From the NCBI GenBank assembly GCA_965222615.1, contig CBDCUI010000009.1:224001-288000 (forward strand): 64,000 nucleotides of DNA. Direction: 5' to 3'. The notes beneath the pieces are model-generated. The model worked only from the letters and a program-made list of their open reading frames with translations. It ran no database searches and was not told the origin of the DNA. This document shows positions 1 to 64,000 of this stretch, piece after piece; positions within the stretch are counted from its first letter, which is position 1, and each line of letters opens with the position of its first letter. Source of the stretch: Gammaproteobacteria bacterium (GTDB lineage Bacteria; Pseudomonadota; Gammaproteobacteria; UBA4575). A program made the position numbers and the translations under genes.

Positions 1-1906
1 GCATATTTTGTACTAAAGAGAGAGATGTTTTTCCGCATCCATAGCCGTCTAATAGCAATTGAATATCTTTTCCTTCCATAGGCTTTAATAAGCTATTCGT
101 TATTCTTGGAGCATGGCTTAATACATTTTCAGATACTCCAACAACTAAATTGCATAGATCAGGTTTGACGGATAACAATTTTTCACGTAATCGGAAAATT
201 GAATTTGCGTCTAATAATGAGGCCCCGGTGACTTGAATATTAAATGATAATTTCTGAATTTCAGGAATAGAGGTATGCCAATTTTCTACTTGTTTACACA
301 CATCGTTTAGCATCCATTCCCATAATGGAGTAATCAGTTGTGTCTCTTCTGCACTAGGTACGAATTGTTCGGCATATAACAAACCTTGTATCGGATGAGG
401 CCAAACTAATCTTGCTTCAAGCCCTGTTAATTGATTATCTTTTAATGCGACTACTGGTTGCCAATGCACTAGAAATTTATCTTCATCAATTGCTTGTTGA
501 AGTTCTTTTTCTCTATGGGTTTGTAATGCTGCTTTTCCATGTGTAACTAAATCAGATACTTCATAACGAGCACCACCTAAACTTGTTGCTCGGCTTAAGG
601 CATTTTGAGCCTCAGTAAGTACGCTGTCTTTATCGTCATATCTAGAATTACCTATTACCACACCCATGCTAGCAGTTACATAGACCTCATTTTCGCCTAC
701 CGATAGAGGTGCTTGTACTTGCTCTTTGATTTGATTAATAATTGTAGTGATGTTTTTTATACTATAGTGAGATGAGTCTAATAAAATCCCAAAATGGTCG
801 TCGTGTAATCTACATAAAGATATGGGCTCATTTAAAGCTTCAATAATACGGTGTCCAATTTCAACAATAACGTATTCAATACTTTGTACACCTAGACTTT
901 CAAGTATCTGAGAATACTGGTCTATGCTTAGTAATAGCAATGTAAATGCATAATTTTTTCTGTATTTAGATTTTTCAATTGCATGATCTAGGCGATCTAT
1001 AAATAAAATCCTGTTCAATAATTTAGTATTAGAGTCGTATAAAGACTGTTGTTGATTACGTTCTTGAATTTTTATCTGCTTATCAAAATCAAACAGCGAG
1101 CCTTCAAACGATAATAATTCTCCACTTGAAGAAAAATTTCCCTTTCCCTTATTAAAGACCCATCGCTCTAAACCTTCTGCTGTAATAATTCGGTGTGTTA
1201 GTTCATACTGTTTTCCAGCTTGTAACTTATATTGAATAGTTTCAAAAAGTCTTTGATGATCATCTGGATGTATAATGCTCGAAAAGGTTATCTCGTTCTT
1301 TTCTACTAATTGATCACGGCTATAACCAGTCAATTCTAAACACCCCGAACTCGAATATTCGATAGTGAAATTATTATCATTGCGACATCTATAGAGCATT
1401 CCTGAATAGTTATCGATAAGATTACGCAAGCTACGATACTTGGCTTCGACTATATCTTGCTTGCGCATTTTGTCTGTAACATCTGTTAACGTCCCGACTA
1501 TCCCAACTAACTCACTGCTGTGACTATTTTTGAAAATAGAGTTGGCGCGAAGCACCATGAAGATAGAATTATTTTGTTTAGAAAGAAACCGAGTTGTAAC
1601 CGAACCTCTCGTACGGGTTTTTTGTTTGAATAAATTATGTAAATATTCCTCAACGCTGGATCGATCTTTAGGATGGATATGATCGAGCAGATGAGTACCC
1701 AGCGTTTCATCTTGTGTATAGCCTGTTAAATGTGCCCATGATGGATTTAAGTAAACCCATTTACCTGACATATCTACTTCAAATACAATTTGCTGTAGAT
1801 TGTTTAAGACATTATTTTTATTGAGAGTTGATTCGGTGCTGTAATACAAGTCGTCCTGACTAAGACGTTTATTAAATTGTACAAATATGTTGCTTAATGT
1901 GCTCAA
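1..1906 (-). CDS. PAS-PAS-GGDEF-EAL signalling protein (3' end runs off the window)
   Basis: Read manually; absent from the ORF track because it has no stop in the window. Frame from a probable TTG at 1906 encodes PAS motifs (IVFEVDMSGKWVYLNPSW; IIHPDD), a degenerate GGDEF region (LYDSNTKLLNR...LHDDHFGI) and an EAL-like region (HWQPVVAL...GLEARLVW). Confidence 0.8.
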   Translation of the reverse strand, partial: MSTLSNIFVQFNKRLSQDDLYYSTESTLNKNNVLNNLQQIVFEVDMSGKWVYLNPSWAHLTGYTQDETLGTHLLDHIHPKDRSSVEEYLHNLFKQKTRTRGSVTTRFLSKQNNSIFMVLRANSIFKNSHSSELVGIVGTLTDVTDKMRKQDIVEAKYRSLRNLIDNYSGMLYRCRNDNNFTIEYSSSGCLELTGYSRDQLVEKNEITFSSIIHPDDHQRLFETIQYKLQAGKQYELTHRIITAEGLERWVFNKGKGNFSSSGELLSFEGSLFDFDKQIKIQERNQQQSLYDSNTKLLNRILFIDRLDHAIEKSKYRKNYAFTLLLLSIDQYSQILESLGVQSIEYVIVEIGHRIIEALNEPISLCRLHDDHFGILLDSSHYSIKNITTIINQIKEQVQAPLSVGENEVYVTASMGVVIGNSRYDDKDSVLTEAQNALSRATSLGGARYEVSDLVTHGKAALQTHREKELQQAIDEDKFLVHWQPVVALKDNQLTGLEARLVWPHPIQGLLYAEQFVPSAEETQLITPLWEWMLNDVCKQVENWHTSIPEIQKLSFNIQVTGASLLDANSIFRLREKLLSVKPDLCNLVVGVSENVLSHAPRITNSLLKPMEGKDIQLLLDGYGCGKTSLSLVQNM

Positions 1907-1927
1907 GTTGCTGCAGTCGATGAGTTG

Positions 1928-2584
1928 TTATTTGCCAAACCCGTGACCTAAAGCCCAGACAGCGGCTTCTAGGCGTGAGTGAACCTTCAATTTCCTTAAT
2001 AAATTTTTCACATGTACTTTTACAGTACCATCACTTATATCAAGATCGCGTGCAATAAGTTTATTATTTTTACCACTTGCAATTAATTCCAAAATTTCTC
2101 TTTCTCTTTGAGTAAGAGAAACATCTTCTTCTTTTTCCGGCGTAGCATTTCGATCACGTCGTATAGAGCTTGCTAGCTTTTCAGATAAGTTCTGATCTAG
2201 CACCATTTGTCCTTTTAATACGTTTTGTAACTTTGACTGTAAAACTTCCGGTTCTAAATCTTTTAATAGATATCCGTCAGCGCCATTGCGCAAAGCTGCT
2301 ACAAGGTCCTCTTCGGCATTAGAAACTGTCAGCACAATAACATATGCACCTATATTATTTTTTTTCAGCTCAACTAATGTTTCAATACCGTTCATGCCTT
2401 CCATGTTTAAATCAAGTAATATGAGATCGGGATTATGATGCAATGCTAGTTTAACTCCTTCCATCCCTGATTGTGCTTCACCTACAAGTTTAAATTCATT
2501 ACCCATATCATCGATAAGCTGAGCTACACCTTTTCGAAATAGTGGGTGATCATCAATAATTAAAACAGAATTTTCTGACTGCAT
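1928..2584 (-). CDS. NarL/LuxR-family response regulator
   Basis: Receiver domain (IIDDHPLFRKG, LLDLNM, GYLLKD) plus LuxR HTH (LTQREREIL...TVKVHVKNLLRKL). Confidence 0.9.
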   Translation of the reverse strand: MQSENSVLIIDDHPLFRKGVAQLIDDMGNEFKLVGEAQSGMEGVKLALHHNPDLILLDLNMEGMNGIETLVELKKNNIGAYVIVLTVSNAEEDLVAALRNGADGYLLKDLEPEVLQSKLQNVLKGQMVLDQNLSEKLASSIRRDRNATPEKEEDVSLTQREREILELIASGKNNKLIARDLDISDGTVKVHVKNLLRKLKVHSRLEAAVWALGHGFGK

Positions 2585-2596
2585 TTTTACCTCACT

Positions 2597-3859
2597 TTAA
2601 TCAGGCAAAATATTTTTACTATTTTTTGTTTTGAAGGATATTTTTATCTGTGTACCACCTAATTGACTCGCCTGAACGCGAAATTTTCCTCCTAATTCAT
2701 GTGCTCTTTGCTGCATAATGATCATGCCATGGCGGTGTGTGTGTGTTTGAATACCATCCATTCCAATACCATCATCATCAATAATAATGGATATTAATCC
2801 TTGAGGTTGTAAATTCAGTGATACCTCCGCACGGCTCGCTTGAGAATGTCTCACAACATTCGAAATTGCTTCACGAATTATTTGTAGCACATGAATTTCC
2901 TCATCTACTGCTAAATCTACACGAGACAATCTATTATCTAAGCTAATAGCAACACTGCTGCGATTTTCAAATTCTTCTACAGAATCTTCTAATGCATGAG
3001 CAAGATCACGACTATTCATTGCTAGTCTGAAAGTAGTAATCAGTTCACGTAACTGTTTATAAGAAATATTAAGATTTGTGCGCAATTCTTCTACAATGCC
3101 ACTGATTGCAGTTATATTGCTGTCATTTTTATTCGAGCTTATTTTCAGTAATGCTTGAAGGCGGCTTACTTGTATTTTTAAATAAGAAAGAGATTGAGCT
3201 AGTGAGTCATGTAATTCTCTTGCTATCAAAGCTCTTTCTTCATGAAGTGCAAGACGTTTGCTCATATCCACTTGCTGCGAACTTGACAAAATACCATTCA
3301 ATGCAAATTTTAATGACTCAATCTCTGCAATTGAAATTTTTTTCGATGCAGCTTTAGGCACTTTTAAAATTAAAGTGCCACCAGTACTATGCTTATTTTC
3401 GCTTAAACGAATTATTTTAATATCAAATAAATCATTATGATTTCGATTATGTAAGTGTAATGCGTTATAATTTTCATCTGATGAGATATGGCTTAAATAA
3501 TCTTTAAATAAATTCAGCTCTTTTTCGTCTGTAATTGCTATGATGTCATTTTCACCAGATTCTTTTTTTACAAAAATTGCACCTGCATCAGCATTTGTTA
3601 AATTTTCAATTTCTTTTAGTACAGTAGAGAATGGCGTTGTAGAACCAGGGTTTTCTATGATGGCTCTAAGAATAGAGTTAAGAAAATGAAGGTGTTTATG
3701 TTCATCAGGAAATTCTAATGTGCTGTATGCGAGCTTATTGGATTTGCTATTAGGTTGTGTAAGCTCCTTTTTTTCTCTAAACAGGTAGGTTTTTGATATA
3801 AGGTTCAGAAATGCTTTTGAGGTATGGAGCGTATTTTTATAATTGTCTGATAACATCAA
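2597..3859 (-). CDS. NarX/NarQ-like HisKA_3 histidine kinase, apparently cytoplasmic (GAF-like input, no TM helices)
   Basis: H-box ERALIARELHDSLAQSLSYLKIQ; HATPase motifs EAISNVVRHS, DDDGIG, GGT; adjacent to a NarL-like regulator. Confidence 0.85.
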   Translation of the reverse strand: MMLSDNYKNTLHTSKAFLNLISKTYLFREKKELTQPNSKSNKLAYSTLEFPDEHKHLHFLNSILRAIIENPGSTTPFSTVLKEIENLTNADAGAIFVKKESGENDIIAITDEKELNLFKDYLSHISSDENYNALHLHNRNHNDLFDIKIIRLSENKHSTGGTLILKVPKAASKKISIAEIESLKFALNGILSSSQQVDMSKRLALHEERALIARELHDSLAQSLSYLKIQVSRLQALLKISSNKNDSNITAISGIVEELRTNLNISYKQLRELITTFRLAMNSRDLAHALEDSVEEFENRSSVAISLDNRLSRVDLAVDEEIHVLQIIREAISNVVRHSQASRAEVSLNLQPQGLISIIIDDDGIGMDGIQTHTHRHGMIIMQQRAHELGGKFRVQASQLGGTQIKISFKTKNSKNILPD

Positions 3860-4421
3860 ATCGCCTTTTGTTATGAGTAGATGATTTGTTTTAACAGCTC
3901 ATATCAGCAGTAACGCATATACAACTGAAATAGCAACATATCACTGTAAATTTTAGTACAAATAGATTACACCTTGTTTATAAAGGCTACAATTTATTTG
4001 CCATGTGAAATTACTGTTTCGTAAAAACATGTAATACAATTAATTATATTCATTGCCTTACTCTACATGTGGTTTACATAAAGTATTAGTTTTTATAGTT
4101 GGCCAACCTCGTTCCTGGCGTTGCTACTAATATTCTTAGCAAGAATGTCTAGCATATACATATGTCAACCTAAACTATACGCCACTAGCACCATCGATGA
4201 TGGATAAAACTCTATAAATAAATTTATAAACCTAATAAGAAGTGTATTTATACACATGTGGCTACCAATAAAGTTGTATAACTTATTAGTAATTGACGCA
4301 GACTAGAAATACTTTTTATTTTTTGATGTTTGGCTAGTATCAGTTAACGCCTTTGCATTGTTTAGTCTAATTACTTCAACAACACAATTTTAAAAAAATA
4401 AATTATTTTAAGGAGAAACTC

Positions 4422-5528
4422 ATGGCCGTTACTCGACATTCAGCATTGGAATCACGTCATCAAGCGCTTGGCTCACCTCTTGGAGAATGGAATGAGATGG
4501 ATGTACCGTGGGAATATGCCCAAGATATAAATGATGAACATCTAGCAGTTCGACATGCTGCAGGGTTATTTGATGTTTCAGGTCTTAAAAAGAACCATAT
4601 TATAGGGCCAGATGCAATTTCTGTGGCTAATCATGTATGTACACGTGATTTGTCTATTCTTTATCCAGGAAGATCAACTTATGCCATTATTCTTAACGAA
4701 GATGGATACATCACGGATGATTGCATCATGTTTCACATATCGCCTAACCATGTAATGATGGTGCATGGTGGTGGTACTGGCATGGAGCAGCTGCAAAAAT
4801 CAGCGCAAAACAAAGATGTCAATATTATATTTGACGATGATTTACATGATATTTCATTACAAGGTCCTAAGGCAGTTGATTTGCTAGATCAACATACACC
4901 TTTTGATCTGCAAAGCTTAAAGTATTTCCATCATATACCTACTACATTATTCGATCATCACTGCCTAATATCACGTACAGGTTATTCAGGCGAACGAGGC
5001 TATGAGATTTTTGCTAAAGCGGCTGACATCGTTTCAATCTGGGATGCAATTTTGGAAAATGGTAATTCAATGGGAATCATTCCTTGCTCATTTAATTGTA
5101 TCGATGCTATTCGTGTTGAAGCAGCGTTGTTGTTTTATCCTTATGATATGAATGAAAATAATACGCCCTGGGAGGTCGGATTGGGATTCGCAATCAGTCA
5201 AAAGAAAAAAGCAGACTATCGAGGTAAAGATGCCGTATTAAATTCTATTGGCAAAGAAAAGATTAAAACATTTGGCATTGTCGCTAATTGTGAAACAGCT
5301 GTAGACCCGGATGCAGAAGTCATTCAAGATGGAAAAACAGTGGGTAAAGTAACTGCACCGGTTTTCTCGCCCATCATTAACCAATCTCTTGCTATGGTGC
5401 AACTTCAACCTGAACTTGCTCAGGCTGGCATCAATCTTGATGTCAAAGGTGAGAATGTATCGTGTTCTGCAACCACTTCAGAAATCCCTTTCCTGGATCC
5501 AACAAAGAAAAAGAGATCAGCTAAGTAG
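4422..5528 (+). CDS. GcvT-family aminomethyltransferase (folate-dependent demethylase-like)
   Basis: Motifs EHLAVRHAAGLFDVS, LQGPKA, SRTGYSGERGYEIF; AGGAG RBS. Confidence 0.85.
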   Translation: MAVTRHSALESRHQALGSPLGEWNEMDVPWEYAQDINDEHLAVRHAAGLFDVSGLKKNHIIGPDAISVANHVCTRDLSILYPGRSTYAIILNEDGYITDDCIMFHISPNHVMMVHGGGTGMEQLQKSAQNKDVNIIFDDDLHDISLQGPKAVDLLDQHTPFDLQSLKYFHHIPTTLFDHHCLISRTGYSGERGYEIFAKAADIVSIWDAILENGNSMGIIPCSFNCIDAIRVEAALLFYPYDMNENNTPWEVGLGFAISQKKKADYRGKDAVLNSIGKEKIKTFGIVANCETAVDPDAEVIQDGKTVGKVTAPVFSPIINQSLAMVQLQPELAQAGINLDVKGENVSCSATTSEIPFLDPTKKKRSAK

Positions 5529-5660
5529 AAATTTAGTTTAATAATTCATTTGGCTATCTATTTTGATAGTAATGTCTAATATACCAGCGTATAAAATATG
5601 GCGCAGTAGTTTAGGTCTTATATATTTAACTAGTAACTCTCGAAGTAAAATCGCTAAAAA

Positions 5661-6377
5661 TTGAAACCAATACGTATTTTTAGGCACGATGACTGGATTG
5701 GAGCAGGTTATTTTGTTGAAACGCTAGATCGCCTTCAAATTGCATATGAATTAATTGCAATTGATACTGGTGACATAGTCACAGATCGACTTGAAGATGC
5801 AAGTGGCTTGGTTTTCTTGGGTGGAACCATGAGCGTAAATGATCCGCTTACTTGGGTTGATGATGAGTTAAACCTTATTCGTAATGCAGCAAAACGAAAA
5901 TTTCCAGTTTTTGGTCACTGTTTTGGAGCTCAGTTAATCAGTAAAGCATTGGGTGGAAGCATAAGCAAAATGCCTGCTAAGGAGATAGGTTGGCATGCAA
6001 TTGAGTTTAAAGATAATGAGATTACAAGAGAGTGGTTTAATAAACTACCACGTACAATTAAAGTCATGCTTTGGCATGAAGATGCAATGACACTACCACA
6101 GGGTGCAACACCTCTTTATTCAACTGCTTTTTGCCCACAGCAGGCTTTCATTTTCGATAATATGATTGCAACGATTCCACATATTGAAGTCACTTCTGCA
6201 ATGTTAAAAAATTGGTTAGATTTATATGGTTATGATTTAACTCCAATTTCGGCAAGCGTGCAGAGCATTGAAGAAGTGAGCAGTAATCTCGATATGCGGA
6301 TTCGCGATATGCAACAATTATCAGACGTTCTTTATAAACGGTGGTTAGATATAGTGAGAAGGTATAATCAGACTTAA
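5661..6377 (+). CDS. Class I glutamine amidotransferase-like protein
   Basis: GGTMSVND, nucleophile elbow GHCFGAQL, EIGW, WHED, PHIE. Confidence 0.85.
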   Translation: MKPIRIFRHDDWIGAGYFVETLDRLQIAYELIAIDTGDIVTDRLEDASGLVFLGGTMSVNDPLTWVDDELNLIRNAAKRKFPVFGHCFGAQLISKALGGSISKMPAKEIGWHAIEFKDNEITREWFNKLPRTIKVMLWHEDAMTLPQGATPLYSTAFCPQQAFIFDNMIATIPHIEVTSAMLKNWLDLYGYDLTPISASVQSIEEVSSNLDMRIRDMQQLSDVLYKRWLDIVRRYNQT

Positions 6378-6634
6378 ACTAGATTATTTATATTGGTTAA
6401 AACCAATTAATCGAGTACTTATTTTAGGCAAGCAGATACAATTAAAACGCTAAAATATCTTTAGTGCTCTAGTGCAAGACATTTGTACTAGCTTTAGGGC
6501 TTGTAATTCATTTATCGATATTTTATACGACAGACGATAATTATTTATATATCAGTGGGTTAATCAACACGTGCAATATGACTATATCTATTTTACTATT
6601 TACTAATATACAGGAATAACAGCAAAATCAGGCC

Positions 6635-7876
6635 ATGAGCGAATTCACTTTTAATACTGTTCCCGAAGTCTTAGAGGATCTTAAGCTGGGTAAGCTTGTG
6701 ATTGTTGTGGATGATGAGTCACGTGAAAATGAAGGTGATCTCATTGGTGCAGCAGACAAGTGTACGCCTGAAATGGTGAACTTTATGGCCACACATGGAA
6801 GAGGACTAATCTGTGCTGCCATTACTGAAGAGCGTTCAAGAAAATTAGATTTGGATTTAATGGTAGAGGCGAATGAAAACGATGCCTTACACAATACCCC
6901 ATTTACTGTTTCTGTTGACTATAAGCATGGTACTACCACCGGTATTTCTGCTACAGACCGTTATAAAACCATCCAGGCGCTTGCAGATCCTTCTACAAGC
7001 GCAAGTGATTTTGCACGTCCGGGACATATTTTTCCGTTACGTGCCACAAAAGGAGGGGTATTCAGACGTGATGGACACACCGAAGCTGCGGTAGATTTAA
7101 TGGAACTTGCCGGACTACGTCCTGCAGGCCTGCTATGCGAAATCATGAAGCAAGATGGCAGTATGGCGAGACTACCAGACTTAATTGAATTTGCCCAATT
7201 ACATGGTTTGAAAATTCTTACTATACAAGAACTTATAAGATACCGTTTACGTTATGAATCAAGAGTAGAGCGTGAAGTTACCGTACAACTACCCACTTGC
7301 TGGGGAGACTTTGAATTAACGGCATTCCGCGATATTTATACGGATAAAGAACATCTGGCGCTTGTACATGGCAGTTGGAATCCAGGTGACGACGTATTGG
7401 TGAGAATACATTCTGAATGTTTGACTGGCGACGTATTTGGATCTGCACGATGTGATTGTGGCGAACAAATCCGGATTGCCATGGAAATGGTGCAACAAAA
7501 TCAGCAGGGTGTCATTATATATATGCGTGATGAAGGTCGTGGCATAGGCTTGGTGAATAAATTAAAGGCCTATGCATTACAAGAACAGGGTTATGATACC
7601 GTAGAAGCCAATCTTGAATTAGGATTTGATGCCGATCAGCGTGATTTCTCCATCGCAGCACATATTCTGCGTGCATTAAATGTTGAAAATGTACAACTGA
7701 TTACCAATAACCCGGATAAGTGTAATTGGATGGAAGCGTACGATATTAATCTTGTGGATCGGATTTCTATGATTTGTCCAACAGATAGCGAATTTCGTCG
7801 TAAATATCTTCAGACTAAGCGCGACAAAATGGGCCACGTTATTGATCTTAAAAATATCGTACCGCACTGGAAATAA
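6635..7876 (+). CDS. ribBA: Bifunctional DHBP synthase / GTP cyclohydrolase II
   Basis: DDESRENEGD, RDGHTEAAVDL, VRIHSECLTGD...RCDCGEQ, EGRGIGLVNKLKAY, TNNPDK. Confidence 0.95.
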   Translation: MSEFTFNTVPEVLEDLKLGKLVIVVDDESRENEGDLIGAADKCTPEMVNFMATHGRGLICAAITEERSRKLDLDLMVEANENDALHNTPFTVSVDYKHGTTTGISATDRYKTIQALADPSTSASDFARPGHIFPLRATKGGVFRRDGHTEAAVDLMELAGLRPAGLLCEIMKQDGSMARLPDLIEFAQLHGLKILTIQELIRYRLRYESRVEREVTVQLPTCWGDFELTAFRDIYTDKEHLALVHGSWNPGDDVLVRIHSECLTGDVFGSARCDCGEQIRIAMEMVQQNQQGVIIYMRDEGRGIGLVNKLKAYALQEQGYDTVEANLELGFDADQRDFSIAAHILRALNVENVQLITNNPDKCNWMEAYDINLVDRISMICPTDSEFRRKYLQTKRDKMGHVIDLKNIVPHWK

Positions 7877-7888
7877 GCGCAAGAAGCT

Positions 7889-8072
7889 CTGATTTATTCT
7901 GCTACTTCGTTAAAAAATGTTTCGAAATGCTCATTTACTAGCGTGTAAACTCCGCTTTGACTCGCACCTTCCTGGTGCTCGGCCTGTGGCTAGCAGAGCT
8001 TCCCAAATCTGCTCCCGGCAGATTTGTCTTAACATTTTTTGCCTCATATCAAACGCTATGCTAATAAATCAG
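7889..8072. repeat. Intergenic MITE/ERIC-like palindromic element (copy 1, longer internal segment)
   Basis: Ends CTGATTTA...TAAATCAG; shares GCTACTT-GTTAAAAAAT and TTTTTTGCCTCATATC blocks with the element at 61554-61672. Confidence 0.65.
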
Positions 8073-8109
8073 CACTCCTTTAACGTATTAAGCTTACATA
8101 TTTAATAAA

Positions 8110-8727
8110 ATGAAATTACTTGGCCTTTCGGGCAGCCCTGCCAAAAACTCAAACTCAAGGACGTTGAGTGCCGTCAAGCAAGTTGTGGAATTTGCCAAGA
8201 CATATGATTCTAGAATAAATGATGAAACCATCAATGTGCGTGACTTAAATATTGAGTTATGCGACGGTCGTAATCCAGCCTTGTATGAAGGTGATACCAA
8301 GAACTTAATCAATAAGATAGTACAAGCGGATGCATTGGTTTTAGGGACACCAGTCTATAGAGGTTCATATACTGGTATATTAAAAAACGTATTCGATATC
8401 ATTCCTAATGATGCACTTGTAGGGAAACCAGTGGGCATCGTGGTTACGGCTTCGACTCAACATCATTATTTATCTATCGAACATGGAATTAAGCCATTGC
8501 TAGGATTTTTTCATGCTCATGCATTGCCAGGAGGCGTGTATTTAAGTAGCCATCATTACCAAGACCACGTGCTAGTAGATGAACGAGCGATAGAGCGCTT
8601 ACATCAATTAGGGGAATCCATAATTGAATTTGCTAAACATATTCCACATGACAGATCTAAAGTAACTGGCGCATCGGGACCAGATATTCCTTGGGAGTCT
8701 CGGTTGAAAGGTAGTAATACCCTATAG
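8110..8727 (+). CDS. NAD(P)H-dependent FMN reductase (SsuE/MsuE-like)
   Basis: GLSGSP...SRT and GTPVYRGSYTGILKNVFD motifs. Confidence 0.85.
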   Translation: MKLLGLSGSPAKNSNSRTLSAVKQVVEFAKTYDSRINDETINVRDLNIELCDGRNPALYEGDTKNLINKIVQADALVLGTPVYRGSYTGILKNVFDIIPNDALVGKPVGIVVTASTQHHYLSIEHGIKPLLGFFHAHALPGGVYLSSHHYQDHVLVDERAIERLHQLGESIIEFAKHIPHDRSKVTGASGPDIPWESRLKGSNTL

Positions 8728-9140
8728 TTTTTTGTACCTTTTTGAATGTGCTACAAGTGTCTTAATATTTTTCATTGTAAAACAAGCGGATAACTAATAA
8801 TTTAGCATTAAATAATTACAAATAATTTATAACTAATTGATTTTAATATATATTATATATCGCTAAAAGAAAAATATAATAACTTCAAGCAACTTAACCT
8901 CATTTTTAATGTACCTCTTTGCATAAAGCTGTGGTACTTTACATCTCGGTGGTTCCATAAATCTCTGTACCGTTGAGAGGCGATATCTAGAGAATCCGGA
9001 AGGAGCAATAACTATATAAAATAACTTCTGTAAAACCATCTGCCTAGCGTAGAAACATTTAGCAGCCCTTTCTCCTCTAGTTGGGTCATTAATTAAAAAA
9101 TATAAAAGCTAAAGTTGTTACGCAAAGAAAGGTAAGTATC

Positions 9141-9169
9141 AACCCGCCCCCGTGGCGGGTTTTGTTTTT
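9141..9169 (+). terminator. Rho-independent terminator
   Basis: AACCCGCC-cccgt-GGCGGGTT hairpin followed by a T-rich tail. Confidence 0.7.
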
Positions 9170-9205
9170 CATGGGTACACTAATCTTTTTAAAACTTCTT
9201 TTTTC

Positions 9206-9589
9206 ATGAACAGTTGTATTAAATCCATGAAATTTTGGTATGTAGTCACACTAAGCTTACTGTTCATCTATACAACACCACTATTTGCGGCAGATGTAGG
9301 CGGCCGATATTTAATCTCAGGGATTGGTAAAGACTCATGTCAAAGTTTTGTAGATGCCGATGCTGTGGGGCAGTCATATTATTTGACTTGGTTATCTGGC
9401 TATATTACTTCTCACAATTATCATTCTGAAGGTACATATAGTATTGTTAACAAGAAGTCTGTTCAGGATTTAGAAACCTGGTTGCGCGGCTATTGTTTTG
9501 CCAATTTAGATCATACATTTGAACAAGCTGCAAAGGGTTTGGTGAGAAGTTTAGAATATTTTAAAAAGAAAAATTATTACGACAAGTAA
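9206..9589 (+). CDS. Small secreted protein with a Cys pair (HdeA-like pattern)
   Basis: Signal peptide, GKDSCQSF...WLSGYIT...WLRGYC. The track's GTG start at 9152 overlaps the terminator, so the start is more likely 9206 or 9227. Confidence 0.6.
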   Translation: MNSCIKSMKFWYVVTLSLLFIYTTPLFAADVGGRYLISGIGKDSCQSFVDADAVGQSYYLTWLSGYITSHNYHSEGTYSIVNKKSVQDLETWLRGYCFANLDHTFEQAAKGLVRSLEYFKKKNYYDK

Positions 9590-9607
9590 TTAATACAAGA
9601 GTGTTTT

Positions 9608-10030
9608 GTGGAAAATCAAGATCTTAAACGTGCTGGATTAAAAGTTACTTTACCTAGAATGAAGATTTTAGAGATTCTTGAAAGCTCCAATAAAAAACAT
9701 TTAAGTGCTGAAGATATCTATAGGGTATTACTTGACGCAGGTGAAGAAATAGGGCTTGCCACAATATACAGAGTGTTAACCCAATTTGAAGATGCGGGAT
9801 TGGTAATACGGCATCATTTTGAAACTGGGCAGGCTGTATTTGAACTAGAAAGCGGTAAACATCACGATCATTTAATCTGCGTTAAATGTGGCAAGATTAT
9901 TGAATTCATGGATGAGTCTATTGAAGCCAAACAAAAAGAAATTGCTAAGAAGAATGGCTTTCGAATCTCAGATCATTCTCTGATCATATATGGGATATGC
10001 GATAATATAGGATGTCAAAGCAAGCATTAG
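9608..10030 (+). CDS. fur: Ferric uptake regulator
   Basis: LKRAGLKVTLPRMKIL, HLSAEDIY, IGLATIYRVLTQF, HHDHLICVKCG. Confidence 0.95.
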   Translation: MENQDLKRAGLKVTLPRMKILEILESSNKKHLSAEDIYRVLLDAGEEIGLATIYRVLTQFEDAGLVIRHHFETGQAVFELESGKHHDHLICVKCGKIIEFMDESIEAKQKEIAKKNGFRISDHSLIIYGICDNIGCQSKH

Positions 10031-10089
10031 TCTAAAGTTCAATATCAAATAGACTATTCCTTAACGAGTTTTATGCTTAATTTACTTTA

Positions 10090-11445
10090 ATGTCTAAAAA
10101 CAAATTTCCTCCAGGCCCTGAAGGCGAGGGTAAATTAGGTTGTCTACCCAGCATGCGTAGCAACCCCATGCAATTCTTAGAGAAGGTTGCGCAAGAATAT
10201 GGTGGTATCGCCCGTATTAATATGGGTGATTATTACTCATACCTTGTTTCTGAGCCTAAATTAATAAAAGAAGTGCTAGTCGATAACTATGATAAATACA
10301 AAAAAAATACTCGCTATAAACAAGTACGTATGGTTATAGGAGAGGGTATGCTGCTAAGTGAAGGCAATGTCTGGAAGAGGCAACGTACCACGGCACAACC
10401 AAAGTTCACTGCCAAGGCATTGGAAGCACAAATAGACTGGATTACTCAATTGGCATCAGAATTTATTGACACCTGGCATGAAAATATTGAAACCAAAAAA
10501 CCAGTCGAGCTTGAATACCAATTTAATATCCTCACGCAATTACTTGCAGGAATGTGGATGATGGGTGCAGGATTCAAATCACGTGCAACTACAGTTGCCC
10601 ATATTTATCACCAGATTCGTACGAACTGGCCTGAGATGACCGATTTAACAACTAGTTTATTGAAACCGAAAAATTTGAAAAAAGAAATTAACTTTAGACG
10701 CGCATTGCACCAGCTGAATAAATGTGTGTATGGGATCTTAGATGAATATCCGGATATCATTGATACAGATATTGGTTATTTAAAACATATCATCGAAGAT
10801 GAGGACGCAAAGTCCTATATCAAAAAAAACAGACGTAGCTTACGTGATCAGATGCTTACTTTGTTTGTTACAGCATTTGAAACAACAGCTACATCTTTGT
10901 GCTGGACGATGTATGTCATAGATAAGTACCCAGAAGTGAAGCAACGCATTTATGAAGAAGTAAACACTATTCTCGGCAAACAAACTCCTACATCAGAACT
11001 ACTTAACAAGTTAAATTACACTGAAAAAGTTATCAAAGAGTCATTGCGCTTATATTCCTCAGTACATTCCTTTTCACGTGTTGCTTTAGAAGATCATCAG
11101 ATCGGCGGGTATAACGTACCGAAGGATATGACAGTTATCATATCTTCTTACGTAACGCACCGCCTTCCACAATATTGGGATGATCCCTATACATTTGACC
11201 CAAATAGGTTTGATAAAGATAGATCAGTTGGAAGGTCACGTTTTGCCTATATACCTTTTGCAGCAGGTCATCGAAATTGCATTGGCTCTCATATGGCAAT
11301 ATTGCAAAGCAAGCTAGTAATTGCGCTGATTACTCAACGCTATAATTTGACACTTATTCCTGGACACAAGGTGGAGCCTCAAGCCGCGACTACTATGCGA
11401 CCAAAATATGGGATGAAAATGAGTGTAGACCGTCTTGCTGCTTAG
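10090..11445 (+). CDS. Cytochrome P450
   Basis: I-helix AFETTA, ExxR (ESLRLY), FDPNRF, heme motif PFAAGHRNCIG. Confidence 0.92.
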   Translation: MSKNKFPPGPEGEGKLGCLPSMRSNPMQFLEKVAQEYGGIARINMGDYYSYLVSEPKLIKEVLVDNYDKYKKNTRYKQVRMVIGEGMLLSEGNVWKRQRTTAQPKFTAKALEAQIDWITQLASEFIDTWHENIETKKPVELEYQFNILTQLLAGMWMMGAGFKSRATTVAHIYHQIRTNWPEMTDLTTSLLKPKNLKKEINFRRALHQLNKCVYGILDEYPDIIDTDIGYLKHIIEDEDAKSYIKKNRRSLRDQMLTLFVTAFETTATSLCWTMYVIDKYPEVKQRIYEEVNTILGKQTPTSELLNKLNYTEKVIKESLRLYSSVHSFSRVALEDHQIGGYNVPKDMTVIISSYVTHRLPQYWDDPYTFDPNRFDKDRSVGRSRFAYIPFAAGHRNCIGSHMAILQSKLVIALITQRYNLTLIPGHKVEPQAATTMRPKYGMKMSVDRLAA

Positions 11446-11454
11446 TGAGATATA

Positions 11455-11607
11455 TTAATAACCTGCTCTACGTGCGCGGTCATCGGGACGATCGTCCTTA
11501 TCTTCCTTAGGGACAGTGTTGTTATCAGTGTCTGTTGGTTGTGGGCCAGCTACCCCACGACCTGCATTCAATTTGTCCTCTGTAAGCTCTTTTTGTCGCT
11601 TATCCAT
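11455..11607 (-). CDS. Putative 50-aa hydrophilic small protein (MDKRQKELTEDKLNAGRG...RARRAGY)
   Basis: Read manually; ATG-to-TAA ORF with GGA upstream, less AT-rich than the flanking intergenic DNA; below the ORF-track length cutoff. Confidence 0.45.
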   Translation of the reverse strand: MDKRQKELTEDKLNAGRGVAGPQPTDTDNNTVPKEDKDDRPDDRARRAGY

Positions 11608-11834
11608 GCTCTTTATCCAAAAAAATCACCAAACTAACTATACTTTATCGCTTTTTATTGACCGTGATCTAGCTCATAAGTCATTATCGATTTAGTATAT
11701 AAGTGTTTAAAGCAGATATTTTGTGAAGTGTATCGCCAAGTAGAGCCTACAAAAACCTTATAATTTACGGGAAAATAATAGGGAAATATTCATATACAAG
11801 AATTTAAACCAGGTATGGAGAGCATAATTTAAGG

Positions 11835-13103
11835 ATGTATTTACAGCACTTTGGCCTTGAACAACAACCGTTTCAACTGACTCCAGATGCAAATTTCATG
11901 TACTTGAGTAAGCCGCATGCGCGTGCCAAATCGTACATGGAATACACAGTATGGAATCGAGATGGCTTTGTTGTAATCACTGGAGAGATTGGCTCAGGGA
12001 AAACGACACTGATCCAGCAGTTGCTACGTAATGTTAGTGATGATGTCCTCATTGCCCGAATTTATCAGACTCAACTGAATGAAGTTGAGTTCTTTCAGGC
12101 TATATTACTTGAATTTGGTTTAGAGCCTTTCAATGCTGGAAAAGTTGAATTAATGAGTATGCTTAACAACTTTTTGATCGAGCAATACTCACATGGAATT
12201 CAAGTCATACTTGTGGTTGATGAAGCACAGAATTTGAGTAAGCGTGTCCTTGAAGAACTGCGCATGCTTACCGGAATGGAAACAGATGAAGAGCGTATTT
12301 TAAACCTTATATTAGTCGGGCAGCCAGAATTAAAAAATTTATTAGATGCTCCGGGTATGGAACAACTTTCGCAACGCATTCGATTTCGATTTCATTTGAA
12401 GCCCTTAGAGCAAGAAGATATCGCTAATTACATTAGACATAGGCTCGAAATCGCTGGTGCAAAGAAGAAAACTATAATACGAGATGAATGTATCCCACTA
12501 ATATACCGTTATACAGGAGGCATACCTCGTCTTATCAATACGCTTTGTGACACTGCTTTAATTTGTGCTTATGTCGATGGTAAAAAATTGGTAACAGCTA
12601 GCTTCATAGAAGAGGCTGTTACTGAGTTGCAATGGCAGCCATATCACGAAAGAGCTGGTATTAAAGCTCTAGAATCTAAACCGACTATGGCTGTAGATTA
12701 TGATTCTGGTGCTAAGTTAGTGGACATCATGAATGAAGAAGAAGTAGTCGAGCATGTAATCACAGAAAATATTACCTCAATTGGTCGAATACCAGTTAAC
12801 GACATACGCATTAACGATGAAATGGTAAGTGGACATCATGCTAAATTGATACGTTTCCAAGATAATTATTTCATCGAAGATCTTATTAGTACCAATGGCA
12901 CATTTGTGAATGGAAAGCGGATTAAAAAATGCGTACTAAAAGATGGGGATCGTATCGCTTTTGGTCCATACAAAATGTTGTTTCAGGTAGATACATCTTC
13001 GTTATTGAATCCAACTTCTTCCAATAAAGATGATGAATTCAGTAACATAGTTTCGCTTGATGATACTGTGGTTAGTAATCCTGTTGCAGCAAACAACAAA
13101 TAA
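11835..13103 (+). CDS. ExeA/GspA-like AAA ATPase with C-terminal FHA domain
   Basis: MYLQHFGL..PF, GEIGSGKTT, VVDEAQNL, LVGQPEL, GGIPRLIN; FHA motifs IGR...VSGHHA...DLISTNGTFVNG. Confidence 0.88.
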   Translation: MYLQHFGLEQQPFQLTPDANFMYLSKPHARAKSYMEYTVWNRDGFVVITGEIGSGKTTLIQQLLRNVSDDVLIARIYQTQLNEVEFFQAILLEFGLEPFNAGKVELMSMLNNFLIEQYSHGIQVILVVDEAQNLSKRVLEELRMLTGMETDEERILNLILVGQPELKNLLDAPGMEQLSQRIRFRFHLKPLEQEDIANYIRHRLEIAGAKKKTIIRDECIPLIYRYTGGIPRLINTLCDTALICAYVDGKKLVTASFIEEAVTELQWQPYHERAGIKALESKPTMAVDYDSGAKLVDIMNEEEVVEHVITENITSIGRIPVNDIRINDEMVSGHHAKLIRFQDNYFIEDLISTNGTFVNGKRIKKCVLKDGDRIAFGPYKMLFQVDTSSLLNPTSSNKDDEFSNIVSLDDTVVSNPVAANNK

Positions 13104-13112
13104 AGGAAGCTC

Positions 13113-13886
13113 TTAGCTGCGTATCCCTATGCCTTTATTCAGCAAATAAAGGCAAATCAAAAACAATACTACAAGAAACCCAATAATTACTGTCATTGAA
13201 ATGGTCAGATTGACATCTGATATACCAAGTATTCCATAACGAAAAGCATTTACCATATAGAGAATAGGATTGGCTAGTGAAATTTGCTGCCAGAAAGTTG
13301 GCAACATTTGTATGCTAAAAAACACTCCACCAAGATACGTAAGTGGTGTAAGGACAAAAGTTGGAATGATAGAAATATCGTCAAAGCTTTTTGCGAATAT
13401 TCCATTAATCAGACCTGCCAGTGAAAATAATGCAGCAGTTAATATAGAAGTTATTAGAATAATAGTGATATTACTGATTTGTAGGCGCGTAAAAATGAGC
13501 GCTACAAATGTTACTGCAATACCTACTGTTATGCCTCGTGCAATACCTCCCAGCATAAACCCTAAAATAATAATATAGTTGGGCATAGGTGATACCAGCA
13601 TCTCTTCTATATGACGTTGAAACTTTGAGCTATAAAAGGATGAGACTGAATTGGCATAAGAATTAGTAATAATGCCCATCATGATTAAGCCGGGAGCGAT
13701 GAATTCTATATAAGAAAAACCATCGATATCACTAAGCTGGGAGCCAATGAACTTTCCCATGATTAAAAAGTATAAGGCCATTGTAATTGCCGGAGGTAAA
13801 ATTGTTTGAACCCAGATTCTTGCAAAGCGAAGAATTTCCTTTGTTACAATTGTGCGTAATCCAATTAATTGCTTTACCAAGTTCAT
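13113..13886 (-). CDS. yadH: ABC-2 transporter permease
   Basis: KEILRFARIWVQTILPP and PTFVLTPLTYLGGVFFS motifs; multiple TM segments. Confidence 0.85.
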   Translation of the reverse strand: MNLVKQLIGLRTIVTKEILRFARIWVQTILPPAITMALYFLIMGKFIGSQLSDIDGFSYIEFIAPGLIMMGIITNSYANSVSSFYSSKFQRHIEEMLVSPMPNYIIILGFMLGGIARGITVGIAVTFVALIFTRLQISNITIILITSILTAALFSLAGLINGIFAKSFDDISIIPTFVLTPLTYLGGVFFSIQMLPTFWQQISLANPILYMVNAFRYGILGISDVNLTISMTVIIGFLVVLFLICLYLLNKGIGIRS

Positions 13887-13892
13887 TTGGAT

Positions 13893-14816
13893 TTATTCAC
13901 TAGTATTTTTTGTTAATGTAAGAAATAGCTCTTCTAGACGGTTAGTCTTATTCTTAATGCTTAGAACAGTAATTCCTTGTTGGTTTAAAGTATTGAACAG
14001 CTCATAGAGAGATTTTTTATTTGATAAAGTAACCTCTAAAGTTTTTTCATCAAGAACATCGTACGAGTACTCATAAAGGTCTAAAGCTTTAGTTATCGGA
14101 TGCTGCAAATATAGAATAAAGCTTTCTTCTTTTAATTTTTCTAAGAGATTTCGCATAGAAGTATCTACTTTGATCTTACCTTGATCAATGATCGCAATAT
14201 TTTTACAGAGGTTTTCTGCTTCTTCCAAGTAATGGGTAGTTAATATAATAGTTTTCCCATCTTCATTTATTTTTCGAAGCATCTTCCACATCGATCTGCG
14301 AATTTCTATATCTACTCCAGCTGTAGGCTCATCTAAAATAAGTAACTCAGGGTTATGGACTAAAGCTCTTGCGATCATTAACCTGCGTTTCATTCCGCCC
14401 GAGAGTTCTCTTGGGATATCTTTGCGTTTTTCCCAAAGCCCCAGTTTTTCAAGACAGTCTTCAGTTGCATCTAATGCTTCATTTTTTGGCACTCCAAAGT
14501 AGCCTGCTTGGTTCTTAATGATTTCAGCCAGTGGCTCAAAATTGTTGAAATTAAATTCTTGTGGAACCAACCCAATTAAGTTCTTCGCTTGGGAAAAATG
14601 CGTGTCGATGTCATAACCAAGAATATGTACTTTGCCTGCTGTTTTGTTAACTAGGGATGTTATGATGCCTATCAGTGTAGATTTGCCAGCACCATTTGGG
14701 CCAAGCAATGCAAAGAAATCACCCAGATTTACATCAAGGTCAATATCTTCCAGTGCAACAACATTATTGCCATAGGTTTTACAAAGCCCACGAATGGATA
14801 AAGCATGTTCAGTCAT
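13893..14816 (-). CDS. yadG: ABC transporter ATP-binding protein
   Basis: GPNGAGKST, LSGGMKRR, LDEPTAGVD. Confidence 0.85.
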   Translation of the reverse strand: MTEHALSIRGLCKTYGNNVVALEDIDLDVNLGDFFALLGPNGAGKSTLIGIITSLVNKTAGKVHILGYDIDTHFSQAKNLIGLVPQEFNFNNFEPLAEIIKNQAGYFGVPKNEALDATEDCLEKLGLWEKRKDIPRELSGGMKRRLMIARALVHNPELLILDEPTAGVDIEIRRSMWKMLRKINEDGKTIILTTHYLEEAENLCKNIAIIDQGKIKVDTSMRNLLEKLKEESFILYLQHPITKALDLYEYSYDVLDEKTLEVTLSNKKSLYELFNTLNQQGITVLSIKNKTNRLEELFLTLTKNTSE

Positions 14817-14874
14817 TTTTTGTGAGAGTATGTTTTTATAATAATTTATTTAGTCTATCGGTATGAGGAGCTAA

Positions 14875-16269
14875 ATGGATAACACAGATTTGATGCATTA
14901 TTTTTATGATGAACAACATGATGACAGTGTACCAATTAATATTGTTACTAAAGAGAATTATAAAGAATGGAAAGCCAAACAAGGTAAGTTTACTCAAAAC
15001 TGGATTCAATCATCAGGCTTTCAGCCCAAAGCAAATAAATACCTATGTATTCCAAATACAGATGGAGGTTTAAATAGTGTACTGGTTATAACCGATCAAG
15101 AAAATACTATTTGGACCCTGGGAGATTGTCCTCAATCTTTGCCTGCAGGCCATTACCATATTGCTGAGAAACCTGAAAATACTAGTGATGATTCGTATTT
15201 ACTTGGCTGGGGTTTGGGGGCCTATCAATTTATCCAATATAAAGATACTAAGAATAAACTATGTAAGATCTCAAACGTACAGCTAACTGATAAAAATTGC
15301 TTAGAAGCACTTTTGAGAGCCACGGCAATAACACGAGATCTGGTAAATACTCCTGCTTCCGATATGATGCCACAGCATTTATTGGAACATAGTCAAGCGC
15401 TTGCCAAACAATTTAATGCAGAGTTAGTTGAATACGAAGGCGATGATTTATTAAAAGAAAACTTCCCAGTTATACATGCAGTAGGGCGAGCTAGTGTACA
15501 CCCACCCAGGCTAATTCAATTGTCATGGGGCGACTCCAAGCACCTTAAAGTAGCCTTAGTGGGCAAAGGTGTGTCTTTTGATAGTGGTGGACTGGATATA
15601 AAGTCTGCTGCCGGTATGCGTTTAATGAAAAAAGACATGGGGGGTGCAGCGCATGTTTTGGGAATCGCAAGTGCGATTATGCAATTAAACTTGCCTGTTT
15701 GTTTACAGGTGTTTATTCCCGCAGTGGAAAATGCTATCTCGGCAAATGCCTATCGTCCAGGTGACGTTATAAAGTCAAGATCTGGTAAAACAATTGAAAT
15801 TGAAAACACAGATGCTGAAGGGCGTTTAATACTTTGCGATGCGATAACTAAAGCGATTGAAAACGATCCAGAAATACTAATTGATTTTGCAACTTTAACA
15901 GGTGCAGCAAGAGTGGCATTGGGAACAGAAGTGCCCGCATTTTTTACTAATGATAAAACTATTGTTGAGGAAATAATGCTTGCTTCTGAAACTGTACATG
16001 ATCCTGTATGGCAATTACCATTGCATAAGCCATATCGATATCTACTGAACAGCAATATTGCAGATATTTCAAATTGCTCTACTGGTTCCTTCGGTGGAGC
16101 AATTACTGCAGCACTCTTTTTAAGTGAATTTGTGCCGATTACAACAAGATGGCTGCATTTTGATGTAATGGCCTGGAATACACGTAACCGACCTGGTCGC
16201 CCAAAAGGTGGGGAGGCAATGGGTTTACGTACTATTATTGAATTTCTACGACAACGATATTCTGCATAG
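14875..16269 (+). CDS. M17 leucyl aminopeptidase family protein
   Basis: GKGVSFDSGG, MKKDMGGAA, NTDAEGRL, ATLTGA. Confidence 0.92.
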   Translation: MDNTDLMHYFYDEQHDDSVPINIVTKENYKEWKAKQGKFTQNWIQSSGFQPKANKYLCIPNTDGGLNSVLVITDQENTIWTLGDCPQSLPAGHYHIAEKPENTSDDSYLLGWGLGAYQFIQYKDTKNKLCKISNVQLTDKNCLEALLRATAITRDLVNTPASDMMPQHLLEHSQALAKQFNAELVEYEGDDLLKENFPVIHAVGRASVHPPRLIQLSWGDSKHLKVALVGKGVSFDSGGLDIKSAAGMRLMKKDMGGAAHVLGIASAIMQLNLPVCLQVFIPAVENAISANAYRPGDVIKSRSGKTIEIENTDAEGRLILCDAITKAIENDPEILIDFATLTGAARVALGTEVPAFFTNDKTIVEEIMLASETVHDPVWQLPLHKPYRYLLNSNIADISNCSTGSFGGAITAALFLSEFVPITTRWLHFDVMAWNTRNRPGRPKGGEAMGLRTIIEFLRQRYSA

Positions 16270-16288
16270 AAATTAAGACTTATAAATA

Positions 16289-17281
16289 ATGAATAACCCG
16301 CATCGTTTTTGCATTGCTCCTATGATGGAATGTACAGATCGTCATTATCGATATCTTGCGCGTCTTCTGACCAAACGCAGTATGCTCTATACTGAAATGA
16401 TAACTACAGATACCTTATTGCATAGTGATCATGGTTACCATTTAAAGATCAACTCTTGTGAACACCCAATTGCCTTGCAGTTGGGTGGTAGTGATCCAGT
16501 AAAAATGGCTAAATGCTCTGAATACGCTTCTGAATTTAACTACGATGAGATCAATATAAATGTAGGTTGTCCAAGCGATCGTGTACAAGCTGGCAAGTTT
16601 GGAGCAAGCTTGATGCTTGAGCCACAAACCGTTGCAAAATGCATAAAAGAGATGAATAGCGTTACTGATCTCGATGTGACAGTAAAAACGAGAATAGGTG
16701 TAGATGAGCAAGACAGCTATGAGGATTTTGCAAGATTTATAGCTATCATTGCCGATGCAGGTTGCACGGTGGTAATCGTGCATGCAAGAAAAGCATACCT
16801 TTCAGGTTTAAGTCCAAAAGAAAATAGAACGATTCCGCCTTTATGTTACGATTATGTCTATAAAATTAAACAACAACATCCGCAACTTAAAATAATATTG
16901 AATGGAGGTCTTGATAATTTTCAAGATATTCAAAAACATTTAACTGCACTTGACGGGGTGATGGTTGGAAGAAAGGCTTATGAAGATCCTTATTTTTTAG
17001 TCAATGTCGATGCAAAAATATTTAACGAGCAACATACAACTCTTTCGCGGTATGAAATATTAGCCAAGTATCTTAGTTATGCACAAGGACAGTTGGACAA
17101 GGGGGTGCCATTGCATATTCTCACCAAACATATATTCGGAGTGTTTAACGGTGTACCTGGCGCAAAACAATGGCGTCGCTATCTAAGTGAAAATAGACAC
17201 AAAATTGGAACGAATCTTGGTGTAATCCATCATGTAGCGTTAGAGCTTGTTGGCAGAAATAAGCTATCTACTATTTACTAA
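16289..17281 (+). CDS. dusA: tRNA-dihydrouridine(20/20a) synthase
   Basis: APMMECTDRH, QLGGSDP, NVGCPSDRVQ, HARKAYLSGLSPKENR. Confidence 0.92.
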   Translation: MNNPHRFCIAPMMECTDRHYRYLARLLTKRSMLYTEMITTDTLLHSDHGYHLKINSCEHPIALQLGGSDPVKMAKCSEYASEFNYDEININVGCPSDRVQAGKFGASLMLEPQTVAKCIKEMNSVTDLDVTVKTRIGVDEQDSYEDFARFIAIIADAGCTVVIVHARKAYLSGLSPKENRTIPPLCYDYVYKIKQQHPQLKIILNGGLDNFQDIQKHLTALDGVMVGRKAYEDPYFLVNVDAKIFNEQHTTLSRYEILAKYLSYAQGQLDKGVPLHILTKHIFGVFNGVPGAKQWRRYLSENRHKIGTNLGVIHHVALELVGRNKLSTIY

Positions 17282-17900
17282 AAATGTGTGCGTACTCTTT
17301 TTGTGCTGAAAAATAGTTGTAATCGGTTAGCTCGTCAACGTCGCGCACACTGGATAAACATGTTGTCGACCAACCTAGAGAATTTATTTTTTCTTCCGTA
17401 TCTTTAAGCACCTTATTTGTGCTCCAATTAATGCCACTGAAAATAGATACATGAATTTTATTGGTGCCGATTAGTACATAGCCACCATCGACTGCAGGGC
17501 CTAGTACAATATCATGTCCAGTTTCTAGTTCAGTAAAGGCACGGTTAATATAAGTTAAGTCTAGTTGAGGACAGTCTGAGCCAATCAATACCACTGGTGT
17601 GTCATATTTCAGGTGTTGTCGTATCGCATTATACATGCGCATGCCTATGTCTTTGCCCATTTGCTTATGCAAAGTAAGTGTGTATTTGTTTTGGCAATAT
17701 TTAAAAAAAGGATGATCAGAATCTGGATAGCAATATAATGCGATGTCAAAATTTTCTACGCAAATATTTGTTAAAATATGTTCTAAGATTTTTTTATACA
17801 ACTCTGCAGTGAATTCTTCACCAAGATTGGCAGACAGGCGAGTTTTAACAAACCCTGGCTCAGGGTGCTTGCAAAAACAAATTACAGTTTTGGTTTGCAC
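17271..17900 (-). CDS. DUF2064 / TIGR04282-like glycosyltransferase
   Basis: PGFVKTRL, QMGKDIGMRM, IGSDCPQL, LGPAVDGGYVLIG, DVDE. Confidence 0.8.
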   Translation of the reverse strand: MQTKTVICFCKHPEPGFVKTRLSANLGEEFTAELYKKILEHILTNICVENFDIALYCYPDSDHPFFKYCQNKYTLTLHKQMGKDIGMRMYNAIRQHLKYDTPVVLIGSDCPQLDLTYINRAFTELETGHDIVLGPAVDGGYVLIGTNKIHVSIFSGINWSTNKVLKDTEEKINSLGWSTTCLSSVRDVDELTDYNYFSAQKEYAHIFSK

Positions 17901-17904
17901 TAGT

Positions 17905-18582
17905 TTAATAGTAATACTTGGCTAGTTTTTCTGTAGAGGCGCCAAAATAGAACATCAAACGTAGTTTCCACATTGTAACAATAGTTTTTATTGTGCCTTG
18001 TTGCTCCCATTTTCTACTAGAAGAAATTACCTTTTCGGGCAGACATAAAGGATGGGATAGATGTTTTAAACGTGCGCTAACGGCAATGTCTTCCATAATT
18101 ATGTAATCCGGAAATCCCCCGCAGGCAAAATAAGCCTCTCTTCTTACAAACATGGCTTGGTCACCGGTTACGATCCCTGTAACAGCACTGCGGAAATTCA
18201 TAAACCAAGCAATTATTTTAAACATGAAACTTGAATTTGAAAATTTGATAGTAAATCTTCCCCATTGCTTAGAACTTGACTTAAGTGATTTGCAAATCAA
18301 GTTTGTAGCATCAGCAGGTAATATCGTATCGGCATGAAGAAATAAAAGAATTTCATTTGAGCTTTGTTGGGCACCTAGATGTAATTGAAAACCACGAGAT
18401 GGTTTAGAACTAAATGTTTGACAGCCAATTTGTTTCGCAACTTCTATAGAAGCATCACAGCTTCCACTGTCAACAACAATTATTTCGTGTCCTTGTTTGA
18501 TTAAGTCATGCAGCAATGTTTTTTGTTTTGTTAAATTTTGCTCTTCATCTAAAACTGGGATGATTACAGATATTATTGCCAT
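17905..18582 (-). CDS. GT2 glycosyltransferase, TIGR04283-like
   Basis: ISVIIPVLDEE, FLHADT, TGDQAMF, MEDI, SSRKWEQQG; paired with DUF2064. Confidence 0.8.
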   Translation of the reverse strand: MAIISVIIPVLDEEQNLTKQKTLLHDLIKQGHEIIVVDSGSCDASIEVAKQIGCQTFSSKPSRGFQLHLGAQQSSNEILLFLHADTILPADATNLICKSLKSSSKQWGRFTIKFSNSSFMFKIIAWFMNFRSAVTGIVTGDQAMFVRREAYFACGGFPDYIIMEDIAVSARLKHLSHPLCLPEKVISSSRKWEQQGTIKTIVTMWKLRLMFYFGASTEKLAKYYY

Positions 18583-18785
18583 GATTTTGAAAGCAATTGT
18601 TCTAAAACAACTATTTTATTTTCTGTAGTGGTTAAATGATTGATTAATCAGCCAATTTTAAATTCAGTTCATTAATATATTTTTGTTACAATTACCGCCA
18701 ACATTCTATTAGTATTGCTAATGAAAACAATTAAATAAGCTAGCACATATTTACTCTTTACTCAGCATGCGAAGGAACGAAATTT

Positions 18786-20096
18786 ATGAAAAATCACATC
18801 CTGAATATTCTCAAATCTCATAAATTTATATTAGTTAGTGTATTCTCCATGGCATCTTTTTCTGTGTATGGTGCCGGATTTCAAATCAGTGAACAGAGTG
18901 GCACAGGATTAGGGCGTGCGTTTGCTGGTTTCGGAGTGATCGGTGATGATCTTTCTATGGCTTTCTACAACCCTGCTGGCTTGACTATGCAAGAAGGCAC
19001 ACAAATCCAAGTAACAGGGTTTGCAATTGATGGCAGTTCAAGATTTGATGCGGATACAGGTCAATCCGGCCGCGTGCCACCACTTGTTCCGTTAGGTAGC
19101 AATGATAATGGGGCTACATTCAGCATAGTACCTAATCTTTATTTTACCATGGATTTAACGGATAGATTAAAATATGGCTTTGCTATTACCGCACCATTTG
19201 GCCTTGCAACGGAATACGATCGGGATTGGGTGGGTCGCTATCAAGCTAAAGAATCAGAGCTGCTTACTGTGAATATTAATCCTTCTCTTGCATATAAGCT
19301 TAGTGATTCATTTTCCATTGGCTTTGGAGTAAGTGCGGAGTATGCCGATGCAACTTTAAGCCAAGCAGTCTTTACGGGTGGCCCTGATGGCTTTGCAGAG
19401 GCAAAGGGAGATGATTGGGGTTATGGGTGGAATGCGGGATTTATGTATCACCCCGATCCAACTTTTCGTGCGGCAGTAGGATTTAGATCTAAGATTCACC
19501 ATAAGTTGTCTGGCGATGATAATGAAATTACTGGCACTCCATTAGGTGGCGGAAATTTTTCATCAGGGGTGGAAGCCAGAGCGACATTACCTGAAGTCGT
19601 GCATGCAGGATTGTACAAAGAATTTGCTTCCAAATGGGGTCTATCTCTTGGTTTCCGGTGGACAAGGTGGAATCGATTGCAAGAACTTATTGTAAAGACC
19701 GATAGCCCATTTGTTCCAGACAGTGTCCTTGAATTGAAATGGGATAATGTAATTTCTGCAAATATTGGTGTGGATTACTACTATTCAGATAAGTGGACAT
19801 TTCGTGCAGGGTATATGTTTGATGAGTCACCTACTGATGATAATTTTAGAACACCTCGAATTCCTGATGAAGATCGCAATTGGTTCGCCGTAGGTGCTAC
19901 CTATAAGCCAAATGAACAATTGCAGTTAGACGTAGGCTTCACACATATTATTGTGGATGATGCCGATATTGAAATAAGAGGAGATGTTATTGCAGCTCCA
20001 CCTGCATCACCAATCGTTGTTACTGATAGTGTCGTGGGAGAATACGACGATTCAGGCGTTAACATTCTTAGTTTACAAGCCGTTTATAAATTTTAA
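18786..20096 (+). CDS. fadL: FadL-family outer-membrane long-chain fatty acid/hydrocarbon transporter
   Basis: AGFQISEQSGTGLGRAFAG, NPAG, RIPDEDR, C-terminal YKF. Confidence 0.88.
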   Translation: MKNHILNILKSHKFILVSVFSMASFSVYGAGFQISEQSGTGLGRAFAGFGVIGDDLSMAFYNPAGLTMQEGTQIQVTGFAIDGSSRFDADTGQSGRVPPLVPLGSNDNGATFSIVPNLYFTMDLTDRLKYGFAITAPFGLATEYDRDWVGRYQAKESELLTVNINPSLAYKLSDSFSIGFGVSAEYADATLSQAVFTGGPDGFAEAKGDDWGYGWNAGFMYHPDPTFRAAVGFRSKIHHKLSGDDNEITGTPLGGGNFSSGVEARATLPEVVHAGLYKEFASKWGLSLGFRWTRWNRLQELIVKTDSPFVPDSVLELKWDNVISANIGVDYYYSDKWTFRAGYMFDESPTDDNFRTPRIPDEDRNWFAVGATYKPNEQLQLDVGFTHIIVDDADIEIRGDVIAAPPASPIVVTDSVVGEYDDSGVNILSLQAVYKF

Positions 20097-20619
20097 TTTT
20101 CTCAATAGCATCAACTCACAAGTTAACAAGCTTGCGAGTTGATTAGTTCAACAAACCTATCAATAAGCTCAAAATCTTTGAGCGATATTTTGTTTGACTA
20201 AAATACATTTAGTTTTCATTTGGTTATTCCTCGCAAGTTTTACAAGTCTTTGCAATGTAATACAAATTTAGCGACATGTTTCGCAGAAATAGAGTAGGCA
20301 TTGGCAGAGGATCAAGTTTGTTGACGGTAAAACAGTTCAGCAGTTGGTGCCGGTAATAAAAGCGTTACTTGATTATTTTTAATGATAATTGCTTTTTATA
20401 ATTAAATTGCACTCATCGAAAATTAATCGTTGCTTTTTAGTACGTTACGAATTTTTGTTCTGTTTATTTTAGATGTGGAAATTTAGTTTGTGTATTCCAA
20501 TTTTAAAAAAACTGCCAATAAAATAGTTTGAAATTTGCAATTAAAGTAAATTATCATGAGATTATTGTAAGTGAATAAATTTTCCTTACAAAAAATAACA
20601 AAATACCAGGTGGGAGAAT

Positions 20620-23600
20620 ATGAGAACGAAGGATTTCGTATCTCATTTGCTACTATTAATAAGTATCTATGCATTAGCCGTATCTAGTGCAAATTCCAGT
20701 GACTCAGCTGAAGTAGCAAATTGGCAAACTACATTCAATAGCGTCAATTCATCGACATATGTTGAGGATAGGTTGTGGACACCTGAAATATATTCACGTC
20801 TGGCAACCGCTGATACTCATAGCAATAACAATTCTCGAAGTAGTCAAAGCAAATATCACAAGAAAAGAAAAAAACGTAAGCAAGCAGATCTGTCTTTACG
20901 CAAGAGTGTAAACAATCCACGTCCGGATGTTGGAGAGTTTGTTACCTTTACGATTACTGTAAAAAACGATGGCCCGGCAGGCACTGATTACGCAGTGGCT
21001 GATGTAATTCCAAGAGGCTATACCCACATCACTAATATCAGTAAAGGTGGTCATCTGGAAGGTAATGTAATTACTTGGAAACATAATTGGATCGATGCAG
21101 GTGTAAAGCAAACTTTTAGTTTTCGTGCATTGGTTAAAGAGAAAACTGGAGCAAAAGACGAATATAAAAATGTTGCGCAAATCATAAAAAGCAATCGGCC
21201 TGATCCCGACAGCAAACCAAATAATGATGATGGCGATCAAAGTGAAGATGATGAGGACTTCGCAATTGTTGAACCTCAATCCAATGTGGCAGATTTTTCA
21301 TTACATAAAAATGTTGATAACAGAACACCGAATATAGGAGATGTAGTAACTTTTACGATTAGCGTTAAAAACTATGGCCCAGCAGGAGGAGATTATGATG
21401 TACAAGATTTGCTTCCTCCTGGGTTTAGTAAAATCTCGTACATCAACAGGGGAGGTATTCTAAAAGGCAATAAAATTACCTGGAAAGGGCAGTGGATAGG
21501 CAAAGGTGAAACACAGGTATTTAAATTTCGTGCAACCGTAAATTCTCCCAAATGTGTAGCTGATGAATATAAAAATATTGCACAAATCATAAAAAGTAAC
21601 CGACCCGATCCCGACAGTACGCCGAACAACGACGATGGTGATCAAAGTGAAGATGATGAAGACAGTGTTGTTGTTATTCCAAACACCGATATCTGCGATA
21701 CGAATAATGCGGATTTATCGTTACAAAAGACGGTTGATAATAAAACCCCAAATATTGGTGATGTAGTTACTTTTAAAATTAAAGTCAAAAATGATGGTCC
21801 GTCTGGTGCTGATTATCATCTTGAAGATGTAGTTCCCAGCGGTTTCAGCAATATTACTGGTATTACGAGGAATGGTGCACTTGCTGGTAATACGATTACA
21901 TGGAAAAGGCAATGGATAGACAAAGGTGAAATACAGGTATTTAAATTTCATACAACCGTAAATTCACCAAAATGTGTAGCCAGTGAATATAAAAATGTTG
22001 CACAAATCATAAAAAGCAATCGACCTGATCCCGACAGTACGCCGAACAACGACGATGGCGATCAAAGCGAAGATGATGAAGACAGTGCAGCTGTTATTCC
22101 AAATACTAATATCTGTGACATCGGTACTTCTGACTTATCACTAAACAAAACAGTTAACAATGCCACCCCGAATGTAGGTGACACCGTGACGTTTAGTATT
22201 GTGGTGAGCAATGCCGGCCCGGATGCTGCCACCAATGTAGGGGTGAGTGACATTGTACCGGTGGGCTACAGCAACATCAGTAATGTCAGCAATGGCGGCA
22301 GTGTCAATGGCAACAATATTAGTTGGAATGTTGCCAGCATTGCTAGTGGAGCGAGTGTCGCATTGAGCTTTAGTGCAGAAGTGCTCGCACCCACCGGTGT
22401 GGCCGATGAATACAAGAACACGGCCCAAGTCAGTGCTAGTGATCAAAGTGATCCGGACAGTACGCCGAACAATGATGATGGCGATCAAAGTGAAGATGAT
22501 GAAGACAGTGCCAGTGTAATCCCAGGCGGTAGTGCAGGCGTTGCCGATCTGATGTTAACCAAGAGTGTCGACAATGCCACCCCGAATGTAGGCGAGGTGG
22601 TGACGTTTAGTATTGTGGTGAGCAATGCCGGACCCGATGCCGCCACCAATGTAGGGGTGAGTGACATTGTACCGGTGGGCTACAGCAACATCAGTAATGT
22701 CAGCAATGGCGGCAGTGTCAATGGCAACAATATTAGTTGGAGTGTTGCCAGCATTGCTAGTGGAGCGAGTGTCGCATTGAGCTTTACCGCAGAAGTGCTC
22801 GCACCCACCGGTGTGGCCGATGAATACAAGAACACGGCCCAAGCCAGTGCTAGTGATCAAAGTGATCCGGACAGTACACCGAACAATGATGATGGCGATC
22901 AAAGTGAAGATGATGAAGACAGTGCCAGTGTAATCCCAGGCGGTAGTGCAGGCGTTGCCGATCTGATGTTAACCAAGAGTGTCGACAATGCCACCCCGAA
23001 TGTAGGCGAGGTGGTGACGTTTAGTATTGTGGTGAGCAATGCCGGACCGGATGCTGCCACCAATGTAGGGGTGAGTGACATTGTACCGGTGGGCTACAGC
23101 AACATCAGTAATGTCAGCAATGGCGGCAGTGTCAATGGCAACAATATTAGTTGGAGTGTTGCCAGCATTGCTAGTGGAGCCAGTGTCGCGTTGAGCTTTA
23201 GTGCAGAAGTACTCGCCCCAACGGGTGTAGCCGATGAATACAAGAACACCGCCCAAGTTAGCGCCAGTGATCAAAGTGATCCGGATAGTACGCCGAACAA
23301 TGATGATGGCGATCAAAGTGAAGATGATGAAGACAGTGCCAGTGTAATCCCAGGCGGTAGTGCAGGCGTTGCCGATCTGATGTTAACCAAGAGTGTCGAC
23401 AATGCCACCCCGAATGTAGGCGAGGTGGTGACGTTTAGTATTGTGGTGAGCAATGCCGGACCGGATGCTGCCACCAATGTAGGGGTGAGTGACATTGTAC
23501 CGGTGGGCTACAGCAACATCAGTAATGTCAGCAATGGCGGCAGTGTCAATGGCAACAATATTAGTTGGAATGTTGCCAGCATTGCTAGTGGAGCGAGTGT

Positions 23601-26600
23601 CGCATTGAGCTTTACCGCAGAAGTGCTCGCACCCACCGGTGTGGCCGATGAATACAAGAACACGGCCCAAGTTAGTGCTAGTGATCAAAGTGATCCGGAC
23701 AGTACACCGAACAATGATGATGGCGATCAAAGCGAAGATGATGAAGACAGTGCACTGGTGGTTCCACAAATCGATCCAACCGGTCGTTTTTATTGTGAAG
23801 ATACCGGAGAGATCTTAACCGGTGGTTCGGTTGCATTTAGCTCATCAAACGGTGGTTCTACAACTGATTTCTTAGATGGTACTACAGGTGAATATCGTTC
23901 TGACTTTATCGCGCCTGCGGCGGGTACGATGTTTACCATGGCGATTACACCGCCACCAGGAACCATTTTAAGTGTGACTAGACCTGTAAACCCAACTCCC
24001 ATTGCGCCCGCAGGAGCAGTTCCGGTAAATCTGGGTAGTACTGAACAGGGTAATACTGGATTCTTAGTTGATTTCAGTGCAGCTGCAAATACACCTTGGT
24101 ATGACACATTTACGATCGATCCGGGTGATCCCATTATTATCAATAACAATATACCCGTAACGAATTGTGCAACCTCATCTATTTTGTTACGCAAAACTGC
24201 AGCTGAGCAAAGTGTAACAATTGGAAGTCTTGTTCAATATGAGATTAATGCACGTGTGTTACTGCCATTACCGCTTACGGATATCGATATTGTCGATAAC
24301 ATTCCTGGCGGGTTCGTATATGTTGCAGACTCTGCAATTATTATTCGCGCCGGTGCGGATGGTGAGTTAAATACTATTGACGATGTAGTAACGAATGCCA
24401 TAGTTACTGGAACCGATCCAATTACCTTTGAAGACATTGATTTTGCAGCTGGTGAAGAGCTAATTATTCGTTATTTCTTGCAAGTTACTTCGGGTGTGGT
24501 TGAAGGGCAATATGAAAATACTGCTCAATGCTTTAATCAAGGTAACTTAGCGGTTTGTAACCAAGCGGTTGCTTCAGTAGAAGTATCACAAGACCCGATT
24601 CTGGAGAAAACGACCATTATCGGCAAAGTTTGGGATGACATCGATCAAGATGGTTGGCAAGACAATGCCAATGCAAGCAATATCGTTGTGAAACATTTAA
24701 ATGATGATAGTGAAGGAATAAATATTGAATCGATACCTGGACGTTCTGATCAGTTGGATCCTATTGAATTACACCAGGAAAATGTAACAGTCGCTATGTC
24801 AAATGATCATAACAATCCGGTTGTACTGACTTCGGCTGAAGGCACACGATTGGTTATCGATCAAACCGGTAAAGTCACTGCAGAACACACCGGCATGAAA
24901 GCCAAGGGCTTAACTGGGCAAGATTTGCAAGTGGCCAGCGTAATTGATAACGGCAAAATGCACCTTACTATTACAAACCATGGACTACATGAAGCCGGAA
25001 TACCTGGTGTTCGTATTGCCAGCGTTGAGGGTTTATTAGTTGAAACGGATGAATATGGTCGCTATCACTTAGCCGATATCGATGGTGGCCGTTGGGAACG
25101 CGGACGCAATTTTATACTTAAAGTAGATCCTCTAACTCTACCTGAAGGCGCTGAATTTACTACAGAAAATCCCCGTGTCTTACGTATAACACAAGGATTG
25201 ATGAGTAAAATCAACTTTGGCGTGAAATTACCCAAGCAGGATGCCGTATATAAACTGGAAATGCAGGAGCAACATAAGGCCTCTAGACACGAAATCGTCA
25301 AAACGCGTGAACTCGATGGAATTGTAGACCCAATTCATTTTGCGTCGGGTAAAGCCGATATCACGGATACATATATAGCTAAATTAGAGCGTGCCATTAG
25401 TAGTCTTTCCGACAAGGACAATGTGCGTATACACGTAGTTGGCCATACCGATACACAATTGTTAACCCCGGCAACTGCTGCGAAGTTTAAAGATAACTAC
25501 GGGCTCTCCATAGCAAGGGCAGAAGAAGTGGCCGCCAAATTGCGTTCTGAGCTGGGACTTAAAGTAACTTCGGTAGAAATTTCAGGCCGAGGCCCAGATG
25601 AACCTGTTGCCAGTAATGACAACCCAGAAGGCATGGCTAAAAACCGCAGAGTAGAGACGAGTTTACTTTTTGATGAAAGAATATCGAAAAAAATGGTGGC
25701 GACCAGCTATGAAAAAATCGCCGCGGGGCGTAGTGATGTATTACTACCTAAAGGTGGACGAGTTTGGGTGGTGGAAGATCCCACCAAGATTGATCTAAGA
25801 CTGGACGTTATTTTCCATAGTGCGGTTGCAGTTGATAAAGGTGGGAAAGTCTCTGCTGTAAGCTTTAATAACTACAGCAATTACTTGGCTTACATTGATC
25901 GCTGGGAAGTAACGATTTATAACGACTCCGATGTTGATTTAATTTATCCAATTGCAAAGGTCTCAGGTGAGCGCAGCAATTTCTTGGCAATTCATGAACT
26001 GCAACTAGATGCCAGCACAAAACTAGACGATTCACTGTGGTACGTTTTGCGCGTACACGATTCCAAAGGACGCATGGATGAAACCGTGCCCAAACATCTT
26101 GCAGTCGTAGATGCGGAGCTTGCAGGAATGGAGCCAATATCAGAAGAGCAGCAAAGAGAGTTAAGTAGAAGCATTGTTGGTAAAAACAGCCTGAGTAATC
26201 AAAGAATCCCCATACATGGGTCTCGTGTGCGCTTAAATGGCAGTGGTATTGATGCTGGTTATATATTGAGAATTAACGATCTCAGCATTCCAATTTCAGA
26301 AAAAGGCACATTTGCGACAGAACAACACTTACCAATCGGTACGCATAGCTTTGAGGTGAATGTAAGTGATGGCATTGACGATACAACCAGCAGAAATTTG
26401 AACGTAGATGTAAAAGGTAAGCATTTCTTCATGGTTGGTTTGGCTAATTTAACGGTTGGTGAAAATAGTTTATCGGGAAGTGTTGAACCTCTGGGCGAAG
26501 ACGATCACTTTGATGAAGATGTATGGATAGATGGCCGAGTTGCGTTCTATTTGAAAGGCAAAGTGAAAGGCAAGTATTTAATTACTGCACAACTGGATAC

Positions 26601-29142
26601 TACTGAAGATGAATTGCGTAATTTGGGGGATCGTTTAGATGATGAGGATCCACGTAGATTGTTCCGCAAGCTGGATCCTGATAAGTACTATGCCGTATAT
26701 GGTGACGACTCCACTACGATAGATGATACCGATAGCCAGGGAATGTTTTATCTGCGCGTCGATTGGGATAAAAGTATGGCATTGTGGGGCAATTACAATA
26801 CCGATATCACCGGTACCGAGTTTTCGCAATACAACCGCAGCTTATATGGTGCCAAGCTTGAACACCGAAATGTCGACACCACTGAATTTGGTGATCACAA
26901 ACATGAAGTGCATGCATTTGCATCTCAAGCACAAAACGTTGCCGCGCACAATGAATTTGTTGCCACAGGTGGCTCCCTTTATTACTTGCGCGATACCGAT
27001 ATTGTTCAGGGTTCTGAAAAAGTTTGGGTGGAAGTTCGTAATCGTGATACCGAACAAGTTACAGAAAACATCGCGTTAAAACACGGCCAAGATTACGACA
27101 TCGATTATTTGCAAGGACGTATTATTTTAACGCGACCGCTTTCCCAGGTAGATATCGGTAATGGTCCAAACATTATTAAAGACCAACCTTTAGAAGGTGA
27201 TGATGTATTCCTATTAGTGGATTACGAATACAACCCAGAATCATTTGATGCAGACGACGTAACTGCCGGACTACGTGGCAAAGCCTGGTTAAATCAATAC
27301 ATTGGTATTGGTGGTACCTATATCAATGAAGAACGCAATGGCGAAGACTATGAGTTAAAAGGTGCTGATGTAACTCTGAAGGCAGGCAAGGGCACTTACA
27401 TCAAACTTGAATATGCAGAAAGTGATGCCAACCAAACTAACCAAAACTTTATTTCAAATAATGGTGGAATTAACTTTAACAACAAGACCAATACACTAGA
27501 CGAAAACAGTGATGGTGAAGCCTTAGGGATAGAAGCACGAGTTAATTTTGCAGAGATGACAGGCAATAAGCAGCAAGGTTATCTCATGGCGTGGTGGAAA
27601 GATCGTGATGCAAACTTTTCATCTACCGCGCGTCTCGATGATGGTATTGAAACTACAGATACTGGTTTAGAAGGGGTGTGGCAGGCCACCGATAACTTGA
27701 AGTTAAGTACAAGAATTACCAATTTAGACAAACGCGGTGAAGGTGAGTTTACTGCTGCAAGCATACAAGGTGATTACAGCCTGACCGATCGTTTAACCCT
27801 GGGCGCAGAAATTCGTTACGAAGACGAAGAAGATGATACGGGTCTATTTGAAGATACCGAAGCAACATTGGGTGGCCTCGCGTTGCGCTATAAGTTAACA
27901 CCAGACACCGAAGTCTATGGCAGTGCACAAGCTGTGATTGCGGACGATAACGATTATGAAAATAATGCCGGTGTAACCATTGGTGCCAGTCGTCAACTTA
28001 ATACAAGATTGGCATTAAAAGGCGAAGTTACGACAGGTGATCGTGGTGAAGCGATTGTACTTGGCGGTGAATATGCAGTAACACCGAATACCAATATTAG
28101 TATTAATGCTGGGTTTGGTGAAGGTGCAGCAAGTCAGATCGGTACGAATTATGTCACTGCAAATGGAATGGAGCTTTATGGCAGTTATGCAGTGGATCCT
28201 GATCGCACCGATAGTGGTTCCAATATGTTCACGTTTGGTACCAAACGCAGATTCCAGAACGGTTTAACAATATTTACTGAGAGTCAATTTGGCGAAGGTG
28301 ACGAAGAACAAAGTATCGGCCGTACCTACGGCTTGGATTATGATCTGACTGAACAATGGCGACTTAGTGCATCAATACAAAGTAATGATTTAGATCGTGA
28401 TTTAGGTGATATTGATAGACGTGCAGCTACCGTAGGCGCTAAGTTTAGAAATAAAACGGTTCAGTTTGGTAGTGTGCTTGAATATCGTGAAGATGATGAT
28501 CGCTCAACCGACTTGGATAACACTCAATGGCTTACCAGTAACACCATTGAATGGCAGAAAAGTGAAAACTTGAGGTTGCTGGGTAAACTAGATTTGTCTA
28601 CGACTCATAGCGATAGCAATAAAGGCGATGAAGCAAAATATGCCGAGATCGATCTTGGTTTTGCTTATCGACCTGCAACATATGATCGCTGGAATATTTT
28701 AGGCAAATATACCTTCTTGTATGACTTAGGTAGCAGTGGCCAGGATGATGTGACACCAGAAGAGCGTGCGCACATCTTCTCGCTAGAAGGCATTTATGAC
28801 CTTAATCAAAAATGGGAGCTTGGCGCTAAGTATGCACATCGCGAAGGCGATCTGCGTTTAACACGTGGATCCGGCCCATGGTTTGAATCGGGCGCACATT
28901 TAGCTGTAATTCGATCTCGATACCACTTCATTAAGAAATGGGATGCCTTGTTTGAATACCGTTGGTTGGAAAGTGAAAGCGAAGATGATGAAAAACATGG
29001 CGCTTTAGTCGCGGCATACAGGCACCTAGGCAAACACTTTAAAGTCGGTGCTGGGTATAACTTTACTGACTTTAATGACGACCTTACGGACAACGATTAT
29101 GATAGCGATGGTTGGTTTATAGATATAGTAGGTAAGTACTAA
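20620..29142 (+). CDS. Giant secreted/outer-membrane protein: tandem DUF11 repeats, OmpA-like domain and C-terminal beta-barrel
   Basis: Signal peptide; repeated DLSLxKxV..P.VG..VTF units each ending DPDSTPNNDDGDQSEDDED; OmpA motif HFASGKA...VGHTD...LSIARA...NRRVE; barrel-type C-terminus GWFIDIVGKY. Confidence 0.85.
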   Translation: MRTKDFVSHLLLLISIYALAVSSANSSDSAEVANWQTTFNSVNSSTYVEDRLWTPEIYSRLATADTHSNNNSRSSQSKYHKKRKKRKQADLSLRKSVNNPRPDVGEFVTFTITVKNDGPAGTDYAVADVIPRGYTHITNISKGGHLEGNVITWKHNWIDAGVKQTFSFRALVKEKTGAKDEYKNVAQIIKSNRPDPDSKPNNDDGDQSEDDEDFAIVEPQSNVADFSLHKNVDNRTPNIGDVVTFTISVKNYGPAGGDYDVQDLLPPGFSKISYINRGGILKGNKITWKGQWIGKGETQVFKFRATVNSPKCVADEYKNIAQIIKSNRPDPDSTPNNDDGDQSEDDEDSVVVIPNTDICDTNNADLSLQKTVDNKTPNIGDVVTFKIKVKNDGPSGADYHLEDVVPSGFSNITGITRNGALAGNTITWKRQWIDKGEIQVFKFHTTVNSPKCVASEYKNVAQIIKSNRPDPDSTPNNDDGDQSEDDEDSAAVIPNTNICDIGTSDLSLNKTVNNATPNVGDTVTFSIVVSNAGPDAATNVGVSDIVPVGYSNISNVSNGGSVNGNNISWNVASIASGASVALSFSAEVLAPTGVADEYKNTAQVSASDQSDPDSTPNNDDGDQSEDDEDSASVIPGGSAGVADLMLTKSVDNATPNVGEVVTFSIVVSNAGPDAATNVGVSDIVPVGYSNISNVSNGGSVNGNNISWSVASIASGASVALSFTAEVLAPTGVADEYKNTAQASASDQSDPDSTPNNDDGDQSEDDEDSASVIPGGSAGVADLMLTKSVDNATPNVGEVVTFSIVVSNAGPDAATNVGVSDIVPVGYSNISNVSNGGSVNGNNISWSVASIASGASVALSFSAEVLAPTGVADEYKNTAQVSASDQSDPDSTPNNDDGDQSEDDEDSASVIPGGSAGVADLMLTKSVDNATPNVGEVVTFSIVVSNAGPDAATNVGVSDIVPVGYSNISNVSNGGSVNGNNISWNVASIASGASVALSFTAEVLAPTGVADEYKNTAQVSASDQSDPDSTPNNDDGDQSEDDEDSALVVPQIDPTGRFYCEDTGEILTGGSVAFSSSNGGSTTDFLDGTTGEYRSDFIAPAAGTMFTMAITPPPGTILSVTRPVNPTPIAPAGAVPVNLGSTEQGNTGFLVDFSAAANTPWYDTFTIDPGDPIIINNNIPVTNCATSSILLRKTAAEQSVTIGSLVQYEINARVLLPLPLTDIDIVDNIPGGFVYVADSAIIIRAGADGELNTIDDVVTNAIVTGTDPITFEDIDFAAGEELIIRYFLQVTSGVVEGQYENTAQCFNQGNLAVCNQAVASVEVSQDPILEKTTIIGKVWDDIDQDGWQDNANASNIVVKHLNDDSEGINIESIPGRSDQLDPIELHQENVTVAMSNDHNNPVVLTSAEGTRLVIDQTGKVTAEHTGMKAKGLTGQDLQVASVIDNGKMHLTITNHGLHEAGIPGVRIASVEGLLVETDEYGRYHLADIDGGRWERGRNFILKVDPLTLPEGAEFTTENPRVLRITQGLMSKINFGVKLPKQDAVYKLEMQEQHKASRHEIVKTRELDGIVDPIHFASGKADITDTYIAKLERAISSLSDKDNVRIHVVGHTDTQLLTPATAAKFKDNYGLSIARAEEVAAKLRSELGLKVTSVEISGRGPDEPVASNDNPEGMAKNRRVETSLLFDERISKKMVATSYEKIAAGRSDVLLPKGGRVWVVEDPTKIDLRLDVIFHSAVAVDKGGKVSAVSFNNYSNYLAYIDRWEVTIYNDSDVDLIYPIAKVSGERSNFLAIHELQLDASTKLDDSLWYVLRVHDSKGRMDETVPKHLAVVDAELAGMEPISEEQQRELSRSIVGKNSLSNQRIPIHGSRVRLNGSGIDAGYILRINDLSIPISEKGTFATEQHLPIGTHSFEVNVSDGIDDTTSRNLNVDVKGKHFFMVGLANLTVGENSLSGSVEPLGEDDHFDEDVWIDGRVAFYLKGKVKGKYLITAQLDTTEDELRNLGDRLDDEDPRRLFRKLDPDKYYAVYGDDSTTIDDTDSQGMFYLRVDWDKSMALWGNYNTDITGTEFSQYNRSLYGAKLEHRNVDTTEFGDHKHEVHAFASQAQNVAAHNEFVATGGSLYYLRDTDIVQGSEKVWVEVRNRDTEQVTENIALKHGQDYDIDYLQGRIILTRPLSQVDIGNGPNIIKDQPLEGDDVFLLVDYEYNPESFDADDVTAGLRGKAWLNQYIGIGGTYINEERNGEDYELKGADVTLKAGKGTYIKLEYAESDANQTNQNFISNNGGINFNNKTNTLDENSDGEALGIEARVNFAEMTGNKQQGYLMAWWKDRDANFSSTARLDDGIETTDTGLEGVWQATDNLKLSTRITNLDKRGEGEFTAASIQGDYSLTDRLTLGAEIRYEDEEDDTGLFEDTEATLGGLALRYKLTPDTEVYGSAQAVIADDNDYENNAGVTIGASRQLNTRLALKGEVTTGDRGEAIVLGGEYAVTPNTNISINAGFGEGAASQIGTNYVTANGMELYGSYAVDPDRTDSGSNMFTFGTKRRFQNGLTIFTESQFGEGDEEQSIGRTYGLDYDLTEQWRLSASIQSNDLDRDLGDIDRRAATVGAKFRNKTVQFGSVLEYREDDDRSTDLDNTQWLTSNTIEWQKSENLRLLGKLDLSTTHSDSNKGDEAKYAEIDLGFAYRPATYDRWNILGKYTFLYDLGSSGQDDVTPEERAHIFSLEGIYDLNQKWELGAKYAHREGDLRLTRGSGPWFESGAHLAVIRSRYHFIKKWDALFEYRWLESESEDDEKHGALVAAYRHLGKHFKVGAGYNFTDFNDDLTDNDYDSDGWFIDIVGKY
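22131..23757 (+). repeat. Four near-identical 414-bp intragenic tandem repeats (DUF11 units); three more diverged units lie upstream
   Basis: Period of 414 bp (shadow ORFs at 22485, 22899, 23313). Confidence 0.9.
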
Positions 29143-29160
29143 AATTTAATTGTTATCAAA

Positions 29161-29589
29161 ATGGCTGAAAACAGAATTCTAAAGAGCCAAGAAGTCCTGT
29201 CACAGGCGGCAAACTATGCGCCAATTATTGAAACCTTTGGGATGAAGCTTTCATATAATGAGGATAATGAAGCAGTATGGACATTACCTTTTACTAAAAG
29301 CCTAACCAATGGCGTTACCATCCATGGAGGCGCTATCGCCACGCTTTTAGATTGTGCTGGTTGGTTTACGCTATCGCAGTATTACGAAAACTGGATAGCA
29401 ACCGTTGACTTCAATACCAATTTAATAACCTATGCCAAAGATGAGACCCTTGTTGCTACCGGGCATGTCGTCAAGATTGGAAAAAGAATATCCAACTCAA
29501 CAATGGAAGTTGTCTCAGAAAAAGACGGCAGAATCATTGCAACAGGTACCGGAACATACGCATTGACTTCAGTGCCATTTCCTATCTAG
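29161..29589 (+). CDS. PaaI-family thioesterase
   Basis: IHGGAIATLLD hotdog-fold motif. Confidence 0.85.
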   Translation: MAENRILKSQEVLSQAANYAPIIETFGMKLSYNEDNEAVWTLPFTKSLTNGVTIHGGAIATLLDCAGWFTLSQYYENWIATVDFNTNLITYAKDETLVATGHVVKIGKRISNSTMEVVSEKDGRIIATGTGTYALTSVPFPI

Positions 29590-29653
29590 TGATACTTGGA
29601 ATATTTTGAGTAAATATACATTCGTTAAGCTGGTGTTTTAGTAGTTTTTTAAT

Positions 29654-29677
29654 CCCAACTTCTGCCTAATTGTTGGG
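29654..29677 (+). other. 24-bp inverted-arm recombination-like site s1 (CCCAACTTCT gcct AATTGTTGGG)
   Basis: Same 10-4-10 layout as s2-s5; homology to the right element ends here. Confidence 0.6.
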
Positions 29678-29787
29678 TAATGATCTTAATACCCATATAA
29701 TGTCCGCTAACGACCCAATGTATGGACACCTCCAAGCTAAGCAATTAGTTTGTGTGGTGTTAGAAACACAAAAGAAGGAGTCCATAC

Positions 29788-30831
29788 ATGAAACATCTAA
29801 ACATAGTTGGCGTTGATTTAGCAAAAAACGTAATCCAAGTTTGCGTGATGCGCGCGCAGCGACAAGAAGTAATCAATCGTTCCTATAGTCGTACTAAATT
29901 TGCAGTATTTCTCGTTAAACAACAGCGCAGTGTCATCGCCTTTGAAGCATGTGCCAGTAGTCATTATTGGGCACGAAAAGCCAAAGCATTGGGGCATACC
30001 ATCAAAATCATTCCGGCAAAAGCGATCACACCGTATCGTCAAGGCCATAAAACCGATATCAATGATGCCCGCGCGATCGCTGAAGCGGCGAGCCGTCCCC
30101 ACCTACTTGAAGCCCCATTAAAGAGTGTTGAACAACAAGGCTTGCAAGCCGTACAACGTTCAAGAGAGCTTTTGGTACAAGAGCGAACCGGTCTATCCAA
30201 CCACATCCGTGGCATATTGATGGAATTTGGCATCGTCATTCCTAAAGGCTTTGCCGCCTTGCATCAACAGATACCCGAGGTACTAGAAGATGGGGAGAAC
30301 GAGCTACCCGATCTATATCGCCCGACGTTACAGATATTGTACGAACGCTTAGTGCAACTCAAAACAACCATCACGATACTTGATCAACAAATTGCCGCCC
30401 TCATCAAACAACATCCAGGTTGCGAAACGCTCATGAAGATAGAAGGTGTGGGCCCAATCAGTGCGATATTACTGTATGCCAGCCTTGGTAGTGGCGATGC
30501 GTTTAGCCAAGGTAGACAATATGCGGCGTACTTAGGGTTAACGCCCAAGCAATACAGCAGTGGCGGGAAAACGAATCTTATTGGGATAAGTAAAAAGGTT
30601 GCGAATAAACGTTTGCGCTCCGTACTCATTCAAGGAGCACGTGCTTATGTGCACAAGCTCAAAGAACCGAAAAGCCAAAAAGATCGCTGGCTGCTGGCAC
30701 TGATTGAACGTGCCGGCTATGGCAAGGCGGCGGTAGCGTTAGCCAACAAAAATGTGCGCACCGCATGGGCCATGCTGACCCGGGGGACAACGTACAATAA
30801 ACAACATACAACCACGATGCACATTGCATAA
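29788..30831 (+). CDS. IS110-family DEDD transposase/recombinase
   Basis: GVDLAKN, FEAC, KTDINDARAIA, GLTPKQYSSGGK, ALANKNVR. Confidence 0.95.
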   Translation: MKHLNIVGVDLAKNVIQVCVMRAQRQEVINRSYSRTKFAVFLVKQQRSVIAFEACASSHYWARKAKALGHTIKIIPAKAITPYRQGHKTDINDARAIAEAASRPHLLEAPLKSVEQQGLQAVQRSRELLVQERTGLSNHIRGILMEFGIVIPKGFAALHQQIPEVLEDGENELPDLYRPTLQILYERLVQLKTTITILDQQIAALIKQHPGCETLMKIEGVGPISAILLYASLGSGDAFSQGRQYAAYLGLTPKQYSSGGKTNLIGISKKVANKRLRSVLIQGARAYVHKLKEPKSQKDRWLLALIERAGYGKAAVALANKNVRTAWAMLTRGTTYNKQHTTTMHIA

Positions 30832-31085
30832 AAACAAAACCAAGACACTACGTTACATAAAAGTGTAGAAGAGGTTAGGCAAGTAGACCTAGGTAAAGAA
30901 TAAAGAGATTCGCTTCGATGAAACCTGCTCCGCTTTGAGGATAAATAGAATCCATCGACCCAATGAGGCATCGAAGTGCGCATACATACAGGGCTAGAAG
31001 ATCGCAACTTCACGAAAAAGCCGAATATACATCTGCGTCTTTTTCTTTATCAATTTCTGTTTGCTAAACTGGCGGTGTCCATATA
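30832..31085 (+). ncRNA. Putative bridge/seek RNA of the IS110 element
   Basis: Non-coding right end contains TCCGCTTTG (30929-30937) and CGACCCAA (30956-30963), which match opposite strands of the target, and CATACAT/ATATACA, which match the IS ends. Confidence 0.65.
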
Positions 31086-31106
31086 CAAAGCGGACAAATA
31101 TAAATT

Positions 31107-31304
31107 ATGCTTTGTGATTATATACTTTGGTTTCTTATGGCCGCTTTTCTGATCGTGGTTTTAAAGCACAGTTATGTTTTATATATGTATTTAGTCAGAA
31201 AAGAAAGCATATCTATGACAGATAGTGCATCTAAGGTCTATTCGCTATTACTGTTATTAGCGGTTGCCCTGAGCTTGATTTGCCAATTAAACATTATTGA
31301 TTAA
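31107..31304 (+). CDS. Small two-TM hypothetical protein (cassette-like ORF between palindromes)
   Basis: 65-aa hydrophobic ORF filling the interval between two palindromic sites almost exactly. Confidence 0.55.
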   Translation: MLCDYILWFLMAAFLIVVLKHSYVLYMYLVRKESISMTDSASKVYSLLLLLAVALSLICQLNIID

Positions 31305-31311
31305 ATGTCCG

Positions 31312-32735
31312 TATATGGCCTCCCTCCGTTTGCAAGCAAAATATTCAATGACAAAGTAGAGTCGACTGCACACGTATATTCGGCCTCTATTGATAGCAAG
31401 CGCTATTGATAGCAAGCGTTGATGCTGGGCCAGGATGGTGTATTCGCACCTAAGCACCCAATCGCTATTACGTACTCGAAGTACCTGGACATTCACGGGT
31501 TACGCTTAGGTCGGTTCGACCGGTTTGCCATCTAATAAATTACTTTGCAATCGTGGTAGATAATCCTCTTAAGTGTAAGTACATGTAATTTCGTTAATTG
31601 TTTTATTTCACATAAGCGCAAAGTTCGGATCATATTCACTTTCATCTCGCAACATTGCAAATGCCATACGCACGGTTTTATTCGCCAGTGCGACAGCGGC
31701 CACATTCGTATGTTTGGTTTTAGAAAGATGCGTGACCCACTGACTCAATCGATCCTCTTTATGTTTCGCTTGCGAGACGACAGCCCTTGCTCCGTGAATG
31801 AGTAAGGTGCGCAGATAGGCATCGCCGCGTTTACTGATTTCCAGTAAACGCTCTTTATTGCCTGAACTGTGTTGTCTGGGGGTTAAGCCTAAGGCTGCCG
31901 CCATCTGGCGACTGCTCTTGTATTGTTTGGCATCGCCTACCGTGGCAATCAATGCTGTGGCCACCATCGGCCCGACCCCTCGTAGCTGTTGTAGACGCTT
32001 GGTGACTTCGTTTTGTTTGGCCTGTTGTTCAATCGTTTGATCAAGTTCTTTTACACGCGCATCTAATGTTAGTACGTCATGTTGAAGTCCCTGTAGTAAA
32101 GAACGAAAGTGTGGCGTTAAGCCATTCTCTCCGTCTTCTAACCAAGTCGGTATTGCAGCGCGTAATCGATGTAACTGTTGGGGTGCGACTAAGCCATATT
32201 CACTCACTAAGCCTCGAATCTGATTGGCTTTAGCGGTGCGTTGTTGCACCAAAGTATTACGCACACGATGCAGGGCCTGAATGTCTTGCTGTTCAATACT
32301 TTTGATCGTGACAAAGCGCATGTTGGGGCGACTCATGGCTTCGCAAATGGCTTCGGCATCGTTGGCATCATTCTTGTTGCTCTTTACATAAGGCTTTACA
32401 AACTGGGGTGCAATCAATTTCACCACATAGCCTCGTTGTTGTAATACACGAGCCCAGTGGTGTGCACCCGAACAGGCCTCCATGCCAATCTCACCACCCG
32501 GTTCAACATGCTCCACTAATACCTTAAGCCACTTGCTTCGAGATAAGCGTCGTTTGAATACGCACTTTCCCGTGCGATCCACCCCGTGTAGTTGAAAAAC
32601 ATGCTTTGCCAAATCCACACCCATGCGTGTAATCTTGTTCATGTATGGTCTCCTTTATTCAAAGTAACTGGTTCTATCGCTTCCAGTATGGGCACATTAC
32701 GATGCCGTTTAAAGTTGAGGGAGGCCATACCATTG
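31312..32735 (-). mobile_element. IS110/IS1111-type element B, copy 1
   Basis: IRs TATGGCCTCCC/GGGAGGCCATA; reconstructed target AATGTCCG|CTATTGGACGAAAGCAGACAT; has a 16-bp tandem duplication (CTATTGATAGCAAGCG) absent from copy 2. Confidence 0.9.
31608..32642 (-). CDS. IS110-family transposase
   Basis: GVDLAKHVFQ, MEACSGAH, KNDANDAEAI, GLTPRQHSSG. Confidence 0.95.
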   Translation of the reverse strand: MNKITRMGVDLAKHVFQLHGVDRTGKCVFKRRLSRSKWLKVLVEHVEPGGEIGMEACSGAHHWARVLQQRGYVVKLIAPQFVKPYVKSNKNDANDAEAICEAMSRPNMRFVTIKSIEQQDIQALHRVRNTLVQQRTAKANQIRGLVSEYGLVAPQQLHRLRAAIPTWLEDGENGLTPHFRSLLQGLQHDVLTLDARVKELDQTIEQQAKQNEVTKRLQQLRGVGPMVATALIATVGDAKQYKSSRQMAAALGLTPRQHSSGNKERLLEISKRGDAYLRTLLIHGARAVVSQAKHKEDRLSQWVTHLSKTKHTNVAAVALANKTVRMAFAMLRDESEYDPNFALM

Positions 32736-32816
32736 CTATTGGACGAAAGCAGACATAATTGAGGACAAATCAGGTTGGAATCAACAAACTACAAACATAA
32801 AATGACTGCTTACGAC

Positions 32817-34047
32817 TGCCGATTCAATTGATCACCGCAACACTTTATCTTAAGTAACAAAAAAGATGGAGTGTGAAGGATGGGCTATCGAACACGCATT
32901 TATTATAGCGAAGCACAAAAACAGGTGATGTGGGATCGCTGGCAGCAAGGTGATTCTCTCCACACTATTGCGCGCCTTTTTAATCGTGGGCACTCATCGA
33001 TACGACGGATACTTGCAGAAACAGGTGGCATTCGCCCTCCTCAACGAACACGATCAGGCTTCGCACTGACGTTATCGGAACGCGAAGAAATTTCTCGTGG
33101 ACTCGCACGGAATGTATCTTTGCGATCGATTGCTAAACAACTAAAGCGTTCACCTTCCACCATCAGTCGCGAGATTCAGCGCAATGGCGGCATTGCGACA
33201 TATCGCGCGAATGAAGCGGAACAAGCTGCGTGGGATCGGGCGCGCCGTCCTAAAACGTGTAAACTCGCTAGGAACAAAGACTTGTGTCATGCCGTAGCAA
33301 CCAAGTTGCAATTACATTGGTCGCCGGAGCAGATTGCGGGTTGGTTAAAACGCACCTATCCTAATGATGAGAGTAAGACCGTGTCGCATGAAACGATTTA
33401 TCGCAGTTTGTTCATTCAAGCCCGCGGAACCCTGAAAAAAGAGTTACTTGCGTATCTGCGCACGCAACGGACTTTACGTCAGTCAAAGAAAGCCAGTTTG
33501 AAAAACCAAGGCTTAGGTCAAATTAACCATGCGGTCTCCATTCGACAACGTCCGGCATCGGTGGAAGATCGTGCCGTACCGGGACATTGGGAAGGTGATC
33601 TCATTGCAGGCTCAAACAACAGTTATATTGCCACCTTGGTCGAACGACATACACGCTATGTCATGCTAGCCAAAGTAAAGAATAAAGACACGAAGAGTGT
33701 CATCAATGCACTTATCAAGCAAGCGAAGAAATTGCCGAATGAGCTCTACAAATCGTTAACCTGGGATCGCGGTAAAGAGATGGCCGATCATCAACGCTTT
33801 ACCTTAGCGACCGAAATCAAAGTCTACTTTTGCGATCCACAAAGTCCGTGGCAACGGGGTTCAAATGAAAATACAAATCTACTACTTAGACAGTACTTTC
33901 CAAAAGGAATGGACCTGTCTAACATTCATCAGAATCGATTGAATGCAGTAGCAAGACAATTAAACGAACGACCTAGGAAAACACTAGAATTTGAAACACC
34001 AGCAGAAAAATTTAACCAATGTGTTGCAGCGATCGGTTGAGATCGCA
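32817..34047 (+). mobile_element. IS30-family element with 2-bp TSD (AC), inserted in a palindrome
   Basis: IRs TGCCGATTCAATTGATCACCGCAACAC / GTGTTGCAGCGATCGGTTGAGATCGCA; reconstructed target TGACTGCTTACGACCCAAAGCGGACA. Confidence 0.9.
32880..34040 (+). CDS. IS30-family DDE transposase
   Basis: WSPEQI, SHETIY, GHWEGDL, TWDRGKEM, PWQRGSNENTN. Confidence 0.95.
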   Translation: MGYRTRIYYSEAQKQVMWDRWQQGDSLHTIARLFNRGHSSIRRILAETGGIRPPQRTRSGFALTLSEREEISRGLARNVSLRSIAKQLKRSPSTISREIQRNGGIATYRANEAEQAAWDRARRPKTCKLARNKDLCHAVATKLQLHWSPEQIAGWLKRTYPNDESKTVSHETIYRSLFIQARGTLKKELLAYLRTQRTLRQSKKASLKNQGLGQINHAVSIRQRPASVEDRAVPGHWEGDLIAGSNNSYIATLVERHTRYVMLAKVKNKDTKSVINALIKQAKKLPNELYKSLTWDRGKEMADHQRFTLATEIKVYFCDPQSPWQRGSNENTNLLLRQYFPKGMDLSNIHQNRLNAVARQLNERPRKTLEFETPAEKFNQCVAAIG

Positions 34048-34081
34048 ACCCAAAGCGGACATTTCTAACAATCATAAATAC

Positions 34082-34683
34082 ATGACTAAAACGAAAATAA
34101 TTGTATTAAGAATTTTAGCTATACTAGCTATAGTTGAAATACTAATTTTAGTATTCGCTGGATTTCAGCAAATATCGGGCACTAAAGAATTATTTGAAAG
34201 CTTTGAAGGTCCACTTCCACTAATAACAACTGTTTATCTAGTACATAAAAGTGTAGAAGAGGTTAGGCGAGATTCGCTTCGATATAAATATTGGATTCAA
34301 TTTCTGTTTGCTAAACTGGCGGTGTCCATATACTAAAACGAAAATAATTGTATTAAGAATTTTGCTATACTAGCTATAGTTGAAATACTAATTTTAATTC
34401 GCTGGATTTCAGCAAATATCGGGCACTAAAGAATTATTTGAAAGCTTTTCCACTTCCACTAATAACAACTGTTTATCTAGTCACGTATAAATATTGGATT
34501 CTACTGGCAATATTCCCTCTATTTATTTTTGTTAAATCGTTTAGGGAAAAATTTAAATCACGTAATTCATCAAGTCCATTTGTTTCGTTGCTTATTGCAT
34601 TTATTATTATTGGGATACTAATATTTGTAGGAATTATATTTGCAATGTATGCGCCTATTTGGGAATTGTCTAATAAGGCTTAA
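34082..34683 (+). pseudogene. Membrane-protein cassette with GspF/PilC-like motifs, interrupted by a scrambled duplication
   Basis: Joining 34082-34240 to 34481-34683 gives a contiguous protein of about 120 aa (...LFESFEGPLPLIT...IFAMYAPIWEL). The intervening DNA is IS110 end fragments plus an indel-ridden copy of the gene's 5' part. Confidence 0.5.
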
Positions 34684-34704
34684 GTGATGATATTTTTATG
34701 ACCG

Positions 34705-36112
34705 TATATGGCCTCCCTCCGTTTGCAAGCAAAATATTCAATGACAAAGTAGAGTCGACTGCACACGTATATTCGGCCTCTATTGATAGCAAGCGTTGAT
34801 GCTGGGCCAGGATGGTGTATTCGCACCTAAGCACCCAATCGCTATTACGTACTCGAAGTACCTGGACATTCACGGGTTACGCTTAGGTCGGTTCGACCGG
34901 TTTGCCATCTAATAAATTACTTTGCAATCGTGGTAGATAATCCTCTTAAGTGTAAGTACATGTAATTTCGTTAATTGTTTTATTTCACATAAGCGCAAAG
35001 TTCGGATCATATTCACTTTCATCTCGCAACATTGCAAATGCCATACGCACGGTTTTATTCGCCAGTGCGACAGCGGCCACATTCGTATGTTTGGTTTTAG
35101 AAAGATGCGTGACCCACTGACTCAATCGATCCTCTTTATGTTTCGCTTGCGAGACGACAGCCCTTGCTCCGTGAATGAGTAAGGTGCGCAGATAGGCATC
35201 GCCGCGTTTACTGATTTCCAGTAAACGCTCTTTATTGCCTGAACTGTGTTGTCTGGGGGTTAAGCCTAAGGCTGCCGCCATCTGGCGACTGCTCTTGTAT
35301 TGTTTGGCATCGCCTACCGTGGCAATCAATGCTGTGGCCACCATCGGCCCGACCCCTCGTAGCTGTTGTAGACGCTTGGTGACTTCGTTTTGTTTGGCCT
35401 GTTGTTCAATCGTTTGATCAAGTTCTTTTACACGCGCATCTAATGTTAGTACGTCATGTTGAAGTCCCTGTAGTAAAGAACGAAAGTGTGGCGTTAAGCC
35501 ATTCTCTCCGTCTTCTAACCAAGTCGGTATTGCAGCGCGTAATCGATGTAACTGTTGGGGTGCGACTAAGCCATATTCACTCACTAAGCCTCGAATCTGA
35601 TTGGCTTTAGCGGTGCGTTGTTGCACCAAAGTATTACGCACACGATGCAGGGCCTGAATGTCTTGCTGTTCAATACTTTTGATCGTGACAAAGCGCATGT
35701 TGGGGCGACTCATGGCTTCGCAAATGGCTTCGGCATCGTTGGCATCATTCTTGTTGCTCTTTACATAAGGCTTTACAAACTGGGGTGCAATCAATTTCAC
35801 CACATAGCCTCGTTGTTGTAATACACGAGCCCAGTGGTGTGCACCCGAACAGGCCTCCATGCCAATCTCACCACCCGGTTCAACATGCTCCACTAATACC
35901 TTAAGCCACTTGCTTCGAGATAAGCGTCGTTTGAATACGCACTTTCCCGTGCGATCCACCCCGTGTAGTTGAAAAACATGCTTTGCCAAATCCACACCCA
36001 TGCGTGTAATCTTGTTCATGTATGGTCTCCTTTATTCAAAGTAACTGGTTCTATCGCTTCCAGTATGGGCACATTACGATGCCGTTTAAAGTTGAGGGAG
36101 GCCATACCATTG
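34705..36112 (-). mobile_element. IS110/IS1111-type element B, copy 2
   Basis: Transposase identical to copy 1; reconstructed target TATGACCG|CTATTGGCCGAAAGCGGACAT. Confidence 0.9.
34985..36019 (-). CDS. IS110-family transposase
   Basis: Protein identical to that of 31608-32642. Confidence 0.95.
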   Translation of the reverse strand: MNKITRMGVDLAKHVFQLHGVDRTGKCVFKRRLSRSKWLKVLVEHVEPGGEIGMEACSGAHHWARVLQQRGYVVKLIAPQFVKPYVKSNKNDANDAEAICEAMSRPNMRFVTIKSIEQQDIQALHRVRNTLVQQRTAKANQIRGLVSEYGLVAPQQLHRLRAAIPTWLEDGENGLTPHFRSLLQGLQHDVLTLDARVKELDQTIEQQAKQNEVTKRLQQLRGVGPMVATALIATVGDAKQYKSSRQMAAALGLTPRQHSSGNKERLLEISKRGDAYLRTLLIHGARAVVSQAKHKEDRLSQWVTHLSKTKHTNVAAVALANKTVRMAFAMLRDESEYDPNFALM

Positions 36113-36163
36113 CTATTGGCCGAAAGCGGACATCAAGGTTAGCCAATGAAGAGAATAGGGCGC

Positions 36164-36187
36164 GTTAACTTTTTAATAATAGTTGGG
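36164..36187 (+). other. 24-bp site s2 (GTTAACTTTT taat AATAGTTGGG), the empty allele
   Basis: Left arm and spacer match s4; right arm and downstream sequence match s3. Confidence 0.65.
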
Positions 36188-36235
36188 GAGTCATAGATTG
36201 GCCGAGAGGGGATTTATATAGTTCTTTATTTTATA

Positions 36236-36652
36236 ATGTATGAATGGGAATTAATGCTGCTAAAAAAACGTGCCAAAGAACGTGGTCGAATTGCTAGGCA
36301 AGAGCTCTTACTGGCCGACGGTGGCTGCATTAGTGCCGCGGATGCTGCAAAGCAACTGGGAATCACGGAGGTAGAGCTTGAGAGAATCCGTAGTTCTAAT
36401 CAGTTATTGGCTGTTGATGTTGATAGCAAGTTTCAATATCCGATTTGGCAATTCGAGGGAGCAAATTTAGTTCCCGGATTACAAGAAATATTAGAAATAC
36501 TTGGCGATGATGATCCGTGGTCGAATTTCATCTTTTTGTTGGGTCACGACTATGCAGTAGATGGATGTCGTCCAATCGACAAACTTCGTGTAGGTGATAT
36601 TGATTCAGTCAAACGCGCTGCACATACGTACGGTCATCATGGTGCAGTTTAA
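36236..36652 (+). CDS. HTH + Xre/MbcA/ParS-like antitoxin-type protein (left copy)
   Basis: AADAAKQLGIT HTH, YPIWQF, DGCRPIDKL. Comparison with the right copy suggests a true start at 36244 and an extra A in an A7 run. Confidence 0.6.
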   Translation: MYEWELMLLKKRAKERGRIARQELLLADGGCISAADAAKQLGITEVELERIRSSNQLLAVDVDSKFQYPIWQFEGANLVPGLQEILEILGDDDPWSNFIFLLGHDYAVDGCRPIDKLRVGDIDSVKRAAHTYGHHGAV

Positions 36653-36675
36653 ATAAAGCAAATAATAGGTAATTT

Positions 36676-36858
36676 ATAAACAATTCAATTCAACGCATAC
36701 CTGGAATTGCTGGAAGCAAACCATTGCTCAAGTGTGTATGCGTCCCCACAAAAATAATTGCAGAGCGATTTAAAGCCGGCGAATCAATTAGTGCGCTTGC
36801 AGTGGACTATGGTTGTAGGAACACAGAAATAGAAGAAGCGATTAGATTCGAACTTTAG
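36676..36858 (+). CDS. DUF433-like small protein (no canonical start codon visible)
   Basis: IQRIPGIAGSKP...IIAERFKAGESISALAVDYG...IEEAIRFEL; the diverged mirror copy keeps the frame with many synonymous changes. Confidence 0.55.
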   Translation: MNNSIQRIPGIAGSKPLLKCVCVPTKIIAERFKAGESISALAVDYGCRNTEIEEAIRFEL

Positions 36859-36879
36859 TCACAAATCTCCCGAAATAAA

Positions 36880-36992
36880 CCTGAATTCCAGGTACTTACT
36901 TTTACTCCCGAACTTACACTCAAGTACCGAATTTTACTCCTGGGGGACTGATGTTTACTCCCGAAAAGTGCTGGGTATTACTAGGAATTACA
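36880..36992 (-). repeat. Tn7-like transposon end (terminal TGT plus tandem TnsB-type binding sites)
   Basis: Reverse complement reads TGTAATTCCTAGTAATACC followed by several GGAGTAAA repeats; homologous to the end at 37110. Confidence 0.8.
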
Positions 36993-37037
36993 ATAGTCTC
37001 GAACCGATAAGGTGATTAACCATCTGGTTAATCGTTT

Positions 37038-37065
37038 TCTTAACATAATATATATTATGCGAAGT
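37038..37065 (-). other. dif: XerC/XerD dif site
   Basis: Minus strand ACTTCGCATAA-TATATA-TTATGTTAAGA has the 11-6-11 layout and matches the dif consensus (E. coli GGTGCGCATAA TGTATA TTATGTTAAAT). Confidence 0.88.
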
Positions 37066-37244
37066 TAAATATGTGGGTGCCTAATAGAATTTGACGTCTC
37101 TTAAACATGTGTGATTCTTAGTAAAACCAAGCACTTTTCAGGACTAAAAGTCAGTACTTCAGGAGTAAAACTAAGTACTTGAGTAATTAATAAGACTAAA
37201 ACTAGATACCTGAATTCATGATCTATTTCTAAAGATTTGTGACT

Positions 37245-37427
37245 TTAAAGTTCGAATCTGATGGCTTCTTCGATATAAGAGTCTTTACAGCCGTAATCCA
37301 TAGCCAGCTCAGTAATCGATTCGCCGGCTTTAAATCGCTCTGCAATTATTTTTGTGGGGACGCATACACACTTGAGCAATGGTTTGCTTCCAGCAATTCC
37401 AGGTATGCGTTGAATTGAATTGTTTAT
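37245..37427 (-). CDS. DUF433-like small protein (mirror copy)
   Basis: ...AGESITELAMDYGCKDSYIEEAIRFEL*; homologous to 36676-36858. Confidence 0.55.
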   Translation of the reverse strand: MNNSIQRIPGIAGSKPLLKCVCVPTKIIAERFKAGESITELAMDYGCKDSYIEEAIRFEL

Positions 37428-37450
37428 AAATTACCTATTATTTGCTTTAT

Positions 37451-37858
37451 TTAAACTGCACCATGATGACCGTACGTATGTGCAGCGCGTTTGACTGAAT
37501 CAATATCACCTACACGAAGTTTGTCGATTGGACGACATCCATCTACTGCATAGTCGTGACCCAACAAAAAGATGAAATTCGACCACGGATCATCATCGCC
37601 AAGTATTTCTAATATTTCTTGTAATCCGGGAACTAAATTTGCTCCCTCGAATTGCCAAATCGGATATTGAAACTTGCTATCAACATCAACAGCCAATAAC
37701 TGATTAGAACTACGGATTCTCTCAAGCTCTACCTCCGTGATTCCCAGTTGCTTTGCAGCATCTGCGGCATTAACGCAGCCACCGTCGACTAGCAAAAGTT
37801 CTTGTCTGGCTATTCGACCACGTTCTTTAACACGCTTTTCTGCAGCACTAATTCCCAT
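37451..37858 (-). CDS. HTH + Xre/MbcA/ParS-like antitoxin-type protein (right copy)
   Basis: Near-identical to 36236-36652, with an intact N-terminus. Confidence 0.65.
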   Translation of the reverse strand: MGISAAEKRVKERGRIARQELLLVDGGCVNAADAAKQLGITEVELERIRSSNQLLAVDVDSKFQYPIWQFEGANLVPGLQEILEILGDDDPWSNFIFLLGHDYAVDGCRPIDKLRVGDIDSVKRAAHTYGHHGAV

Positions 37859-37910
37859 CTCAGTATTATAAAGAATTAATCAAGTCCCCTCTTCGTTGTA
37901 TGTATCACTC

Positions 37911-37934
37911 CCCAACTATTGCACAAAAGATGGG
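37911..37934 (-). other. 24-bp site s3 (CCCATCTTTT gtgc AATAGTTGGG), junction of the recombinase module
   Basis: Right arm and continuation AATAGTTGGGGAGT are identical to s2. Confidence 0.65.
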
Positions 37935-38055
37935 GAGCGAATCATACATATTAACTATCTGTTTTATAATAATATTTTCAATTATTTTGTTGAAAAAATA
38001 ACATAACTAGAGTAAATTTCTCACCAACTTTTTGAGTAATAGATAAATAGTTGGT

Positions 38056-38706
38056 ATGTTAGAAACATCAACATCCGAAGTGAAAAACTTCAATCACCCA
38101 GCTCCTGGGTCGACCATAAAAGTCGAACCAATTCGAACTGTTCAAGCGATTCACAAAATTAAAACCATGCTTGAACCTAATCCGCGTAACTATTGTTTAT
38201 TCGTTCTTGGGATTAATACCGCATTTCGAGCTTCTGAATTACTTTCAATAAAGATTGGACAGGTTAAATATTTAAATCCAGGAGATCGGTTAGAAGTTAA
38301 ACAACCAAAAACGAAAAAGTATCGATCCGTGACAATCAATCAGTCAGCTCATGATGCGATACGTCGATTAATTATAGAAAAAGATATAGAAGCTCTCAAA
38401 AAAAGAAACTTGAATATCTCTGATGACGATGCATTTCTATTTACTGGCCAACGCGGATCGTCAGCTCTTAAGGTTTCAACTTTAAACAATATGGTTAAGG
38501 ATTGGTGTAGAAAAGTTAATCTGAAAGGTAATTTTGGTAGTCACACTCTACGAAAAACCTGGGGATTTATGCAGCGCAAGAAGCAAGACACCCCTATTCC
38601 TTTATTGATGCAAGCATTAGGTCATGCAACTCAAAGACAGACTATGGAATATTTATGCATTCAAGAAAAAGAAATTGAGAATGTTTATACAGCAATGGAA
38701 CTATAG
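38056..38706 (+). CDS. Small (catalytic-domain) tyrosine recombinase
   Basis: Catalytic residues present: R (NTAFRASELL), K (QPKTKK), HxxR (SHTLRKT), H (LGH), Y (TMEYL). Confidence 0.9.
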   Translation: MLETSTSEVKNFNHPAPGSTIKVEPIRTVQAIHKIKTMLEPNPRNYCLFVLGINTAFRASELLSIKIGQVKYLNPGDRLEVKQPKTKKYRSVTINQSAHDAIRRLIIEKDIEALKKRNLNISDDDAFLFTGQRGSSALKVSTLNNMVKDWCRKVNLKGNFGSHTLRKTWGFMQRKKQDTPIPLLMQALGHATQRQTMEYLCIQEKEIENVYTAMEL

Positions 38707-38827
38707 TAGTGGCTAGGATTTATACAACCTTTCAAAGCTATATATTATTCTATGATGTATCCATATACTTTATATAGAATAATGTTACGTTTACTCCTAA
38801 TGGTGGTGCGCATAATGAGGGTTAAAA

Positions 38828-39832
38828 ATGGCACACGGTAGATTGCTCAGACAACTCATTCGTGCTGGTGTTAATGCGCCCGGAGAAGAATTTCGTGAGG
38901 TAGCCGAAAAGGTTATTCGCGAAGAACGTGAAAAAAAACATCATTTACTAGCTAATGATCTAGAACGGATTCTGTACGGCGAAAGTAATGATGAAGCACG
39001 TACCCTCTTACCACTATCGCTACCTGAAGTGCCAAAGGATCGAGAGCGACATATACCACTTTTAGAAATTCGCGAACCAGTTCGTTCTTTCGCAGACATT
39101 GTTCTTACCAAAGACAACCGTGAGATACTCGAACATGTTTTGCAAGAACAGGGACGGCGTGATGTGCTTGGCTCTTATGGTTTGAAACCTGCCAATCGTT
39201 TACTATTCTGCGGGCCACCTGGATGTGGAAAGACCTTAGCTGCAGAAGTATTAGCGACCGAGCTTGGTTTACCACTACTCTTAGTGCGCTTTGATGCGGT
39301 TGTGTCATCCTATCTTGGTGAAACTGCAGCAAATTTACGAAAAGTGTTTCAGTACCTTGAAACTGGACGTTATGTTGTTTTGTTTGATGAGTTTGATGCG
39401 ATAGCAAAAGATCGTGCGGACGCATCTGAGCATGGTGAATTACGAAGGGTTGTAAATGCATATCTGCAAATGATGGATAGCTATCGTGGCAATTGTTTGT
39501 TACTTGCCGCATCAAACCATGAAGGTTTACTTGATAAAGCCCTTTGGCGACGATTTGATGAAGTACTTTTCTATCGTCGCCCAACAACAGAAGAAATTAT
39601 TGATTTGGTTGCTGTAAAACTTCGAGGTATTCGCTATAACTTTGAAACAGAAAACGAACCGACTATCGCTAACTTCAATGGGATGGCGCACGCTGACATT
39701 GAGCGTGTATTGATCCGCGCAATTAAACATATGATCTTATCGGGTCGTGAATTTTTAAGCACTGACCACATCGCACTTGCCCTAGAACGAGAACGGGAAA
39801 GACGATCTGTCGCTGAACATAAGTCGATTTAA
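38828..39832 (+). CDS. AAA+ ATPase (IetA-like partner of an S8 protease)
   Basis: GPPGCGKT, SSYLGETAANL, LFDEFDAI, LDKALWRRFD. Confidence 0.85.
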   Translation: MAHGRLLRQLIRAGVNAPGEEFREVAEKVIREEREKKHHLLANDLERILYGESNDEARTLLPLSLPEVPKDRERHIPLLEIREPVRSFADIVLTKDNREILEHVLQEQGRRDVLGSYGLKPANRLLFCGPPGCGKTLAAEVLATELGLPLLLVRFDAVVSSYLGETAANLRKVFQYLETGRYVVLFDEFDAIAKDRADASEHGELRRVVNAYLQMMDSYRGNCLLLAASNHEGLLDKALWRRFDEVLFYRRPTTEEIIDLVAVKLRGIRYNFETENEPTIANFNGMAHADIERVLIRAIKHMILSGREFLSTDHIALALERERERRSVAEHKSI

Positions 39833-39837
39833 CAGTA

Positions 39838-42147
39838 ATGGTAGATCGACTACCGCATCTAAGAATGGCTCGAGCAGAGCCGATTAACGAACGACGCCGA
39901 CGACCAGGATTTGGACCTGGGCGGCCTAAAGACCCTGGTCGTCACGCCCAAGAGTTAAAAGAAAACCTTGATGAGCATAAAGACTCACCAGAAAACGAAT
40001 TAGCTGGTTTCGATCCGCGCCACTTACTCAAACTCGAAATCGAAGGCATTGCTGGTGATGAGCTTTCAAACATTCCAGAATTCAGTGTCGTTACTGAAGA
40101 AGGGAGTAACGTAACTGTGTTGTTTGCTACGGAAAGCGCATTGAAAGAATTTCGTAGTCGATTAGAACAACTTGAAGCAGGTAATCGTGCGACACGTGAG
40201 CAAATATTATTTGCAGTTAAGGGATTTGATTATATTACTGCGGATGATCGCCGAGGCCCCCGGTTAAGCACGGATGGAACGCCAAACAAAGAGCTTTTCA
40301 TACTGGATGTTGAACTTTGGGCGCTTGATCTTCGTAATGAACGAGATGCGATGATCGAATATTTCGTTGAGTTTTGTCATCAATCTAATATTGACATTCG
40401 TGATCAAGTTAATCATCCATCGCTTGTTTTGTATCGTGTAGAAACATCTTCTGATGGTCTAAACAAATTACTTAACATGCGTGATGTAAGGCGTGTTGAC
40501 TTACCCCCTCAATATGAATTTGAGATGGAGTTACTTGATGCGACGGTGAACTCATTACCAGAAATTAAACCACCACCCGACAACGCACCCACCATAGCAA
40601 TATTAGATTCAGGAATAGCCAGTGCTCACCCACTTTTAGAGCATGCTGTTGGAGACGCTCAATCATTTGTTGACGAAGATCCCATCGACCTTGTTGGCCA
40701 CGGTACTACAGTAGCAGGTCATGCTTTACTTGGTGATGTAGCAACTGTCGCTCAAAGCGCAACGCATACCGCTGAACTTCGAATACTCAGCGGTAAAATT
40801 GGTCAAGGCCGAGATGATGTAACTTTGATTGAAAATCGCATTATTGAGGCGGTGCAATATTTTAAGGAACACTATAATTGTAGAGTGTTCAACCTATCTA
40901 TCGGTGTTTATGCTCGCCCTTACCTAGGCGGACACGTTGATAGACTTGCAGCTACTATTGATTGGTTATCTCGTGAGTATCAAGTGCTGTTCATTGTCTC
41001 GACGGGTAATATCCATTCAAGTGTGCAAGGGCCAGCCAATTGGCGAGAAGGTTACCCACGCTATTTGTTGGAAGATGAATTTCGCTTGTTAGATCCTGCT
41101 CCAGCATTGAACGCAATAACAGTAGGCGCATTAGCTAATTATGAGGTCGCCCGAATGGCTGCACGTAATCCTGACGATCCTTCATATCAACCTATTGCGC
41201 ATCGTGATCAACCATCACCCTTTACGTTGTGTGGTCCAGGTCCAAATGATGCAATAAAGCCAGATTTTGCCGACTACGGTGGTAATCGTTATATTGATTC
41301 ACGCCAAGCACCGCGACCATTAGCAGGAAATGAATTAGGTGAGCTCGGATTAAGTAATAAATTTGCCACTGGAAACTTGTATAGAGTTTCAGTGGGCACA
41401 AGTTTTGCTGCACCTCGTGTTGCACACTGTGCTGCACATATATTACGTCAGTATCCCGATGCGTCACCGTCGCTTCTTAGGGCGTTGTTGGCTGCTCATT
41501 CAACTGTGCCTACTTCCACAGCGGATTTGGATCTAGACAAATCAGAGGTACTACGTCTTGTTGGATACGGTAAGCCCAACAAAGAATATTCACTGTATTC
41601 CGAAAACAATCGCGTTACAATTTTGGCCGAAGAGACACTTGCTCCTAATGAACATCACTTCTACCAACTTCCTATGCCGGATGATCTTTTTAAGTCTCCT
41701 GCTCGTCGACCTCGACGAATTACTGTTGCTCTCGCACATACGCCACGAGTTCGACGAACGCGTTTAAAATACCGGGAAAGTGAGATGTCTTTTCGAATAA
41801 TTAAAGCCGAGAGCCTTGAATCCGTGACTCAAGCTTATCGGAGGCTGCGGAAAGATGAGAAAGAAGATCTAATTCCGGAAAGTGATTTCACACCAGGCCC
41901 TACGCTGCGTGAAGGTGGTTCATTGCAGTGTGCTACACGCATACTTGGTCAAGTGGATGAGCGATACCGAAGAAAACCATACTTCTTAGTTGTAACCAAT
42001 AATGTACCAGATTGGGTTAGCTCAATTGATTCGGAGCCTTATTCGCTTGTAATCGTTATTGAAGATCAATCAGACGTTGAAGTAAATCTATATACGCAAA
42101 TCCAATTAGAGCTACAAGAGCGTGTGCGCACACAGGCTCGGAATTAA
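39838..42147 (+). CDS. S8 subtilase-family serine protease (IetS/Y4bN-like)
   Basis: Catalytic triad ILDSG, GHGTTVA, GTSFAAP; GYGKP; no signal peptide; coupled to the AAA gene. Confidence 0.88.
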   Translation: MVDRLPHLRMARAEPINERRRRPGFGPGRPKDPGRHAQELKENLDEHKDSPENELAGFDPRHLLKLEIEGIAGDELSNIPEFSVVTEEGSNVTVLFATESALKEFRSRLEQLEAGNRATREQILFAVKGFDYITADDRRGPRLSTDGTPNKELFILDVELWALDLRNERDAMIEYFVEFCHQSNIDIRDQVNHPSLVLYRVETSSDGLNKLLNMRDVRRVDLPPQYEFEMELLDATVNSLPEIKPPPDNAPTIAILDSGIASAHPLLEHAVGDAQSFVDEDPIDLVGHGTTVAGHALLGDVATVAQSATHTAELRILSGKIGQGRDDVTLIENRIIEAVQYFKEHYNCRVFNLSIGVYARPYLGGHVDRLAATIDWLSREYQVLFIVSTGNIHSSVQGPANWREGYPRYLLEDEFRLLDPAPALNAITVGALANYEVARMAARNPDDPSYQPIAHRDQPSPFTLCGPGPNDAIKPDFADYGGNRYIDSRQAPRPLAGNELGELGLSNKFATGNLYRVSVGTSFAAPRVAHCAAHILRQYPDASPSLLRALLAAHSTVPTSTADLDLDKSEVLRLVGYGKPNKEYSLYSENNRVTILAEETLAPNEHHFYQLPMPDDLFKSPARRPRRITVALAHTPRVRRTRLKYRESEMSFRIIKAESLESVTQAYRRLRKDEKEDLIPESDFTPGPTLREGGSLQCATRILGQVDERYRRKPYFLVVTNNVPDWVSSIDSEPYSLVIVIEDQSDVEVNLYTQIQLELQERVRTQARN

Positions 42148-42233
42148 AGTTTCGAATTTCTGCGTGCAAACTCTATGATGAAATCGACAAGATATGCAGT
42201 ATCGTTTTTAACCATACCACACGTATTTTCACC

Positions 42234-42257
42234 CCCAACTTTTATTAAAAAGTTAAC
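42234..42257 (-). other. 24-bp site s4 (GTTAACTTTT taat AAAAGTTGGG)
   Basis: Lies within the inverted repeat 42234-42302 of 36118-36187; bounds the recombinase-AAA-S8 module. Confidence 0.65.
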
Positions 42258-42302
42258 GCGCCCTATTCTCTTCATTGGCTAACCTTGATGTCCGCTTTTG
42301 GC

Positions 42303-42552
42303 TGTGGTCTCAATAGGTCGATGCAACACTTTGAAATAGAGTGAAAAAAGGCTGCAAAAGCTAAGAGAAATGCAATTACATCAACATCTTAAGAGTAGAT
42401 CAATAAAAGATGGCTCGAAGCAAGTAATAATGCAGTATTTAATGTAACCGGTTCATCCAAAAACAACTCAACACTAAATGGTCATCCGTTTGAGTCAACC
42501 TCTTTATTACTAAAAGTTTAGCAAGGTGTTGCATTGACCGATTGAATCGGCA
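42303..42552. mobile_element. 250-bp non-autonomous IS30-ended element in a palindrome
   Basis: Ends TGTGGTCTCAATAGGTCGATGCAACAC and GTGTTGCATTGACCGATTGAATCGGCA resemble the IS30 IRs at 32817/34047; no transposase. Confidence 0.75.
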
Positions 42553-42589
42553 GTCGTTAGCGGACATTATATGGGTATTAAGATCATTA

Positions 42590-42613
42590 CCCAACAATTA
42601 GGCAAAAGTTAAT
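42590..42613 (-). other. 24-bp site s5 (ATTAACTTTT gcct AATTGTTGGG)
   Basis: Overlaps the 58-bp inverted repeat 42553-42610 of 29657-29714; lies just downstream of tniQ. Confidence 0.6.
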
Positions 42614-42651
42614 AGATAATTATTCCTGAATTTCTTTGTACGACCCTCATA

Positions 42652-44238
42652 TTAGAATGAACCATGCACGTGCATAGATCTTTCGACTATTTCATCCCTG
42701 CCTTTTTGTTTTACATCGCTCAAATTAACTAGTATTGGTAGGAATGTTAAGTGTTCGTATACGATCTTATTATTAGTGATGTCAATAAAAGATAGCGTTT
42801 TTGCAAAATTGAGTTTATTTAGATCGCGCTCCAAGTTATCTGAATGCACCCATATTTGTTCACTCAAAGAAACTAACCATACAAATTGTAAATAAAGTTC
42901 TGCAAGGTATTGCCACAACCATTCTTTGGTAAACCGATAGACAAAGGGTCGATTATTAAAATGCATGCATTTACTATCTTCAGACCATAATAATTTTCCT
43001 GGACCGTTTTCTGACCAATCCATCCATACCGATGAATCCAAATAATGTGATGCGTAGTCCTCTACATTAATTATTTGCCCTTGCGGAAATACACATTTTT
43101 GCCAAAGCGAATATGCAGTACACCATAATGACGTAGCTTTAGATAATTTGACACTACAAAACTTATTACAGTGAAACATAGTCCCTGACTTACGACTTGA
43201 ATAATCAATATGCACTTTCAATTCCTGATCAAACGACTTTATGAAGGATGTTATAAATTGAGTGAGGTGGTTATAAGTCCGTAATTTGGGGAATCTTTCT
43301 ATCAAATTTTTACCGTTTAGGTATTCTTTAGTAAGAGTTCTATCACGTAGAATCTCCTTGTAATTTTTTACGTCATACTTATCGAAACAACCCACATCAC
43401 ATGAAAGTGGATAAAATTCCCTAGTAGGGATATTTATTTTTGATTTCAAGTACGTGGTTTTTGAAGTTCTAACATTTCCAACGTTAACTAAACAAGTCTT
43501 CACCCAATCCGGACCAGCTGAAAAATGATGTAAATAGGCTAAATTTGCATAGTCGACACAACCCTTCAGCCAAATCCGAACAGAATTGGAAGGGTTATTG
43601 AGTTCCTCGGCTTTGTTAATCCAATATCTATATTCTTCTATTATTTTCTTGCGTTCTAAAATATCTGTGCCGACTCTATATCTATCTATATCCCAAAAAT
43701 TTGTTCCACACTTAATGTTAGGGCAACTATATATTTGTAAGAAAGCATTCGTAACTTTATATTTATGTAAATAGCTCCCACATTTTATACAGATAGTAGT
43801 TAATGGAGCGTGATGAATTGGGCAGTGACTCCATGCGAGAATTTGATGGAAAACAAGATGTGTGCCCCGCTGGACACATTGAGGACAAATGCGTAAATGT
43901 TTTGATAAATTTAATGGATTGTTAATAGAGATTGTTGATTTATAGGCACAGATGTTTTTGATATTCGAGGAATAGTATTCTCCACACGATGCCTCTAACC
44001 AATCACTCTTCCAACCAGTCAGCTGCAGAATTCGTTTTACGTTAAAATTACGAACGTCGTCTGGATAGGTGCTTATATCGCTAATGTAATCCGACGCATA
44101 ACTTTTTCGAGTTCCAAAGTTTCTTTTAAAGTCTGACCAATCAAAATGATTTAATATTGCTAGCTTCGCTGTAATAGACCACAGAGTCTCACCTATTGGA
44201 TTCCATTCTTGAGCACCAATCAGGCTACGGCTATTCAT
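42652..44238 (-). CDS. tniQ: TniQ/TnsD-family target selector
   Basis: PIGETLWS N-terminus; zinc-finger CPQC...HQ..WSHCPIH...CIKCG...CPNIKCG; long C-terminal extension; last gene of the tns operon. Confidence 0.8.
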   Translation of the reverse strand: MNSRSLIGAQEWNPIGETLWSITAKLAILNHFDWSDFKRNFGTRKSYASDYISDISTYPDDVRNFNVKRILQLTGWKSDWLEASCGEYYSSNIKNICAYKSTISINNPLNLSKHLRICPQCVQRGTHLVFHQILAWSHCPIHHAPLTTICIKCGSYLHKYKVTNAFLQIYSCPNIKCGTNFWDIDRYRVGTDILERKKIIEEYRYWINKAEELNNPSNSVRIWLKGCVDYANLAYLHHFSAGPDWVKTCLVNVGNVRTSKTTYLKSKINIPTREFYPLSCDVGCFDKYDVKNYKEILRDRTLTKEYLNGKNLIERFPKLRTYNHLTQFITSFIKSFDQELKVHIDYSSRKSGTMFHCNKFCSVKLSKATSLWCTAYSLWQKCVFPQGQIINVEDYASHYLDSSVWMDWSENGPGKLLWSEDSKCMHFNNRPFVYRFTKEWLWQYLAELYLQFVWLVSLSEQIWVHSDNLERDLNKLNFAKTLSFIDITNNKIVYEHLTFLPILVNLSDVKQKGRDEIVERSMHVHGSF

Positions 44239-44250
44239 TATTTGATAATG

Positions 44251-45240
44251 TTAATGTGCTGTACGTACAACTAGATCTTTAATCTGTTCAATTGCTACAT
44301 GGCTGATAGCATCTTCGATGAATCTCTTTTCCAATTGAAGTGACATATCATCTTGTTCTGGCAATGCTTTTAGTATCCAACGTAATAACGCTGAGATCGG
44401 TTGTAGAGGAATTTCATCAAATTTTGCAATATGTTCAGCTCTGCACATCTCCATAAGAGAATCCCAAATTAATTCTGCCGAATCTAATAAACGCCAGCCT
44501 GCGTCATAAGCTTGTGGAGCAAAATACCTTGTATAGGAGCATCCCGACCCAGGAGGATATTCTGAATGTGAATCGAGCATTTTTATTATGCGTCTAAAAT
44601 CTCTTTTGTCGGCAATGCCTTCAAATCGATGTGTCGCAGTCATGAATCGCCCAAGCAATTGTTGCTTTCCTGAACTTCTGAAATTGTTTTTTATATCTAT
44701 TAATTCTGGTTGACCGACTAGCACTGTCACTAAACGCACGTCTTTCATTTTCAATGAATTATGAAGATCCATAAGATATTCATATTGTGTTAAATCTAAC
44801 CATTCTGCTTCATCAATAAATAAAAGATAACGATGTTCACGCGTTTGAAAGGCACGCTCAACCATAAAATCAATACAACGTCTGCGCTTTATTCTTGCGG
44901 CTTTAGAATCAATTAATGAATAATTTAGTGCTTGCAGCATCTCATCAAAGAAGCGTAATTCAGTAGTACTACTTTGTGATGGTTGCCACATGCTCAACAT
45001 CGTAGTTGGAATTGGGCTTCCTAAAACTTCTTCACAATTATCAACAATGTAACGAATTGCTTGAGTCTTCCCTACCCTTTGATTTCCCCACACTAAACCG
45101 CCTGGTAAAAGTTTATCCAACCAAACTAGAATTGCATTTACGAATTCTTCTAATGGACGCGTCGGAATAATTGCTGCATCACGCAATATTGGGTGATCGT
45201 CAATAAACTCTACTCTCTCGTTATTATGCTTTCTTTCCAT
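44251..45240 (-). CDS. tnsC: TnsC/TniB-like AAA ATPase
   Basis: Walker A GNQRVGKT, Walker B LFIDEAE, LVGQPEL, GRF. Confidence 0.82.
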   Translation of the reverse strand: MERKHNNERVEFIDDHPILRDAAIIPTRPLEEFVNAILVWLDKLLPGGLVWGNQRVGKTQAIRYIVDNCEEVLGSPIPTTMLSMWQPSQSSTTELRFFDEMLQALNYSLIDSKAARIKRRRCIDFMVERAFQTREHRYLLFIDEAEWLDLTQYEYLMDLHNSLKMKDVRLVTVLVGQPELIDIKNNFRSSGKQQLLGRFMTATHRFEGIADKRDFRRIIKMLDSHSEYPPGSGCSYTRYFAPQAYDAGWRLLDSAELIWDSLMEMCRAEHIAKFDEIPLQPISALLRWILKALPEQDDMSLQLEKRFIEDAISHVAIEQIKDLVVRTAH

Positions 45241-45252
45241 TGTGTTTATATG

Positions 45253-47148
45253 CTATCGAGTTGTATGTACTTTATTTAATGAAACCCAGTTCTCGTGTTT
45301 CGTAGGTATATTCTGTTTTTCTTGTTTTAGTTTGTTGAATTCTGTTGAGGAGTGCTGCAAATGCAGAAGTCGGTTTCTATCTTTTCTATATTTATTGGCG
45401 CGTTTATTGAGAAAGTTCATGTAGTCTGATAACGGTGTGAGCGTGTCAGAATATAAACGCTTTTGCTTTATAAGTTTTAAAATTGCACATCTTATTTTTA
45501 AGCTATGTGGATAGATCATCCAGCGTTCTTCTGCTTCAAGACGACCTATACATTTGCCATTTTCTAAAAACAGTAACCCTGTGCGTATGTCTTTAATGTT
45601 TACGCGAAATGTTGCACGTTGATTTGTATATTGAGTATTAATTCTTAAGAAGTCACTGGAATATCTCACTCCTTTGAATTTTATATAGGGTCGGTGCTGA
45701 TGCTCACGACTTGACCGTATCGTGACAAAATAATTTCTTTCAAATAAGGGAATATTATCCGGTTGTTGATTTGTTAGATATCGTGGTATATCCCCTGCTC
45801 GATCAATTCGATAACGGATGTATTCAAGTGGCGTGCGACCATTCAGACTGGTGTGAGGGCTCGCATTATAGTTTGCGATAGCGACATCTGTAACGAGTTC
45901 AAGGTTTTCATACTCGATTAAGAGTTTTTTTGCTTGCTGTGTTGCGTTTCTTCTTCTCGGATCTTGTGGATTTGAACCAGTTGTATTTGGCCATCTATGT
46001 AAAGATGCTTCTTCAAACGTCCTCATGAATCTTTCAATTATTGAATTAGATCGAGGTCGTCGAGCTTTATTGCTGATGATCTCTATTGCACCCGTTGAGA
46101 TAATTCTGTTTTGTAGCCAACTAGAAATATTTGCATATGCATTGTCTAGTTGGACAACATCAAATGATCTCCAAGCGCATTTATCAATAACACCAGATGG
46201 CAATCCCGCATTTCGCTTGTAATGAATAACGCCGTTGGTATTTTCTTTTGGTAACCACGGTGTGAATGAACTTGCTATGCATTCTAGCAAGTCTTCCATA
46301 GTGTAATTTTCCGATAAGCTTAAGCTATAACCAAGAATCGCCCTGCTCGACACATCAATTAGTACGAGCAACCAAATTCTAGAAAGCGGTAGTTCTTGTT
46401 CTTCACCAAATTGGTCTTTGATGCGGATGATTAGTTCAGCATCAAGGCGATGTGCATCAAACTGCACCTTATTATATGGTTTTAGTATTGGGACAGCGTT
46501 ATTTAAGCAGATATGATTTGTAGTGATCGATTGGATGTTATCGCCAAACTCAGCAATCGCTCCTTCAATAAAATTCTCTTTTTGAACTTTTCTGCAATAG
46601 TTACGAATTACCTCTCTACCACCGTCACGATTACTGAAGGGATAATCCAATTCGGTATCAATGCCTTTTGCTGTACAATTATCTTTAAAAGCTTCCCAAA
46701 TGATTTTAGTATTTCTACCGCGCACATAGCACTCATCTATTTTTTTCTTTCCTAATGCCCATCCTTTAAGGCTATCTTCAAGATTTGGATATTGACGTAG
46801 AAATTGACTAAATAATCCAGCATGCCCAGTTAACTTGTTGGTTGTACGCTCATACTTTTTAAATCGAAAATTTGGGATACAAGCTGTATACCCCCACGGA
46901 TCTCCATCTGGCGATACGTCAAAGGCACGTTTAAGAATTCGTATTAACTCTGATTTAGATAATCCGCATTTATAAAGTATTTTTTCTATTGACAAATCGG
47001 ATGATAAATATAGGTCAACAGCACGTTTTCTACGATTAAATTTCGCTTTTTTAGCAGCAGAAAATGAACTTACATCAACCGGAAGCCAGTTGTTTGGCTC
47101 TAAGTCTTTTGATAGATGATTATTTTCAAGACATAGTTTCCTGATCAT
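45253..47148 (-). CDS. tnsB: TnsB-like DDE transposase
   Basis: VQFDAH, LIDVSSRAILG, LDNA, IERFMRT, YNASPHTSLNGRTP. Confidence 0.88.
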   Translation of the reverse strand: MIRKLCLENNHLSKDLEPNNWLPVDVSSFSAAKKAKFNRRKRAVDLYLSSDLSIEKILYKCGLSKSELIRILKRAFDVSPDGDPWGYTACIPNFRFKKYERTTNKLTGHAGLFSQFLRQYPNLEDSLKGWALGKKKIDECYVRGRNTKIIWEAFKDNCTAKGIDTELDYPFSNRDGGREVIRNYCRKVQKENFIEGAIAEFGDNIQSITTNHICLNNAVPILKPYNKVQFDAHRLDAELIIRIKDQFGEEQELPLSRIWLLVLIDVSSRAILGYSLSLSENYTMEDLLECIASSFTPWLPKENTNGVIHYKRNAGLPSGVIDKCAWRSFDVVQLDNAYANISSWLQNRIISTGAIEIISNKARRPRSNSIIERFMRTFEEASLHRWPNTTGSNPQDPRRRNATQQAKKLLIEYENLELVTDVAIANYNASPHTSLNGRTPLEYIRYRIDRAGDIPRYLTNQQPDNIPLFERNYFVTIRSSREHQHRPYIKFKGVRYSSDFLRINTQYTNQRATFRVNIKDIRTGLLFLENGKCIGRLEAEERWMIYPHSLKIRCAILKLIKQKRLYSDTLTPLSDYMNFLNKRANKYRKDRNRLLHLQHSSTEFNKLKQEKQNIPTKHENWVSLNKVHTTR

Positions 47149-47887
47149 GAGAACTGGATTTTATTATTGTTTTTATTGTTAATGGGTATGTGTCTAAATC
47201 AGATGAAAGTACCCCTTTGTGTAAATGTTTTGCTAAACAAGCAATAATATGCTGAGATTCAGACGCGCAGAGATTGATGATTTTCTCAAGGGTTATTTCT
47301 TTGTAGTTCTTACAAAGTTCCAAAACCTCTCTTTCAAGCAAAGGATCTGGGCTCTTATAGGCGTTTCTTGCATGTGAGAGCAGCTCACGCCAATTAAAAA
47401 TTAGAATTTTGTCTTTCTCTAAATTTTTATTAGTTATAAATTCACATCTGTAGCCATTTTCACTTCCCCACCTCTCAATTAAGTTCCAATCTTTGGGTCT
47501 AGTTGTTCCAGAATTGTCCTTCCTAAGAGAGGCTTCATTGAGAACTTCATAGAATACTTCTTGTTTTGACTTAAAGGTGAAACTTAAATCAAATGTGTAG
47601 TGAGGTTTGTTTCTTAGAGGCGCTTCTATCCGCAGTGGTCGCTCGCATAATTTTGTTATTGAAGGTTCCGCTTCTGCTTTTATGATTGCATCAGCAATTA
47701 GATCTCCGGCGACACAGACTTCTCTCATACCAGCCTTGATACTAAAAATGCGATGATATCTGCAGTTAATTTGTTTTTTTAGAGGCAATAAATGCGGGCC
47801 TCTAAACATTTTAGCTTCTATAAAACGTGCTGAATTGAAGTTCTCAGTGGATAAGTTGTTCTTATTATTTGCAACTACATCAGTCAT
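47126..47887 (-). CDS. tnsA: TnsA-like endonuclease
   Basis: FSIK...EAEPSITKLCERP...HYTFDL...FYEV PD-(D/E)xK-like pattern with a C-terminal wHTH-like region; overlaps the tnsB start. Confidence 0.7.
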   Translation of the reverse strand: MTDVVANNKNNLSTENFNSARFIEAKMFRGPHLLPLKKQINCRYHRIFSIKAGMREVCVAGDLIADAIIKAEAEPSITKLCERPLRIEAPLRNKPHYTFDLSFTFKSKQEVFYEVLNEASLRKDNSGTTRPKDWNLIERWGSENGYRCEFITNKNLEKDKILIFNWRELLSHARNAYKSPDPLLEREVLELCKNYKEITLEKIINLCASESQHIIACLAKHLHKGVLSSDLDTYPLTIKTIIKSSSHDQETMS

Positions 47888-48169
47888 AAATTTGTAAACT
47901 AATAAAGATGACTGTTCTAAATTAATAAATAATTACTATCTCAATCAACATAAAATTGTCTTGTAATATCAAGATTTTGATCTGTTATGTTTCTTAACTA
48001 ATTATGTTAGCCGTGTATAGCATTGTGAACACACACTATATGTAGTGGGTAGCATTGTTTTACTATCGCTTTTTTCATGAATTTTAGGAAATTTTGCATA
48101 TTTTAAGAATATATGTAAAAAAATGGTTGTATAAATAATCTAATATTTCGATCGTTTTAGATCAAAATT

Positions 48170-48565
48170 TTGTTTAATATTTTGTATATGGGAAGAGACT
48201 TAAAAGTACTCGGCGAAAACATAACGTTACTGCGTAAACGTTTATGTTTGAAGCAAGACCAGTTGGCTGAAATTGTTGGAACTTCCCAGTCACAAATTAA
48301 TGCGCTCGAAAGCAAGAAAACTTGTAATCCTGGTTATTTCATTGTTGAAGCATTAGCAGATTTTTTTGGTGTTAATAACTGGGATCTTGTTCATAAGCGT
48401 CTGGTGAACTTGAGTCCGAAAGAGCAACTTATTAATAGAGTAAGAACAAACACATCTGACAGTGATTTTTTACAAATTAAGCATCTAGTAGATGGTCAGC
48501 ATCTTGAATACGCGAAAAGCGGTAAATTTCGCTACGAGTATCGCCAGATAAAGAAAAGTAACTAG
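48170..48565 (+). CDS. XRE-family HTH regulator inside the transposon
   Basis: LGENITLLRKRLCLKQDQLAEIVGTSQSQINALE...NP; divergent from tnsA. Confidence 0.8.
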   Translation: MFNILYMGRDLKVLGENITLLRKRLCLKQDQLAEIVGTSQSQINALESKKTCNPGYFIVEALADFFGVNNWDLVHKRLVNLSPKEQLINRVRTNTSDSDFLQIKHLVDGQHLEYAKSGKFRYEYRQIKKSN

Positions 48566-48981
48566 AAAATAGTGTCCTGTAATTCAAGCATCGACTTTTA
48601 CTACGAAGTTTCCCCAAAATCTGATTTTTAGTCCTGTTTCTTCACGTCTAAATTAGTCCTCGAATTGGACTGATTTCAATAATTACAATAATTTAGGACT
48701 GTTTCTTAGTGTTCGGTATTACTAGGAACTACAACATGCCCTATACCAGAAAGTTACTTTTAAGATTACTCTGGTTACCATGATACGTGACTACTTATTA
48801 GATAGGCTTTCTATTACCTAATGGCTACACAAAGTCGAATATTGTTTTAGAAAAATATCGTATCTTAATGAATTTATTAGAATTATATTTTTAAGAATAA
48901 CTGGCCTTATCCCACGATTAATATATTCTAATTCTATTAGTAAAATTATATATTAGAATCTTCTAATATTATTAATATTTT

Positions 48982-49605
48982 ATGGGATGTGTAGTTATGA
49001 AATCAGCAATTCAAAGTTTTAAATTTACGACTATCGCGTTTCTTGTAACCCTCGCGATCAGTCTTTCTCCTGTTGTTTTTGGCAAAAATGACAAAGATAC
49101 ACAAGAAGAAAACACTCAAGCTTCTACCGATTGTAAAATGAAAGCCTATACCGACCCAGAAGTAATGGCTGCAGCGATGCTCGATCCAGCTAAGTTTATG
49201 GAGCTTATGGCCTTAATGAGCAATCCACAAACTACTTCTAATATGATGGAGTGTGGTTTAGATACTAATCAGTGGAACGAAATTATCGCTAATATGACCA
49301 ACCCAGCCAAAATGATGAACGCAATGGTTCAGTTCATGAATCCGCAGATGTATGTAAATTGGATGAATGCTTCCATGAATCCCGCGTTTTACCAATCTAT
49401 GAATGGCTTTATGAATCCTGCCTTATACATGCAATGGATGACTGCCTCTATGAACCCACAGTTCTATGCACCGATGTATAAAACCATGGACCCTAAATGG
49501 CAGCAAGAAGCTACAGCTTGGATGATGGATTCAAGTAATTTCCAACAAATATTTGACAACATGTTTAAAGCACCTGTAATTGCAGAAGCACCAGTTACGG
49601 AATAA
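48982..49605 (+). CDS. Secreted Met-rich repeat protein
   Basis: Signal peptide; repeated MNP..Y..WM.A.MNP units. Confidence 0.7.
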   Translation: MGCVVMKSAIQSFKFTTIAFLVTLAISLSPVVFGKNDKDTQEENTQASTDCKMKAYTDPEVMAAAMLDPAKFMELMALMSNPQTTSNMMECGLDTNQWNEIIANMTNPAKMMNAMVQFMNPQMYVNWMNASMNPAFYQSMNGFMNPALYMQWMTASMNPQFYAPMYKTMDPKWQQEATAWMMDSSNFQQIFDNMFKAPVIAEAPVTE

Positions 49606-49691
49606 AACTGATAAAAATAAAATTTTGCAGGATGCAATCGGGATGTCTTTGACTCTCAGGAACTAGAGTAGAAACTGCACTCCCCTCATAG

Positions 49692-49724
49692 AAGCCTCGA
49701 TAAGTATTTGTCGAGGCTTTTTTT
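49692..49724 (+). terminator. Rho-independent terminator
   Basis: AAGCCTCGA...TCGAGGCTT hairpin plus T-run. Confidence 0.75.
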
Positions 49725-49766
49725 ATATGCAGTATAATAATTTCAAATAAAATATTTTTAAGAAAA

Positions 49767-50435
49767 ATGATGAATAAAATTAAAGCCTATGTGTTTAATG
49801 CCTATGGGGCATTATTAGATACCTATCTACCTTTTGATGAATATCGTGAAGAATTGGGAGAAAATGCCTTAGTTATTTACAAGCTCTGGCGGTCCAAACG
49901 GCTACAGTATTCTTCTCAATTGAGCTTGATGGATAAATACACTAACTATGAAACGATTCGAAAATATGCCCTTGATTTTGCTTGCGAGGTATATGGTATT
50001 AATGACAAAAATATCAAGCAAAAGATCTTAGAAGCACATTCTGAGTTGGCCTGCTATCCAGATGTTAAAGAAGTACTTACTTCACTCAAAGAAAACAATA
50101 TGAAGATGGCGGTACTTTCAAATGGTTCTCCGCAAAAATTGAGTTCCGCTTTGAGACATGCCGGCATCAACGATCATTTAGATGGAGTTTATTCCACGGA
50201 ACAAGTGCGCACCTATAAACCCTCCCCTGCTGTATATGAATTTGTCGAAGAACAACTGGGTTTGCCACGCAGTAAAATTTGTTTTGTCTCTTCTAACTCC
50301 TGGGATATCGCAGGTGCAGTGTCCTATGGTTTTAATTCGGTTTGGATTAATCGATACGAGCGAACGCCTGAACACCTCCCTTATAAAGCTGACCATGAAA
50401 TTAAAGCATTGAACGAGCTTCTATCTTTAGGATAA
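49767..50435 (+). CDS. Haloacid dehalogenase type II-like HAD hydrolase (motif I Asp appears replaced by Asn)
   Basis: VFNAYGALLD, LSNGS, YKPSPAVY, FVSSNSWDIAGA. Confidence 0.8.
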   Translation: MMNKIKAYVFNAYGALLDTYLPFDEYREELGENALVIYKLWRSKRLQYSSQLSLMDKYTNYETIRKYALDFACEVYGINDKNIKQKILEAHSELACYPDVKEVLTSLKENNMKMAVLSNGSPQKLSSALRHAGINDHLDGVYSTEQVRTYKPSPAVYEFVEEQLGLPRSKICFVSSNSWDIAGAVSYGFNSVWINRYERTPEHLPYKADHEIKALNELLSLG

Positions 50436-50527
50436 ATATGCCAGCTATTCTTAGCTCTGATCATTGAGATCAGAGCTTTTCGGGTATATCTAATCCAGCT
50501 CGAAGTTAGTACGTCTTACTTGCTCAC

Positions 50528-51601
50528 TCAATATGTTAATTCACTATCAGTTTTTTGCTTGCGAAGAATTCCGATCGCACCAAAAATTGAGGCAAAGATG
50601 ATTGCAATGGCGCCCACCAAAAGTGCAAGCGCGAGTGTGAAGTCACTTAATTGATGTAATATCGAAGACCAATTACCTGGTAGAGGGTTGATCAACTTTA
50701 GGCTTGCTAGGTAATCAGGTATCACCAAAAGCCTGCTTACTAAAACAATTAACATGATGCTAGCCATCACTTTTTTTACAAAATTTTCGCTTACATAAGT
50801 GGTAGCTACCACACCCACTTGAACACCAAATAACGAACCAGCGAGGATTAACATAGAGAGCCGAATGTCTACATAGCCTTCCCATGCATACAACATACTA
50901 CCGCCTAACCCCATTATAAAAGCTACGACTAGCTCAGTTGCAGTGGCCATTAAGGCTGGAACACCAAGGACAAACATCATTGCAGGCACGCCTATGAAGC
51001 CCCCAACCGCAATAAAAGCTGCTAACAGTCCCGTTGCAAAACCTAACGGCGCAATGATTAAAACTGAAACTTTTGCCTGTATAGACCGAAGGTAAACCAT
51101 AGTACCAGGGATATGGATGGATTGAATCCACTTAGCTAATTTTTGCTTATTTGTTGTTTTTTCTTCAGTATTTGCATTTTCACTACTGCGCTTAGCGTCT
51201 CGAAGAATCATCCCGCCGATGATTGCAAGTGTGATTACAAAGATGATGGATACATAAAAGTCGGTGCCAATATCCCCATATTGAGCACGAATATGCGTCA
51301 TAATTTCCTTGCCTACATAGACGCCAATTTCTGCGAAGGCACCCATTATCAGACCAAGTTTAATATCTACTTGCCCAAGTTTGGCTCGCTTAATCGAAGC
51401 AACAAGCGCCTTTGGAAATTTATGTGCCATATTGCTGGCTACCGCAACAATACCTGGCGCACCTAAGGTCATCATGGCTGGGGTTAATACAAAGGCACCA
51501 CCCGAGCCAATAAATCCACTTACCAACCCACCAACAAACCCAATGAGCAAAAGTGTAAAGCCACTCGCAGCAGTAAGATCTATGAAATGTATGGCGTCCA
51601 T
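50528..51601 (-). CDS. TauE/SafE (TSUP) sulfite/sulfur-compound exporter
   Basis: GGLVSGFIGSGGAFVLTP and VGGFIGVPAM motifs; multiple TM segments. Confidence 0.85.
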   Translation of the reverse strand: MDAIHFIDLTAASGFTLLLIGFVGGLVSGFIGSGGAFVLTPAMMTLGAPGIVAVASNMAHKFPKALVASIKRAKLGQVDIKLGLIMGAFAEIGVYVGKEIMTHIRAQYGDIGTDFYVSIIFVITLAIIGGMILRDAKRSSENANTEEKTTNKQKLAKWIQSIHIPGTMVYLRSIQAKVSVLIIAPLGFATGLLAAFIAVGGFIGVPAMMFVLGVPALMATATELVVAFIMGLGGSMLYAWEGYVDIRLSMLILAGSLFGVQVGVVATTYVSENFVKKVMASIMLIVLVSRLLVIPDYLASLKLINPLPGNWSSILHQLSDFTLALALLVGAIAIIFASIFGAIGILRKQKTDSELTY

Positions 51602-51978
51602 GCCTGCTCCTTGCCTAAGTCATTTTTAGATTTTAATCCTAGTGACTGCCAAGTGTAGGTTGCGAAACCACCATGTACAAACGAGAATATCAGGGCAATT
51701 ATGATAGGAATTATGAAGTCTATCTTGACACCTTCGCGTGTTAACTGCGCAAAATGTAGAATTTCAGCTTGATATTTGAATAAGAGAAAATAAAGTGTTG
51801 CGCTGAGCAGCCCATAAAAAATCATTTTTATATTTTCAGGCTTTAATCGATCTTTCTCAGGGACACGTTCGTTACTGAATAACAATGCTAGCCCATAGTA
51901 TGGTGATGCAGATAAGCCGCGCAAAAACTGTGAATTGTCGGGCTTATTAGGCTGTCTTGTTGTATTGTTCGCTTCCAT
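51580..51978 (-). CDS. Small membrane protein upstream of the TSUP gene
   Basis: Two TM segments, FSFVHGGF motif. Confidence 0.6.
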   Translation of the reverse strand: MEANNTTRQPNKPDNSQFLRGLSASPYYGLALLFSNERVPEKDRLKPENIKMIFYGLLSATLYFLLFKYQAEILHFAQLTREGVKIDFIIPIIIALIFSFVHGGFATYTWQSLGLKSKNDLGKEQAWTPYIS

Positions 51979-52073
51979 AATACTTCTCCATGATTTTCAG
52001 TGATGTCACTGAAATTTATCTTGGGAAAATCCCAAAGGATAAAACTATTTACGGTCAGAAATGACCAGTTATC

Positions 52074-52463
52074 TTAGAGATAGGTACGCGGAGGAGCCCT
52101 TATTGTTAAAGGCGTATTTTGGAATAAATTGGCACTGTAACGCTCAATGCCATCTTGGCAAAGATACAAGCCATTATGATCAGCGATATGACCAACTATT
52201 AGTAAAAATTCAGGATCATCAGCATCAGTATCGCTATTTGCGTCAGCAAGACTGATAGTTTCAAGTATGGAATTGGACTCTAGGCCTACAAAAACAGCTG
52301 TTTGACTTGCTGCAATGCCTATCAGTAAAAGCAGTAGACTGGCTATTTTTGCAACTGATCGAACCATGGCATATCTTGAGTGATTGTTGGTAAAATCGTA
52401 CGCATGACTTTGATTCTTATCAAGATCCCATACTGGATAGCTTTTATCTAAAAGGACTACCAA
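52074..52463 (-). CDS. Hypothetical protein
   Basis: Signal-like hydrophobic stretch and C-terminal IRAPP; start uncertain. Confidence 0.35.
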   Translation of the reverse strand: MVVLLDKSYPVWDLDKNQSHAYDFTNNHSRYAMVRSVAKIASLLLLLIGIAASQTAVFVGLESNSILETISLADANSDTDADDPEFLLIVGHIADHNGLYLCQDGIERYSANLFQNTPLTIRAPPRTYL

Positions 52464-52882
52464 AACCTCATTTCAAGAGACATTTGTTAAGAAAGCTATT
52501 TTCAGATCAAAAATTATCTTCCTTTTATTGAACTGAGTAATTTAAACATTCAATGCTTTAATCGTTTTGAACCAAAATAAATTTGCTCATTACCAGGATC
52601 TTTAATTCTTTAAAATTAAAGAAAGCGCACTTTAACAAGGTCAAAATTTGCAACTTGTTGATATAAGCTTAAATCAACAAACGCCCCAGCATCACGGTGT
52701 CAAAAACCCTTAAATGCTCATATAAAACAAATTAATATATTGACAGACATCAAAATTTCGCAAGCAAATCAAGGAACTTACATGATAAAATAGCGTCTTA
52801 TTATTTCTAGTTTACGAATTAAGTTAGGATAATAATTAGTAAGTTAGCGCTACCAACTAATGCATATCAAAATGAGGGAATC

Positions 52883-53341
52883 ATGAAGATTTCAAGAAGA
52901 AGTTTTATTCAATACAGTTTTAGTACCGGTTTTTTGGCTGCCTTGGGAAAAGGAGTGTTTTCACGGGTTGCGTTGGCCGAGTGGCCGTCTGCCGCTTTTG
53001 ACGAAACAGAATTTGAACCTGCCTTGAAAGGGCTTATTGGTGATCAAGAATTGCTTGAGGGCCATGTAGTACTTGAAGCACCTGAAATTGCAGAGAATGG
53101 TGCTACTGTACCGGTAAAAGTTTCTAGCGACCTAGATAATGTGGAATGGATAAGCATAATGGGCGATAAAAACCCTCGCCCATGGATATCACGGTTTTAT
53201 TTTCATGGTAAGTCAAGACCCTATGTTTCTACCCGTATTAAGTTACGTGAAACTTCAAACGTAGTTGCCATTGTAAAAGCGGATGGCAAATTATATTCCA
53301 GTAAAAGTGCAGTAAAAGTAACTGCCGGTGGTTGTGTATAA
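52883..53341 (+). CDS. soxY: Sulfur carrier protein SoxY
   Basis: Tat signal SRRSF, APEIAENGATVPV, KNPRP, TRIKL, C-terminal VTAGGCV. Confidence 0.9.
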   Translation: MKISRRSFIQYSFSTGFLAALGKGVFSRVALAEWPSAAFDETEFEPALKGLIGDQELLEGHVVLEAPEIAENGATVPVKVSSDLDNVEWISIMGDKNPRPWISRFYFHGKSRPYVSTRIKLRETSNVVAIVKADGKLYSSKSAVKVTAGGCV

Positions 53342-53358
53342 GGATAAAGGAATTAGCG

Positions 53359-53673
53359 ATGGCAAAAGAAATGAAAGTAAGAGCAAAAATTAAAGATGGC
53401 GTAACCACTGTTAAGGCAATTATTTATCATGAAATGGAATCAGGAAGCCGTAAAGATAAAGAAACTGGCGAACTCATCCCCGCTCATTTTATAAAAGAAA
53501 TTCAAGCCGAATTAAATGGCGAAGTCATAATATCTGCAGAATGGGGAACTGGAATCTCCAAAAATCCATATTGGTCTTTTGAATTTGAAGGCGGATCGGC
53601 AGGTGATACGGTAAAAATCAGTTGGACCGATAATAAAAGTGAAACCGGCTCTGGTGAGGCCGTAATTAAATAG
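53359..53673 (+). CDS. soxZ: Sulfur carrier protein SoxZ
   Basis: HEMESGSRKD, IPAHFI, ISKNPY, WTDNK. Confidence 0.9.
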   Translation: MAKEMKVRAKIKDGVTTVKAIIYHEMESGSRKDKETGELIPAHFIKEIQAELNGEVIISAEWGTGISKNPYWSFEFEGGSAGDTVKISWTDNKSETGSGEAVIK

Positions 53674-53763
53674 CAATTCTTCTTATATTATAAGATTGAG
53701 CTAAAGCGTGGATATAATGAATTCGCCCTTTGCTCAATTCATTATGATTGAATTGAAAAGATT

Positions 53764-54207
53764 TTATTCCTGAATGGAATCGAGATATAAGATCAGTTCC
53801 ATAATTCTGCCGCGAACTATGGTCTCATCTACTTGACTACAGCCTTCCCAAATCGTTTCTGATAAGAATAAACCACCCCAAGCTGGCATAGCTCGTGTAC
53901 CGTGTTCCTTGACGGCTTCTCTGCCATCGATAATTGCATATACTCTTGATACTGGAAATTGCCCATTGTTCCTTTTTGTTATTTTTGTTAAATCCGGTGG
54001 GCTAATTTCTAAGTCAATAGAAGCGGCATCTTTTCCTTTTGCATCTTCACCGTGGCAAGTAGCACATTTTATTTTAAAGGTTTCTAAGCCATTATGAATT
54101 GGATCATCTTGATCAGACATCGCATAAGGCGGTACTAGTATAAGTAGTAGAAATAAAAAAATACGGGAAATACACAATTTTTGTTTTAATATCATGTAAA
54201 GTTGCAT
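53764..54207 (-). CDS. Monoheme cytochrome c
   Basis: CATCHG, PPDLT, HGTRAMPAWG. Confidence 0.8.
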   Translation of the reverse strand: MQLYMILKQKLCISRIFLFLLLILVPPYAMSDQDDPIHNGLETFKIKCATCHGEDAKGKDAASIDLEISPPDLTKITKRNNGQFPVSRVYAIIDGREAVKEHGTRAMPAWGGLFLSETIWEGCSQVDETIVRGRIMELILYLDSIQE

Positions 54208-54254
54208 CCTAGACTAACTAAAAATAATAATAATATGTTTTTGTCAATAAAATA

Positions 54255-55400
54255 CTAAGCAACTTGTTTTTTCCAAGGTATTAGTAGTTCTCCTAGTGCA
54301 GTAAACAATGCTGCAATAAACTTTTTTTCATCTAGCATGTGGTACTGAATTTTCATTGTTAACGCACTTCCAAAGATTATTGAAATCAACGCCAAAATTG
54401 AACCCATAGCAAGCGTAGACATTCCGGTAATCCCCTGCCCTACAGTACACCCAAATGAAAGCACACCACCGAAGCCCATCAGTATTGCACCAATCAAGTG
54501 GCTGATCATTTCCGATTTATTGCTAAATGTTTCAATTCTAAAACTCCCAGAAAGCACAGCATATAAAAATGAACCTACAATCATTCCTAATGCGACAGCA
54601 ATACCAAAGTTAATTTCAGCCCCAGTAAAAGTCATCAAGTAACTGATAGTATTTCCAGTAGGCCCAATAAATGCCATACCTTGGGGAGTTACTGGATCAA
54701 AATCATCTTGACCGATATATCCTGTTACATACCATGCAGCGATAATGCAACTTCCAATTACTGCACCTGCTAAAACGTTATCAAAGCTAGTTCTAAATTC
54801 TTTATGTTTGAATGCGTAGGCAATAAACCCAAATGCAATAATAAAGCCGCCAATTTTTCTTAGCCAACTGGCATCTTCCAAATCAAATAAAGCGCCAAGG
54901 TAACTAAATAGGCTTTGGTCATTTATACCGTAATTTGTTAAATCTGCATTTATGGCATAGACCCAATTTAAACGCACTAAGGCTAATAATCCCCGCATCG
55001 TCATATATGCGGTAATACCTAAAACCAGGACTACCACGAGTGCTTTTAAATTACCCCCCCCTAATCTCACTAAATTTCGTTGTCCACATCCCGCAGCAAG
55101 GGTCATACCGATACCAAATAACAATCCGCCTAGGATATAACTGAGTATGTATAGATTGGGAGATAGATAGACAGAAGCATTTAAATCAACTAGACCACGT
55201 AGAAACAAAAATTGTGCCCCTAGGATGGCAATACCAATTGCAAAGAACCATGCCCCTAAACGTCCCTTTGAACCCATATTTATTACATCACTGATTGCAC
55301 CCATAGAACAGTAATGAGTTTTATTACCAACGAATCCAAATACCATCGCAATGATAAATCCAAGAAGTGCAACAAGGTGAAGGTTAGATAGTTCTTCCAT
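54255..55400 (-). CDS. YeeE/YedE (SoxT-like) sulfur transporter
   Basis: YCSMGAISD, GMTLAAGCG, GGVLSFGCTVGQG. Confidence 0.88.
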   Translation of the reverse strand: MEELSNLHLVALLGFIIAMVFGFVGNKTHYCSMGAISDVINMGSKGRLGAWFFAIGIAILGAQFLFLRGLVDLNASVYLSPNLYILSYILGGLLFGIGMTLAAGCGQRNLVRLGGGNLKALVVVLVLGITAYMTMRGLLALVRLNWVYAINADLTNYGINDQSLFSYLGALFDLEDASWLRKIGGFIIAFGFIAYAFKHKEFRTSFDNVLAGAVIGSCIIAAWYVTGYIGQDDFDPVTPQGMAFIGPTGNTISYLMTFTGAEINFGIAVALGMIVGSFLYAVLSGSFRIETFSNKSEMISHLIGAILMGFGGVLSFGCTVGQGITGMSTLAMGSILALISIIFGSALTMKIQYHMLDEKKFIAALFTALGELLIPWKKQVA

Positions 55401-55579
55401 GTGTATCTATGATTGAGATTGCATAAAGGCGCGGATTATACCAACGCTTTAGTGCGTGTACATTGCAATAGATCAAATTGCACATTGTTTATACGATATT
55501 TGAAAGTTTTTAAGTTGTTAATAATTGTAAAACGAGAAGAAGAGCACACTCAGTTGAATATTCGGCTTCAGCAAAAGCT

Positions 55580-56233
55580 TCACTTAGTCTTCTTTTGCTG
55601 TTCATGGTACCACTTCTCATATTCCTTAGGATCCATGACATTTGGGATAGAATTGTTTGGCAATACCGGCAATGATGCATGTGGATTCATTCCCATCATA
55701 GGCATCATCATTTGCATTGGCATGGCCATCATTTGATGCATCATTTGCGTCATCGTCGTTGGGTTCATCATTTGCCCCATCGCGTGAGGGTCCATCATCG
55801 CTGCATAGGATCCCCACATTGATTGCATCATCGGTCCAAACTGCTTTTGATAGCGTGCAATATCTTCTTCTTCATGACATGAGGCACACATAGCAAAGGG
55901 TGATGCACTATGTGGGTTCATCATACTAGTCATCATTTGTATCCAGGTGTTGGGGTCCATAGATTTTCGCATCGAGTATGTCATGCCATGCATTGCGTTA
56001 TTTGCAAATGGTTCTGGCATGGAATAATCCGTTTTTTCTTTTTTTGATGTTGAAAAAGGATTAAAACCTAAGAAAGTAGACTTACTATCACTGCTGTTTG
56101 TAGAAGGATAAGACGCACTTACAGTATCCGCTCCATGTTTAGTATTTTTCGTTTTCCAATGTAATACAACCGGAGCAGCAATTATTGCAATGATAGGTAA
56201 TACAAATAGAGCTTGTTTCAGAAGTCTAGACAT
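55580..56233 (-). CDS. Met-rich exported protein with one CxxCH
   Basis: CASCH...DIARYQKQFGPMM; C-terminal MDPKEYEKWY. Confidence 0.7.
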   Translation of the reverse strand: MSRLLKQALFVLPIIAIIAAPVVLHWKTKNTKHGADTVSASYPSTNSSDSKSTFLGFNPFSTSKKEKTDYSMPEPFANNAMHGMTYSMRKSMDPNTWIQMMTSMMNPHSASPFAMCASCHEEEDIARYQKQFGPMMQSMWGSYAAMMDPHAMGQMMNPTTMTQMMHQMMAMPMQMMMPMMGMNPHASLPVLPNNSIPNVMDPKEYEKWYHEQQKKTK

Positions 56234-56359
56234 AATGATAAATTTAATTTAGTAAGTATCATGAATGTGTTCTTACACTAATTTGCCTTGAAAATTATCC
56301 TGAAGACCAGCTTACTAAAGTAATACTGGTCACTCAGAATAACTTATTAAATGTGTTGA

Positions 56360-57046
56360 CTATTGTTTAGGCTGAGTCTGTGGTGTGAAATTTTTCATCA
56401 TCTCAGTCCATTGACTAAACCACTGCTCATATTGTTTGGGATCCATCATCTGTCCACCTGGCATTTGCGCCATTGGATTACTTCCATGCATGCCGCCAGC
56501 CATGGGTCCCATCATAGGGCCCATCATGCCCATCATGGGATACATCATATTCATGTACATGGCTGGATTCATCATGCTCATCGGATTCATCATGGAACCC
56601 ATCATTGGTGCGCTCATACCCATCATAGGGCCCATCATGCCCATCATGGGTCCCATCATGTTCATGTACATGGCTGGATTCATCATATTCATGTAGGCAT
56701 TTGGATTCATCATTGAAGTCATCATATGTGGATTCATCATTCTCATCATGGGCTTCATGGCTTCCATCATAGGACCAAAGTCTTTTTGATAACGTGCCAC
56801 ATCTTCACCATCATGGCATTGTGCACAAGATTCCATGGACATCATTTTTTCAGGATTCATCATCATTGCCATCATGTTTGACCAAACCTGTGGGTCCATA
56901 GATTTTTGCATTGCAGGTGTCATGCTTTGCATACTTGGAACTGCAGTTTCACTTTTCTTTTCTTCAGCTTGAATGCTGACTGCACCTACAAAAAATATGC
57001 AAATGATTATCATCGACATACGTAAAGATTTAAAAAGAATTAACAT
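56360..57046 (-). CDS. Met-rich exported protein with one CxxCH (paralog of 55580-56233)
   Basis: CAQCH...DVARYQKDFGPMM; MMNP/MMGP repeats; MDPKQYEQWF. Confidence 0.7.
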   Translation of the reverse strand: MLILFKSLRMSMIIICIFFVGAVSIQAEEKKSETAVPSMQSMTPAMQKSMDPQVWSNMMAMMMNPEKMMSMESCAQCHDGEDVARYQKDFGPMMEAMKPMMRMMNPHMMTSMMNPNAYMNMMNPAMYMNMMGPMMGMMGPMMGMSAPMMGSMMNPMSMMNPAMYMNMMYPMMGMMGPMMGPMAGGMHGSNPMAQMPGGQMMDPKQYEQWFSQWTEMMKNFTPQTQPKQ

Positions 57047-57087
57047 AATTTATCTCCGCTACTTTATTTCAATATTTATTAACAAAC

Positions 57088-58488
57088 TTAAAAGTCACCC
57101 GTCGCTGCGCCTTCCATAATGTAGCGAAGATTCTCTCTTATTCTTACTGCATCTTCGCGTATTTCCTTAGGCAAGTGATTATTAGAGTTTTGAGCATAAT
57201 CCAACCAACTCACATCCCAATCCAAAGTCATGACCCAGAGCTTGCCATCTGCATCTTCAATTAAGGCAATTTTGCAAGGCAGGAAAACAATAAACTCTGG
57301 AACTTCATCTAGAATCTTACGTGCCACGGTTGCATCGCAAAAACGAAACATTTCCACTTTTGCTGAGGGCTGTTCTGTTTCAGCTTCTATTTGTTTCCAC
57401 AAAGGACTAGAGCCGACAAACTTAAAATTGACTTCATTGGCACGCAACTTCATGGCTTCTACCGCATCGTCCCAAGTCACATCCTCTGCCACAGGAATCT
57501 TATCGGCCATGATGCTGAGCATGTCACGCATGGATAATGGGCTCATGGCCATTGCCGTTTGGAATGCATTCTTTTTGGCCTCGCGCGAAACACCTTGAGA
57601 AACTTTGTTTTTAGGCCAGTTTTGATAGAGTTGAGTTGGAAATCCTGGAATCGTGGCAACGGGCAATTGATCCGGAACCTCGCCTTCTTTATAGCTGGTA
57701 TTTGGCTGGCCAAACATGCCAAACATAAGTTTCGGATCCATGGATCTCATCATGGCATCCATACTCTGTGGTTGGGTTAAACCCGTGATGGGGTAATTCA
57801 TCATGGTCATGGGATTCATATACATAGATGGATTCATCATGGTCCCCATCATCGCCATCATAGGTACCATCATGTTATACATGGGATTCATCCATGCACC
57901 ATGGGGATTATTTTGTACAGTAGGCATCCACATCATATTAGGGATTGCCAAATTTTGCTGGGTTGTAGTTTCTGGTTCAGAAGTGGCTGATGAATCAGAT
58001 TGAGCCGTATCACTTGGGTCTTGAGGCTGTTCGATATCTTGCGCAATTGATGAGTCAGGTTCTTCTTCATCAGTATTGGACTGAGCTGTTTCTGTCGCTT
58101 GCGTGACATCCGTTTCTTGTATTTGCTCATTACTAACTTCTGTGTCTAGTAGTTCTTCTGAGGTTTCTTCGCTTTGAGTAGTTGCTAGCACCTCTTTAAC
58201 CTCTTCTTCCGAGGAATCGATCAGGTCATCCTCTAAGGGAGCATCTTGTTCAGTAACTATATTTTGTTTTTCGTCAAAACTTTCCTCACCGAGTAGTCCA
58301 TCATCTTTTTTATTGATCGTCGCGTCATTTTCATCGACAACCATATCTGGAGTGCTTTCACTGGAACTAGTAAAAGACTCTAATTTTGAATAAACAACTT
58401 GATAGTTAGTTAGTAGTAACCAAAATCCAAGCCCAACAATAAAAAAAAGGAGGGTTTTTAATTTCATATTCTCAACACGCGATGGCAA
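57088..58488 (-). CDS. DUF302-domain protein with acidic and Met-rich linkers
   Basis: C-terminal FRFCDA...FLPCKIALIEDADGKLWV. Confidence 0.7.
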   Translation of the reverse strand: MPSRVENMKLKTLLFFIVGLGFWLLLTNYQVVYSKLESFTSSSESTPDMVVDENDATINKKDDGLLGEESFDEKQNIVTEQDAPLEDDLIDSSEEEVKEVLATTQSEETSEELLDTEVSNEQIQETDVTQATETAQSNTDEEEPDSSIAQDIEQPQDPSDTAQSDSSATSEPETTTQQNLAIPNMMWMPTVQNNPHGAWMNPMYNMMVPMMAMMGTMMNPSMYMNPMTMMNYPITGLTQPQSMDAMMRSMDPKLMFGMFGQPNTSYKEGEVPDQLPVATIPGFPTQLYQNWPKNKVSQGVSREAKKNAFQTAMAMSPLSMRDMLSIMADKIPVAEDVTWDDAVEAMKLRANEVNFKFVGSSPLWKQIEAETEQPSAKVEMFRFCDATVARKILDEVPEFIVFLPCKIALIEDADGKLWVMTLDWDVSWLDYAQNSNNHLPKEIREDAVRIRENLRYIMEGAATGDF

Positions 58489-58930
58489 TTTGTGTGTAGT
58501 ACAGGCCTTTATTATAATATTGACAATATATTATTATATTACTATGTACTAATTCAATTTATTTATTCACGGACTAAATTTATTTAACTTGTTTATCATC
58601 AATAGGTTATTTTATTATTTTAATGTTAATCATTATAAATGATAGATATATTTTTACAGAATACCATCTACTCTGAGTGATAAAATTGGTATATAAAGAT
58701 ACTGACTGAGACTATCCTTATGTAAATAAGTCTCAATAGGTTTGTGCCTTGTAATAAAGGATATTGGCTTCTTGTTTAACTTGGTTAAGGATAAAGCATA
58801 GTGACGACAATGGATGTTATTCAAAAACTTTATTTACACTCATAGTGAACCAACTGATATTAATCAAATGCTAGTTTGATAAGTTCGACTAAACTATACG
58901 GTTTACTCATTTTGCTCTGAATAGTATTTA

Positions 58931-59470
58931 ATGAAATTGATTTCAATCATATTACTTCTACTAATTGGAGCAGCCTTTACTTTTGGTTCTTCAGTAACTT
59001 TAAAAGCAACTAATTCAACAGAATTTTGTACATCCTGCCATTCTATGCAATGGGTAAAAGAAGAATGGATGGAGAGTGCCCATTATTCTAATATTTCTGG
59101 CGTGAGGGCAAATTGTTCGGATTGTCATGTACCACATCAAACCGGACCAAAACTGTATGCCAAGCTACGTGCCGCTAAAGATGTTTGGCACGAAATACTT
59201 GGCACGATAGATAATGATGAAAAATTTGAACATCATCGTTGGCAAATGGCAAATGCGGTGTGGGATCGAATGGAGGCTACAGATTCACGTGAATGCCAGT
59301 CTTGTCACACGATTGCGGCAATGGATTTGAAGGAACAGGATCGATCTGCACGTAAAAAACATAAAAAAGCAGAAACCCGCGGTAAGACCTGTATTGACTG
59401 TCATAAGGGAGTAGCTCATGAGGTTCCTGAAGAGCCTGATGAAGAAGAAATTGCGTTACAAGACCAGTAA
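58931..59470 (+). CDS. NapC/NirT-family tetraheme cytochrome c
   Basis: Four heme motifs: CTSCH, CSDCH, CQSCH, CIDCH. Confidence 0.9.
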   Translation: MKLISIILLLLIGAAFTFGSSVTLKATNSTEFCTSCHSMQWVKEEWMESAHYSNISGVRANCSDCHVPHQTGPKLYAKLRAAKDVWHEILGTIDNDEKFEHHRWQMANAVWDRMEATDSRECQSCHTIAAMDLKEQDRSARKKHKKAETRGKTCIDCHKGVAHEVPEEPDEEEIALQDQ

Positions 59471-59577
59471 GCGACATGATAATATTTAATTATAAGTATT
59501 TAATATCAGTAGCACAGAACTATAATAAAATTACTTCGCTCTGATAATAATAATTCCAATCATCACGGAGGAATACC

Positions 59578-60246
59578 ATGTTTTATCAACTCATCCGTCT
59601 AATCTTTCTATGTAGTGTATTTGGACTTTTTAGTTTAAACACTGCATGGGCTGGAGATACTGCGAGTCCTTCTATGCTCTCTGATACCTGTCTAGGCTGT
59701 CACGGGCCTGGCGGAGTCAGCGAAGGACCTGCCACTCCTACAATTTCTGGAATGTCTGAAATTTACATCATCGGTGCCATGTTGGCTTATAAATACGATA
59801 ACGATGAAGACAAAATTGATGAGATTATTGATGCCGATGCAGACTTCGAAGATGTAGAGTTTTTTGCAAGAACCTCTACGGTAATGAATCGTATCGCTAA
59901 GGGTTATTCTGAAGAAGAAATTAAAATACTCGCAGAGCATTTTGCGAATTTATCTTATGAACGAAAAGAACAAAGTATAGATACTGGCAAAGCCAAAACT
60001 GGTGCAAAACTCCACGAAAAACATTGTGAAAAATGCCATGAAGATGGTGGCAGTTCTGCTGAAGACGATGCCGGTGTACTGGCAGGACAGTGGATCCCCT
60101 ATCTTGAATACACCATGGCCGATTTCTCCAGTGGAGATAGGGAAATGCCTAAAAAAATGAAAAAACAAATGGAAAAAATGCATGAAGCACATGGCGATGC
60201 GGCAATAGCTGATTTAATTCAGTTTTACGCTGGCTATAAAGAATAA
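59578..60246 (+). CDS. fccA: Flavocytochrome c diheme subunit
   Basis: CLGCH and CEKCH, GPATPTISG, LAGQW; directly upstream of fccB. Confidence 0.85.
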   Translation: MFYQLIRLIFLCSVFGLFSLNTAWAGDTASPSMLSDTCLGCHGPGGVSEGPATPTISGMSEIYIIGAMLAYKYDNDEDKIDEIIDADADFEDVEFFARTSTVMNRIAKGYSEEEIKILAEHFANLSYERKEQSIDTGKAKTGAKLHEKHCEKCHEDGGSSAEDDAGVLAGQWIPYLEYTMADFSSGDREMPKKMKKQMEKMHEAHGDAAIADLIQFYAGYKE

Positions 60247-60273
60247 ATGCATCGGATATCAGGAGTTATAACA

Positions 60274-61551
60274 ATGTCTAAATTAACAAGAAGACAATTT
60301 TTAAAAGTTTCAGGTAGTGCTTTTGCTGCTACAGGATTAGGTTTTCCTCATATTGCCAGTGCAGCAAAACACCGCGTTGTAGTAATTGGTGGTGGAGTTG
60401 GTGGCTTGGTTGCTGCCAAATACATTGCCAAGGGTGATTCTTCTACTGAAGTGACAGTAGTAGAGCCCAAAGCCCATCACCACACCTGCTTTATGAGTAA
60501 TGAAGTAATCGGCGGTGATCGTGATATCTCGACGATTAAGTTTGGTTACGACAAACTTGCCGACCATGGCATCAAGCTTGTTCAAGATAAGGCCACTGCT
60601 ATAGATGCCGAAGCACATAAGGTAACTACTGCGGATGGTACAACTTTAGAATACGATCGCTTAGTCATGTCCCCAGGAATTGCTCTTAAGTGGGATGCCA
60701 TTGAAGGCTATGATGAAGCCGCATCAGAAATCATGCCACATTCTTGGATTGCAGGAACTCAAACCGCCCTGCTTCGTAAACAACTAGAATCGATGGACGA
60801 TGGTGGCTTAGTCGTATTAGCACCACCAGGTAATCCATTTCGTTGTCCTCCAGGACCATATGAACGTGCCGCACAAATCGCGCATTATTTAAAACACAAC
60901 AAACCAAAATCGAAAATTTTAATCCTTGATGCAAAGGATAAATTCTCTAAACAAGGTTTATTCATGCAAGGCTATAAAGATGTGTATGGCGAAATGATTG
61001 AATGGGTTGCTGGTGCGGATACGGGTGGTGGCGTGAAAAATGTAGATACCAAGGCTATGACGGTAAGTACTGATTTTGATGATCATAAGGTTGCTGTGGC
61101 TAATATCATTCCACCGCAAAAAGCTGCACAAATTGCGCATGATGCGGGCTTAACCGATGATTCCGGTTGGTGTCCTGTGAACTTGGGTACTTTTGAATCC
61201 AAGAAGCACAAAGACATTCATGTCATCGGTGATGCGAGTATTGCAACAGGCATGCCTAAATCAGGTTATGCAGCCAGTACGGAAGCCAAAGTGTGTGCCG
61301 CAGCTGTAGTCAGCTTGCTGAATGGCAAAGAACCCGGCATTGCTTCTTATGCCAATGCCTGCTATAGCTTAATTGCGCCCGACTATGGAATTTCTGTGGT
61401 AGCGGTCTACAAACTTGCTGCAGATGGTTCGGCTATTGAGAAAATTGGCGGTGGCTTGACGCCTGCCGATGCTTCTGCAGAAATGCGCAAGCGCGAAGTG
61501 CAGTATGCATATTCGTGGTTTAATAATATGACCGCCGAAATGTTCGGATAA
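60274..61551 (+). CDS. fccB: Flavocytochrome c sulfide dehydrogenase flavoprotein
   Basis: Tat signal TRRQFLK, GGGVGG, CFMSN, CPPGPYER, MPKSGY, NACYSL. Confidence 0.92.
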   Translation: MSKLTRRQFLKVSGSAFAATGLGFPHIASAAKHRVVVIGGGVGGLVAAKYIAKGDSSTEVTVVEPKAHHHTCFMSNEVIGGDRDISTIKFGYDKLADHGIKLVQDKATAIDAEAHKVTTADGTTLEYDRLVMSPGIALKWDAIEGYDEAASEIMPHSWIAGTQTALLRKQLESMDDGGLVVLAPPGNPFRCPPGPYERAAQIAHYLKHNKPKSKILILDAKDKFSKQGLFMQGYKDVYGEMIEWVAGADTGGGVKNVDTKAMTVSTDFDDHKVAVANIIPPQKAAQIAHDAGLTDDSGWCPVNLGTFESKKHKDIHVIGDASIATGMPKSGYAASTEAKVCAAAVVSLLNGKEPGIASYANACYSLIAPDYGISVVAVYKLAADGSAIEKIGGGLTPADASAEMRKREVQYAYSWFNNMTAEMFG

Positions 61552-61553
61552 TC

Positions 61554-61672
61554 GAACCACTGATTTATCAAGCTACTTTGTTAAAAAATATTCTCGGAAT
61601 ACTCATGTATTTGCATATACATTCCGTTTCCTCGAAATTTTTTGCCTCATATCTTGAGTAAATCAGCGATTC
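61554..61672. repeat. Intergenic MITE/ERIC-like palindromic element (copy 2)
   Basis: Imperfect TIRs GAACCACTGATTTATCAAG / CTTGAGTAAATCAGCGATTC; homologous to 7889-8072. Confidence 0.65.
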
Positions 61673-61698
61673 TTTAAGAATATCTACAGTAACAATAG

Positions 61699-61724
61699 AA
61701 AAGGCTGCTTCGGTAGCTTTTTTT
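61699..61724 (+). terminator. Rho-independent terminator
   Basis: AAGGCTGC-TTCG-GTAGCTTT hairpin plus T-run. Confidence 0.7.
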
Positions 61725-61738
61725 ATTTCTAATTTATT

Positions 61739-62005
61739 ATGGCAAAGAATCGAAATTTAACTGAACTAAAAAACATTGGCGAAAAGCTCGCTCGACGCTT
61801 AAATGAAATTGGAATTTTTTCGGAATCTGATTTGCGTAAAGTAGGCGCAGTAAAAGCACATAAAAAAATTAAGACAAAATACCCAAATGAGACCCTTCCC
61901 GTATGTTATTACTTATACTCGTTTGAAGGTGCGCTTATTGGTAAACATTGGGGTAAATTAAGTAAAAATAAAAAGCAAGAATTGCTTAAGCAAATAGAAA
62001 GATAG
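61739..62005 (+). CDS. TfoX C-terminal domain protein
   Basis: LKNIGEKLARRLNEIGI...LRKVGA...LYSFEGAL...HW. Confidence 0.8.
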   Translation: MAKNRNLTELKNIGEKLARRLNEIGIFSESDLRKVGAVKAHKKIKTKYPNETLPVCYYLYSFEGALIGKHWGKLSKNKKQELLKQIER

Positions 62006-62012
62006 CCATAAT

Positions 62013-62573
62013 TTATAATTTTATTTTTACGGTAAAGGCCCCCCGTATCTCTCCTACCCTGTATCCTGTAGCTAAATCATTTGGATATAATTCTTTAAGT
62101 TTGGTTTCAATCGGTGGCGCAATGCTTTCACCGTGACAGATTAAACAAACTTCTGCTGTTGGAATAGCTTTCATATAACGAAACCATTTCCCGGTTTCAT
62201 CTTTTATTATCTGGTACGTTTGCATATCCTTAATGCTTGCGTCAGATTGTTTTTGCTGTTCAAATTCTTGAAGTATCTCTTGTTCCCAATTATCTGGTGC
62301 ATTTAATGGATTACGAGTTTTTAGAGAGGTACGCCCTATTTGCACCACATGTTTTTGTGAAATCTCGGAGGCGATTTTCGGGGCTTCTATGTTACAGACG
62401 CCTATAGCTTCAACTGGCCCACCAGATTGAAGACTATTTTTTAGTTTGCTTTTAAGTGAATTTGCAAATTCGTGTACTGCATTTTCGCTAGCATTTAGCT
62501 GCTGATCCACATCTTGTGAACATGCTACAGCACATAACACAGGGAAAAAGAGTACTAAAGTTACTTTATTCAA
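62013..62573 (-). CDS. DUF3365 (Tll0287-like) heme-binding lipoprotein
   Basis: GRTSLKTRNPLNAPDNWE, YMKAI, CLICHG, GEIRGAF; start probably TTG at 62573. Confidence 0.8.
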   Translation of the reverse strand: MNKVTLVLFFPVLCAVACSQDVDQQLNASENAVHEFANSLKSKLKNSLQSGGPVEAIGVCNIEAPKIASEISQKHVVQIGRTSLKTRNPLNAPDNWEQEILQEFEQQKQSDASIKDMQTYQIIKDETGKWFRYMKAIPTAEVCLICHGESIAPPIETKLKELYPNDLATGYRVGEIRGAFTVKIKL

Positions 62574-63184
62574 ATAAATAAACAAATATCTGACTTTTGT
62601 GCGGCTGGTAAAAATGATGCTGCACCTACCCAATCCGATACACCATCAATAAAGTCCTCTTTATTATAGCCAAATAAATCTACAGTCATTTGACAAGCGA
62701 CTAGTTTTACATCAGCTTCAATCGCTAACTCGCGTAATTCTTGAATGCTCGCGACACCCTTATTTTTAAGAGTTTGCTTCATCATCGATGTTGCAAACTT
62801 TTCAAACCCCGGGATATTGCTGCTCAGTGCATTAGGAATATTCCATTCCATATTTTGAAACCAGTCTGGCCCAAATGGCATTTTCATCGGCATAGCGGGA
62901 TTTCCAAGTGGAGAAATTTCTAGATCGAGATCTTTTTTAAGTAAATTCAACCCATAAAAAGTAAAAAAGCATGATACTTCCCAGCCCAATGCTGCTGCAG
63001 TCGAGGCAAGAATAAACGGTGGATACGCCATATCCATAGTTCCCTTGGTAGCGATCAAAGATAACTGCGGTATTTTTTGTTCTTCGCGCTCGCGTAATTT
63101 TTGTTCTAGTCTCTCGTCAAACCAACGATTCAGACTTTCCATATCAAGCTGATCTGGGATTTGGGCTTCAATAGTGTCTTGCAT
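62570..63184 (-). CDS. DsrE/DsrF/DrsH-like (DsrE2) sulfur relay protein
   Basis: KGTMDMAYPPFILASTAAALG, FFTFYGL, ACQMTVDLFG; GGAGG RBS before the ATG at 63184. Confidence 0.85.
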   Translation of the reverse strand: MQDTIEAQIPDQLDMESLNRWFDERLEQKLREREEQKIPQLSLIATKGTMDMAYPPFILASTAAALGWEVSCFFTFYGLNLLKKDLDLEISPLGNPAMPMKMPFGPDWFQNMEWNIPNALSSNIPGFEKFATSMMKQTLKNKGVASIQELRELAIEADVKLVACQMTVDLFGYNKEDFIDGVSDWVGAASFLPAAQKSDICLFI

Positions 63185-63618
63185 GGCTTCCTCCAGGAAC
63201 ACCTGAATATAATCATTTGCTAATATACCATACTGTAACAAAATTAACCCATGGATATTTTCCTCAATATTGAAAATATTGGGCAATACTGTCTAACTTA
63301 TTATCATCAGATAAATTTTTATATTTTATTTAAATGAATTTATATAAAATAAATAGTTATGCTATTAGTATAAAGTTATTTATCACAGCTTTGCTGTATC
63401 CATTATAGATGGCACATCCTAGTGCTACACAGCTGCAAGTTACTTCAATTTTACTTGATTACGTTTATTAAAAATTCTCTTACCAAACATAAGCTATTTA
63501 CTACCCTTCATCAGAGGATTAGTATCCCAGCATTCAATAAAACTCTATGTTTAATGAGTGAGTTAGGGTCAAGAATTTGGGCAAAGTTACAAGGTCAAGG
63601 ACTCGATTGGAGGAGCTT

Positions 63619-63694
63619 TGGCGTCCCCAGGGGGATTCGAACCCCCGTTGCCGCCGTGAAAGGGCGATGTCCTAGGCCTCTAGACGATGGGGAC
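63619..63694 (-). tRNA. tRNA-Glu (TTC)
   Basis: 76 nt: GTCCCCATCGTCTAGAGGCCTAGGACATCGCCCTTTCACGGCGG...GGTTCGAATCC...GGGGACGCCA. Confidence 0.97.
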
Positions 63695-63857
63695 GATGCT
63701 TTGTGAATTCTAACCTTATCCGTAACGGTTTCTTCGTCAACAAGGCCGGCGAAACTTACGCTAAGCATGGTTTTGCTGTCAAGTAAATATGAAACTTTAT
63801 TGCTTTAAGCACAAATTTTTTGCATAACTCAATTGAAGATTATAACTAGCTAATCGC

Positions 63858-64000
63858 ATGGATACAGCTGCAACGATTACCAATTTTTGGCCAAAAATAG
63901 AAAGGAAGTTGCCGCGTTTAGTTAATATCTTGCTGCTGTTTCTTATATTGATTACCTTGGCCAAATTACTATGGAACTTTTTTGACACCGGAACTAGTTC
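63858..64000 (+). CDS. N-terminus of a membrane-anchored protein, possibly type II secretion GspC (partial)
   Basis: MDTAATITNFWPKIERKLPRLVNILLLFLILITLAKLLWNFF..., open to the window end. Confidence 0.4.
   Translation, partial: MDTAATITNFWPKIERKLPRLVNILLLFLILITLAKLLWNFFDTGTS

Follow-up and report, generated by a model that had tools for sequence, protein, structure and literature searches.

A small tyrosine recombinase and 24-bp palindromic sites suggest a cassette system in Tn7-like DNA of a gammaproteobacterium

Introduction

What is the role of short palindromic sites that recur, with changing central bases, around a small tyrosine recombinase gene in Tn7-like DNA? This question is raised by the window analysed here, a stretch of 64,000 nucleotides from a gammaproteobacterial genome (GenBank assembly GCA_965222615.1, contig CBDCUI010000009.1, positions 224,001 to 288,000). 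The initial annotation proposed that five 24-bp sites divide the cargo of two transposons into modules, that they are served by the recombinase, and that together they form a cargo-shuffling cassette system that tolerates non-matching spacers. In this study, we compared the window with its own genome and with related loci in other bacteria. From these sequence comparisons we consider it probable that the 216-aa recombinase uses the 24-bp sites as its core recombination sites and that a 4.3-kb cassette between two of them, s3 and s4, moves through them.

Results

Five 24-bp sites in the window

All five sites were found as the initial annotation had written them. On the plus strand, s1 (29654-29677; CCCAACTTCT-gcct-AATTGTTGGG) forms the left border of the mobile DNA and adjoins a thioesterase gene, and s2 (36164-36187; GTTAACTTTT-taat-AATAGTTGGG) is an unoccupied, 'attB-like' site. 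On the minus strand, s3 (37911-37934; CCCATCTTTT-gtgc-AATAGTTGGG) is the primary site and the upstream junction of the cassette, s4 (42234-42257; GTTAACTTTT-taat-AAAAGTTGGG) is its downstream junction, and s5 (42590-42613; ATTAACTTTT-gcct-AATTGTTGGG) is separated by 38 bp from the stop codon of tniQ. A search of the window with AACTTNTNNNNAANNGTTGGG at no more than one mismatch returned exactly s1 to s5, whereas 100 shuffled windows gave a mean of 0.04 matches and five matches were reached in none of them. The half-site AAWWGTTGGG found the same five sites, against 0.70 expected. In the whole genome (3.10 Mb) the full pattern at no more than one mismatch had ten matches, five of which are in the window, compared with two for a reversed-pattern control. 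The near-matches on contigs 1, 7 and 8 have neither flank homology to the window nor a recombinase, and they may be due to chance.

A recombinase with the catalytic domain only

The gene at 38056-38706 (plus strand) encodes a tyrosine recombinase of 216 aa that consists of the catalytic domain only. Its match to PF00589 (1.3e-18; 67.8 bits, cut-off 27.1) places it in the tyrosine recombinase superfamily. The residues R58, K85, H163, R166, H190 and Y199 (R-K-H-R-H-Y) are invariant in all 20 aligned family members, and in a profile search of the PDB, residues 35-214 matched only the catalytic domain of XerA. The narrower NCBIfam models did not reach their cut-offs: XerC gave 48 bits (335), XerD 41.5 (330) and XerA 60.9 (220), and two FimB/FimE-type invertase models gave 23.4 and 19.9 bits (222 and 221; E-value 3.6e-5). 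An AlphaFold model based on an alignment of 20 sequences was of low quality (pLDDT 50.9). One copy of the recombinase was found in its own genome.

Site s3 starts 145 bp upstream of the recombinase ATG, and this placement is conserved in relatives. Abutting the ATG on its upstream side is a wide-spaced inverted repeat recognized by eye (CCAACTTTTT ... AATAGTTGG; 38022-38055, plus strand). Comparable repeats were seen near the gene in relatives, and the repeat is likely to be an accessory or operator site.

An upstream site in relatives of the recombinase

Among 2595 candidates, 2467 proteins belonged to the recombinase family at E ≤ 1e-3. The family length is about 200-217 aa; the 120 matches listed range from 172 to 244 aa, mostly 212-217 aa. 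The family site can be written as xxxAACTnnT-NNNN-AnnAGTTxxx, a 24-bp sequence of 10-4-10 layout in which the conserved arm core AACT..T / A..AGTT surrounds four variable bases, and it lies about 145-175 bp upstream of the gene. When a site was called at 9 or more of the 10 fixed core positions within 280 nt upstream, it was present at 47 of the 58 loci from genomes and 59 of the 69 from metagenomes, compared with 1 of 178 and 3 of 136 control windows (4/314 altogether); an earlier count had given 64 of 80 loci. The same layout occurs upstream of homologues in gamma- and alphaproteobacteria, cyanobacteria, Nitrospirota and Desulfobulbales. Its outer triplets are palindromic and depend on the clade (CCC..GGG, ACT..AGT, ATT..AAT, GCT..AGC, CTC..GAG and GTT..AAC), and this label requires 17 changes on the recombinase tree, compared with 27-36 in 500 shuffles. 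The spacers differ between near-identical recombinases. The presence of the upstream site across phyla and the arms that track the clade strongly support, by comparison, the proposal that the sites belong to the recombinase at 38056.

A single site was found at most cyanobacterial, alphaproteobacterial and plasmid loci, and there are alphaproteobacterial relatives with two sites 121 bp apart upstream of the gene, the centres of which are reverse complements. When the Tns proteins of the window were used as tblastn queries, Tn7-like genes were detected near only 2 of 80 related genome loci, so that the site system is not, as had been supposed, a feature of Tn7 cargo. No Tn7 family match was obtained among the 10 cyanobacterial neighbour proteins tested, and one genome (G016) carries a site near-identical to s5 and has no tns genes.

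The Tn7-like setting

The window contains two diverged left ends of Tn7-like type, at 36998 and 37107, in a face-to-face arrangement. The left-type end of element 1 (36850-36998, minus strand) has its terminus at 36998 and its interior leftward, and the left end of element 2 (37107-37255, plus strand) has its interior rightward; the end alignment also placed a right end at 48589-48737 (minus strand; terminus 48737). Inverted repeat arms at 36264-36857 and 37246-37839 are 94% identical, and paralogous ORFs of 138 aa (36236-36652, plus strand) and 135 aa (37451-37858, minus strand) are found there. Searches of Pfam, NCBIfam and PHROG assigned the 138-aa ORF to no family above noise; the sole match was NCBIfam MoeZ (E-value 0.0085).

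The Tn7-like core (42652-47887, minus strand) is composed of tniQ (42652-44238), tnsC (44251-45240), tnsB (45253-47148) and an ORF at the tnsA position (47126-47887). The gene order fits TnsB-TnsC-TniQ. The family matches are weak: Pfam scores were 25.4 bits for TniQ (cut-off 27), 22.1 for TniB (22.4) and 23.1 for rve_3 (26.5), and AAA_22 passed with 45.7. The tnsB product matched TnsB in the PDB weakly (3e-4), the tnsC product had no PDB match, and the ORF at the tnsA position had no match in Pfam, NCBIfam, PHROG or the PDB.

Because the 5-mers flanking the ends at 37107 and 48737 and the third end at 36998 differ, there is no 5-bp target duplication. In the end alignment, the tip of element 1 is closer to the right end than the tip of element 2 is. 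The two transposons claimed by the initial annotation are present as two diverged left ends, but the second, element 1, has a left end only, without a partner end or tns genes. A search of its own genome for a second right end or a second tns set revealed one TnsB and, with a right-end probe, one right end, and element 1 is represented there by its 27-bp tip alone. An empty chromosomal site was not found in the same-genus genome G001, which has a different 12-kb insert at the corresponding position and lacks the site. The idea that the 24-bp sites are binding sites of the Tn7-like transposase was rejected, since the three ends share another motif and lack the 24-bp site.

A 4.3-kb cassette whose borders fall within sites

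Element 2 contains a 4.3-kb segment, and exactly that segment is absent from element 1. The homology switch would place the limits of this cassette at 37921-42243 (plus strand). In addition to the recombinase gene, it carries an IteA-like AAA ATPase at 38828-39832 (plus strand; NF042959 at 3.5e-68, 230 bits, cut-off 510; PF00004) and an IteS-like S8 peptidase at 39838-42147 (plus strand; NF042956 at 5.4e-43, 147 bits, cut-off 900; PF00082). Since both scores are under the NCBIfam equivalog cut-offs, we call the pair Ite-like.

In the alignment, s2 matches s4 through site position 16 and matches s3 from position 15 onward, and the flanks switch likewise. That is, s2 is composed of the left arm and spacer of s4 joined to the right arm and flank of s3. 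Sites s1 and s5 resemble each other from site position 4 onward, their left flanks being unrelated, and their homology switch is at the opposite edge of the centre from that of s2, s3 and s4. Both sets of breakpoints bear out the statement that the sites mark where homology between the elements begins or ends. The event in the window may have been either insertion or deletion of the cassette, and in a circularised cassette the inner arms would make a CCC..GGG palindrome.

Duplicated sites and invaded spacers

Self-comparison of the window revealed that s1 and s5 lie within a 58-nt inverted repeat of 98% identity, and s2 and s4 within a 70-nt inverted repeat of 97% identity. All five sites are therefore real, but only three of them are independent. 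An inverted duplication of site-bearing DNA probably produced s1/s5 and s2/s4 as copies, not as separate cargo borders.

The intervals s5-s4 and s1-s2 had been taken for cargo modules; in fact, each consists of some 48 bp of DNA into which a MITE or several nested insertion sequences have inserted. The spacer module from s5 to s4 (42258-42589, minus strand) is made up of about 48 bp and a 284-bp MITE (42285-42568). The spacer module from s1 to s2 (29678-36163, plus strand) has about 21 + 27 bp in common with it, split by the insertion-sequence nest, in which Pfam identified IS110-family genes at 29788-30831 (plus strand), 31608-32642 (minus strand) and 34985-36019 (minus strand) and an IS30-family gene at 32880-34040 (plus strand). 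These insertion sequences are nested at the position of the MITE. The MITE core has four further copies in the genome at 97-100% identity and one partial copy; the other copies match query positions 53-336 only, end about 21-27 bp before the sites and carry no site. A third IS110 copy, on contig 7, also ends without a site. We considered whether the sites are hybrid junctions of an IS110-family element with ends flanking s1-s2 and s5-s4 and rejected this, since the shared DNA is the MITE tip and the MITE occurs elsewhere in the genome without sites.

Segment replacement and two-site segments in other genomes

Two loci of Nitrospirota type, L086 and L087, have flanks that are 94-97% identical and enclose non-homologous segments of 4.0 kb and 3.3 kb. 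Each segment lies between two sites, the inner arms of which combine into a perfect palindrome peculiar to that segment. The two are different defence cassettes, one carrying an AAA_21/SMC ATPase and the other ThsB-TIR with SLATT. An all-against-all search for swapped segments yielded 31 rows, and all four borders were at sites only in L086/L087; in L048/L050 and their metagenome copies L144/L145, the gene-side border is at the site. In the six pairs checked by eye, no site was found where variable segments downstream of the gene begin or end. Nucleotide homology begins within 11 bp of the outer edge of the site in 9 of 14 related-locus pairs, although in distant pairs a homology stop at the site could mark the end of functional constraint and not a junction.

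In other genomes, segments with the recombinase and cargo are delimited by a second site whose arms are mixed. Two complete genomes (G056 and G057, 3.6-4.4 Mb) have only two sites at no more than two mismatches, and these flank the recombinase and Gabija. Further two-site segments were found in L128/L129 (about 1.6 kb between the sites), L032, L038 and the plasmid pC of Spartinivicinus ruber. The central 4 bp of the two flanking sites differ in all seven readable loci (the window, L034, L035, L032, L128, L038 and pC). The presence and absence of the cassette in the window, the replacement in L086/L087 and the mixed-arm segments elsewhere all argue for cargo-shuffling cassettes. As for tolerance of non-matching spacers, the seven loci with differing centres fit it, while the tolerance itself we only infer.

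Discussion

Each 24-bp site has two inverted arms of 9-10 bp, and it is plausible that one recombinase monomer binds each arm and that strands are exchanged within the central 4-6 bp. The recombinase gene, its promoter region and the Ite-like anti-phage pair would constitute the cassette bounded by s3 and s4, which is carried in the cargo of one Tn7-like element, and s2 would be the unoccupied site in the second, truncated element. Recombination between the site of a circular cassette and a chromosomal site would lead to insertion, and the reverse reaction to removal; where two sites surround a segment, the segment could be swapped. Because homology switches at one edge of the centre and the centres of the partner sites differ, we infer that only one strand pair is exchanged, and the junction may then be completed by replication or host enzymes. 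Such an exchange would explain why matching spacers are not needed. To our knowledge, classical tyrosine recombinases do not tolerate differing central bases between sites. This speaks against our interpretation, as do the opposite edge at which s1 and s5 switch homology, the single site at most cyanobacterial, alphaproteobacterial and plasmid loci, and the site-free borders of variable segments in the six pairs. A wider interpretation is more tentative. It is quite possible, though we would not call it probable, that the catalytic-domain-only recombinase and the 24-bp palindromes are a widespread self-contained cassette system, integron-like in function but built from unrelated parts, which inserts, removes and swaps cassettes, often anti-phage ones, without matching crossover bases and probably by exchange of one strand pair.

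An unlikely alternative is that the recombinase mainly resolves plasmid dimers or replicative Tn7-like cointegrates with one site per copy, in which case the extra sites would be remnants of duplication and the cassette pattern would arise incidentally. One site beside the gene, as found at most loci, is what this explanation predicts. Eight plasmids carry relatives of the recombinase (47-56% identity), and one of these, a 9.5-kb plasmid with the gene beside parA, suits dimer resolution. A family member is also encoded on Solidesulfovibrio carbinolicus pDCAR5. Tyrosine 'resolvases' are reported in tnsA-less Tn7-like clades in the portion of Benler et al. 2021 (PMC8649781) used here. No TnsA family or structure was matched by the window's ORF at the tnsA position. 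A core site combined with accessory repeats is a known layout of resolution sites, and the core site and the second repeat near the gene start may resemble it. However, resolution needs one site per replicon, whereas second sites with mixed arms bound discrete segments here and a segment was swapped between two sites in L086/L087. Tn7-like genes were detected at 2 of 80 related loci (window's Tns queries), and 0 of 10 cyanobacterial neighbour proteins had a Tn7 family match. Differing spacers between near-identical recombinases would also be odd where a site must match its own copy.

We regard it as improbable that the recombinase is an inversion switch that flips the 13-kb or the 6-kb segment between the inverted pairs s1/s5 (gcct) and s2/s4 (taat), like small promoter invertases do. 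These pairs are inverted and have central bases in common, but the inverted duplication (58-70 nt at 97-98% identity) accounts for the common centres. A past inversion would fit the Tn7-like ends without a common target duplication and the tip of element 1, which is more like the right end than the tip of element 2 is; the alphaproteobacterial pairs 121 bp apart with reverse-complement centres and the weak NCBIfam matches to FimB/FimE-type invertases (3.6e-5) are also consistent with it. Only one orientation was seen, and inversion leaves the presence and absence of the cassette and the replacement in L086/L087 unexplained. Finally, it is hardly credible that the sites have nothing to do with recombination and are targets or ends of IS110-family elements or the MITE, Tn7-like transposase binding sites, an operator or chance AT-rich palindromes, even though IS110-family genes and the MITE lie between s1-s2 and s5-s4, near-palindromic sites could form hairpins and the upstream site could be an operator, because MITE copies elsewhere stop about 21-27 bp short and have no sites, genomes that lack these insertion sequences also have sites next to the recombinase, the Tn7-like ends carry another repeat and no 24-bp site, chance is excluded (five sites against 0.04 expected; 4/314 controls), and swapped DNA would not have its borders at an operator.

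If the cassette interpretation is correct, bacteria have a second route besides integrons for collecting and exchanging small cassettes, notably anti-phage ones, and this route would act in several phyla, on chromosomes and plasmids as well as in Tn7-like transposons. This would help to explain the turnover of defence genes at fixed places, and the site with its small recombinase would be a simple marker for new defence cassettes. On the wider interpretation, the recombinase-bearing cassette would rank with the smallest autonomous integrating elements known, with about 1.6 kb between the sites in L128/L129. The system would also represent a very small one-protein recombination system, in which a change of three outer bases seems to alter specificity for the 24-bp site. 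That unmatched centres are apparently tolerated would also bear on how tyrosine recombinases can get around the homology rule.

The system resembles integrons in several respects. In both, a tyrosine recombinase gene lies beside a primary site, additional sites delimit cassettes that are small or promoterless, the cassettes vary on otherwise identical platforms (here L086/L087), defence genes occur as cargo, and both are found inside Tn7-type transposons. Integron attI x attC recombination exchanges one strand pair, and recombination between differing centres in the present system would need the same kind of exchange. On the other hand, the recombinase of 216 aa lacks a core-binding domain and gave 21.9 bits with the integron-integrase model TIGR02249 (cut-off 265), and its sites are 24-bp palindromes of the double-strand type, whereas attC sites are folded and 57-141 bp long. 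An RNA-family search of the window detected nothing attC-like, only a tRNA, although Rfam may hold no attC model. Furthermore, one cassette here carries the recombinase gene itself, and this gene faces away from its own site and is not divergent from an array.

In Cre/loxP, too, a single protein works on a short palindrome interrupted by a spacer. Cre contains a core-binding domain, recognizes a 34-bp site and requires matching spacers, whereas the present recombinase lacks that domain, has a 24-bp site and has partner sites with different spacers. In heterospecific cassette exchange, two-site segments with different spacers are swapped without excision; we know of no established biological system in which such exchange occurs naturally. 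FimB/FimE invertases, which are about 200 aa long, consist essentially of the catalytic domain and act on short inverted repeats near promoters, share with the present recombinase the small size, the single catalytic domain and the short inverted repeats. They invert one fixed segment, and cassette movement by them is not known to us. The recombinase scores only 20-23 bits with their models, compared with cut-offs of about 221.

Xer dif modules and Tn6022 come close in another way. According to the portion of PMC11014353 used here, Tn6022 of Acinetobacter is a Tn7-like element that has its own XerC-like recombinase and a dif-like site and generates diversity. As described there, accessory-gene modules lie between short two-arm sites whose centres vary, as in the present system, but those sites are 28 bp (11-6-11), not 24 bp, and the recombinases are full-length two-domain XerC/XerD-type proteins (about 300 aa), partly of the host, whereas here a single catalytic domain is encoded by the element. 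Benler et al. 2021 (PMC8649781), again as far as the text used here extends, inferred that the tyrosine 'resolvases' of Tn7-like elements resolve cointegrates; these too lie within Tn7-like cargo, whereas most relatives of the present recombinase are away from Tn7 genes, and the present family may be among theirs. In the literature searched, no account of the recombinase family or its site was found and the site words returned unrelated primers only, while the family may appear under another name in the supplements of Benler et al. 2021 and Smyshlyaev et al. 2021. In comparison with all of these, the recombinase and its sites are best regarded as an apparently undescribed variant of integron-like or dif-module-like cassette systems.

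Results

The window contains five 24-bp sites, s1 (29654-29677) and s2 (36164-36187) on the plus strand and s3 (37911-37934), s4 (42234-42257) and s5 (42590-42613) on the minus strand. Reading of the sequence confirmed these 24-mers where the initial annotation had placed them, and a search of the window with the pattern AACTTNTNNNNAANNGTTGGG, allowing one mismatch, recovered exactly the five, against a mean of 0.04 in 100 shuffles. The right arm AAWWGTTGGG alone gave the same five sites in the window (0.70 expected). In the 3.10-Mb own genome there were ten matches at up to one mismatch, five of them those of the window, versus two with the reversed pattern. Since s1 and s5 lie within a 58-nt inverted repeat (98% identity) and s2 and s4 within a 70-nt inverted repeat (97% identity), they are not independent, and the window has three independent sites.

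The sites are located in two Tn7-like arms. In element 2, the arm with tns genes, the order on the minus strand is tniQ, s5, 21 bp, a 284-bp MITE with terminal inverted repeats (42285-42568), 27 bp, s4, the cassette genes, s3, a 135-aa ORF and the left end. The genes between s4 and s3, on the strand opposite to tniQ, encode an S8 peptidase, an AAA ATPase and a 216-aa tyrosine recombinase (38056-38706, plus strand); the ATPase/peptidase pair is Ite-like, with 230 and 147 bits, under NCBI's cut-offs. In element 1, a truncated arm, the plus-strand order is a thioesterase gene, s1, 21 bp, a nest of insertion sequences, 27 bp, s2, a 138-aa paralogue and the left end. The 21 bp and 27 bp are shared with element 2, and the IS110-/IS30-family nest replaces the MITE between them.

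Alignment of s2, s4 and s3 was decisive for the cassette boundary. From the left flank through site position 16, s2 is identical to s4; from position 15 on and into the right flank, it follows s3. Thus s2 consists of the left part of s4 and the right part of s3, and element 1 lacks precisely the 4.3-kb stretch separating s4 from s3. The join in s2 falls on one edge of the four central bases. Similarity between s1 and s5 begins at site position 4, and their left flanks are unrelated; the homology of this pair switches at the opposite edge of the centre from that of s2/s3/s4, which counts against the cassette reading. Homology between the arms therefore starts or stops at the sites, as proposed from the sequence at first sight. 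The further proposal that five sites divide the cargo into modules held in part: the sites are present, but they bound one real cassette.

The insertion sequence nest (29699-36136) occupies the position of the MITE in the other arm. An IS110-family gene (29788-30831) was inserted 16 bp inside the terminal repeat of the MITE. Two copies of a second IS110-family element (31296-32762 and 34698-36133; 98.7% identical) flank an IS30-family element (32880-34040), and a third copy is on contig 7 (L030, 4826-6276). Elsewhere in the own genome there are four MITE copies at 97-100% identity and one partial copy (C9:926717, C8:4382, C9:787128, C9:675302, C9:1003035). At 80-82% similarity, the MITE repeats resemble the ends of the IS30-family element spanning 32796-34062, and this element may be the autonomous partner of the MITE.

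The recombinase contains a PF00589 domain and retains the full set of six catalytic residues. Its residues 35-214 align with the XerA catalytic domain, leaving no room for a core-binding domain; Smyshlyaev et al. 2021 class simple recombinases as proteins with a core-binding and a catalytic domain. The protein scored far under every cut-off of the integron-integrase, XerC, XerD, XerA and FimB/E models. Its family is large and tightly conserved (2467 proteins at E<=1e-3 among 2595 candidates; the best 120 mostly 212-217 aa), and no specific name for it was found in the sources searched. Scans yielded 186 relatives in contigs of one genome per species and at least 464 in metagenome contigs, and 80 loci from each set were kept.

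A 24-bp near-palindrome, xxxAACTnnT-NNNN-AnnAGTTxxx, starts about 143-176 bp ahead of the recombinase start codon in gammaproteobacteria, cyanobacteria, Nitrospirota, Desulfobulbales and alphaproteobacteria. With one counting procedure for both sets, it was present in the 280 nt upstream at 47 of 58 loci from genomes and 59 of 69 from metagenomes (control windows, 1/178 and 3/136); these counts exclude 22 genome and 11 metagenome loci that lacked an identifiable gene motif or sufficient upstream sequence. The outer triplets are complementary between the arms and vary from clade to clade (CCC..GGG, ACT..AGT, ATT..AAT, GCT..AGC, CTC..GAG, GTT..AAC). A tree of 62 recombinases, with triplet labels for 50, has 17 label changes, versus 27-36 in 500 shuffles. 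The triplets track the recombinase tree, but relatedness alone can produce a count of this size, which is no proof of co-evolution. The central four bases vary even among nearly identical recombinases.

Two scaffolds of one cyanobacterial assembly (L048 and L050) carry near-identical recombinase genes and the same arms, with centres that are reverse complements (ggcg/cgcc). Six alphaproteobacterial loci (L090, L091, L093, L094, L099, L100) have a pair of full sites, about 175 and 55 bp ahead of the gene and spaced by 121-123 bp, also with reverse-complement centres (atcc/ggat, actc/gagt, taca/tgta). This layout is that of a small invertible segment, which could switch the gene's own promoter. 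A second, arm-like inverted repeat with an 11-14-bp gap lies directly ahead of the start codon (38022-38055 in the window) and at the same position in the gammaproteobacterial, cyanobacterial and Nitrospirota loci L032-L045 and L048-L088; it probably serves as a binding site with an accessory or autoregulatory function.

The sites also bound mobile segments in relatives. Loci L086 and L087 are 97% identical up to and into the first site and 94% identical from the second site to the far side of the recombinase gene. The two sites enclose unrelated segments of 4.0 and 3.3 kb, one with an AAA_21/SMC-type ATPase and an unknown ORF, the other with ThsB-TIR and a SLATT protein, and the inner arms of each segment would make a perfect palindrome of its own type. 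The pair represents a cassette replacement, with the recombinase gene outside the cassette. The complete genomes of L034 and L035 contain only two gamma-type site matches at up to two mismatches, a pair flanking the recombinase and Gabija genes. At L128/L129, L032, L038 and Spartinivicinus ruber plasmid pC, a second site lies 1.4-8.9 kb downstream, with mixed arms in L128/L129, L032 and L038 and an array of further sites in L128. In nine of 14 pairs of related loci, one of the nine limited by a contig end, nucleotide homology starts no more than 11 bp from the outer edge of the site upstream of the gene (the primary site); in distant pairs this position may reflect nothing more than where constraint ends.

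The cargo next to the recombinase gene often consists of defence genes (Gabija in four loci, OLD/AriA-like ATPases in two, the Ite-like pair in the window). Other cargo includes an amine oxidase with a metallo-hydrolase, a chemotaxis receptor and cytochromes. In L042, a 229-bp direct repeat (97%; 394-622 and 9856-10084), each copy of which stops 23 bp past a site, encloses a 9.4-kb segment with recombinase and multihaem cytochrome genes, so defence genes are not obligatory in cassettes.

A distant Tn7-like operon on the minus strand (42652-47887) comprises tniQ, tnsC, tnsB, with weak family matches, and an ORF in the tnsA position with no family match. Its right end at 48737 is matched by a left end at 37107. 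A third end, of left type and opposite direction, lies at 36998, and the three ends indicate two elements arranged left end to left end. For element 1, the own genome contains neither tns genes nor a partner end. The facing left-type ends (36850-37255) are separated by 108 bp; similarity is about 73% over their terminal 150 bp and 94% in the DNA just inside. The own genome has one right end only, and no matching target duplication surrounds the Tn7-like ends. This region has been rearranged, possibly via the sites themselves. The paralogous 138-aa (36236-36652) and 135-aa (37451-37858) ORFs, 94% identical in nucleotides, are just inside the left ends and just outside s2 and s3; neither had a convincing family match in Pfam, NCBIfam or PHROGs.

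A genome of the same genus (G001) is syntenic to 29142 and again from 48940, with a different 12-kb insert (C1, about 1020400-1032700), in which there are no sites, in place of 29143-48940. By this comparison the locus, flanked by a giant adhesin gene and a 207-aa ORF, is a hotspot for variable DNA. In another genome (G016), a recombinase cassette and an s5-like site lie ahead of the same 207-aa ORF without any Tn7 genes. The 2840-aa ORF at 20620-29142 has seven DUF11 repeats, an OmpA domain and G+C of up to 0.50 (background 0.36-0.39); internal repeats of about 414 bp are suggested by regularly spaced ORFs on the antisense strand at 22141-23769. Searches with the Tns proteins of the window detected Tn7-like genes near two of 80 related loci, and none of ten cyanobacterial neighbour proteins tested had a Tn7 family match. 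The system is only loosely associated with Tn7 and is not specific to it.

Discussion

We propose that recombinase monomers would occupy both arms of a site and that two sites would synapse, with strand exchange at the edge of the central 4-6 bp. Because the switch of homology is confined to one edge and matching centres are not required, we infer that a single strand pair is exchanged; replication or host enzymes would complete the junction. Integron attI x attC reactions work via one strand-pair exchange. For the cassette in the window, read in the direction of the recombinase gene, the junction upstream would consist of the outside left arm with the cassette's centre and right arm, and that downstream of the cassette's left arm with the centre and right arm of the target. 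The sequence predicted for the empty target is exactly that of s2 in reverse complement. The 4.3-kb difference may have arisen by insertion into element 2 or by loss from element 1.

Several observations stand against cassettes. Most cyanobacterial, alphaproteobacterial and plasmid loci have a single site only. In an all-against-all comparison of the 160 loci kept, all four borders were at sites only in L086/L087, and six variable segments downstream of the recombinase gene have no site at their borders. The two sites flanking one cassette differ in their centres at seven of seven loci, which, to our knowledge, classical tyrosine recombinases do not accept. Relatives at 47-56% identity are present on eight plasmids, on one of them beside parA, which suits a role in dimer resolution. 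Benler et al. 2021 report tyrosine 'resolvases' in tnsA-less Tn7-like elements. The sites were rejected as termini or targets of the MITE and insertion sequences nearby, other MITE copies lacking them, and, after comparison of Tn7-like ends, as their transposase-binding repeats. The assignment of the sites to the recombinase, made in the initial annotation, stands as an inference, with the number of sites, the number of cassettes and the link to Tn7 corrected.

In function the cassette system resembles integrons and Xer-dependent dif modules, in line with its initial description as integron-like without attC. Its site is 24 bp, not the 28 bp of dif modules, and is not a folded attC as in integrons; unlike the recombinases of both, its recombinase has no core-binding domain. 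The literature searched, with the site words included as text, held no description of this recombinase family or site. The closest published analogue is the XerC-like/dif-like pair of Tn6022 (PMC11014353). The cassette system is a member of neither integrons, Xer/dif modules nor the Tn6022-type pair.

Follow-up and report, generated by a model that had tools for sequence, protein, structure and literature searches.

The 64,000-nt stretch of gammaproteobacterial DNA analysed here (the window) carries an array of short palindromes that are, on balance, probably undescribed REP-like boundary sites at which gene modules are exchanged. The sites come in two kinds, A and B, in B-then-A order; they lie between genes in clusters, are oriented with replication and are targeted by insertion sequences (IS). 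Identical modules end in them, and they failed the tests for membership of the integron attC, RAYT-REP and dif classes. By likeness only, the array may be said to behave as a cassette array without integron machinery.

Palindromes rebuilt from the window

The initial annotation had proposed that removing the IS elements restores four related hairpins. All four split palindromes were recovered, with their joined halves as written there, upon removal of three IS1111-type elements and one IS30-type element. The 65-aa ORF placed between the hairpins is present, the spacer given as about 45 bp measures 47 nt, and the co-oriented ORF of about 120 aa exists but is broken in the assembly by a 239-bp segment. 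A right-hand element was said to have the same flanks around one palindrome; this was borne out, with the flanks in inverted order. The features are:

29657..29700, +: left flank X, leader GTTGGGT ... TATAAT directly 5' of A1; inverted repeat copy at 42567-42610
29701..31096, +: site A1, halves 29701-29715 and 31086-31096, split by IS1111-type element 1
29716-31085: IS1111-type element 1, 1370 bp, tnp 29788-30831
31107..31304, +: 65-aa ORF, hydrophobic, without Pfam family
31306..32755, +: site B1, halves 31306-31311 and 32736-32755, split by IS1111-type element 2
31312-32735: IS1111-type element 2, first copy, 1424 bp, gene 31608-32642 on the minus strand
32756..32802, +: B-to-A spacer, 47 nt, with a conserved GGTTGGAATC block and a weak sigma-70-like TTGGAA-17-TAAAAT
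32803..34061, +: site A2, halves 32803-32816 and 34048-34061, centre split by the IS30-type element
32817-34047: IS30-type element, tnp 32880-34040, 2-bp AC duplication
34082..34683, +: 120-aa ORF, hydrophobic, without Pfam family, interrupted by 34210-34448 in the assembly
34210..34448, +: 239-bp segment, copy of 34085-34242 plus fragments of the 3' end of IS element 1
34699..36132, +: site B2, halves 34699-34704 and 36113-36132, split by a copy of IS1111-type element 2
34705-36112: IS1111-type element 2, second copy, gene 34985-36019 on the minus strand
36133..36188, +: right flank Y; inverted repeat copy at 42233-42288
42233..42610, -: right-hand single-site locus (Y', site, 250-bp MITE, X'), across dif from the array
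42289-42302 and 42553-42566, -: right-hand site halves, split by the MITE 42303-42552, which has IS30-like ends

The 65-aa ORF starts 10 nt 3' of A1 and ends 1 nt 5' of B1, and left flank X resembles the consensus of the B-A spacers. Contigs of two public runs (X1 and X4) join position 34209 to 34449 without the 239-bp segment; the 120-aa ORF is therefore intact in them, and the segment is an assembly artefact or a variant. The two loci match across both flanks (29657-29714 versus 42610-42553, 58 nt, 98%; 36119-36188 versus 42302-42233, 70 nt, 97%). No IS-free version of the array was seen in the public-run contigs, where most joints have sides of 20-38 nt at repeated half-sites, and a second sample gave a 9.6-kb contig with the same IS load. 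A TniQ/TniB/rve gene set adjoins the right-hand site, and no terminal repeats were found for it. In tblastn searches of all genome and locus DNA compared, the two ORFs of the window had no homologues beyond themselves.

A conserved two-variant site family

The palindrome is a 26-bp inverted repeat with the consensus TGWCYGCT-WACGACCCAA-AGCGGACA in kind A and TGWCYGCT-WTTGGCCGAA-AGCGGACA in kind B, so that the kinds are told apart by their centres (..WACGACCCAA.. versus ..WTTGGCCGAA..). Across 41 genomes, the degenerate 26-mer matched 10 times in the source genome and up to 235 times in relatives, whereas the reversed control had no match in any of them; the palindromes are thus not due to chance. 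Site number ranges from 0 to 235 per genome among the relatives, with 235 matches in G006 and 180 in G019. An exact 21-mer was located at more than 136 loci whose records name Gamma-, Alpha- and Betaproteobacteria, Nitrospina and others, and an exact 16-mer was present in 12 genomes of a phylum-wide sample of 400 others (control, 1 match).

The loop letters are identical across bacterial classes with G+C contents of 39-67%. At the paired positions 3/24 we counted A,A 175, T,A 168, A,T 13 and T,T 12 times, and at positions 5/22 C,G 222, T,G 94, C,A 59 and T,A 18 times. Among 420 site instances there was no compensatory change at either of these variable stem positions, the remaining stem positions being nearly invariant and hence uninformative for covariation. 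The left arm is degenerate, while the right arm and the centre are conserved. Because the arms vary independently and the right arm and centre are kept, we read the site as a specific sequence. Single sites nevertheless fold (-7.3 and -7.5 kcal/mol; z-scores -4.1 and -3.3). No Rfam family matched the sites. In the literature we found no description of the motif: its 12-mers matched primers by coincidence only, and a search by concept returned integron papers only.

Sites border small genes in oriented arrays

The sites alternate with single genes rather than being scattered, as the initial annotation had suggested, with one-gene spacing being the commonest case and not a strict rule. In the source genome the sites are grouped in a few clusters, and in G006 they form co-oriented arrays. 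Of 67 intervals in G006, scored for ORFs of at least 60 aa, 33 held a single ORF, 9 had no ORF, 14 had two and 11 had three or more; one ORF per interval was likewise found in 21 of 35 cases in alphaproteobacterial and Woeseiaceae arrays. Site centres seldom fall within ORFs (7 of 94, compared to 12,357 of 18,000 random positions, or 69%, in the same spans), under a crude ORF calling that takes the longest non-overlapping ORFs of at least 60 aa. Many arrays include oppositely oriented ORFs, and the arrays are located in the variable part of the chromosome.

A and B are often paired in a fixed order: B, a spacer of 57, 47 or 33 nt, and A. For neighbours separated by fewer than 200 nt, the order was B-then-A 71 times, BB 9 times, AA twice and never A-then-B. 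Site orientation follows the direction of replication in 166 of 199 cases (A, 95/116; B, 71/83), and ORF orientation does so in 191 of 295 cases in the same arrays. On contig C9 of the source genome, judged by eye, both loci left of dif are '+', and three '-' and four '+' loci lie to the right; polarity is weak in this genome.

Unrelated mobile elements target the same sites

Both the IS1111/IS110 and the IS30 families target the sites, consistent with the view that two IS families exploit the hairpins. Genome-wide, site halves flank 20 of 21 blast matches (copies or fragments) to four elements: 6/6 for IS1111 element 1, 6/6 for IS1111 element 2/3, 2/2 for the full IS30 element and 6/6 for the MITEs. 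The sole exception is a 367-bp IS30 fragment. Most sites of the source genome have been invaded in this way. The insertion point of the IS1111-type elements is fixed, between positions 15 and 16 in A and between 6 and 7 in B; the IS30-type insertions lie at the site centre in both full copies and in all six MITE copies (five full, one partial).

IS1111-type elements are RNA-guided, and the non-coding region of element 1 contains two stretches, 27 nt apart, that match one strand of the target over 9 nt and the other over 8 nt. The two 1.4-kb elements match PF01548 and PF02371 (DEDD transposase and Transposase_20 domain) and have subterminal inverted repeats (ATGGACACC/GGTGTCCAT and ATGGCCTCCCTC/GAGGGAGGCCAT) with extensions of 6/3 and 7/3 nt, on account of which both are IS1111-type and belong to the IS1111 family. 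Passages in PMC11187229 describe such repeats with extensions of 6-7 nt and 3 nt as diagnostic, together with the absence of target duplication and a long non-coding region 3' of the gene. The IS30-type element (32817-34047) has HTH_38 and rve matches and, along with the 250-bp MITE, falls in the IS30 family. Hallmarks of this family are an HTH plus rve (DDE) transposase, terminal inverted repeats, a duplication of 2-3 bp and a preference for palindromic targets. The preference is mentioned in PMC1525189.

Duplicated modules end at sites and are probably exchanged there

The proposal that genes are gained and lost at the hairpins, as in a cassette array, found support in relatives, as did shuffling at the sites; for the two ORFs of the window itself no movement was seen. 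The G006 arrays, 389 kb in all, contain 16 duplicated segments. Of the 64 duplication ends, 28 lie no more than 35 nt from a site, compared to 905 of 20,000 random positions (4.5%), and the other 36 lie away from recognised sites. Identical modules of 884, 496 and 494 bp each occur at two loci with all four ends in sites; the 884-bp module, identical at 100%, runs from after the left arm of A to the end of B. At informative junctions the break falls between site positions of about 10 and 21. One locus brings together two genes, each recurring at another locus, with a site at the joint. In G001, a seven-cassette array stands between genes syntenic with a source-genome locus that has no array. 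Modules bordered by A...B, by B...A and by A...A all occur, so exchange does not obey a strict two-site rule with A on the 5' side and B on the 3' side.

Relation to known systems and alternative explanations

That the sites might be unusual attC sites, and the array a CALIN (an attC cluster without integrase) served by the genome's own IntI, is suggested by an integron integrase encoded about 140 kb from the window (490.5 bits, cut-off 265), by the look of co-oriented sites alternating with small ORFs, and by a report that some IS1111 members target attC (PMC11187229). The source genome does contain a real integron elsewhere, but its attC sites differ in length (59-90 nt) and ends (YTAAC...GTTAKGY). 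As the initial annotation had noted, the paired RYYYAAC/GTTRRRY boxes are missing from the sites and their immediate flanks. A covariance model (R1), home-made rather than IntegronFinder's and built from seven attC sites of this integron, gave no match in the window at E values up to 10. As positive controls, R1 detected untrained attC sites at L218:11611 (E 1.9e-5) and next to IntI in L014 (E 0.0012) and in L017 (E 0.0093). It had no match in the site arrays L194-L197, L169, L170, L039, L029 and L176, and two weak matches in L167 (E 0.059 and 5). A crude box-plus-fold scan picked up six sites in the real integron and flagged none of the palindromes. IntI exceeded the cut-off in 6 of 41 genomes, in only 2 of 25 family genomes, and was not found in the site-rich G006, G007, G009, G014, G019 and G022 (63-235 matches). 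With no boxes, no model match in the window and no IntI co-occurrence, attC identity was rejected, and we regard it as the least credible reading. The arrays do resemble integron arrays and CALINs in that sites of one orientation alternate with small ORFs, mostly single and functionally diverse, in cassette-like duplication and shuffling, and in attracting IS1111-type elements. They differ in that their sites are 26 bp long and conserved in sequence, whereas attC sites are 55-140 nt and conserved in structure; they lack R/L boxes, IntI co-occurrence and an attC-model score, and many hold opposed ORFs. Short palindromes spread by a RAYT (Y1) transposase, as in classical REP/REPIN elements, would account for the intergenic position, the two variants and the hundreds of copies in some genomes, and the source genome carries one Y1 transposase gene. 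However, Y1 (PF01797) was not found in G006 and G019, although present in three of five genomes tested, and none of five Y1 loci examined had a site within about 1.5 kb; on these grounds a RAYT origin was rejected and is very unlikely. The stems also show no covariation at the two variable positions, and the same site sequence recurs across bacterial classes. REP families are normally lineage-specific. The REP/BIME of Escherichia coli and Pseudomonas, as presented by Tobes and Pareja 2006 (PMC1525189), are alike in being short, often clustered intergenic palindromes of more than one variant that are targets of IS110/IS1111 and other IS families; IS621, ISPpu9/10 and ISPa11 also insert at a fixed position and orientation, so that removing the IS rebuilds the repeat. 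Unlike REP/BIME, the sites have no RAYT link or stem covariation, keep the same letters across classes, bracket single small genes in long co-oriented arrays, are replication-polar and lie at the ends of duplicated modules. Neisserial intergenic mosaic elements (dRS3) and Correia elements are genus-confined, flank non-coding blocks, carry promoter-like sequences and serve as integration sites of IS110-like recombinases. They share with the sites short inverted repeats around variable intergenic blocks, IS110-like targeting and promoter-like sequence; the sites, in contrast, flank genes and span more than one genus. Xer sites such as Acinetobacter pdif, with modules moved by host XerC/XerD, are similarly improbable: the layout is 11-6-11-like with a degenerate left and a conserved right arm, no recombinases other than XerC/D are expected in all site-rich genomes, and the window array lies 900 bp from the single dif-like site of the source genome (37038-37065), yet the arms of A and B show no evident likeness to dif of this genome or of four relatives, and the sites are co-oriented in arrays, not alternating. 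Acinetobacter plasmid dif modules are described as small accessory gene units bounded by core-type inverted repeats of about 28 bp and shuffled between replicons or loci (PMC6449649, PMC13141974), with a dedicated IS family that targets the repeats (PMC10132070). The present sites differ from these in being unrelated to the host dif, chromosomal and co-oriented, with two kinds in a fixed B-then-A order.

The chief competing explanation is that a regulatory repeat undergoes exchange driven by homology. Here, the sites would be REP-like expression signals at which exchange is incidental, with B as a terminator or 3'-stabiliser, the spacer as a weak promoter and A as a 5'-end hairpin, so that the B-spacer-A unit would let each small gene be expressed at any location; rearrangements would end at sites only because RecA, or template switching, finds short homology in dispersed repeats. 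This is possible but distinctly less probable than the reading as exchange sites. In the source genome A lies 10-35 nt 5' of start codons and B 1-25 nt 3' of stop codons. A co-oriented start follows B closely in 3 of 39 cases, and in 13 of 39 a stop lies no more than 60 nt 5' of B. The spacer keeps TTGGAW, 17 nt and an A/T-rich hexamer abutting A, single sites fold at the energies given above, replication polarity could mirror the direction of transcription, and no recombinase tracks the sites. Against it, the promoter match is weak (8-9 of 12), a sigma-70 consensus scan reported no promoter in the B-A spacer of an intact array, and in G006 a co-oriented start lies no more than 60 nt from just 16 of the 53 A sites. 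Compensatory change is again missing at the two variable stem positions, the loop is conserved exactly across classes, which a mere hairpin would not need, and Rfam holds no matching family.

Candidate enzymes

Site abundance tracks none of the IntI, Y1/RAYT, Y2, serine-recombinase or IS110 genes. A Y2 (IS91) rolling-circle transposase was found in 1 of 25 genomes and in none of 16 family genomes including the source. Serine resolvases or invertases, present in 13 of 41 genomes, bear no relation to site number; that search was prompted by the 12-2-12 layout and by a likeness of the arms to a resolvase half-site. An IS110-type transposase as the shuffling enzyme was set aside with 10 of 41 genomes positive and none among seven site-rich genomes. 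The 216-aa tyrosine recombinase of the window has weak matches only in other genomes, and RRM RNA-binding proteins, which recur in the arrays and were considered as readers of the hairpin, occur in 21 of 24 family genomes, site-free ones included.

A model for exchange and its implications

In the reading as exchange sites, the palindromes would delimit small gene modules arranged in co-oriented arrays, and the modules would be duplicated, moved and replaced through breakpoints inside the sites. The site itself may be the crossover point, with exchange driven by a trans-acting factor or a replication-linked process. The 26-bp sites and the B-spacer-A units of about 110 bp could also be substrates of ordinary homologous recombination. 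More tentatively, the sites might represent a third gene-cassette platform beside integrons and dif modules, with two-flavour, sequence-specific 26-bp sites that bound single-gene modules and are laid in one orientation relative to the replication fork, horizontal sharing across Proteobacteria and beyond, and a recombinase or replication-coupled process outside the families tested.

Even the modest reading as a new REP-like repeat matters, since conservation across classes is unusual for such elements and calls for a conserved reader. The orientation of the sites relative to replication offers a concrete handle on mechanism, and as natural targets of RNA-guided IS1111-type elements they have practical relevance to programmable recombination. 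If exchange truly takes place at the sites, this would account for the convergence of several unrelated mobile elements on a single 26-bp sequence, and many environmental Proteobacteria would build and reshuffle accessory genes by a cassette system that current tools, IntegronFinder and REP/RAYT searches alike, would miss.

Palindromic sites and their IS insertions in the window

The segment 29701-36132 contains four 26-bp palindromes, each interrupted by one mobile element. Excision of the elements restores all four sites as written in the initial annotation. The interrupting elements are:

29716-31085: element 1, encoding a DEDD/Transposase_20 protein; splits a kind A site
31312-32735: element 2, encoding a DEDD/Transposase_20 protein; splits a kind B site
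32817-34047: third element, IS30 type, encoding an HTH_38 + rve protein; 2-bp AC duplication on either side
34705-36112: second copy of element 2

Elements 1 and 2 have subterminal inverted repeats with extensions of 6/3 and 7/3 nt, respectively, and no target duplication, which is the IS1111 pattern as given in excerpts of PMC11187229. The arms TGWCYGCT and AGCGGACA are common to both site kinds, with the centre reading WACGACCCAA in kind A (sites 1 and 3) and WTTGGMCGAA in kind B (sites 2 and 4). With the IS elements removed, the strand reads A – 65-aa ORF – B – 47-nt spacer – A – 120-aa ORF – B, with both ORFs co-oriented. The 65-aa ORF agrees with the initial annotation. The second ORF, given there as about 120 aa, is interrupted in the assembly at 34210-34448, where 239 bp made up of a local duplication and element 1 pieces intervene. 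In contigs of two public runs, 34209 is followed directly by 34449 and no other difference is seen, which makes the 239 bp either an assembly artefact or a minority variant. A 2840-aa ORF (20620-29142) containing ~414-bp tandem repeats of 90-94% identity (22026-23753) stops just before the array.

An inverted copy of the array locus lies beyond the chromosome's dif (37038-37065). It shares outer flanks of 58 nt (98%) and 70 nt (97%) with the array and has one palindrome only, split by a 250-bp MITE with IS30-like ends. The dif-like site, the only one on the chromosome, lies exactly midway in a 1.76-kb inverted repeat (36170-37930) with 594-nt arms at 94% (36264-36857 / 37246-37839). Each arm holds a 135-138-aa ORF without Pfam family and a DUF433-like fragment, and TTTACTCC-type motifs recur on either side of dif within the inner 370 bp. 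Between this repeat and the right-hand site, a 216-aa tyrosine recombinase, an AAA ATPase and a 769-aa subtilase occur together (38056-42147) and may form a mobile or defence module. On the minus strand, TniQ-, TniB/AAA_22- and rve-type genes and an upstream 253-aa ORF without family (42652-47887) constitute a Tn7/Tn5053-like transposition module. Its end lies 42 bp from X', the right-hand palindrome's flank; no terminal repeats of the module were found.

IS elements select defined positions within the sites

Across the whole 3.1-Mb genome, 20 of the 21 blast hits to the four elements, full or fragmentary, have site halves at their ends, bearing out the earlier claim that two IS families exploit the palindromes; the sole exception was a 367-bp IS30 fragment. 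Element 1 was found in A sites in 6/6 cases (one copy cut by a contig end, two sites degenerate), always after position 15. All six copies of element 2 or of a relative 78% identical to it occupied B sites, always after position 6. Both full copies of the IS30-type element (2/2) lay in sites, as did all six MITE copies (five full, one partial), the latter always at the centre. About ten intact sites are left in this genome. REP palindromes and attC sites are already known as IS targets (PMC1525189, PMC11187229; see also PMC11208160).

Non-coding DNA downstream of the element 1 gene contains TCCGCTTTG (from 30929) and CGACCCAA (from 30956). These match the element's target on its bottom and top strand, spanning the insertion point. 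The longer match was equalled in 9 of 200 shuffles. These matches fit RNA-guided target choice, as in the IS1111 elements covered by the excerpts of PMC11187229. For element 2, target matches were no better than chance (77/200 shuffles).

The genome's largest site array (G000:C7:813540-822884) runs off the end of its contig inside an IS1111 copy, and contig C8 starts with a similar IS-laden array (G000:C8:1-4700). The breaks of both contigs were probably caused by the IS/site repeats.

The sites differ from attC and other known families

This genome contains a true integron, whose IntI gene (490.5 bits; cut-off 265), ~140 kb from the window, heads a classic array of 59-90-nt attC with YTAAC...GTTAKGY ends. 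The chromosomal integron at G000:C9:388000-398262, outside the window, comprises the IntI gene and at least ten classic attC in a cassette array. Our covariance model, home-made from seven attC of this integron and recovering those by construction, also picked up untrained attC, at E 1.9e-5 and 0.024 elsewhere in this array and at E 0.0012 and 0.0093 next to IntI genes in other genomes. The same model gave zero matches in the window up to E 10 and none in nine of ten site arrays, the tenth giving two weak matches (E 0.059 and 5). The degenerate 26-mer, searched with up to two mismatches, was present in 16 of 41 related genomes with 1-235 matches each (reversed control: 0 in every genome). IntI was detected in 6 of these 41 genomes and did not turn up in most of those rich in sites. 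On these results the palindromes are not attC; that they lack attC ends had already been noted in the initial annotation.

Y1 transposase genes were present in three of five genomes tested, in neither of the two site-rich ones among them (G006 and G019), and none of five Y1 loci had a site; both observations speak against a RAYT-REP identity. A dif-like identity was likewise rejected: the sole dif-like sequence in this genome is unlike the sites. Site abundance was not tracked by serine recombinases (13/41 genomes), Y2 transposases (1/25), IS110-type transposases (10/41, including 0/7 site-rich genomes) or the tyrosine recombinase encoded in the window; candidate families covered numbered seven in all. 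No Rfam family matched the sites.

Site arrays in related genomes

The related genome G006, a complete 2.76-Mb chromosome, has 235 site matches in some twenty arrays. In nine arrays with 94 sites (ORFs ≥ 60 aa), 33 of 67 intervals held a single ORF, while 9 held none, 14 two, 4 three and 7 four or more; this spacing is at odds with scattered repeats. The median interval in these nine arrays was 838 bp, and site centres fell within ORFs in 7/94 cases versus 12,357/18,000 random positions. Alphaproteobacterial and Woeseiaceae arrays look like those of G006, 21 of their 35 intervals holding a single ORF. Array genes are mixed accessory functions (regulators, redox enzymes, RRM proteins, metal-handling proteins and many of unknown function); among 102 products scanned were one transposase and no tyrosine or serine recombinase. 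Close neighbours follow a fixed order (B-then-A 71, BB 9, AA 2, A-then-B 0); B-A spacers measure 57 nt in 21 cases, 47 nt in nine and 33 nt in four, and contain a conserved GGTTGGAAWC block. In G006 arrays L167, L169 and L174, several genes lying between sites are each divided into two adjacent ORFs (molybdopterin oxidoreductase, FAD_binding_3 and Oxidored_FMN), which suggests pseudogenes within arrays.

Relative to dnaA (585 kb) and dif (1,912 kb) of G006, 95/116 A and 71/83 B sites point with replication, as do 191/295 array ORFs. The strand as written is the lagging-strand template for replication-oriented sites. The window follows this polarity, with '+' left of dif and '-' right. The rest of its contig is mixed (right of dif three loci '-' and four '+', judged by eye), for which IS-driven rearrangement may be responsible.

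Site sequence and distribution

We pooled 420 distinct site instances and found no compensatory change at either stem position that varies, 3/24 (A,A 175; T,A 168; A,T 13; T,T 12) or 5/22 (C,G 222; T,G 94; C,A 59; T,A 18), nor any sign of selection for stem pairing. Single-strand hairpins are moderately stable (-7.3 and -7.5 kcal/mol). The left arm is degenerate, and the centre and right arm are almost invariant. Judged from these sequences, a putative sequence-specific reader of the site would fit better than a purely structural signal.

An exact kind A 21-mer occurs at more than 136 loci among the matches listed. By record title, the taxa among these matches include Gammaproteobacteria (Thiotrichales, Woeseiaceae, Xanthomonadales-type genera and Halomonadaceae included), Alpha- and Betaproteobacteria, Nitrospina, Gemmatimonadales and others, with carriers ranging from 39 to 67% G+C. 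Of 400 further genomes sampled evenly from the phylum, 12 had the exact 16-mer, at 1-3 copies each (control: 1 match). The motif is therefore patchy yet far-flung, as expected of cargo of mobile DNA.

Sites as breakpoints of duplicated and probably exchanged segments

The G006 arrays analysed, 389 kb with 199 sites, contained 16 duplicated segments (≥ 150 bp, ≥ 93% identity). Their ends lay within 35 nt of a site, mostly within 5 nt, in 28 of 64 cases, compared with 905 of 20,000 random positions; the other 36 ends were away from recognised sites. All four ends were at sites in three of the segments, which measure 884, 496 and 494 bp and are 99.8-100% identical. Identity of the 884-bp module starts just past the left arm of an A site, in which the copies differ, and stops at the last base of a B site. 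In the few site copies that differ at a junction, the switch falls in the centre, between positions ~10 and 21. The locus at 2,237,541 (minus strand) of G006 links a gene also present at 1,770,824 to one also present at 1,332,702, with a site at the junction and either flank 100% identical over 250 nt.

G001, a genome of the same genus as ours, has a 4.8-kb array of about seven cassettes, bordered by genes syntenic with C9:996,730-998,271 and 1,005,388-1,008,758 of this genome. The corresponding locus in this genome is occupied by other genes plus a single partial MITE within a site remnant; relatives of two G001 cassettes occur elsewhere in this genome.

No description of the motif turned up in literature text searches. 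A serious rival explanation for the exchange is homologous recombination, or else template switching, at a regulatory repeat that is conserved. Cassette-like exchange at non-attC hairpins, as first proposed, survives on both points on which it could have failed, namely scatter without one-gene spacing and attC identity. In summary, the best-supported reading is that the sites are a REP-like family bounding gene modules, putative exchange points independent of integron machinery, which in this genome are heavily parasitised by site-specific IS elements.

Follow-up and report, generated by a model that had tools for sequence, protein, structure and literature searches.

Can a Tn7-like transposon use dif, the dimer-resolution site, as a landmark for its own insertion? 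The question arises from a 64,000-nucleotide stretch of a gammaproteobacterial genome, referred to here as the window, in which an intact dif was noticed with a complete Tn7-like element on one side and the end of a second on the other. To our knowledge dif is present as one copy in almost every bacterial chromosome, and many plasmids carry dif-like sites. An earlier note, made from the sequence alone, had proposed that both insertions were directed by dif and that the elements represent a dif-targeting family. The anatomy it described largely stands, and dif-directed insertion is the explanation towards which we lean slightly.

The dif site and the complete element beside it

Read on the minus strand, the 28-mer is ACTTCGCATAA-TATATA-TTATGTTAAGA, with half-sites identical at 8 of 11 positions. 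It is the genuine and sole chromosomal dif: a search allowing up to six substitutions finds it once in the 3.1-Mb assembly, and a syntenic dif is present in all five related genomes examined, three having the family consensus ACTTCGCATAATATATATTATGTTAAAT and the other two a variant of it. The expected terminus position is also confirmed, since dif (C9:261038) lies inside the maximal cumulative GC-skew plateau (~250-300 kb) and the polarity of GGGNAGGG (KOPS) flips there, from 9 forward and 0 reverse instances on the left to 2 forward and 22 reverse on the right. The site and the element to its right comprise the following features.

37038..37065, minus strand: dif (XerD arm 37038-37048, spacer 37049-37054, XerC arm 37055-37065)
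37105..37109, no strand: target-site duplication ACATG, copy near dif
37110..48733, minus strand: complete Tn7-like element, 11,624 bp, TGT...ACA termini; transposition genes on the minus strand
37110..37215, plus strand: dif-proximal (tnsA-distal) end, with terminal repeat and tightly packed AGGASTAAAA-type repeats at +31, +52 and +83
37246..37858, minus strand: orf135 (37451-37858), then a DUF433-like frame (37246-37450) lacking a start codon and read by eye
38056..38706, plus strand: tyrosine recombinase of small plasmid type, 216 aa, R..K..HxxR..H..Y residues apparently intact
38828..42147, plus strand: anti-phage cargo, IetA (38828-39832, E 2.6e-93) and IetS (39838-42147, E 1.1e-197)
42233..42610, no strand: non-coding stretch with a 286-bp IS30-like inverted-repeat pair (42288-42573), collinear with pieces of the left remnant
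42652..44238, minus strand: tniQ, 528 aa, with TniQ core and zinc-finger Cys/His residues; C-terminal half essentially unique
44251..45240, minus strand: tnsC/tniB-type AAA+ regulator, 329 aa (AAA_22, 1e-11)
45253..47148, minus strand: tnsB, DDE transposase, 631 aa (rve_3 match, and profile against solved TnsB structures)
47126..47887, minus strand: tnsA homologue, 253 aa, catalytic E replaced by I and K by L, D kept
48170..48565, plus strand: HTH regulator, conserved in part of the family
48585..48733, minus strand: tnsA-proximal end, with terminal repeat and spread-out repeats at +74, +99 and +129
48734..48738, no strand: target-site duplication ACATG, distant copy

The element begins 44 bp from the XerC arm of dif and has the hallmarks of Tn7-like ends, namely TGT...ACA termini, subterminal repeat arrays and a 5-bp duplication. 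Its gene content, duplication and distance from dif had been given correctly in the earlier note; the end coordinate of 48738 was too far, because the distant copy of the duplication had been counted in. Three relatives (G014, G007 and G004) have nothing but dif between their homologues of window genes from ~13.9-20.1 kb and that of the gene for a 207-aa protein (48982); in a fourth (G017) another window homologue occupies the left-hand side of dif. Since the dif site is empty in relatives, the DNA at 37110-48733 is an insertion, and a clean one with a 5-bp duplication.

Transposition machinery and cargo

For TnsB, 53 homologues were found (54 rows with the query); a comparison of its profile with solved TnsB structures gives E 3.8e-7, and every invariant column is kept. 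The TnsC scores 22.1 bits against a TniB cut-off of 22.4, and is 45-54% identical to the gene adjoining TnsB in 14 related loci. For the probable TniQ, PF06527 gives 25.4 bits, under its 27-bit cut-off; the PADLOC TniQ model matches at 1.4e-6, solved TniQ and TnsD structures give weak matches (E 0.01-0.27), and the gene is in the right position. Across 38 relatives its zinc-finger Cys/His columns show little or no variation. No word-sharing homologue was found among 5.8 billion proteins, and the best 25 phmmer hits are 24-33% identical, mostly over residues 1-260 only. A search of the C-terminal half for a recognisable DNA-binding domain found none. There is no TnsE-like gene in the element, leaving TniQ as the sole selector.

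The family profile of the TnsA homologue matches PseTnsA at 3.3e-8, and PF08722 is matched by 11 of the 14 members, the window's own protein having no Pfam family match. Of the residues E, D and K, which we take to be the catalytic triad, only D is retained. The loss of two catalytic residues and the presence of a tyrosine recombinase aboard mean that transposition of the element is probably replicative. The recombinase is a candidate cointegrate resolvase, a role that we consider more likely than target selection because it seems to be active and is of a small plasmid type that is widespread. The remaining module near dif, of orf135 and the frame presumably related to DUF433 (a label given by eye), is 94% identical to a copy in the left remnant.

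A mirrored second element and its interpretation

To the left of dif lies a second set of related features.

29657..36118, no strand: rest of the left remnant, broken by insertion sequences and recognised by collinearity with the right element
29788-30831: another IS110-family gene
31305-32756 and 34698-36133: IS110-family copies
32796-34062: IS30-like element
36119..36992, minus strand: contiguous part of the left remnant, containing the end (TGTAATTCC..., reading inward), a DUF433-like frame, orf138 (36236-36652) and 70 nt equal to 42233-42302
36993..36997, no strand: ATAGT, would-be duplicated target, on a single side only

As the earlier note described, a homologous, diverged and inverted end lies 45 bp to the left of dif; it reaches as far as 36992 and is on the XerD side. 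Aligned with the tnsA-distal end of the right element, it is collinear, with 88.8% identity over 820 nt. The similarity is unevenly distributed: identity is 81% over the outermost 75 nt and 73% over the 51 nt that follow, against 94-98% in the collinear interior. Judged by these sequences, the left end has not recently been copied from the right one, because its termini are so much more diverged than its interior. Collinearity stops at 29657, corresponding to 42610 and ~40 bp short of the tniQ stop codon, and the left copy contains neither cargo nor anything from tniQ onward. It is the gutted remnant of an element, a point that the earlier note had missed, as it had the contrast in end polarity with Tn7 and the altered catalytic residues of TnsA. 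Having no second end, this copy shows no matching duplication; there are only three ends of this type in the genome.

The geometry around dif is mirrored. The two elements stop short of the outer edges of the site by 44 and 45 bp, placing the centres of their 5-bp targets 55.5 and 56.5 bp from its centre, and in both cases, as had been claimed, it is the tnsA-distal end that faces dif. This suggests an end polarity reversed relative to Tn7, in which, as in CASTs, the target lies on the side of the transposase genes. The dif-proximal end is also the repeat-packed one, and closely packed repeats are a feature of the target-proximal right end of Tn7. The sequences between the ends and dif match at 10 of 44 positions, compared with a shuffle mean of 11.9. 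Apart from dif the two flanks have nothing in common, so the mirrored arrangement is best explained by dif-directed insertion, which we rate a little above even. The proposal of insertion on either side is supported by the anatomy, the 44/45-bp mirror and the unrelated flanks. Against it, the evidence comprises two events in one genome, the left one lacking a second end or a duplication; no homologue was seen beside a dif, the polarity of the dif-facing end is not that of Tn7 and CASTs, the terminus region gathers mobile DNA in any case, and the TniQ scores below the Pfam cut-off and has a C-terminal half in which no DNA-binding domain is recognisable.

Four other explanations were considered. 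The dispensable terminus may simply be a hot spot that collects mobile DNA, with the equal distances arising by chance. Less than 8 kb from dif there are three IS110-family genes and one IS30-like element, a sister species has an unrelated 8.3-kb island (Imm33, Sel1, RAYT-type transposase) beside its own dif, and no relative was found at a dif in the loci and genomes examined, all of which speaks for such a coincidence. We nevertheless think it unlikely: two insertions into the ~300-bp dif intergenic region, mirrored to within 1 bp, would occur by chance in ~0.5% of cases on our own inferential estimate, and Tn7-like elements bearing TniQ are, as far as we know, site-specific and not regional. 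There would have been only one targeting event if the left copy were a product of the right element, made through replicative transposition within the molecule, through inversion or through recombination. The highly similar, collinear interiors are in keeping with this, as is a TnsA predicted to be catalytically dead, which implies replicative events able to make inverted copies. Yet divergence concentrated in the terminal 126 nt is the opposite of that expected from a recent duplication, the 44- and 45-bp flanks do not repeat one another in inverted form, and even an intramolecular event requires the choice of a target 45 bp from dif. Such a derivation strikes us as distinctly improbable.

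Insertion might instead follow replication termination in the style of the TnsE pathway, sensing a fork structure and not the dif sequence. Fork-directed insertion predicts mirrored orientations on the two replichores, flipping across the terminus, and TnsE-mediated insertion of Tn7 into the termination region is on record, reportedly in work by Peters and Craig in 2000. With TniQ as sole selector and no TnsE-like gene, and since regional, fork-directed insertion would not be expected to show base-pair symmetry about a 28-bp site, we regard this as very improbable. Slighter still are the prospects of an element of canonical polarity, whose TniQ would read sequence to the right of 48738, upstream of the gene for the 207-aa protein, with dif incidental. 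The orientation usual in Tn7 and CASTs favours it, as does a related locus (L005) where the tnsA-proximal end lies 18 bp past the stop codon of a small gene. However, it leaves the mirror-position end of the second element unexplained, the sequence on the right is AT-rich and belongs to a promoter region, not to a conserved gene end, and it is the dif-proximal end whose packed repeats resemble the target-proximal right end of Tn7.

Under dif-directed insertion, two related Tn7-like transposons would have inserted independently by TnsB-catalysed DDE chemistry at a measured distance from dif, one on each side and with the tnsA-distal end towards it, leaving the site intact. By the logic of Tn7 and Tn5053, we infer that TniQ would mark the target and nucleate TnsC, which would act as a ruler and place TnsB ~40-45 bp outward. 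The unique C-terminal half of TniQ may be the dif reader, binding a half-site or docking on a recombinase bound there; XerCD could be involved, and plasmid pdif/cer sites might also be used. The near two-fold symmetry of this dif would let such recognition operate in either direction and yield mirror-image insertions. The diverged termini would have let the second element escape the target immunity of the first, and the left element would afterwards have been gutted by IS insertions and deletion. Replicative transposition would produce cointegrates, to be resolved as in Tn5053.

The broader claim of a dif-targeting family is unsupported in the genomes and loci examined, no homologue having been shown beside a dif. 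Among 55 further genomes from the host family none carries the TniQ, and none of 27 loci encoding TnsB relatives (29-48% identical in 26 full or near-full matches) contains a dif-like motif, the dif-side ends in these loci lying outside the region in view. Across these 55 genomes and 27 loci no further example at a dif was found, and one genome that holds a relative has a perfect, unoccupied dif.

Comparison with known systems

The element resembles Tn7 and its relatives in its TnsB, TnsC, probable TniQ and TnsA homologue, its TGT/ACA ends, subterminal repeat arrays and 5-bp duplication, its position beside and not in the putatively recognised site, and its defence cargo. It differs in that the target would be a dimer-resolution site and not a gene, in insertion on both sides, in the tnsA-distal end lying towards the target, and in a TnsA without catalytic E and K. 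Attachment sites for TnsD/TniQ include glmS, tRNA, ffs, parE, guaC, rsmJ, yhiN and comM, and dif does not figure among those named in the available portions of four papers (PMC11014353, PMC11406308, PMC10293859, PMC8649781). The spacing of 44-45 bp is of the same order as the TnsC-measured insertion of CASTs 50-60 bp from the protospacer site, as given in the part available of PMC8649781. No Tn7-like element targeting dif was found in the literature searched, in agreement with the earlier note.

Tn5053 has no TnsA, encodes the serine resolvase TniR and targets plasmid or transposon res sites. Our element, in contrast, keeps a degenerate TnsA, carries a tyrosine recombinase and adjoins a chromosomal dif, features which rule out its membership of these res-site hunters. 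It shares with Tn5053/Tn402 a single probable TniQ, a short TniB-type TnsC, putative homing on a recombination site and a probably replicative mode with a candidate resolvase on board. There is thereby a precedent for the proposed targeting: the available text of PMC11406308 describes Tn5053 as a TniQ element homing on recombinase-occupied resolution sites, and the group as having a single TniQ, a short TniB-type TnsC, replicative transposition and an on-board resolvase. A precedent for recombinase-type DNA binders in Tn7-like targeting is TnsF of Tn6022, an inactivated tyrosine-recombinase-like selector working with TniQ, although as depicted in the accessible part of PMC10293859 it is catalytically dead, of ~500 aa, with zinc fingers and a comM target, whereas the 216-aa recombinase here looks active. 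The IS1202 family (ISAjo2, ISAba71), according to the sections available of PMC10132070, has TnsB-like DDE transposases, TGT/ACA ends and a 5-bp duplication, as here, and lies beside chromosomal dif and plasmid pdif, as 1.5-kb single-gene insertion sequences 5 bp from the XerC arm only and in one orientation. The family sets a precedent for TnsB-like transposases seeking out dif or pdif. Membership is ruled out by the 11.6-kb length, four transposition genes, 44-45-bp distance and use of both arms. IMEX such as CTXphi and TLC recombine within dif via XerCD, using a dif-like attP and making no duplication. They share dif as a landing place; the 5-bp duplication 44 bp away and the single dif (up to six substitutions), with no second dif-like site, rule out an IMEX.

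Were the geometry due to chance, the element would be an ordinary Tn7-like island with a defence cargo, lying in the region of the terminus. Only tentatively, and at somewhat less than even confidence, we propose it as the first Tn7-family 'dif hunter', in which TniQ, alone or via bound Xer, would read dif and insert ~44 bp outward on either arm with dif still working: a natural TnsA-dead, replicative element, its small tyrosine recombinase resolving cointegrates, and, with its near-universal landing pad, the chromosomal equivalent of the Tn5053 res-site hunters. If true, resolution-site hunting would be extended from plasmid res sites to the chromosome. The two-sided, mirrored insertion and reversed end polarity are relevant to the way in which distance and polarity are fixed by TnsC and TniQ, and a degenerate TnsA accompanied by a tyrosine recombinase bears on the transition of Tn7 relatives from cut-and-paste to replicative transposition. 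Programmable and site-specific tools for DNA insertion come from Tn7-like elements, and every further target selector enlarges their range; one that reads dif would offer a very broad safe harbour.

The dif site and the chromosome terminus

The site at 37038-37065 (XerD arm 37038-37048, spacer 37049-37054, XerC arm 37055-37065), which reads ACTTCGCATAA-TATATA-TTATGTTAAGA on the minus strand, is the chromosome's dif, an identification based on uniqueness, GC skew, KOPS polarity, conservation and synteny. The nine-contig, 3.1-Mb assembly contains no other match, even when six substitutions are allowed. The window spans C9:224001-288000, which puts dif at C9:261038, within the plateau of maximal cumulative GC skew at about 250-300 kb. 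The polarity of the KOPS-type octamer GGGNAGGG flips at dif, with nine forward and no reverse copies to the left and two forward and 22 reverse to the right. The site or a close variant was found in all five related genomes searched, as the consensus ACTTCGCATAATATATATTATGTTAAAT in G014, G007 and G004 and as variants in the sister species (G001) and in G017. In the three genomes with the consensus it lies between homologues of the window genes at ~13.9-20.1 kb and of the 207-aa gene at 48982; the gene to its left in G017 is a homologue of another window gene, and the sister species has an 8.3-kb island between dif and the 207-aa gene. The host's xerD and xerC are intact and located elsewhere in the genome. 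An intact dif, as the earlier note had claimed, is thus borne out, and the terminus check proposed there places both skew maximum and polarity switch at dif.

The surroundings of dif have other features. A 20-bp near-perfect palindrome, GATTAACCA-TC-TGGTTAATC, lies at 37014-37033, 4 bp beyond the XerD arm, and no counterpart was seen next to dif in any of the five related genomes. To the left, a 2840-aa ORF at 20620-29142 contains tandem repeats of 405-423 nt; its homologue in the sister species (83% amino acid identity in the best tblastx segment) is on the opposite side of dif, at 16591-19899 of that species' dif locus, L035. The sister-species island (L035:4511-12812) runs from the XerC side of dif to the 207-aa gene and is unrelated: it encodes Imm33-like, Sel1 and transglutaminase-like proteins as well as a RAYT-type Y1 transposase with a DnaA-C HTH fused to it, and is not Tn7-like. 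In the sister species a 'TGTAGTTTC' located 40 bp from dif was considered as a Tn7-like end and attributed to chance: aligned to the three ends, it did no better than the shuffled mean with two of them, exceeded it slightly with the third and stayed far below the shuffled maximum.

Two elements flanking dif

A complete Tn7-like transposon of 11,624 bp lies to the right of dif, with its transposition genes on the minus strand.

Features of the right-hand element
37105-37109 and 48734-48738: target-site duplication ACATG, flanking the element
37110-48733: right element, from TGT to ACA
42652-44238, minus strand: tniQ, 528 aa
44251-45240, minus strand: tnsC, short, TniB-type
45253-47148, minus strand: tnsB
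47126-47887, minus strand: tnsA homologue
Adjoining the tnsA-proximal end: HTH gene

The right element is a simple insertion, placed 44 bp away from the XerC arm, because related genomes show the unoccupied site, with dif directly before the 207-aa gene. It has most of the defining features of Tn7-like elements, the exceptions being the TnsA catalytic triad and a TniQ score below threshold. The cargo includes an IetA/IetS anti-phage pair, recognized by PADLOC at E 2.6e-93 and 1.1e-197. It also encodes a tyrosine recombinase of 216 aa and contains an ORF of 135 aa and a frame judged DUF433-like by eye only. The last two are also present in the left copy: at 37246-37858 and 36236-36857 an ORF of 135 or 138 aa is followed, in another frame and without a start codon, by the DUF433-like frame, with 94% identity between the copies. 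Frameshifting or recoding of a single gene may account for the pair.

On the other side of dif a related element ends at 36992, in inverted orientation and 45 bp from the XerD arm. Its end is of the same, tnsA-distal, type as the dif-facing end of the right element, and 36992-36178 matches 37110-37920 with 88.8% identity over 820 nt. The identity is uneven, at 81% in the terminal 75 nt, 73% in the next 51 nt and 94% in the following 594 nt. Further short pieces are collinear: 36188-36119 corresponds to 42233-42302 (97%), 34062-34017 and 32846-32796 match IS30-like repeats at 42288-42333 and 42523-42573, and 29714-29657 corresponds to 42553-42610 (98%). By this sequence collinearity the left copy formerly had the backbone of the right element to within ~40 bp of tniQ. 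It lacks the segment carrying the recombinase and IetAS (37921-42232), and has lost tniQ, tnsC, tnsB, tnsA and the far end. Insertion sequences now split it: two IS110-family copies at 31305-32756 and 34698-36133, which are 98.7% identical, one more IS110-family gene and a complete IS30-like element. The host genome contains no further copy of this end and neither a second TnsB nor a second TniQ. Three sequencing runs on the same organism, all belonging to a single study, gave fragmentary contigs that show no alternative junction; X3 has no cover over 36504-38255, a gap that carries no weight either way.

These observations agree with the earlier note in its main description: a complete element with tnsA, tnsB, tnsC, tniQ and an ACATG duplication 44 bp to the right of dif, a diverged and inverted homologous end 45 bp to the left, and the tnsA-distal end facing dif in both. 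The start of the right element also stood, but the end proposed, 48738, takes in the duplication, the true end being 48733.

The IS elements themselves merit comment. In 29657-36188, IS110-family copies are located at or inside the terminal inverted repeats of an IS30-like element, and in 42233-42610 the right element itself contains a 286-bp pair of IS30-like repeats without a transposase. This suggests that the ends of IS30 are a target for some members of the IS110 family.

dif as the likely reference point for insertion

The centres of the 5-bp targets lie 56.5 bp (left) and 55.5 bp (right) from the centre of dif. When the 45- and 44-bp flanks are read outward from dif, 10 of 44 positions are common, against a shuffled mean of 11.9, so that dif is the only common feature of the two insertions. 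Since its half-sites are identical at eight of 11 positions and its spacer is palindromic, it could be recognized in either direction. These data do not match a recently formed inverted duplication: the flanks are not mirror copies of each other, and divergence between the elements is greatest at their termini. Dif-directed insertion, a reading that rests on two events in one genome, is in our view the best single explanation, with a probability slightly better than even. Tn7-type elements have a target immunity mechanism; divergence of the termini would explain how a second element inserted 117 bp from the resident one despite it.

By analogy with Tn7 and Tn5053, TniQ, which may bind dif DNA, host XerC/XerD on dif or something else, would mark the target, TnsC would assemble beside it and TnsB would join the ends ~40-45 bp away. 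For RNA-guided relatives, integration sites 50-60 bp from the target are predicted in the part of PMC8649781 consulted. Complex prediction of the host XerD and XerC with TniQ residues 240-528 scored 0.00, in a run without controls and with the partner fold uncertain, and speaks neither for nor against contact. Comparison with solved structures gave only weak zinc-finger matches for TniQ and nothing useful for TnsC and TnsA as single sequences.

TniQ shared words with none of 5.8 billion clustered proteins. An exhaustive phmmer search retrieved 285 relatives, including the query, at E-values up to 0.001; the best 25 have 24-33% identity, mostly aligned over residues 1-260 only, and the C-terminal half reaches at best E ~1e-11 with 23-26% identity, P0058, P0062, P0059 and P0065 being the closest over this half. 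TnsB has 53 relatives with up to 50% identity. In the plasmid search TnsB relatives did not exceed 32% identity and TniQ matches covered at most 40% of the query. We took six of 15 TnsB-encoding loci from genome collections and 21 of 26 from metagenomes (best-segment TnsB identity 29-48%), leaving out L008-L016 and L076-L080, with 25-27% identity or short matches only. A dif-like motif, defined by at most three mismatches in 16 specified positions or an exact inner palindrome, was present in none of the 27 loci, in a scan that took in the flanks on the tnsA-proximal side and as much as 10 kb of downstream sequence, a result that does not bear on the true distal flanks; the two motifs listed are inside genes. 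Related ends were sought by inverted-repeat search, blastn-short of upstream against downstream sequence, terminal-motif scans and a repeat-cluster script. L055 is the only one of these loci in which the dif-side, tnsA-distal end could be located; the contig stops exactly there, so that the flank of interest was seen in no relative. L005, L059 and L060 represent a single locus sampled three times, with 99% identity, and yielded no boundary information.

The earlier note's proposal of a dif-targeting family therefore finds no support: TniQ is absent from all 55 other host-family genomes, the 27 loci lack the motif and G070, which holds the relative L004, has a perfect, unoccupied dif on another contig. 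The check proposed, of homologues' ends against dif, could be carried through in part, giving no dif-like motif in 27 loci but a distal end in L055 only. This is not strong evidence against dif targeting by the window element, because the C-terminal half of its TniQ is unique. Among the loci, a KfrA_N DNA-binding protein adjoins tniQ in L055, L057 and L002, as cargo directly after tniQ, and L004 and L058 each have a second TniQ-like frame.

Among known systems the window element works most like the Tn5053 res-site hunters, yet is not a member of that group. Hunting of dif and pdif by a TnsB-like transposase is already known from the IS1202 family, whose elements, in the portion of PMC10132070 consulted, are 1.5 kb long with a single gene and lie 5 bp from the XerC arm. 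The earlier note knew of no described Tn7 family with this target; likewise, dif was not found as a Tn7-like attachment site in the open full-text literature searched, a scope outside which supplementary tables and subscription journals fall. The consulted parts of PMC11014353, PMC10293859, PMC11406308, PMC8649781 and bioRxiv 10.1101/2025.07.27.667033 contain no Tn7-like element targeting dif, although attachment-site lists in the supplements of PMC10293859 and PMC8649781 could hold it.

End polarity, TnsA and the recombinase

In Tn7 and CASTs it is the end next to the transposase genes that points toward the target, whereas here the dif-facing end is that far from tnsA. The dif-proximal end is compact, with repeats at +31, +52 and +83 after the terminal repeat; those of the tnsA-proximal end are more widely spaced, at +74, +99 and +129. 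The compact end of Tn7 is target-proximal and thus, by analogy, functional polarity may be conserved and the gene block flipped.

A profile of 14 TnsA family members matches a solved TnsA (E 3.3e-8) with LE, D and K motifs aligned, and 11 of the 14 match the Pfam TnsA N-terminal family; the window homologue itself (47126-47887) has no Pfam family match. In the latter the catalytic glutamate is replaced by I and the catalytic lysine by L. The same positions are degenerate in two of its closest relatives, with K and S in L056 (51-791) and Q and R in L055 (9280-9963), a pattern that looks more like a trait of the lineage than like the decay of a single copy. The lysine is kept in 10 of the 14 aligned members; L062 has R, and the short L007 piece aligns T. 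Two tandem TnsA-like frames lie upstream of tnsB in L006 (8427-9137 and 9259-9966) and L003 (8714-9274 and 9574-9948).

The 216-aa recombinase keeps the R..K..HxxR..H..Y residues, aligned with XerH, and is a member of a very common family of plasmid recombinases ~200 aa long: 907 plasmid records matched it, and in 897 of these one match covers at least 80% of it. Its best named matches, XerA, XerC, XerD and XerH, raise the idea of a dif selector akin to TnsF, a recombinase-like selector whose target is comM (PMC10293859, seen in part). This is the less likely role, given seemingly intact catalysis, the plasmid family and absence from the left remnant. The conserved residues, the common plasmid family, the tyrosine-recombinase fragments adjoining tniQ in L055 and the tyrosine resolvases of TnsA-less clades lead us to read the protein as a probable resolvase.

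TnsA catalytic mutants render Tn7 replicative. In Tn7 relatives without TnsA, the portions of the sources consulted describe cointegrates resolved by a site-specific recombinase (PMC11406308) and tyrosine resolvases as common in such clades (PMC8649781). The window element and its two closest relatives appear to form a Tn7-like lineage in which TnsA is kept as a structural protein without activity; transposition of the window element would then probably be replicative.

Follow-up and report, generated by a model that had tools for sequence, protein, structure and literature searches.

The window, a 64,000-nucleotide stretch of contig CBDCUI010000009.1 (gammaproteobacterial assembly GCA_965222615.1), contains a compact module that is probably a self-integrating defence cassette, whose entry would have involved a one-sided or IntDOT-like strand exchange that tolerates heterology at the centre of the recombination site. 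The module encodes a small tyrosine recombinase and an IetAS pair, and is located among the cargo of a Tn7-like transposon. The features of the region, in positions of the window, are as follows:

36119..36992, plus strand: remnant of a second, related Tn7-like element, with a single end (...GGAATTACA) at 36992; it holds the empty site
36163..36188, no strand assigned: attB-like docking site, unoccupied and inverted, within the left remnant, CGTTAACTTTT TAAT AATAGTTGGGG
36236..36652, plus strand: gene for a 138-aa paralogue (93% identical) of the 135-aa protein below
37110..48733, minus strand: complete Tn7-like transposon (host element), terminal repeats starting TGTGATTC... and TGTAGTTC...
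37451..37858, minus strand: 135-aa gene adjoining the docking site, with a weak AbiEi_4 match only
37910..37935, no strand assigned: left junction (attL-like), CCCCAACTATT GCAC AAAAGATGGGG; left arm from the target, centre and right arm from the module
37921..42243, plus strand: inserted module, 4,323 bp, missing from the paralogous copy; its deletion in silico gives colinearity
37990..38018, plus strand: promoter-like TTGAAA-17-TAAATT of the recombinase gene, from a consensus scan; putative promoter
38022..38055, no strand assigned: second inverted repeat of the recombinase half-sites, ending at the start codon; kept in 7 of 7 aligned elements
38056..38706, plus strand: tyrosine recombinase, 216 aa, catalytic domain only (PF00589, E 1.3e-18)
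38828..39832, plus strand: IetA, AAA ATPase of the IetAS defence system (PADLOC IetA, E 2.6e-93; PF00004)
39838..42147, plus strand: IetS, S8 subtilase partner of IetA (PADLOC IetS, E 1.1e-197; PF00082)
42233..42258, no strand assigned: right junction (attR-like), CCCCAACTTTT ATTA AAAAGTTAACG; left arm from the module, centre and right arm from the target
42652..47887, minus strand: transposition genes, namely tnsA-like (47126-47887), tnsB (45253-47148), tnsC/tniB (44251-45240) and tniQ (42652-44238)

The sequence that is interrupted by the module runs unbroken at 36163-36188 in the left inverted copy, which is ~90% identical. The halves of this empty site (36164-36190, plus strand) read GTTAACTTTTTAAT immediately followed by AATAGTTGGGGAG, whereas in the filled copy the same halves are found at 42257-42244 and 37920-37908 (both minus strand) with 4,323 bp between them, which bears out the proposal of the preliminary description that filled and empty alleles lie in one window. 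The flanks constitute an inverted duplication (36119-36188 against 42233-42302, 97%; 36264-36857 against 37246-37839, 94%). After removal of 37921-42243 in silico, 791 of 881 columns are identical to the left copy, and around the rejoined junction the final 74 columns include 73 identical ones. No target duplication was found at the module junctions, where zero bases are duplicated or lost. The module boundary is uncertain by 2 bp because a TT is common to both junctions. The module is single-copy within the genome, and its GC content is 41.9%, versus 36.5% for the tns genes. The empty site sits in a paralogue that is ~90% identical overall; it is not an allele of this transposon from a sister strain.

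Read as a reverse complement, the empty site is CCCCAACTATT ATTA AAAAGTTAACG, and the joined module ends, the presumed attP, give CCCCAACTTTT GCAC AAAAGATGGGG, a near-perfect palindrome, as had been proposed, with arms complementary at 10 of 11 positions; the site extends over 26-32 bp instead of the 24 bp originally given. Target gives way to module within a single common TT at site positions 10-11 (AA on the strand used previously), in agreement with the claim of an exchange point with about 2 bp in common. The centres of attP and attB (GCAC and ATTA) differ at all four bases and 4 of 8 bases agree over positions 10-17, so that the 6-8 bp of overlap homology are lacking, as the same description had stated. 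The two sites attP and attB have 5 nt (AAAAG) in common at the centre's right edge; identity alone therefore fails to explain the use of the left edge.

In the 3,097,016-bp genome, a pattern describing this type of site has matches at the three places above only, and in a chance control with 13-14-nt halves at least two matches were obtained in 0 of 100 and 2 of 100 shuffles. Repeats and IS elements abound in the region, as would suit an assembly artefact or a chance resemblance. A Logan contig of a public run, which is possibly the source sample, covers 37733-42271 with both junctions and zero differences, implying that the filled form does not stem from an error of this assembly alone, and the junctions lie on a site type that is found nowhere else in the genome and is kept in unrelated genomes. 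An origin of the pattern in artefact or chance is accordingly hardly credible. The public runs with this stretch are represented by contigs, in which the filled form was found and no circle, emptied right copy or transcript was seen.

The direction of the event could also be the reverse, both transposon copies having once been filled and the left site being an excision scar, in which case the mechanism is unchanged and the history differs. The left copy is a decayed and repeatedly rearranged remnant, and excised and naive sites look alike, since conservative recombination restores attB exactly. The sequence does not discriminate between the two histories; the copies differ by ~10% and are thus old paralogues, for which a shared occupancy history is unnecessary. 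Prior occupancy of both copies is considered rather unlikely.

The host element displays terminal inverted repeats starting with TGT, internal motifs of the AGGACTAAAA type that recur, and a target duplication of 5 bp (ACATG at 37105-37109 and 48734-48738). Matches to rve_3 (TnsB), AAA_22/TniB and TniQ were obtained with Pfam, all below or near the cut-offs. The tnsA-like gene has zero Pfam matches, and its designation is based on its position and on homologues of 22% identity beside tnsB in two related loci (L004 and L012). As judged from its gene set, its ends and the duplication, the element is Tn7-like. The module is therefore nested in a complete transposon, as had been suggested; the accompanying notion of two transposon elements holds for the right one, while the left "element" has one end and is a remnant. 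Only three such Tn7-like transposon ends occur in the genome.

The preliminary description had also assigned the module a recombinase of its own, which the domain search upholds. The PF00589 match (67.8 bits versus a cut-off of 27.1) places the catalytic domain at residues 42-203, and Arg58, His163, Arg166, His190 and Tyr199 are invariant across 30 sequences and align with the motifs of XerH and XerA. By these features the protein belongs to the tyrosine recombinase superfamily with intact catalytic residues. An AF2 model (pLDDT 77.7) resembles the catalytic domains of XerH, XerA and Cre (Foldseek against XerH, E 3.4e-07), with matches confined to the C-terminal domains of the solved structures. 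The core-binding domain is absent from the model, which has no helix before residue 29.

The left junction site is located ~146 bp upstream of the recombinase start, a position kept in homologues. Promoter consensus matches in the region are not above those in shuffled sequences, and the position of the promoter-like element fits blocks kept in seven related elements. The second inverted repeat has 19 nt between AACT and AGTT, versus 10 in the recombination sites, and is probably an autoregulatory operator. Downstream, the PADLOC matches cover residues 2-326 of 334 in IetA and 7-768 of 769 in IetS, and the two genes are separated by 5 bp. The module carries a complete IetAS pair with both genes of full length, for which an anti-phage function is predicted.

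By homology, the recombinase belongs to a large family, of which no description was found in literature searches. Of 83 homologous genes for which 200 bp or more of upstream sequence is available, 62 have a palindrome of the same type at -260 to -40, versus 22 of 1,292 control windows. Seven close elements are homologous from 3 nt before the left arm onwards and have unrelated flanks farther upstream. The outer arm bases vary with the recombinase clade, being CCCC in the gamma clade and CACT or CATT in cyanobacteria. Defence-type genes adjoin the recombinase in 12 of the 16 annotated gamma-clade loci; the cargo includes IetAS, Gabija (L003, L004, L005 and L012), ThsB (Thoeris-like), a NucC-like nuclease, AriA-like ATPases, GAP1/DO-GTPases and PDC candidates. 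The remaining 4 of 16 have no recognisable defence cargo, and L011 carries cytochromes and oxidoreductases. The proposed search of other genomes for similar modules has thus revealed the same type of site throughout the family, with homology starting at the site and with varying cargo.

The exchange point is conserved as well. The left arm reads AACTTTT in 0 of 17 and AACTATT in 11 of 17 upstream sites, and AACTTTT in 7 of 7 far-end sites, those of elements other than the one in the window being assigned by analogy; RYAY centres are present in 15 of 17 upstream and 0 of 7 far-end sites. These signatures map the exchange to the TT, with the centre staying with the right arm, in all five elements of which both ends were found (the window, L001, L003, L004 and L015). 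In each of the five, the four bases at the centre are not the same at one end as at the other. No empty alleles of the other elements were found. In another genome (G412), the attB used by L003 holds a different element, which is disrupted by IS66, and the common sequence of the two runs from AACTTTT GCGG AATAGTTAGGT on into the flank. Possible integron-like arrays were observed at L001, L006, L083 and L017.

A different arrangement is found in eight homologous loci, where inverted sites flank short segments beside the recombinase gene and the partner sites have their central 10 nt in common as reverse complements (identical in L011). At least part of the family thus appears to use canonical centre homology. 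Such matching inverted partners are not found in the window, where the centres of the two sites are unrelated whichever way they are read, and the event described here could be a rare secondary-site insertion. The recombinase might be mainly a plasmid or transposon resolvase or invertase with a housekeeping role in site-specific recombination, the 4.3 kb having arrived once and not as a dedicated mobile cassette. The eight loci are typical of inversion switches, members of the family often occur on plasmids (32 PLSDB records, most of them cyanobacterial or firmicute), and a gene with a site directly upstream is the classic dimer-resolution layout. A route of this kind would fuse a plasmid-borne site with the resident site, the remainder being lost thereafter. 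We nevertheless regard this explanation as improbable: the two sites are exactly where the module stops on either side, and it contains nothing further of plasmid character; the compact order of site, recombinase, defence genes and site recurs in the chromosomes of close relatives; and two different elements occupy the same attB in two genomes.

The segment could instead have been moved in trans, for example by host XerC/XerD as in pdif modules and IMEX, with the encoded recombinase as a passenger. Xer-dependent modules bounded by inverted half-sites exist. A further precedent is a Tn7-like element that, according to PMC11014353, uses its own XerC-like protein together with host XerD at a dif-like site. 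Against this, site and recombinase gene co-occur across the family, the outer arm bases follow the recombinase clade, and the recombinase scores far under the XerC and XerD cut-offs (48 versus 335 and 41.5 versus 329.6 bits). The site arms are not known to resemble dif. Mobilization in trans is considered very unlikely.

The reading of the module as a self-integrating cassette implies a simple sequence of events. We infer that the encoded recombinase performed the insertion, that it may still excise the module, and that the strands were exchanged in the order that follows. The cassette would circulate as a circle in which a palindromic attP lies ~120 bp upstream of the recombinase gene, with IetA/IetS following. 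The recombinase would bind inverted half-sites of ~11-14 bp, and attP would recombine with the look-alike attB (GACTCCCCAACTATT ATTA AAAAGTTAACG) in the cargo region of the Tn7-like transposon, conservatively and without duplication. By virtue of this insertion the cassette rides the transposon, so that mobility is nested at two levels. The strands would be exchanged at the left edge of the 4-bp centre, inside the common TT. As GCAC and ATTA are unrelated, the customary second step, which depends on homology, could not have proceeded in the normal way, and two routes may be envisaged. In the first, only the top strands would be exchanged and the Holliday junction resolved by replication, as occurs with CTX phage/XerC and in integron attC x attI recombination. 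In the second, the first exchange would need ~2 bp of identity and the enzyme would then tolerate heterology, as does IntDOT, for which PMC2817482 reports that 2 bp of identity are needed at the first exchange and that later steps are identity-independent.

A broader reading that joins these observations, and that we put forward tentatively as a less than even prospect, is that of undescribed, widespread "self-driving" defence cassettes, with one-sided exchange, arrays, collection by Tn7-like transposons and inversion switches. A recombinase of ~200-217 aa without a core-binding domain would act on a 26-32-bp palindromic attP beside its own gene, and cassettes of the recombinase and 1-4 defence genes would enter look-alike docking sites with ~2 bp of identity. 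These docking sites may grow into integron-like arrays (L001, L006, L083, L017), and Tn7-like transposons may keep docking sites or adjoin cassettes (the window, L004, L012), gathering defence systems one cassette at a time. In Alphaproteobacteria, the same enzyme family would run short inversion switches beside defence genes. If true, a very small vehicle moves single anti-phage systems (IetAS, Gabija, Thoeris-like and others) between replicons, which would explain the varied defence cargo of Tn7-like transposons. Few recombinases with a defined simple site are as small as this one, which appears to integrate although the centres lack homology; it may serve as a tractable model for tyrosine recombinases that bypass the homology check, and as a bait for new defence genes in metagenomes.

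Several known recombinases were compared with that of the window. A lambda-like integrase is rejected by the size of 216 aa, by the lack of arm-binding and core-binding domains, and by the absence of 6-8 bp of attP/attB identity. Xer orthology is likewise rejected (bits/cut-off: XerC 48/335, XerD 41.5/330, XerS 39/267, XerA 61/220). FimB/FimE-type invertases also have ~200 aa and no separate N-terminal DNA-binding domain, but the family scores reject this identity (NF007371, 23.4 versus 222 bits; NF007370, 19.9 versus 221 bits), as do the unrelated centres and the bounded insertion, which is not an invertible segment. Cre/loxP of phage P1 similarly combines a single recombinase with two inverted arms, a short centre and no accessory arm sites; Cre, however, has a core-binding domain and needs identical spacers.

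In CTX/IMEX and attC x attI recombination, one strand pair is exchanged at the edge of a non-homologous centre, which keeps the same arm. The edge exchange would be the same here, with retention of the centre by its arm in 5 of 5 elements. Those systems depend on the host's Xer proteins or a resident IntI, and their single-stranded sites are folded, whereas the window recombinase travels inside the cassette; folding of the 26-bp palindrome would yield only one arm, which makes a double-stranded attP more likely. IntI identity is rejected (TIGR02249, 21.9 bits versus a cut-off of 265), as is an integron cassette, since the recombinase lies inside the module and not on a fixed platform, and the ends are only a 26-bp palindrome with no long attC hairpin. 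Integron defence cassettes are likewise small and promoter-poor, with 1-3 defence genes and imperfect palindromes, as outlined in bioRxiv 10.1101/2024.07.02.601686 and 10.1101/2024.07.02.601719.

Integrase-plus-defence islands (phage defence elements; the tmRNA islands of PMC12595487) also combine a tyrosine recombinase with anti-phage cargo and, like the module, are without transfer or replication genes. They are larger and have full-length integrases plus AlpA, tRNA/tmRNA targets and direct repeats, whereas the window module has a palindromic site without direct repeats and a target inside a transposon. The closeness in exchange is to IntDOT of the Bacteroides conjugative transposon CTnDOT (compare Tn916-type integrases), which likewise uses a heterologous overlap with ~2 bp of identity, as stated in PMC2817482; with this precedent, recombination with ~2 bp of identity is uncommon rather than unheard of. 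The CTnDOT enzyme is a large integrase that has an arm-binding domain and uses arm sites in a large conjugative element, whereas the window combines a 216-aa catalytic domain with a simple palindromic site in an element of 4.3 kb.

The empty form of the integration site is present in the left copy, a diverged paralogue of the DNA around the module, and this form serves as the docking site (attB) in the comparison. In the left copy, GTTAACTTTTTAAT|AATAGTTGGGGAG runs uninterrupted on the + strand at 36164-36190, and both halves recur on the - strand (42257-42244 and 37920-37908). The DNA around them is duplicated in inverted orientation, with 36119-36188 paired with 42233-42302 (97%) and 36264-36857 with 37246-37839 (94%). 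In silico deletion of 37921-42243 (4,323 bp) renders the right copy colinear with the left copy, with 791 identical columns out of 881; at the junction itself, 73 of the last 74 columns are identical and zero bases are gained or lost. When the module ends are rejoined (attP), the two arms are complementary at 10 of 11 positions. The partner switch at the junctions falls inside a TT at site positions 10-11, and the four central bases of attP and attB mismatch at 4/4 positions. The preliminary description had proposed an uninterrupted left site, halves split by 4.3 kb in the right element, a near-perfect palindrome from the rejoined ends and an exchange at the spacer edge with about 2 bp shared, and the alignment bears out all of these points.

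Sites of the module in the window (+ strand; arm, centre, arm)
attB, reverse complement of the left copy: CCCCAACTATT ATTA AAAAGTTAACG
left junction: CCCCAACTATT GCAC AAAAGATGGGG
right junction: CCCCAACTTTT ATTA AAAAGTTAACG
rejoined module ends: CCCCAACTTTT GCAC AAAAGATGGGG

A scan of the 3.1-Mb genome with the site-type pattern matches only these three places, and the module is present in a single copy. A contig from a public run, possibly the source sample itself, spans 37733-42271 with zero differences. Three public runs of one study contain the stretch, all as contigs, one of which represents the filled form; the two joints listed in these contigs have sides of 20-21 nt and positions away from the sites, and neither skips 37921-42243. 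A circle or an emptied site was not seen among these contigs.

The module comprises three genes, all on the + strand:
38056-38706, +, tyrosine recombinase of 216 aa (PF00589, E 1.3e-18)
38828-39832, +, IetA (PADLOC, E 2.6e-93)
39838-42147, +, IetS (PADLOC, E 1.1e-197)

The names IetA and IetS are PADLOC assignments and denote the two components of the IetAS defence system. The GC content of the module is 41.9%, versus 36.5% for the transposon genes. Because the module has neither a transposase nor a target duplication, a DDE-type transposon is ruled out. The residues R58, H163-x-x-R166, H190 and Y199 of the recombinase are invariant across 30 family members and line up with the motifs of XerH and XerA. 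Its AlphaFold model (pLDDT 77.7) consists of the catalytic domain only and matches the C-terminal domains of XerH, XerA, Cre and IntI; residues 1-28 lack a helix, yet hold a strongly conserved NPNHP..G..IKVEPIR stretch. Assignment to XerC/D/S/A, to the integron integrases or to the Fim-type invertases is rejected, with scores far under the curated cut-offs.

The nesting of the module in a transposon, also proposed in the preliminary description, holds for the right element, which is a complete Tn7-like transposon (37110-48733) flanked by a 5-bp duplication, ACATG, at 37105-37109 and 48734-48738; the left element proved to be only a remnant. The transposon ends start TGTGATTCTTAGTAA... and TGTAGTTCCTAGTAA..., with AGGACTAAAA-type motifs repeated within both, and its - strand genes are a tnsA-like gene, tnsB, a TniB-like ATPase gene and tniQ. 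The module lies in the cargo region, some 810 bp inside the left end, and adjoins a 135-aa gene without assigned function. The paralogue of this gene in the left copy encodes a 138-aa protein, which, searched for in 400 other genomes of the class, was present only in the window's own genome. The genome has three transposon ends of this type, the third of which, at 36992, faces the left end of the right element. Across 36993-37109, two Tn7-like left-type ends oppose each other at a distance of about 117 bp; for the element of the left one, the genome contains neither a second end nor any tns genes.

Homology of the left remnant ends at 36119 and picks up again for 58 bp at 29657-29714, the two parts being separated by an IS-rich block. 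The right copy is interrupted by a 250-bp repeat (42303-42552) with five other copies in the genome, four of 251-284 bp at 97-100% identity and one a 141-bp partial copy. In the left copy, the exactly corresponding point is taken up by 6.4 kb of IS110-family and IS30-family elements (29715-36118), so this position was hit in each paralogue independently. Elsewhere in the window, a 2,840-aa ORF (20620-29142) carries tandem repeats of 405-423 bp with abundant D/S/N motifs, as well as a long C-terminal part, and ORFs on both strands at 55700-56930 overlap repeats of CATCAT/ATGATG units (families D5 and D7).

Relatives of the recombinase at E <= 1e-10 account for 2,467 of the 2,595 candidates scored. 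With one genome per species, 466/500 candidate stretches encode a relative, and the best 80 of these 466 yielded 79 distinct loci from Gammaproteobacteria, Alphaproteobacteria, Cyanobacteria (often plasmids) and Acidobacteria. A metagenome scan with a single protein added only 6 loci, mostly short, and 32 plasmid records contain a homologue. Among the recombinase genes with enough upstream sequence, 62/83 are preceded at 40-260 bp by the palindrome xxxxAACTnnn-NNNN-nnnAGTTxxxx, versus 22/1,292 control windows. The outer arm bases vary by recombinase clade, being CCCC in the gamma clade, which includes the window, and CACT or CATT in cyanobacteria. In seven close elements (73-79% protein identity), DNA homology starts 3 nt ahead of the left arm and the sequence further upstream is wholly unrelated. 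Downstream of the site, the seven share a promoter-like hexamer pair and another inverted repeat, built from the same half-sites, with a spacer about 9 nt longer, that ends at the start codon and is presumably an operator.

The site at the other end of the element from the one upstream of the recombinase gene, the far-end site, was located in seven loci.

Centres of far-end sites in the window and in loci with homologous recombinases
window: ...AACTTTT ATTA...
L001: CCGT
L003: GCGG
L004: GCGG
L012: GACA
L015: GCGG
L098 (genome G412): GCGG

The left arm AACTTTT occurs in 7/7 far-end sites and 0/17 upstream sites, AACTATT being the left arm of 11/17 upstream sites, and a centre of the form RYAY (ACAC, ACAT, GCAC or ATAC) in 15/17 upstream and 0/7 far-end sites. 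In all five elements with both ends found (the window, L001, L003, L004 and L015), a small and partly non-independent sample in which the far ends outside the window were assigned by analogy, position 9 goes with the outer flank and the centre with the right arm, which places the exchange within the TT, as in the window. The two centres of any one of these elements are unrelated. As an independent check, the attB of L003 is occupied in G412 by a different element; identity between the two genomes begins with AACTTTT GCGG AATAGTTAGGT and carries on into the flanking DNA (88% over 117 nt). In the G412 element, a 549-aa ORF (L098 12194-13843), by eye an apparent IS66-type transposase, cuts the recombinase gene. 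Searches for further empty alleles yielded none: homologues of the gene flanking L003 were found in 9 relatives, none with the site; the left flank of L004 was found in 0/40 relatives, and E. coli complete genomes gave no match for the L001 recombinase region.

Cargo was annotated in 16 gamma-clade loci, and defence-type genes lie immediately beside the recombinase in 12 of them, the calls in L015, L008 and L007 being Pfam domain hits or weak PADLOC hits only.

Defence-type cargo of gamma-clade elements
window: IetAS
L003, L004, L005, L012: Gabija GajA and/or GajB
L082: ThsB-like TIR protein
L083: NucC-like nuclease
L001, L015: AriA- or OLD-like ATPases
L008: GAP1-N1 and two DO-GTPases
L007: PbeA-like helicase
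L010: three PADLOC candidate families

No defence-type hits were found in the other annotated loci (L002, L006, L081 and L011); in L011, two identical direct sites enclose 9.4 kb of genes for cytochromes and oxidoreductases. Additional sites next to the recombinase cassette in L001 (4896, 5593), L006 (8159-8210, 9829) and L083 (4365, 9829) bound short segments without a recombinase gene, containing a 163-aa ORF, a GNAT acetyltransferase and three ORFs without assignment; these may be passenger cassettes in an array. In L004 (5634-9195) and L012 (3623-9768), from two other genomes, the Gabija cassettes are immediately preceded by homologues (22-34% identity) of the window's tnsA-like, tnsB and tnsC genes; a search for Tn7 ends there identified none. 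In L035 (5191-8782), IetA and IetS homologues (40% and 24% identity) adjoin an alphaproteobacterial family recombinase with an inverted site pair.

We infer that the module entered by conservative site-specific integration by its own recombinase, since this is the sole reading that covers the exact, duplication-free junctions, the palindromic ends, the conserved association of gene and site, and cargo that varies among elements. Heterology of the centre excludes the standard homology-checked two-step exchange. One route would be a single top-strand exchange followed by resolution through replication, as in CTX phage/XerC and integrons. It predicts that the centre always stays with the same arm, and agrees with 5/5 elements as well as with the conservation of the upstream centres. 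An attP acting as a single-stranded hairpin, as in integrons or CTX, is unlikely, as the palindrome would fold into one arm only. The other route would resemble that of IntDOT, with a first exchange requiring about 2 bp identity and identity-independent later steps (PMC2817482); here, too, about 2 bp would serve the first exchange. Such a route predicts a mixture of centre outcomes, unless repair is biased. Because the centre keeps to the same arm in 5/5 elements, we lean, from sequence comparison, towards the one-sided exchange. At the right edge of the centre, five bases are common to the attP and attB of the window. Use of the left edge is more likely explained by the left half of attB (GACTCCCCAACTATT), which is strong and conserved, as against a weak right half.

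Part of the family has identical centres in partner sites (eight loci with inverted pairs and one direct pair), and therefore includes inversion switches and probably resolution systems. Insertion that does not depend on centre homology may be peculiar to the cassette clade, or may be uncommon. The paired sites lie about 120-143 bp apart upstream of the gene in L019, L048, L049, L055, L062, L076 and L078; in these and in L036, their central 10 nt are reverse complements. Each pair brackets a short stretch with the recombinase gene on one side and a divergent gene without known family on the other, an arrangement that has the look of an inversion switch; in L036, the inverted sites, 1,065 bp apart, enclose the recombinase gene itself. 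Among the products of nearby genes are a reverse transcriptase, an AAA_21 ATPase, ORF6N and a Schlafen/AlbA_2 protein. In the acidobacterial loci L017 (12390-19240) and L023 (11751-15742), the small recombinase gene comes after a large serine recombinase gene and has no upstream site; instead, a downstream row of sites at 1.7-2.6 kb intervals separates small gene groups (Abi_alpha and HNH, an amidase, an AAA ATPase), an arrangement resembling an integron-like array.

Several components of this design have precedents. Islands that combine an integrase with defence genes are already known (PMC12595487), as is defence cargo in integrons (bioRxiv 10.1101/2024.07.02.601686, 10.1101/2024.07.02.601719). 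Small serine recombinases have been suggested to mark defence systems; according to a figure title in the same source, baiting with two unrelated tyrosine recombinases was not a reliable way to identify antiphage defences across phyla (PMC13552941). Tyrosine-recombinase systems linked to Tn7-like elements comprise TnsF/Tsy and a XerC-like/dif-like pair (PMC10293859, PMC11014353), whose proteins differ from the module recombinase. Searches of an open-access library returned no account of this recombinase family or of a cassette with this design. What appears new is the combination: a minimal defence cassette that bears its own recombinase, uses a simple palindromic site, integrates despite a heterologous centre and is nested in a Tn7-like transposon.
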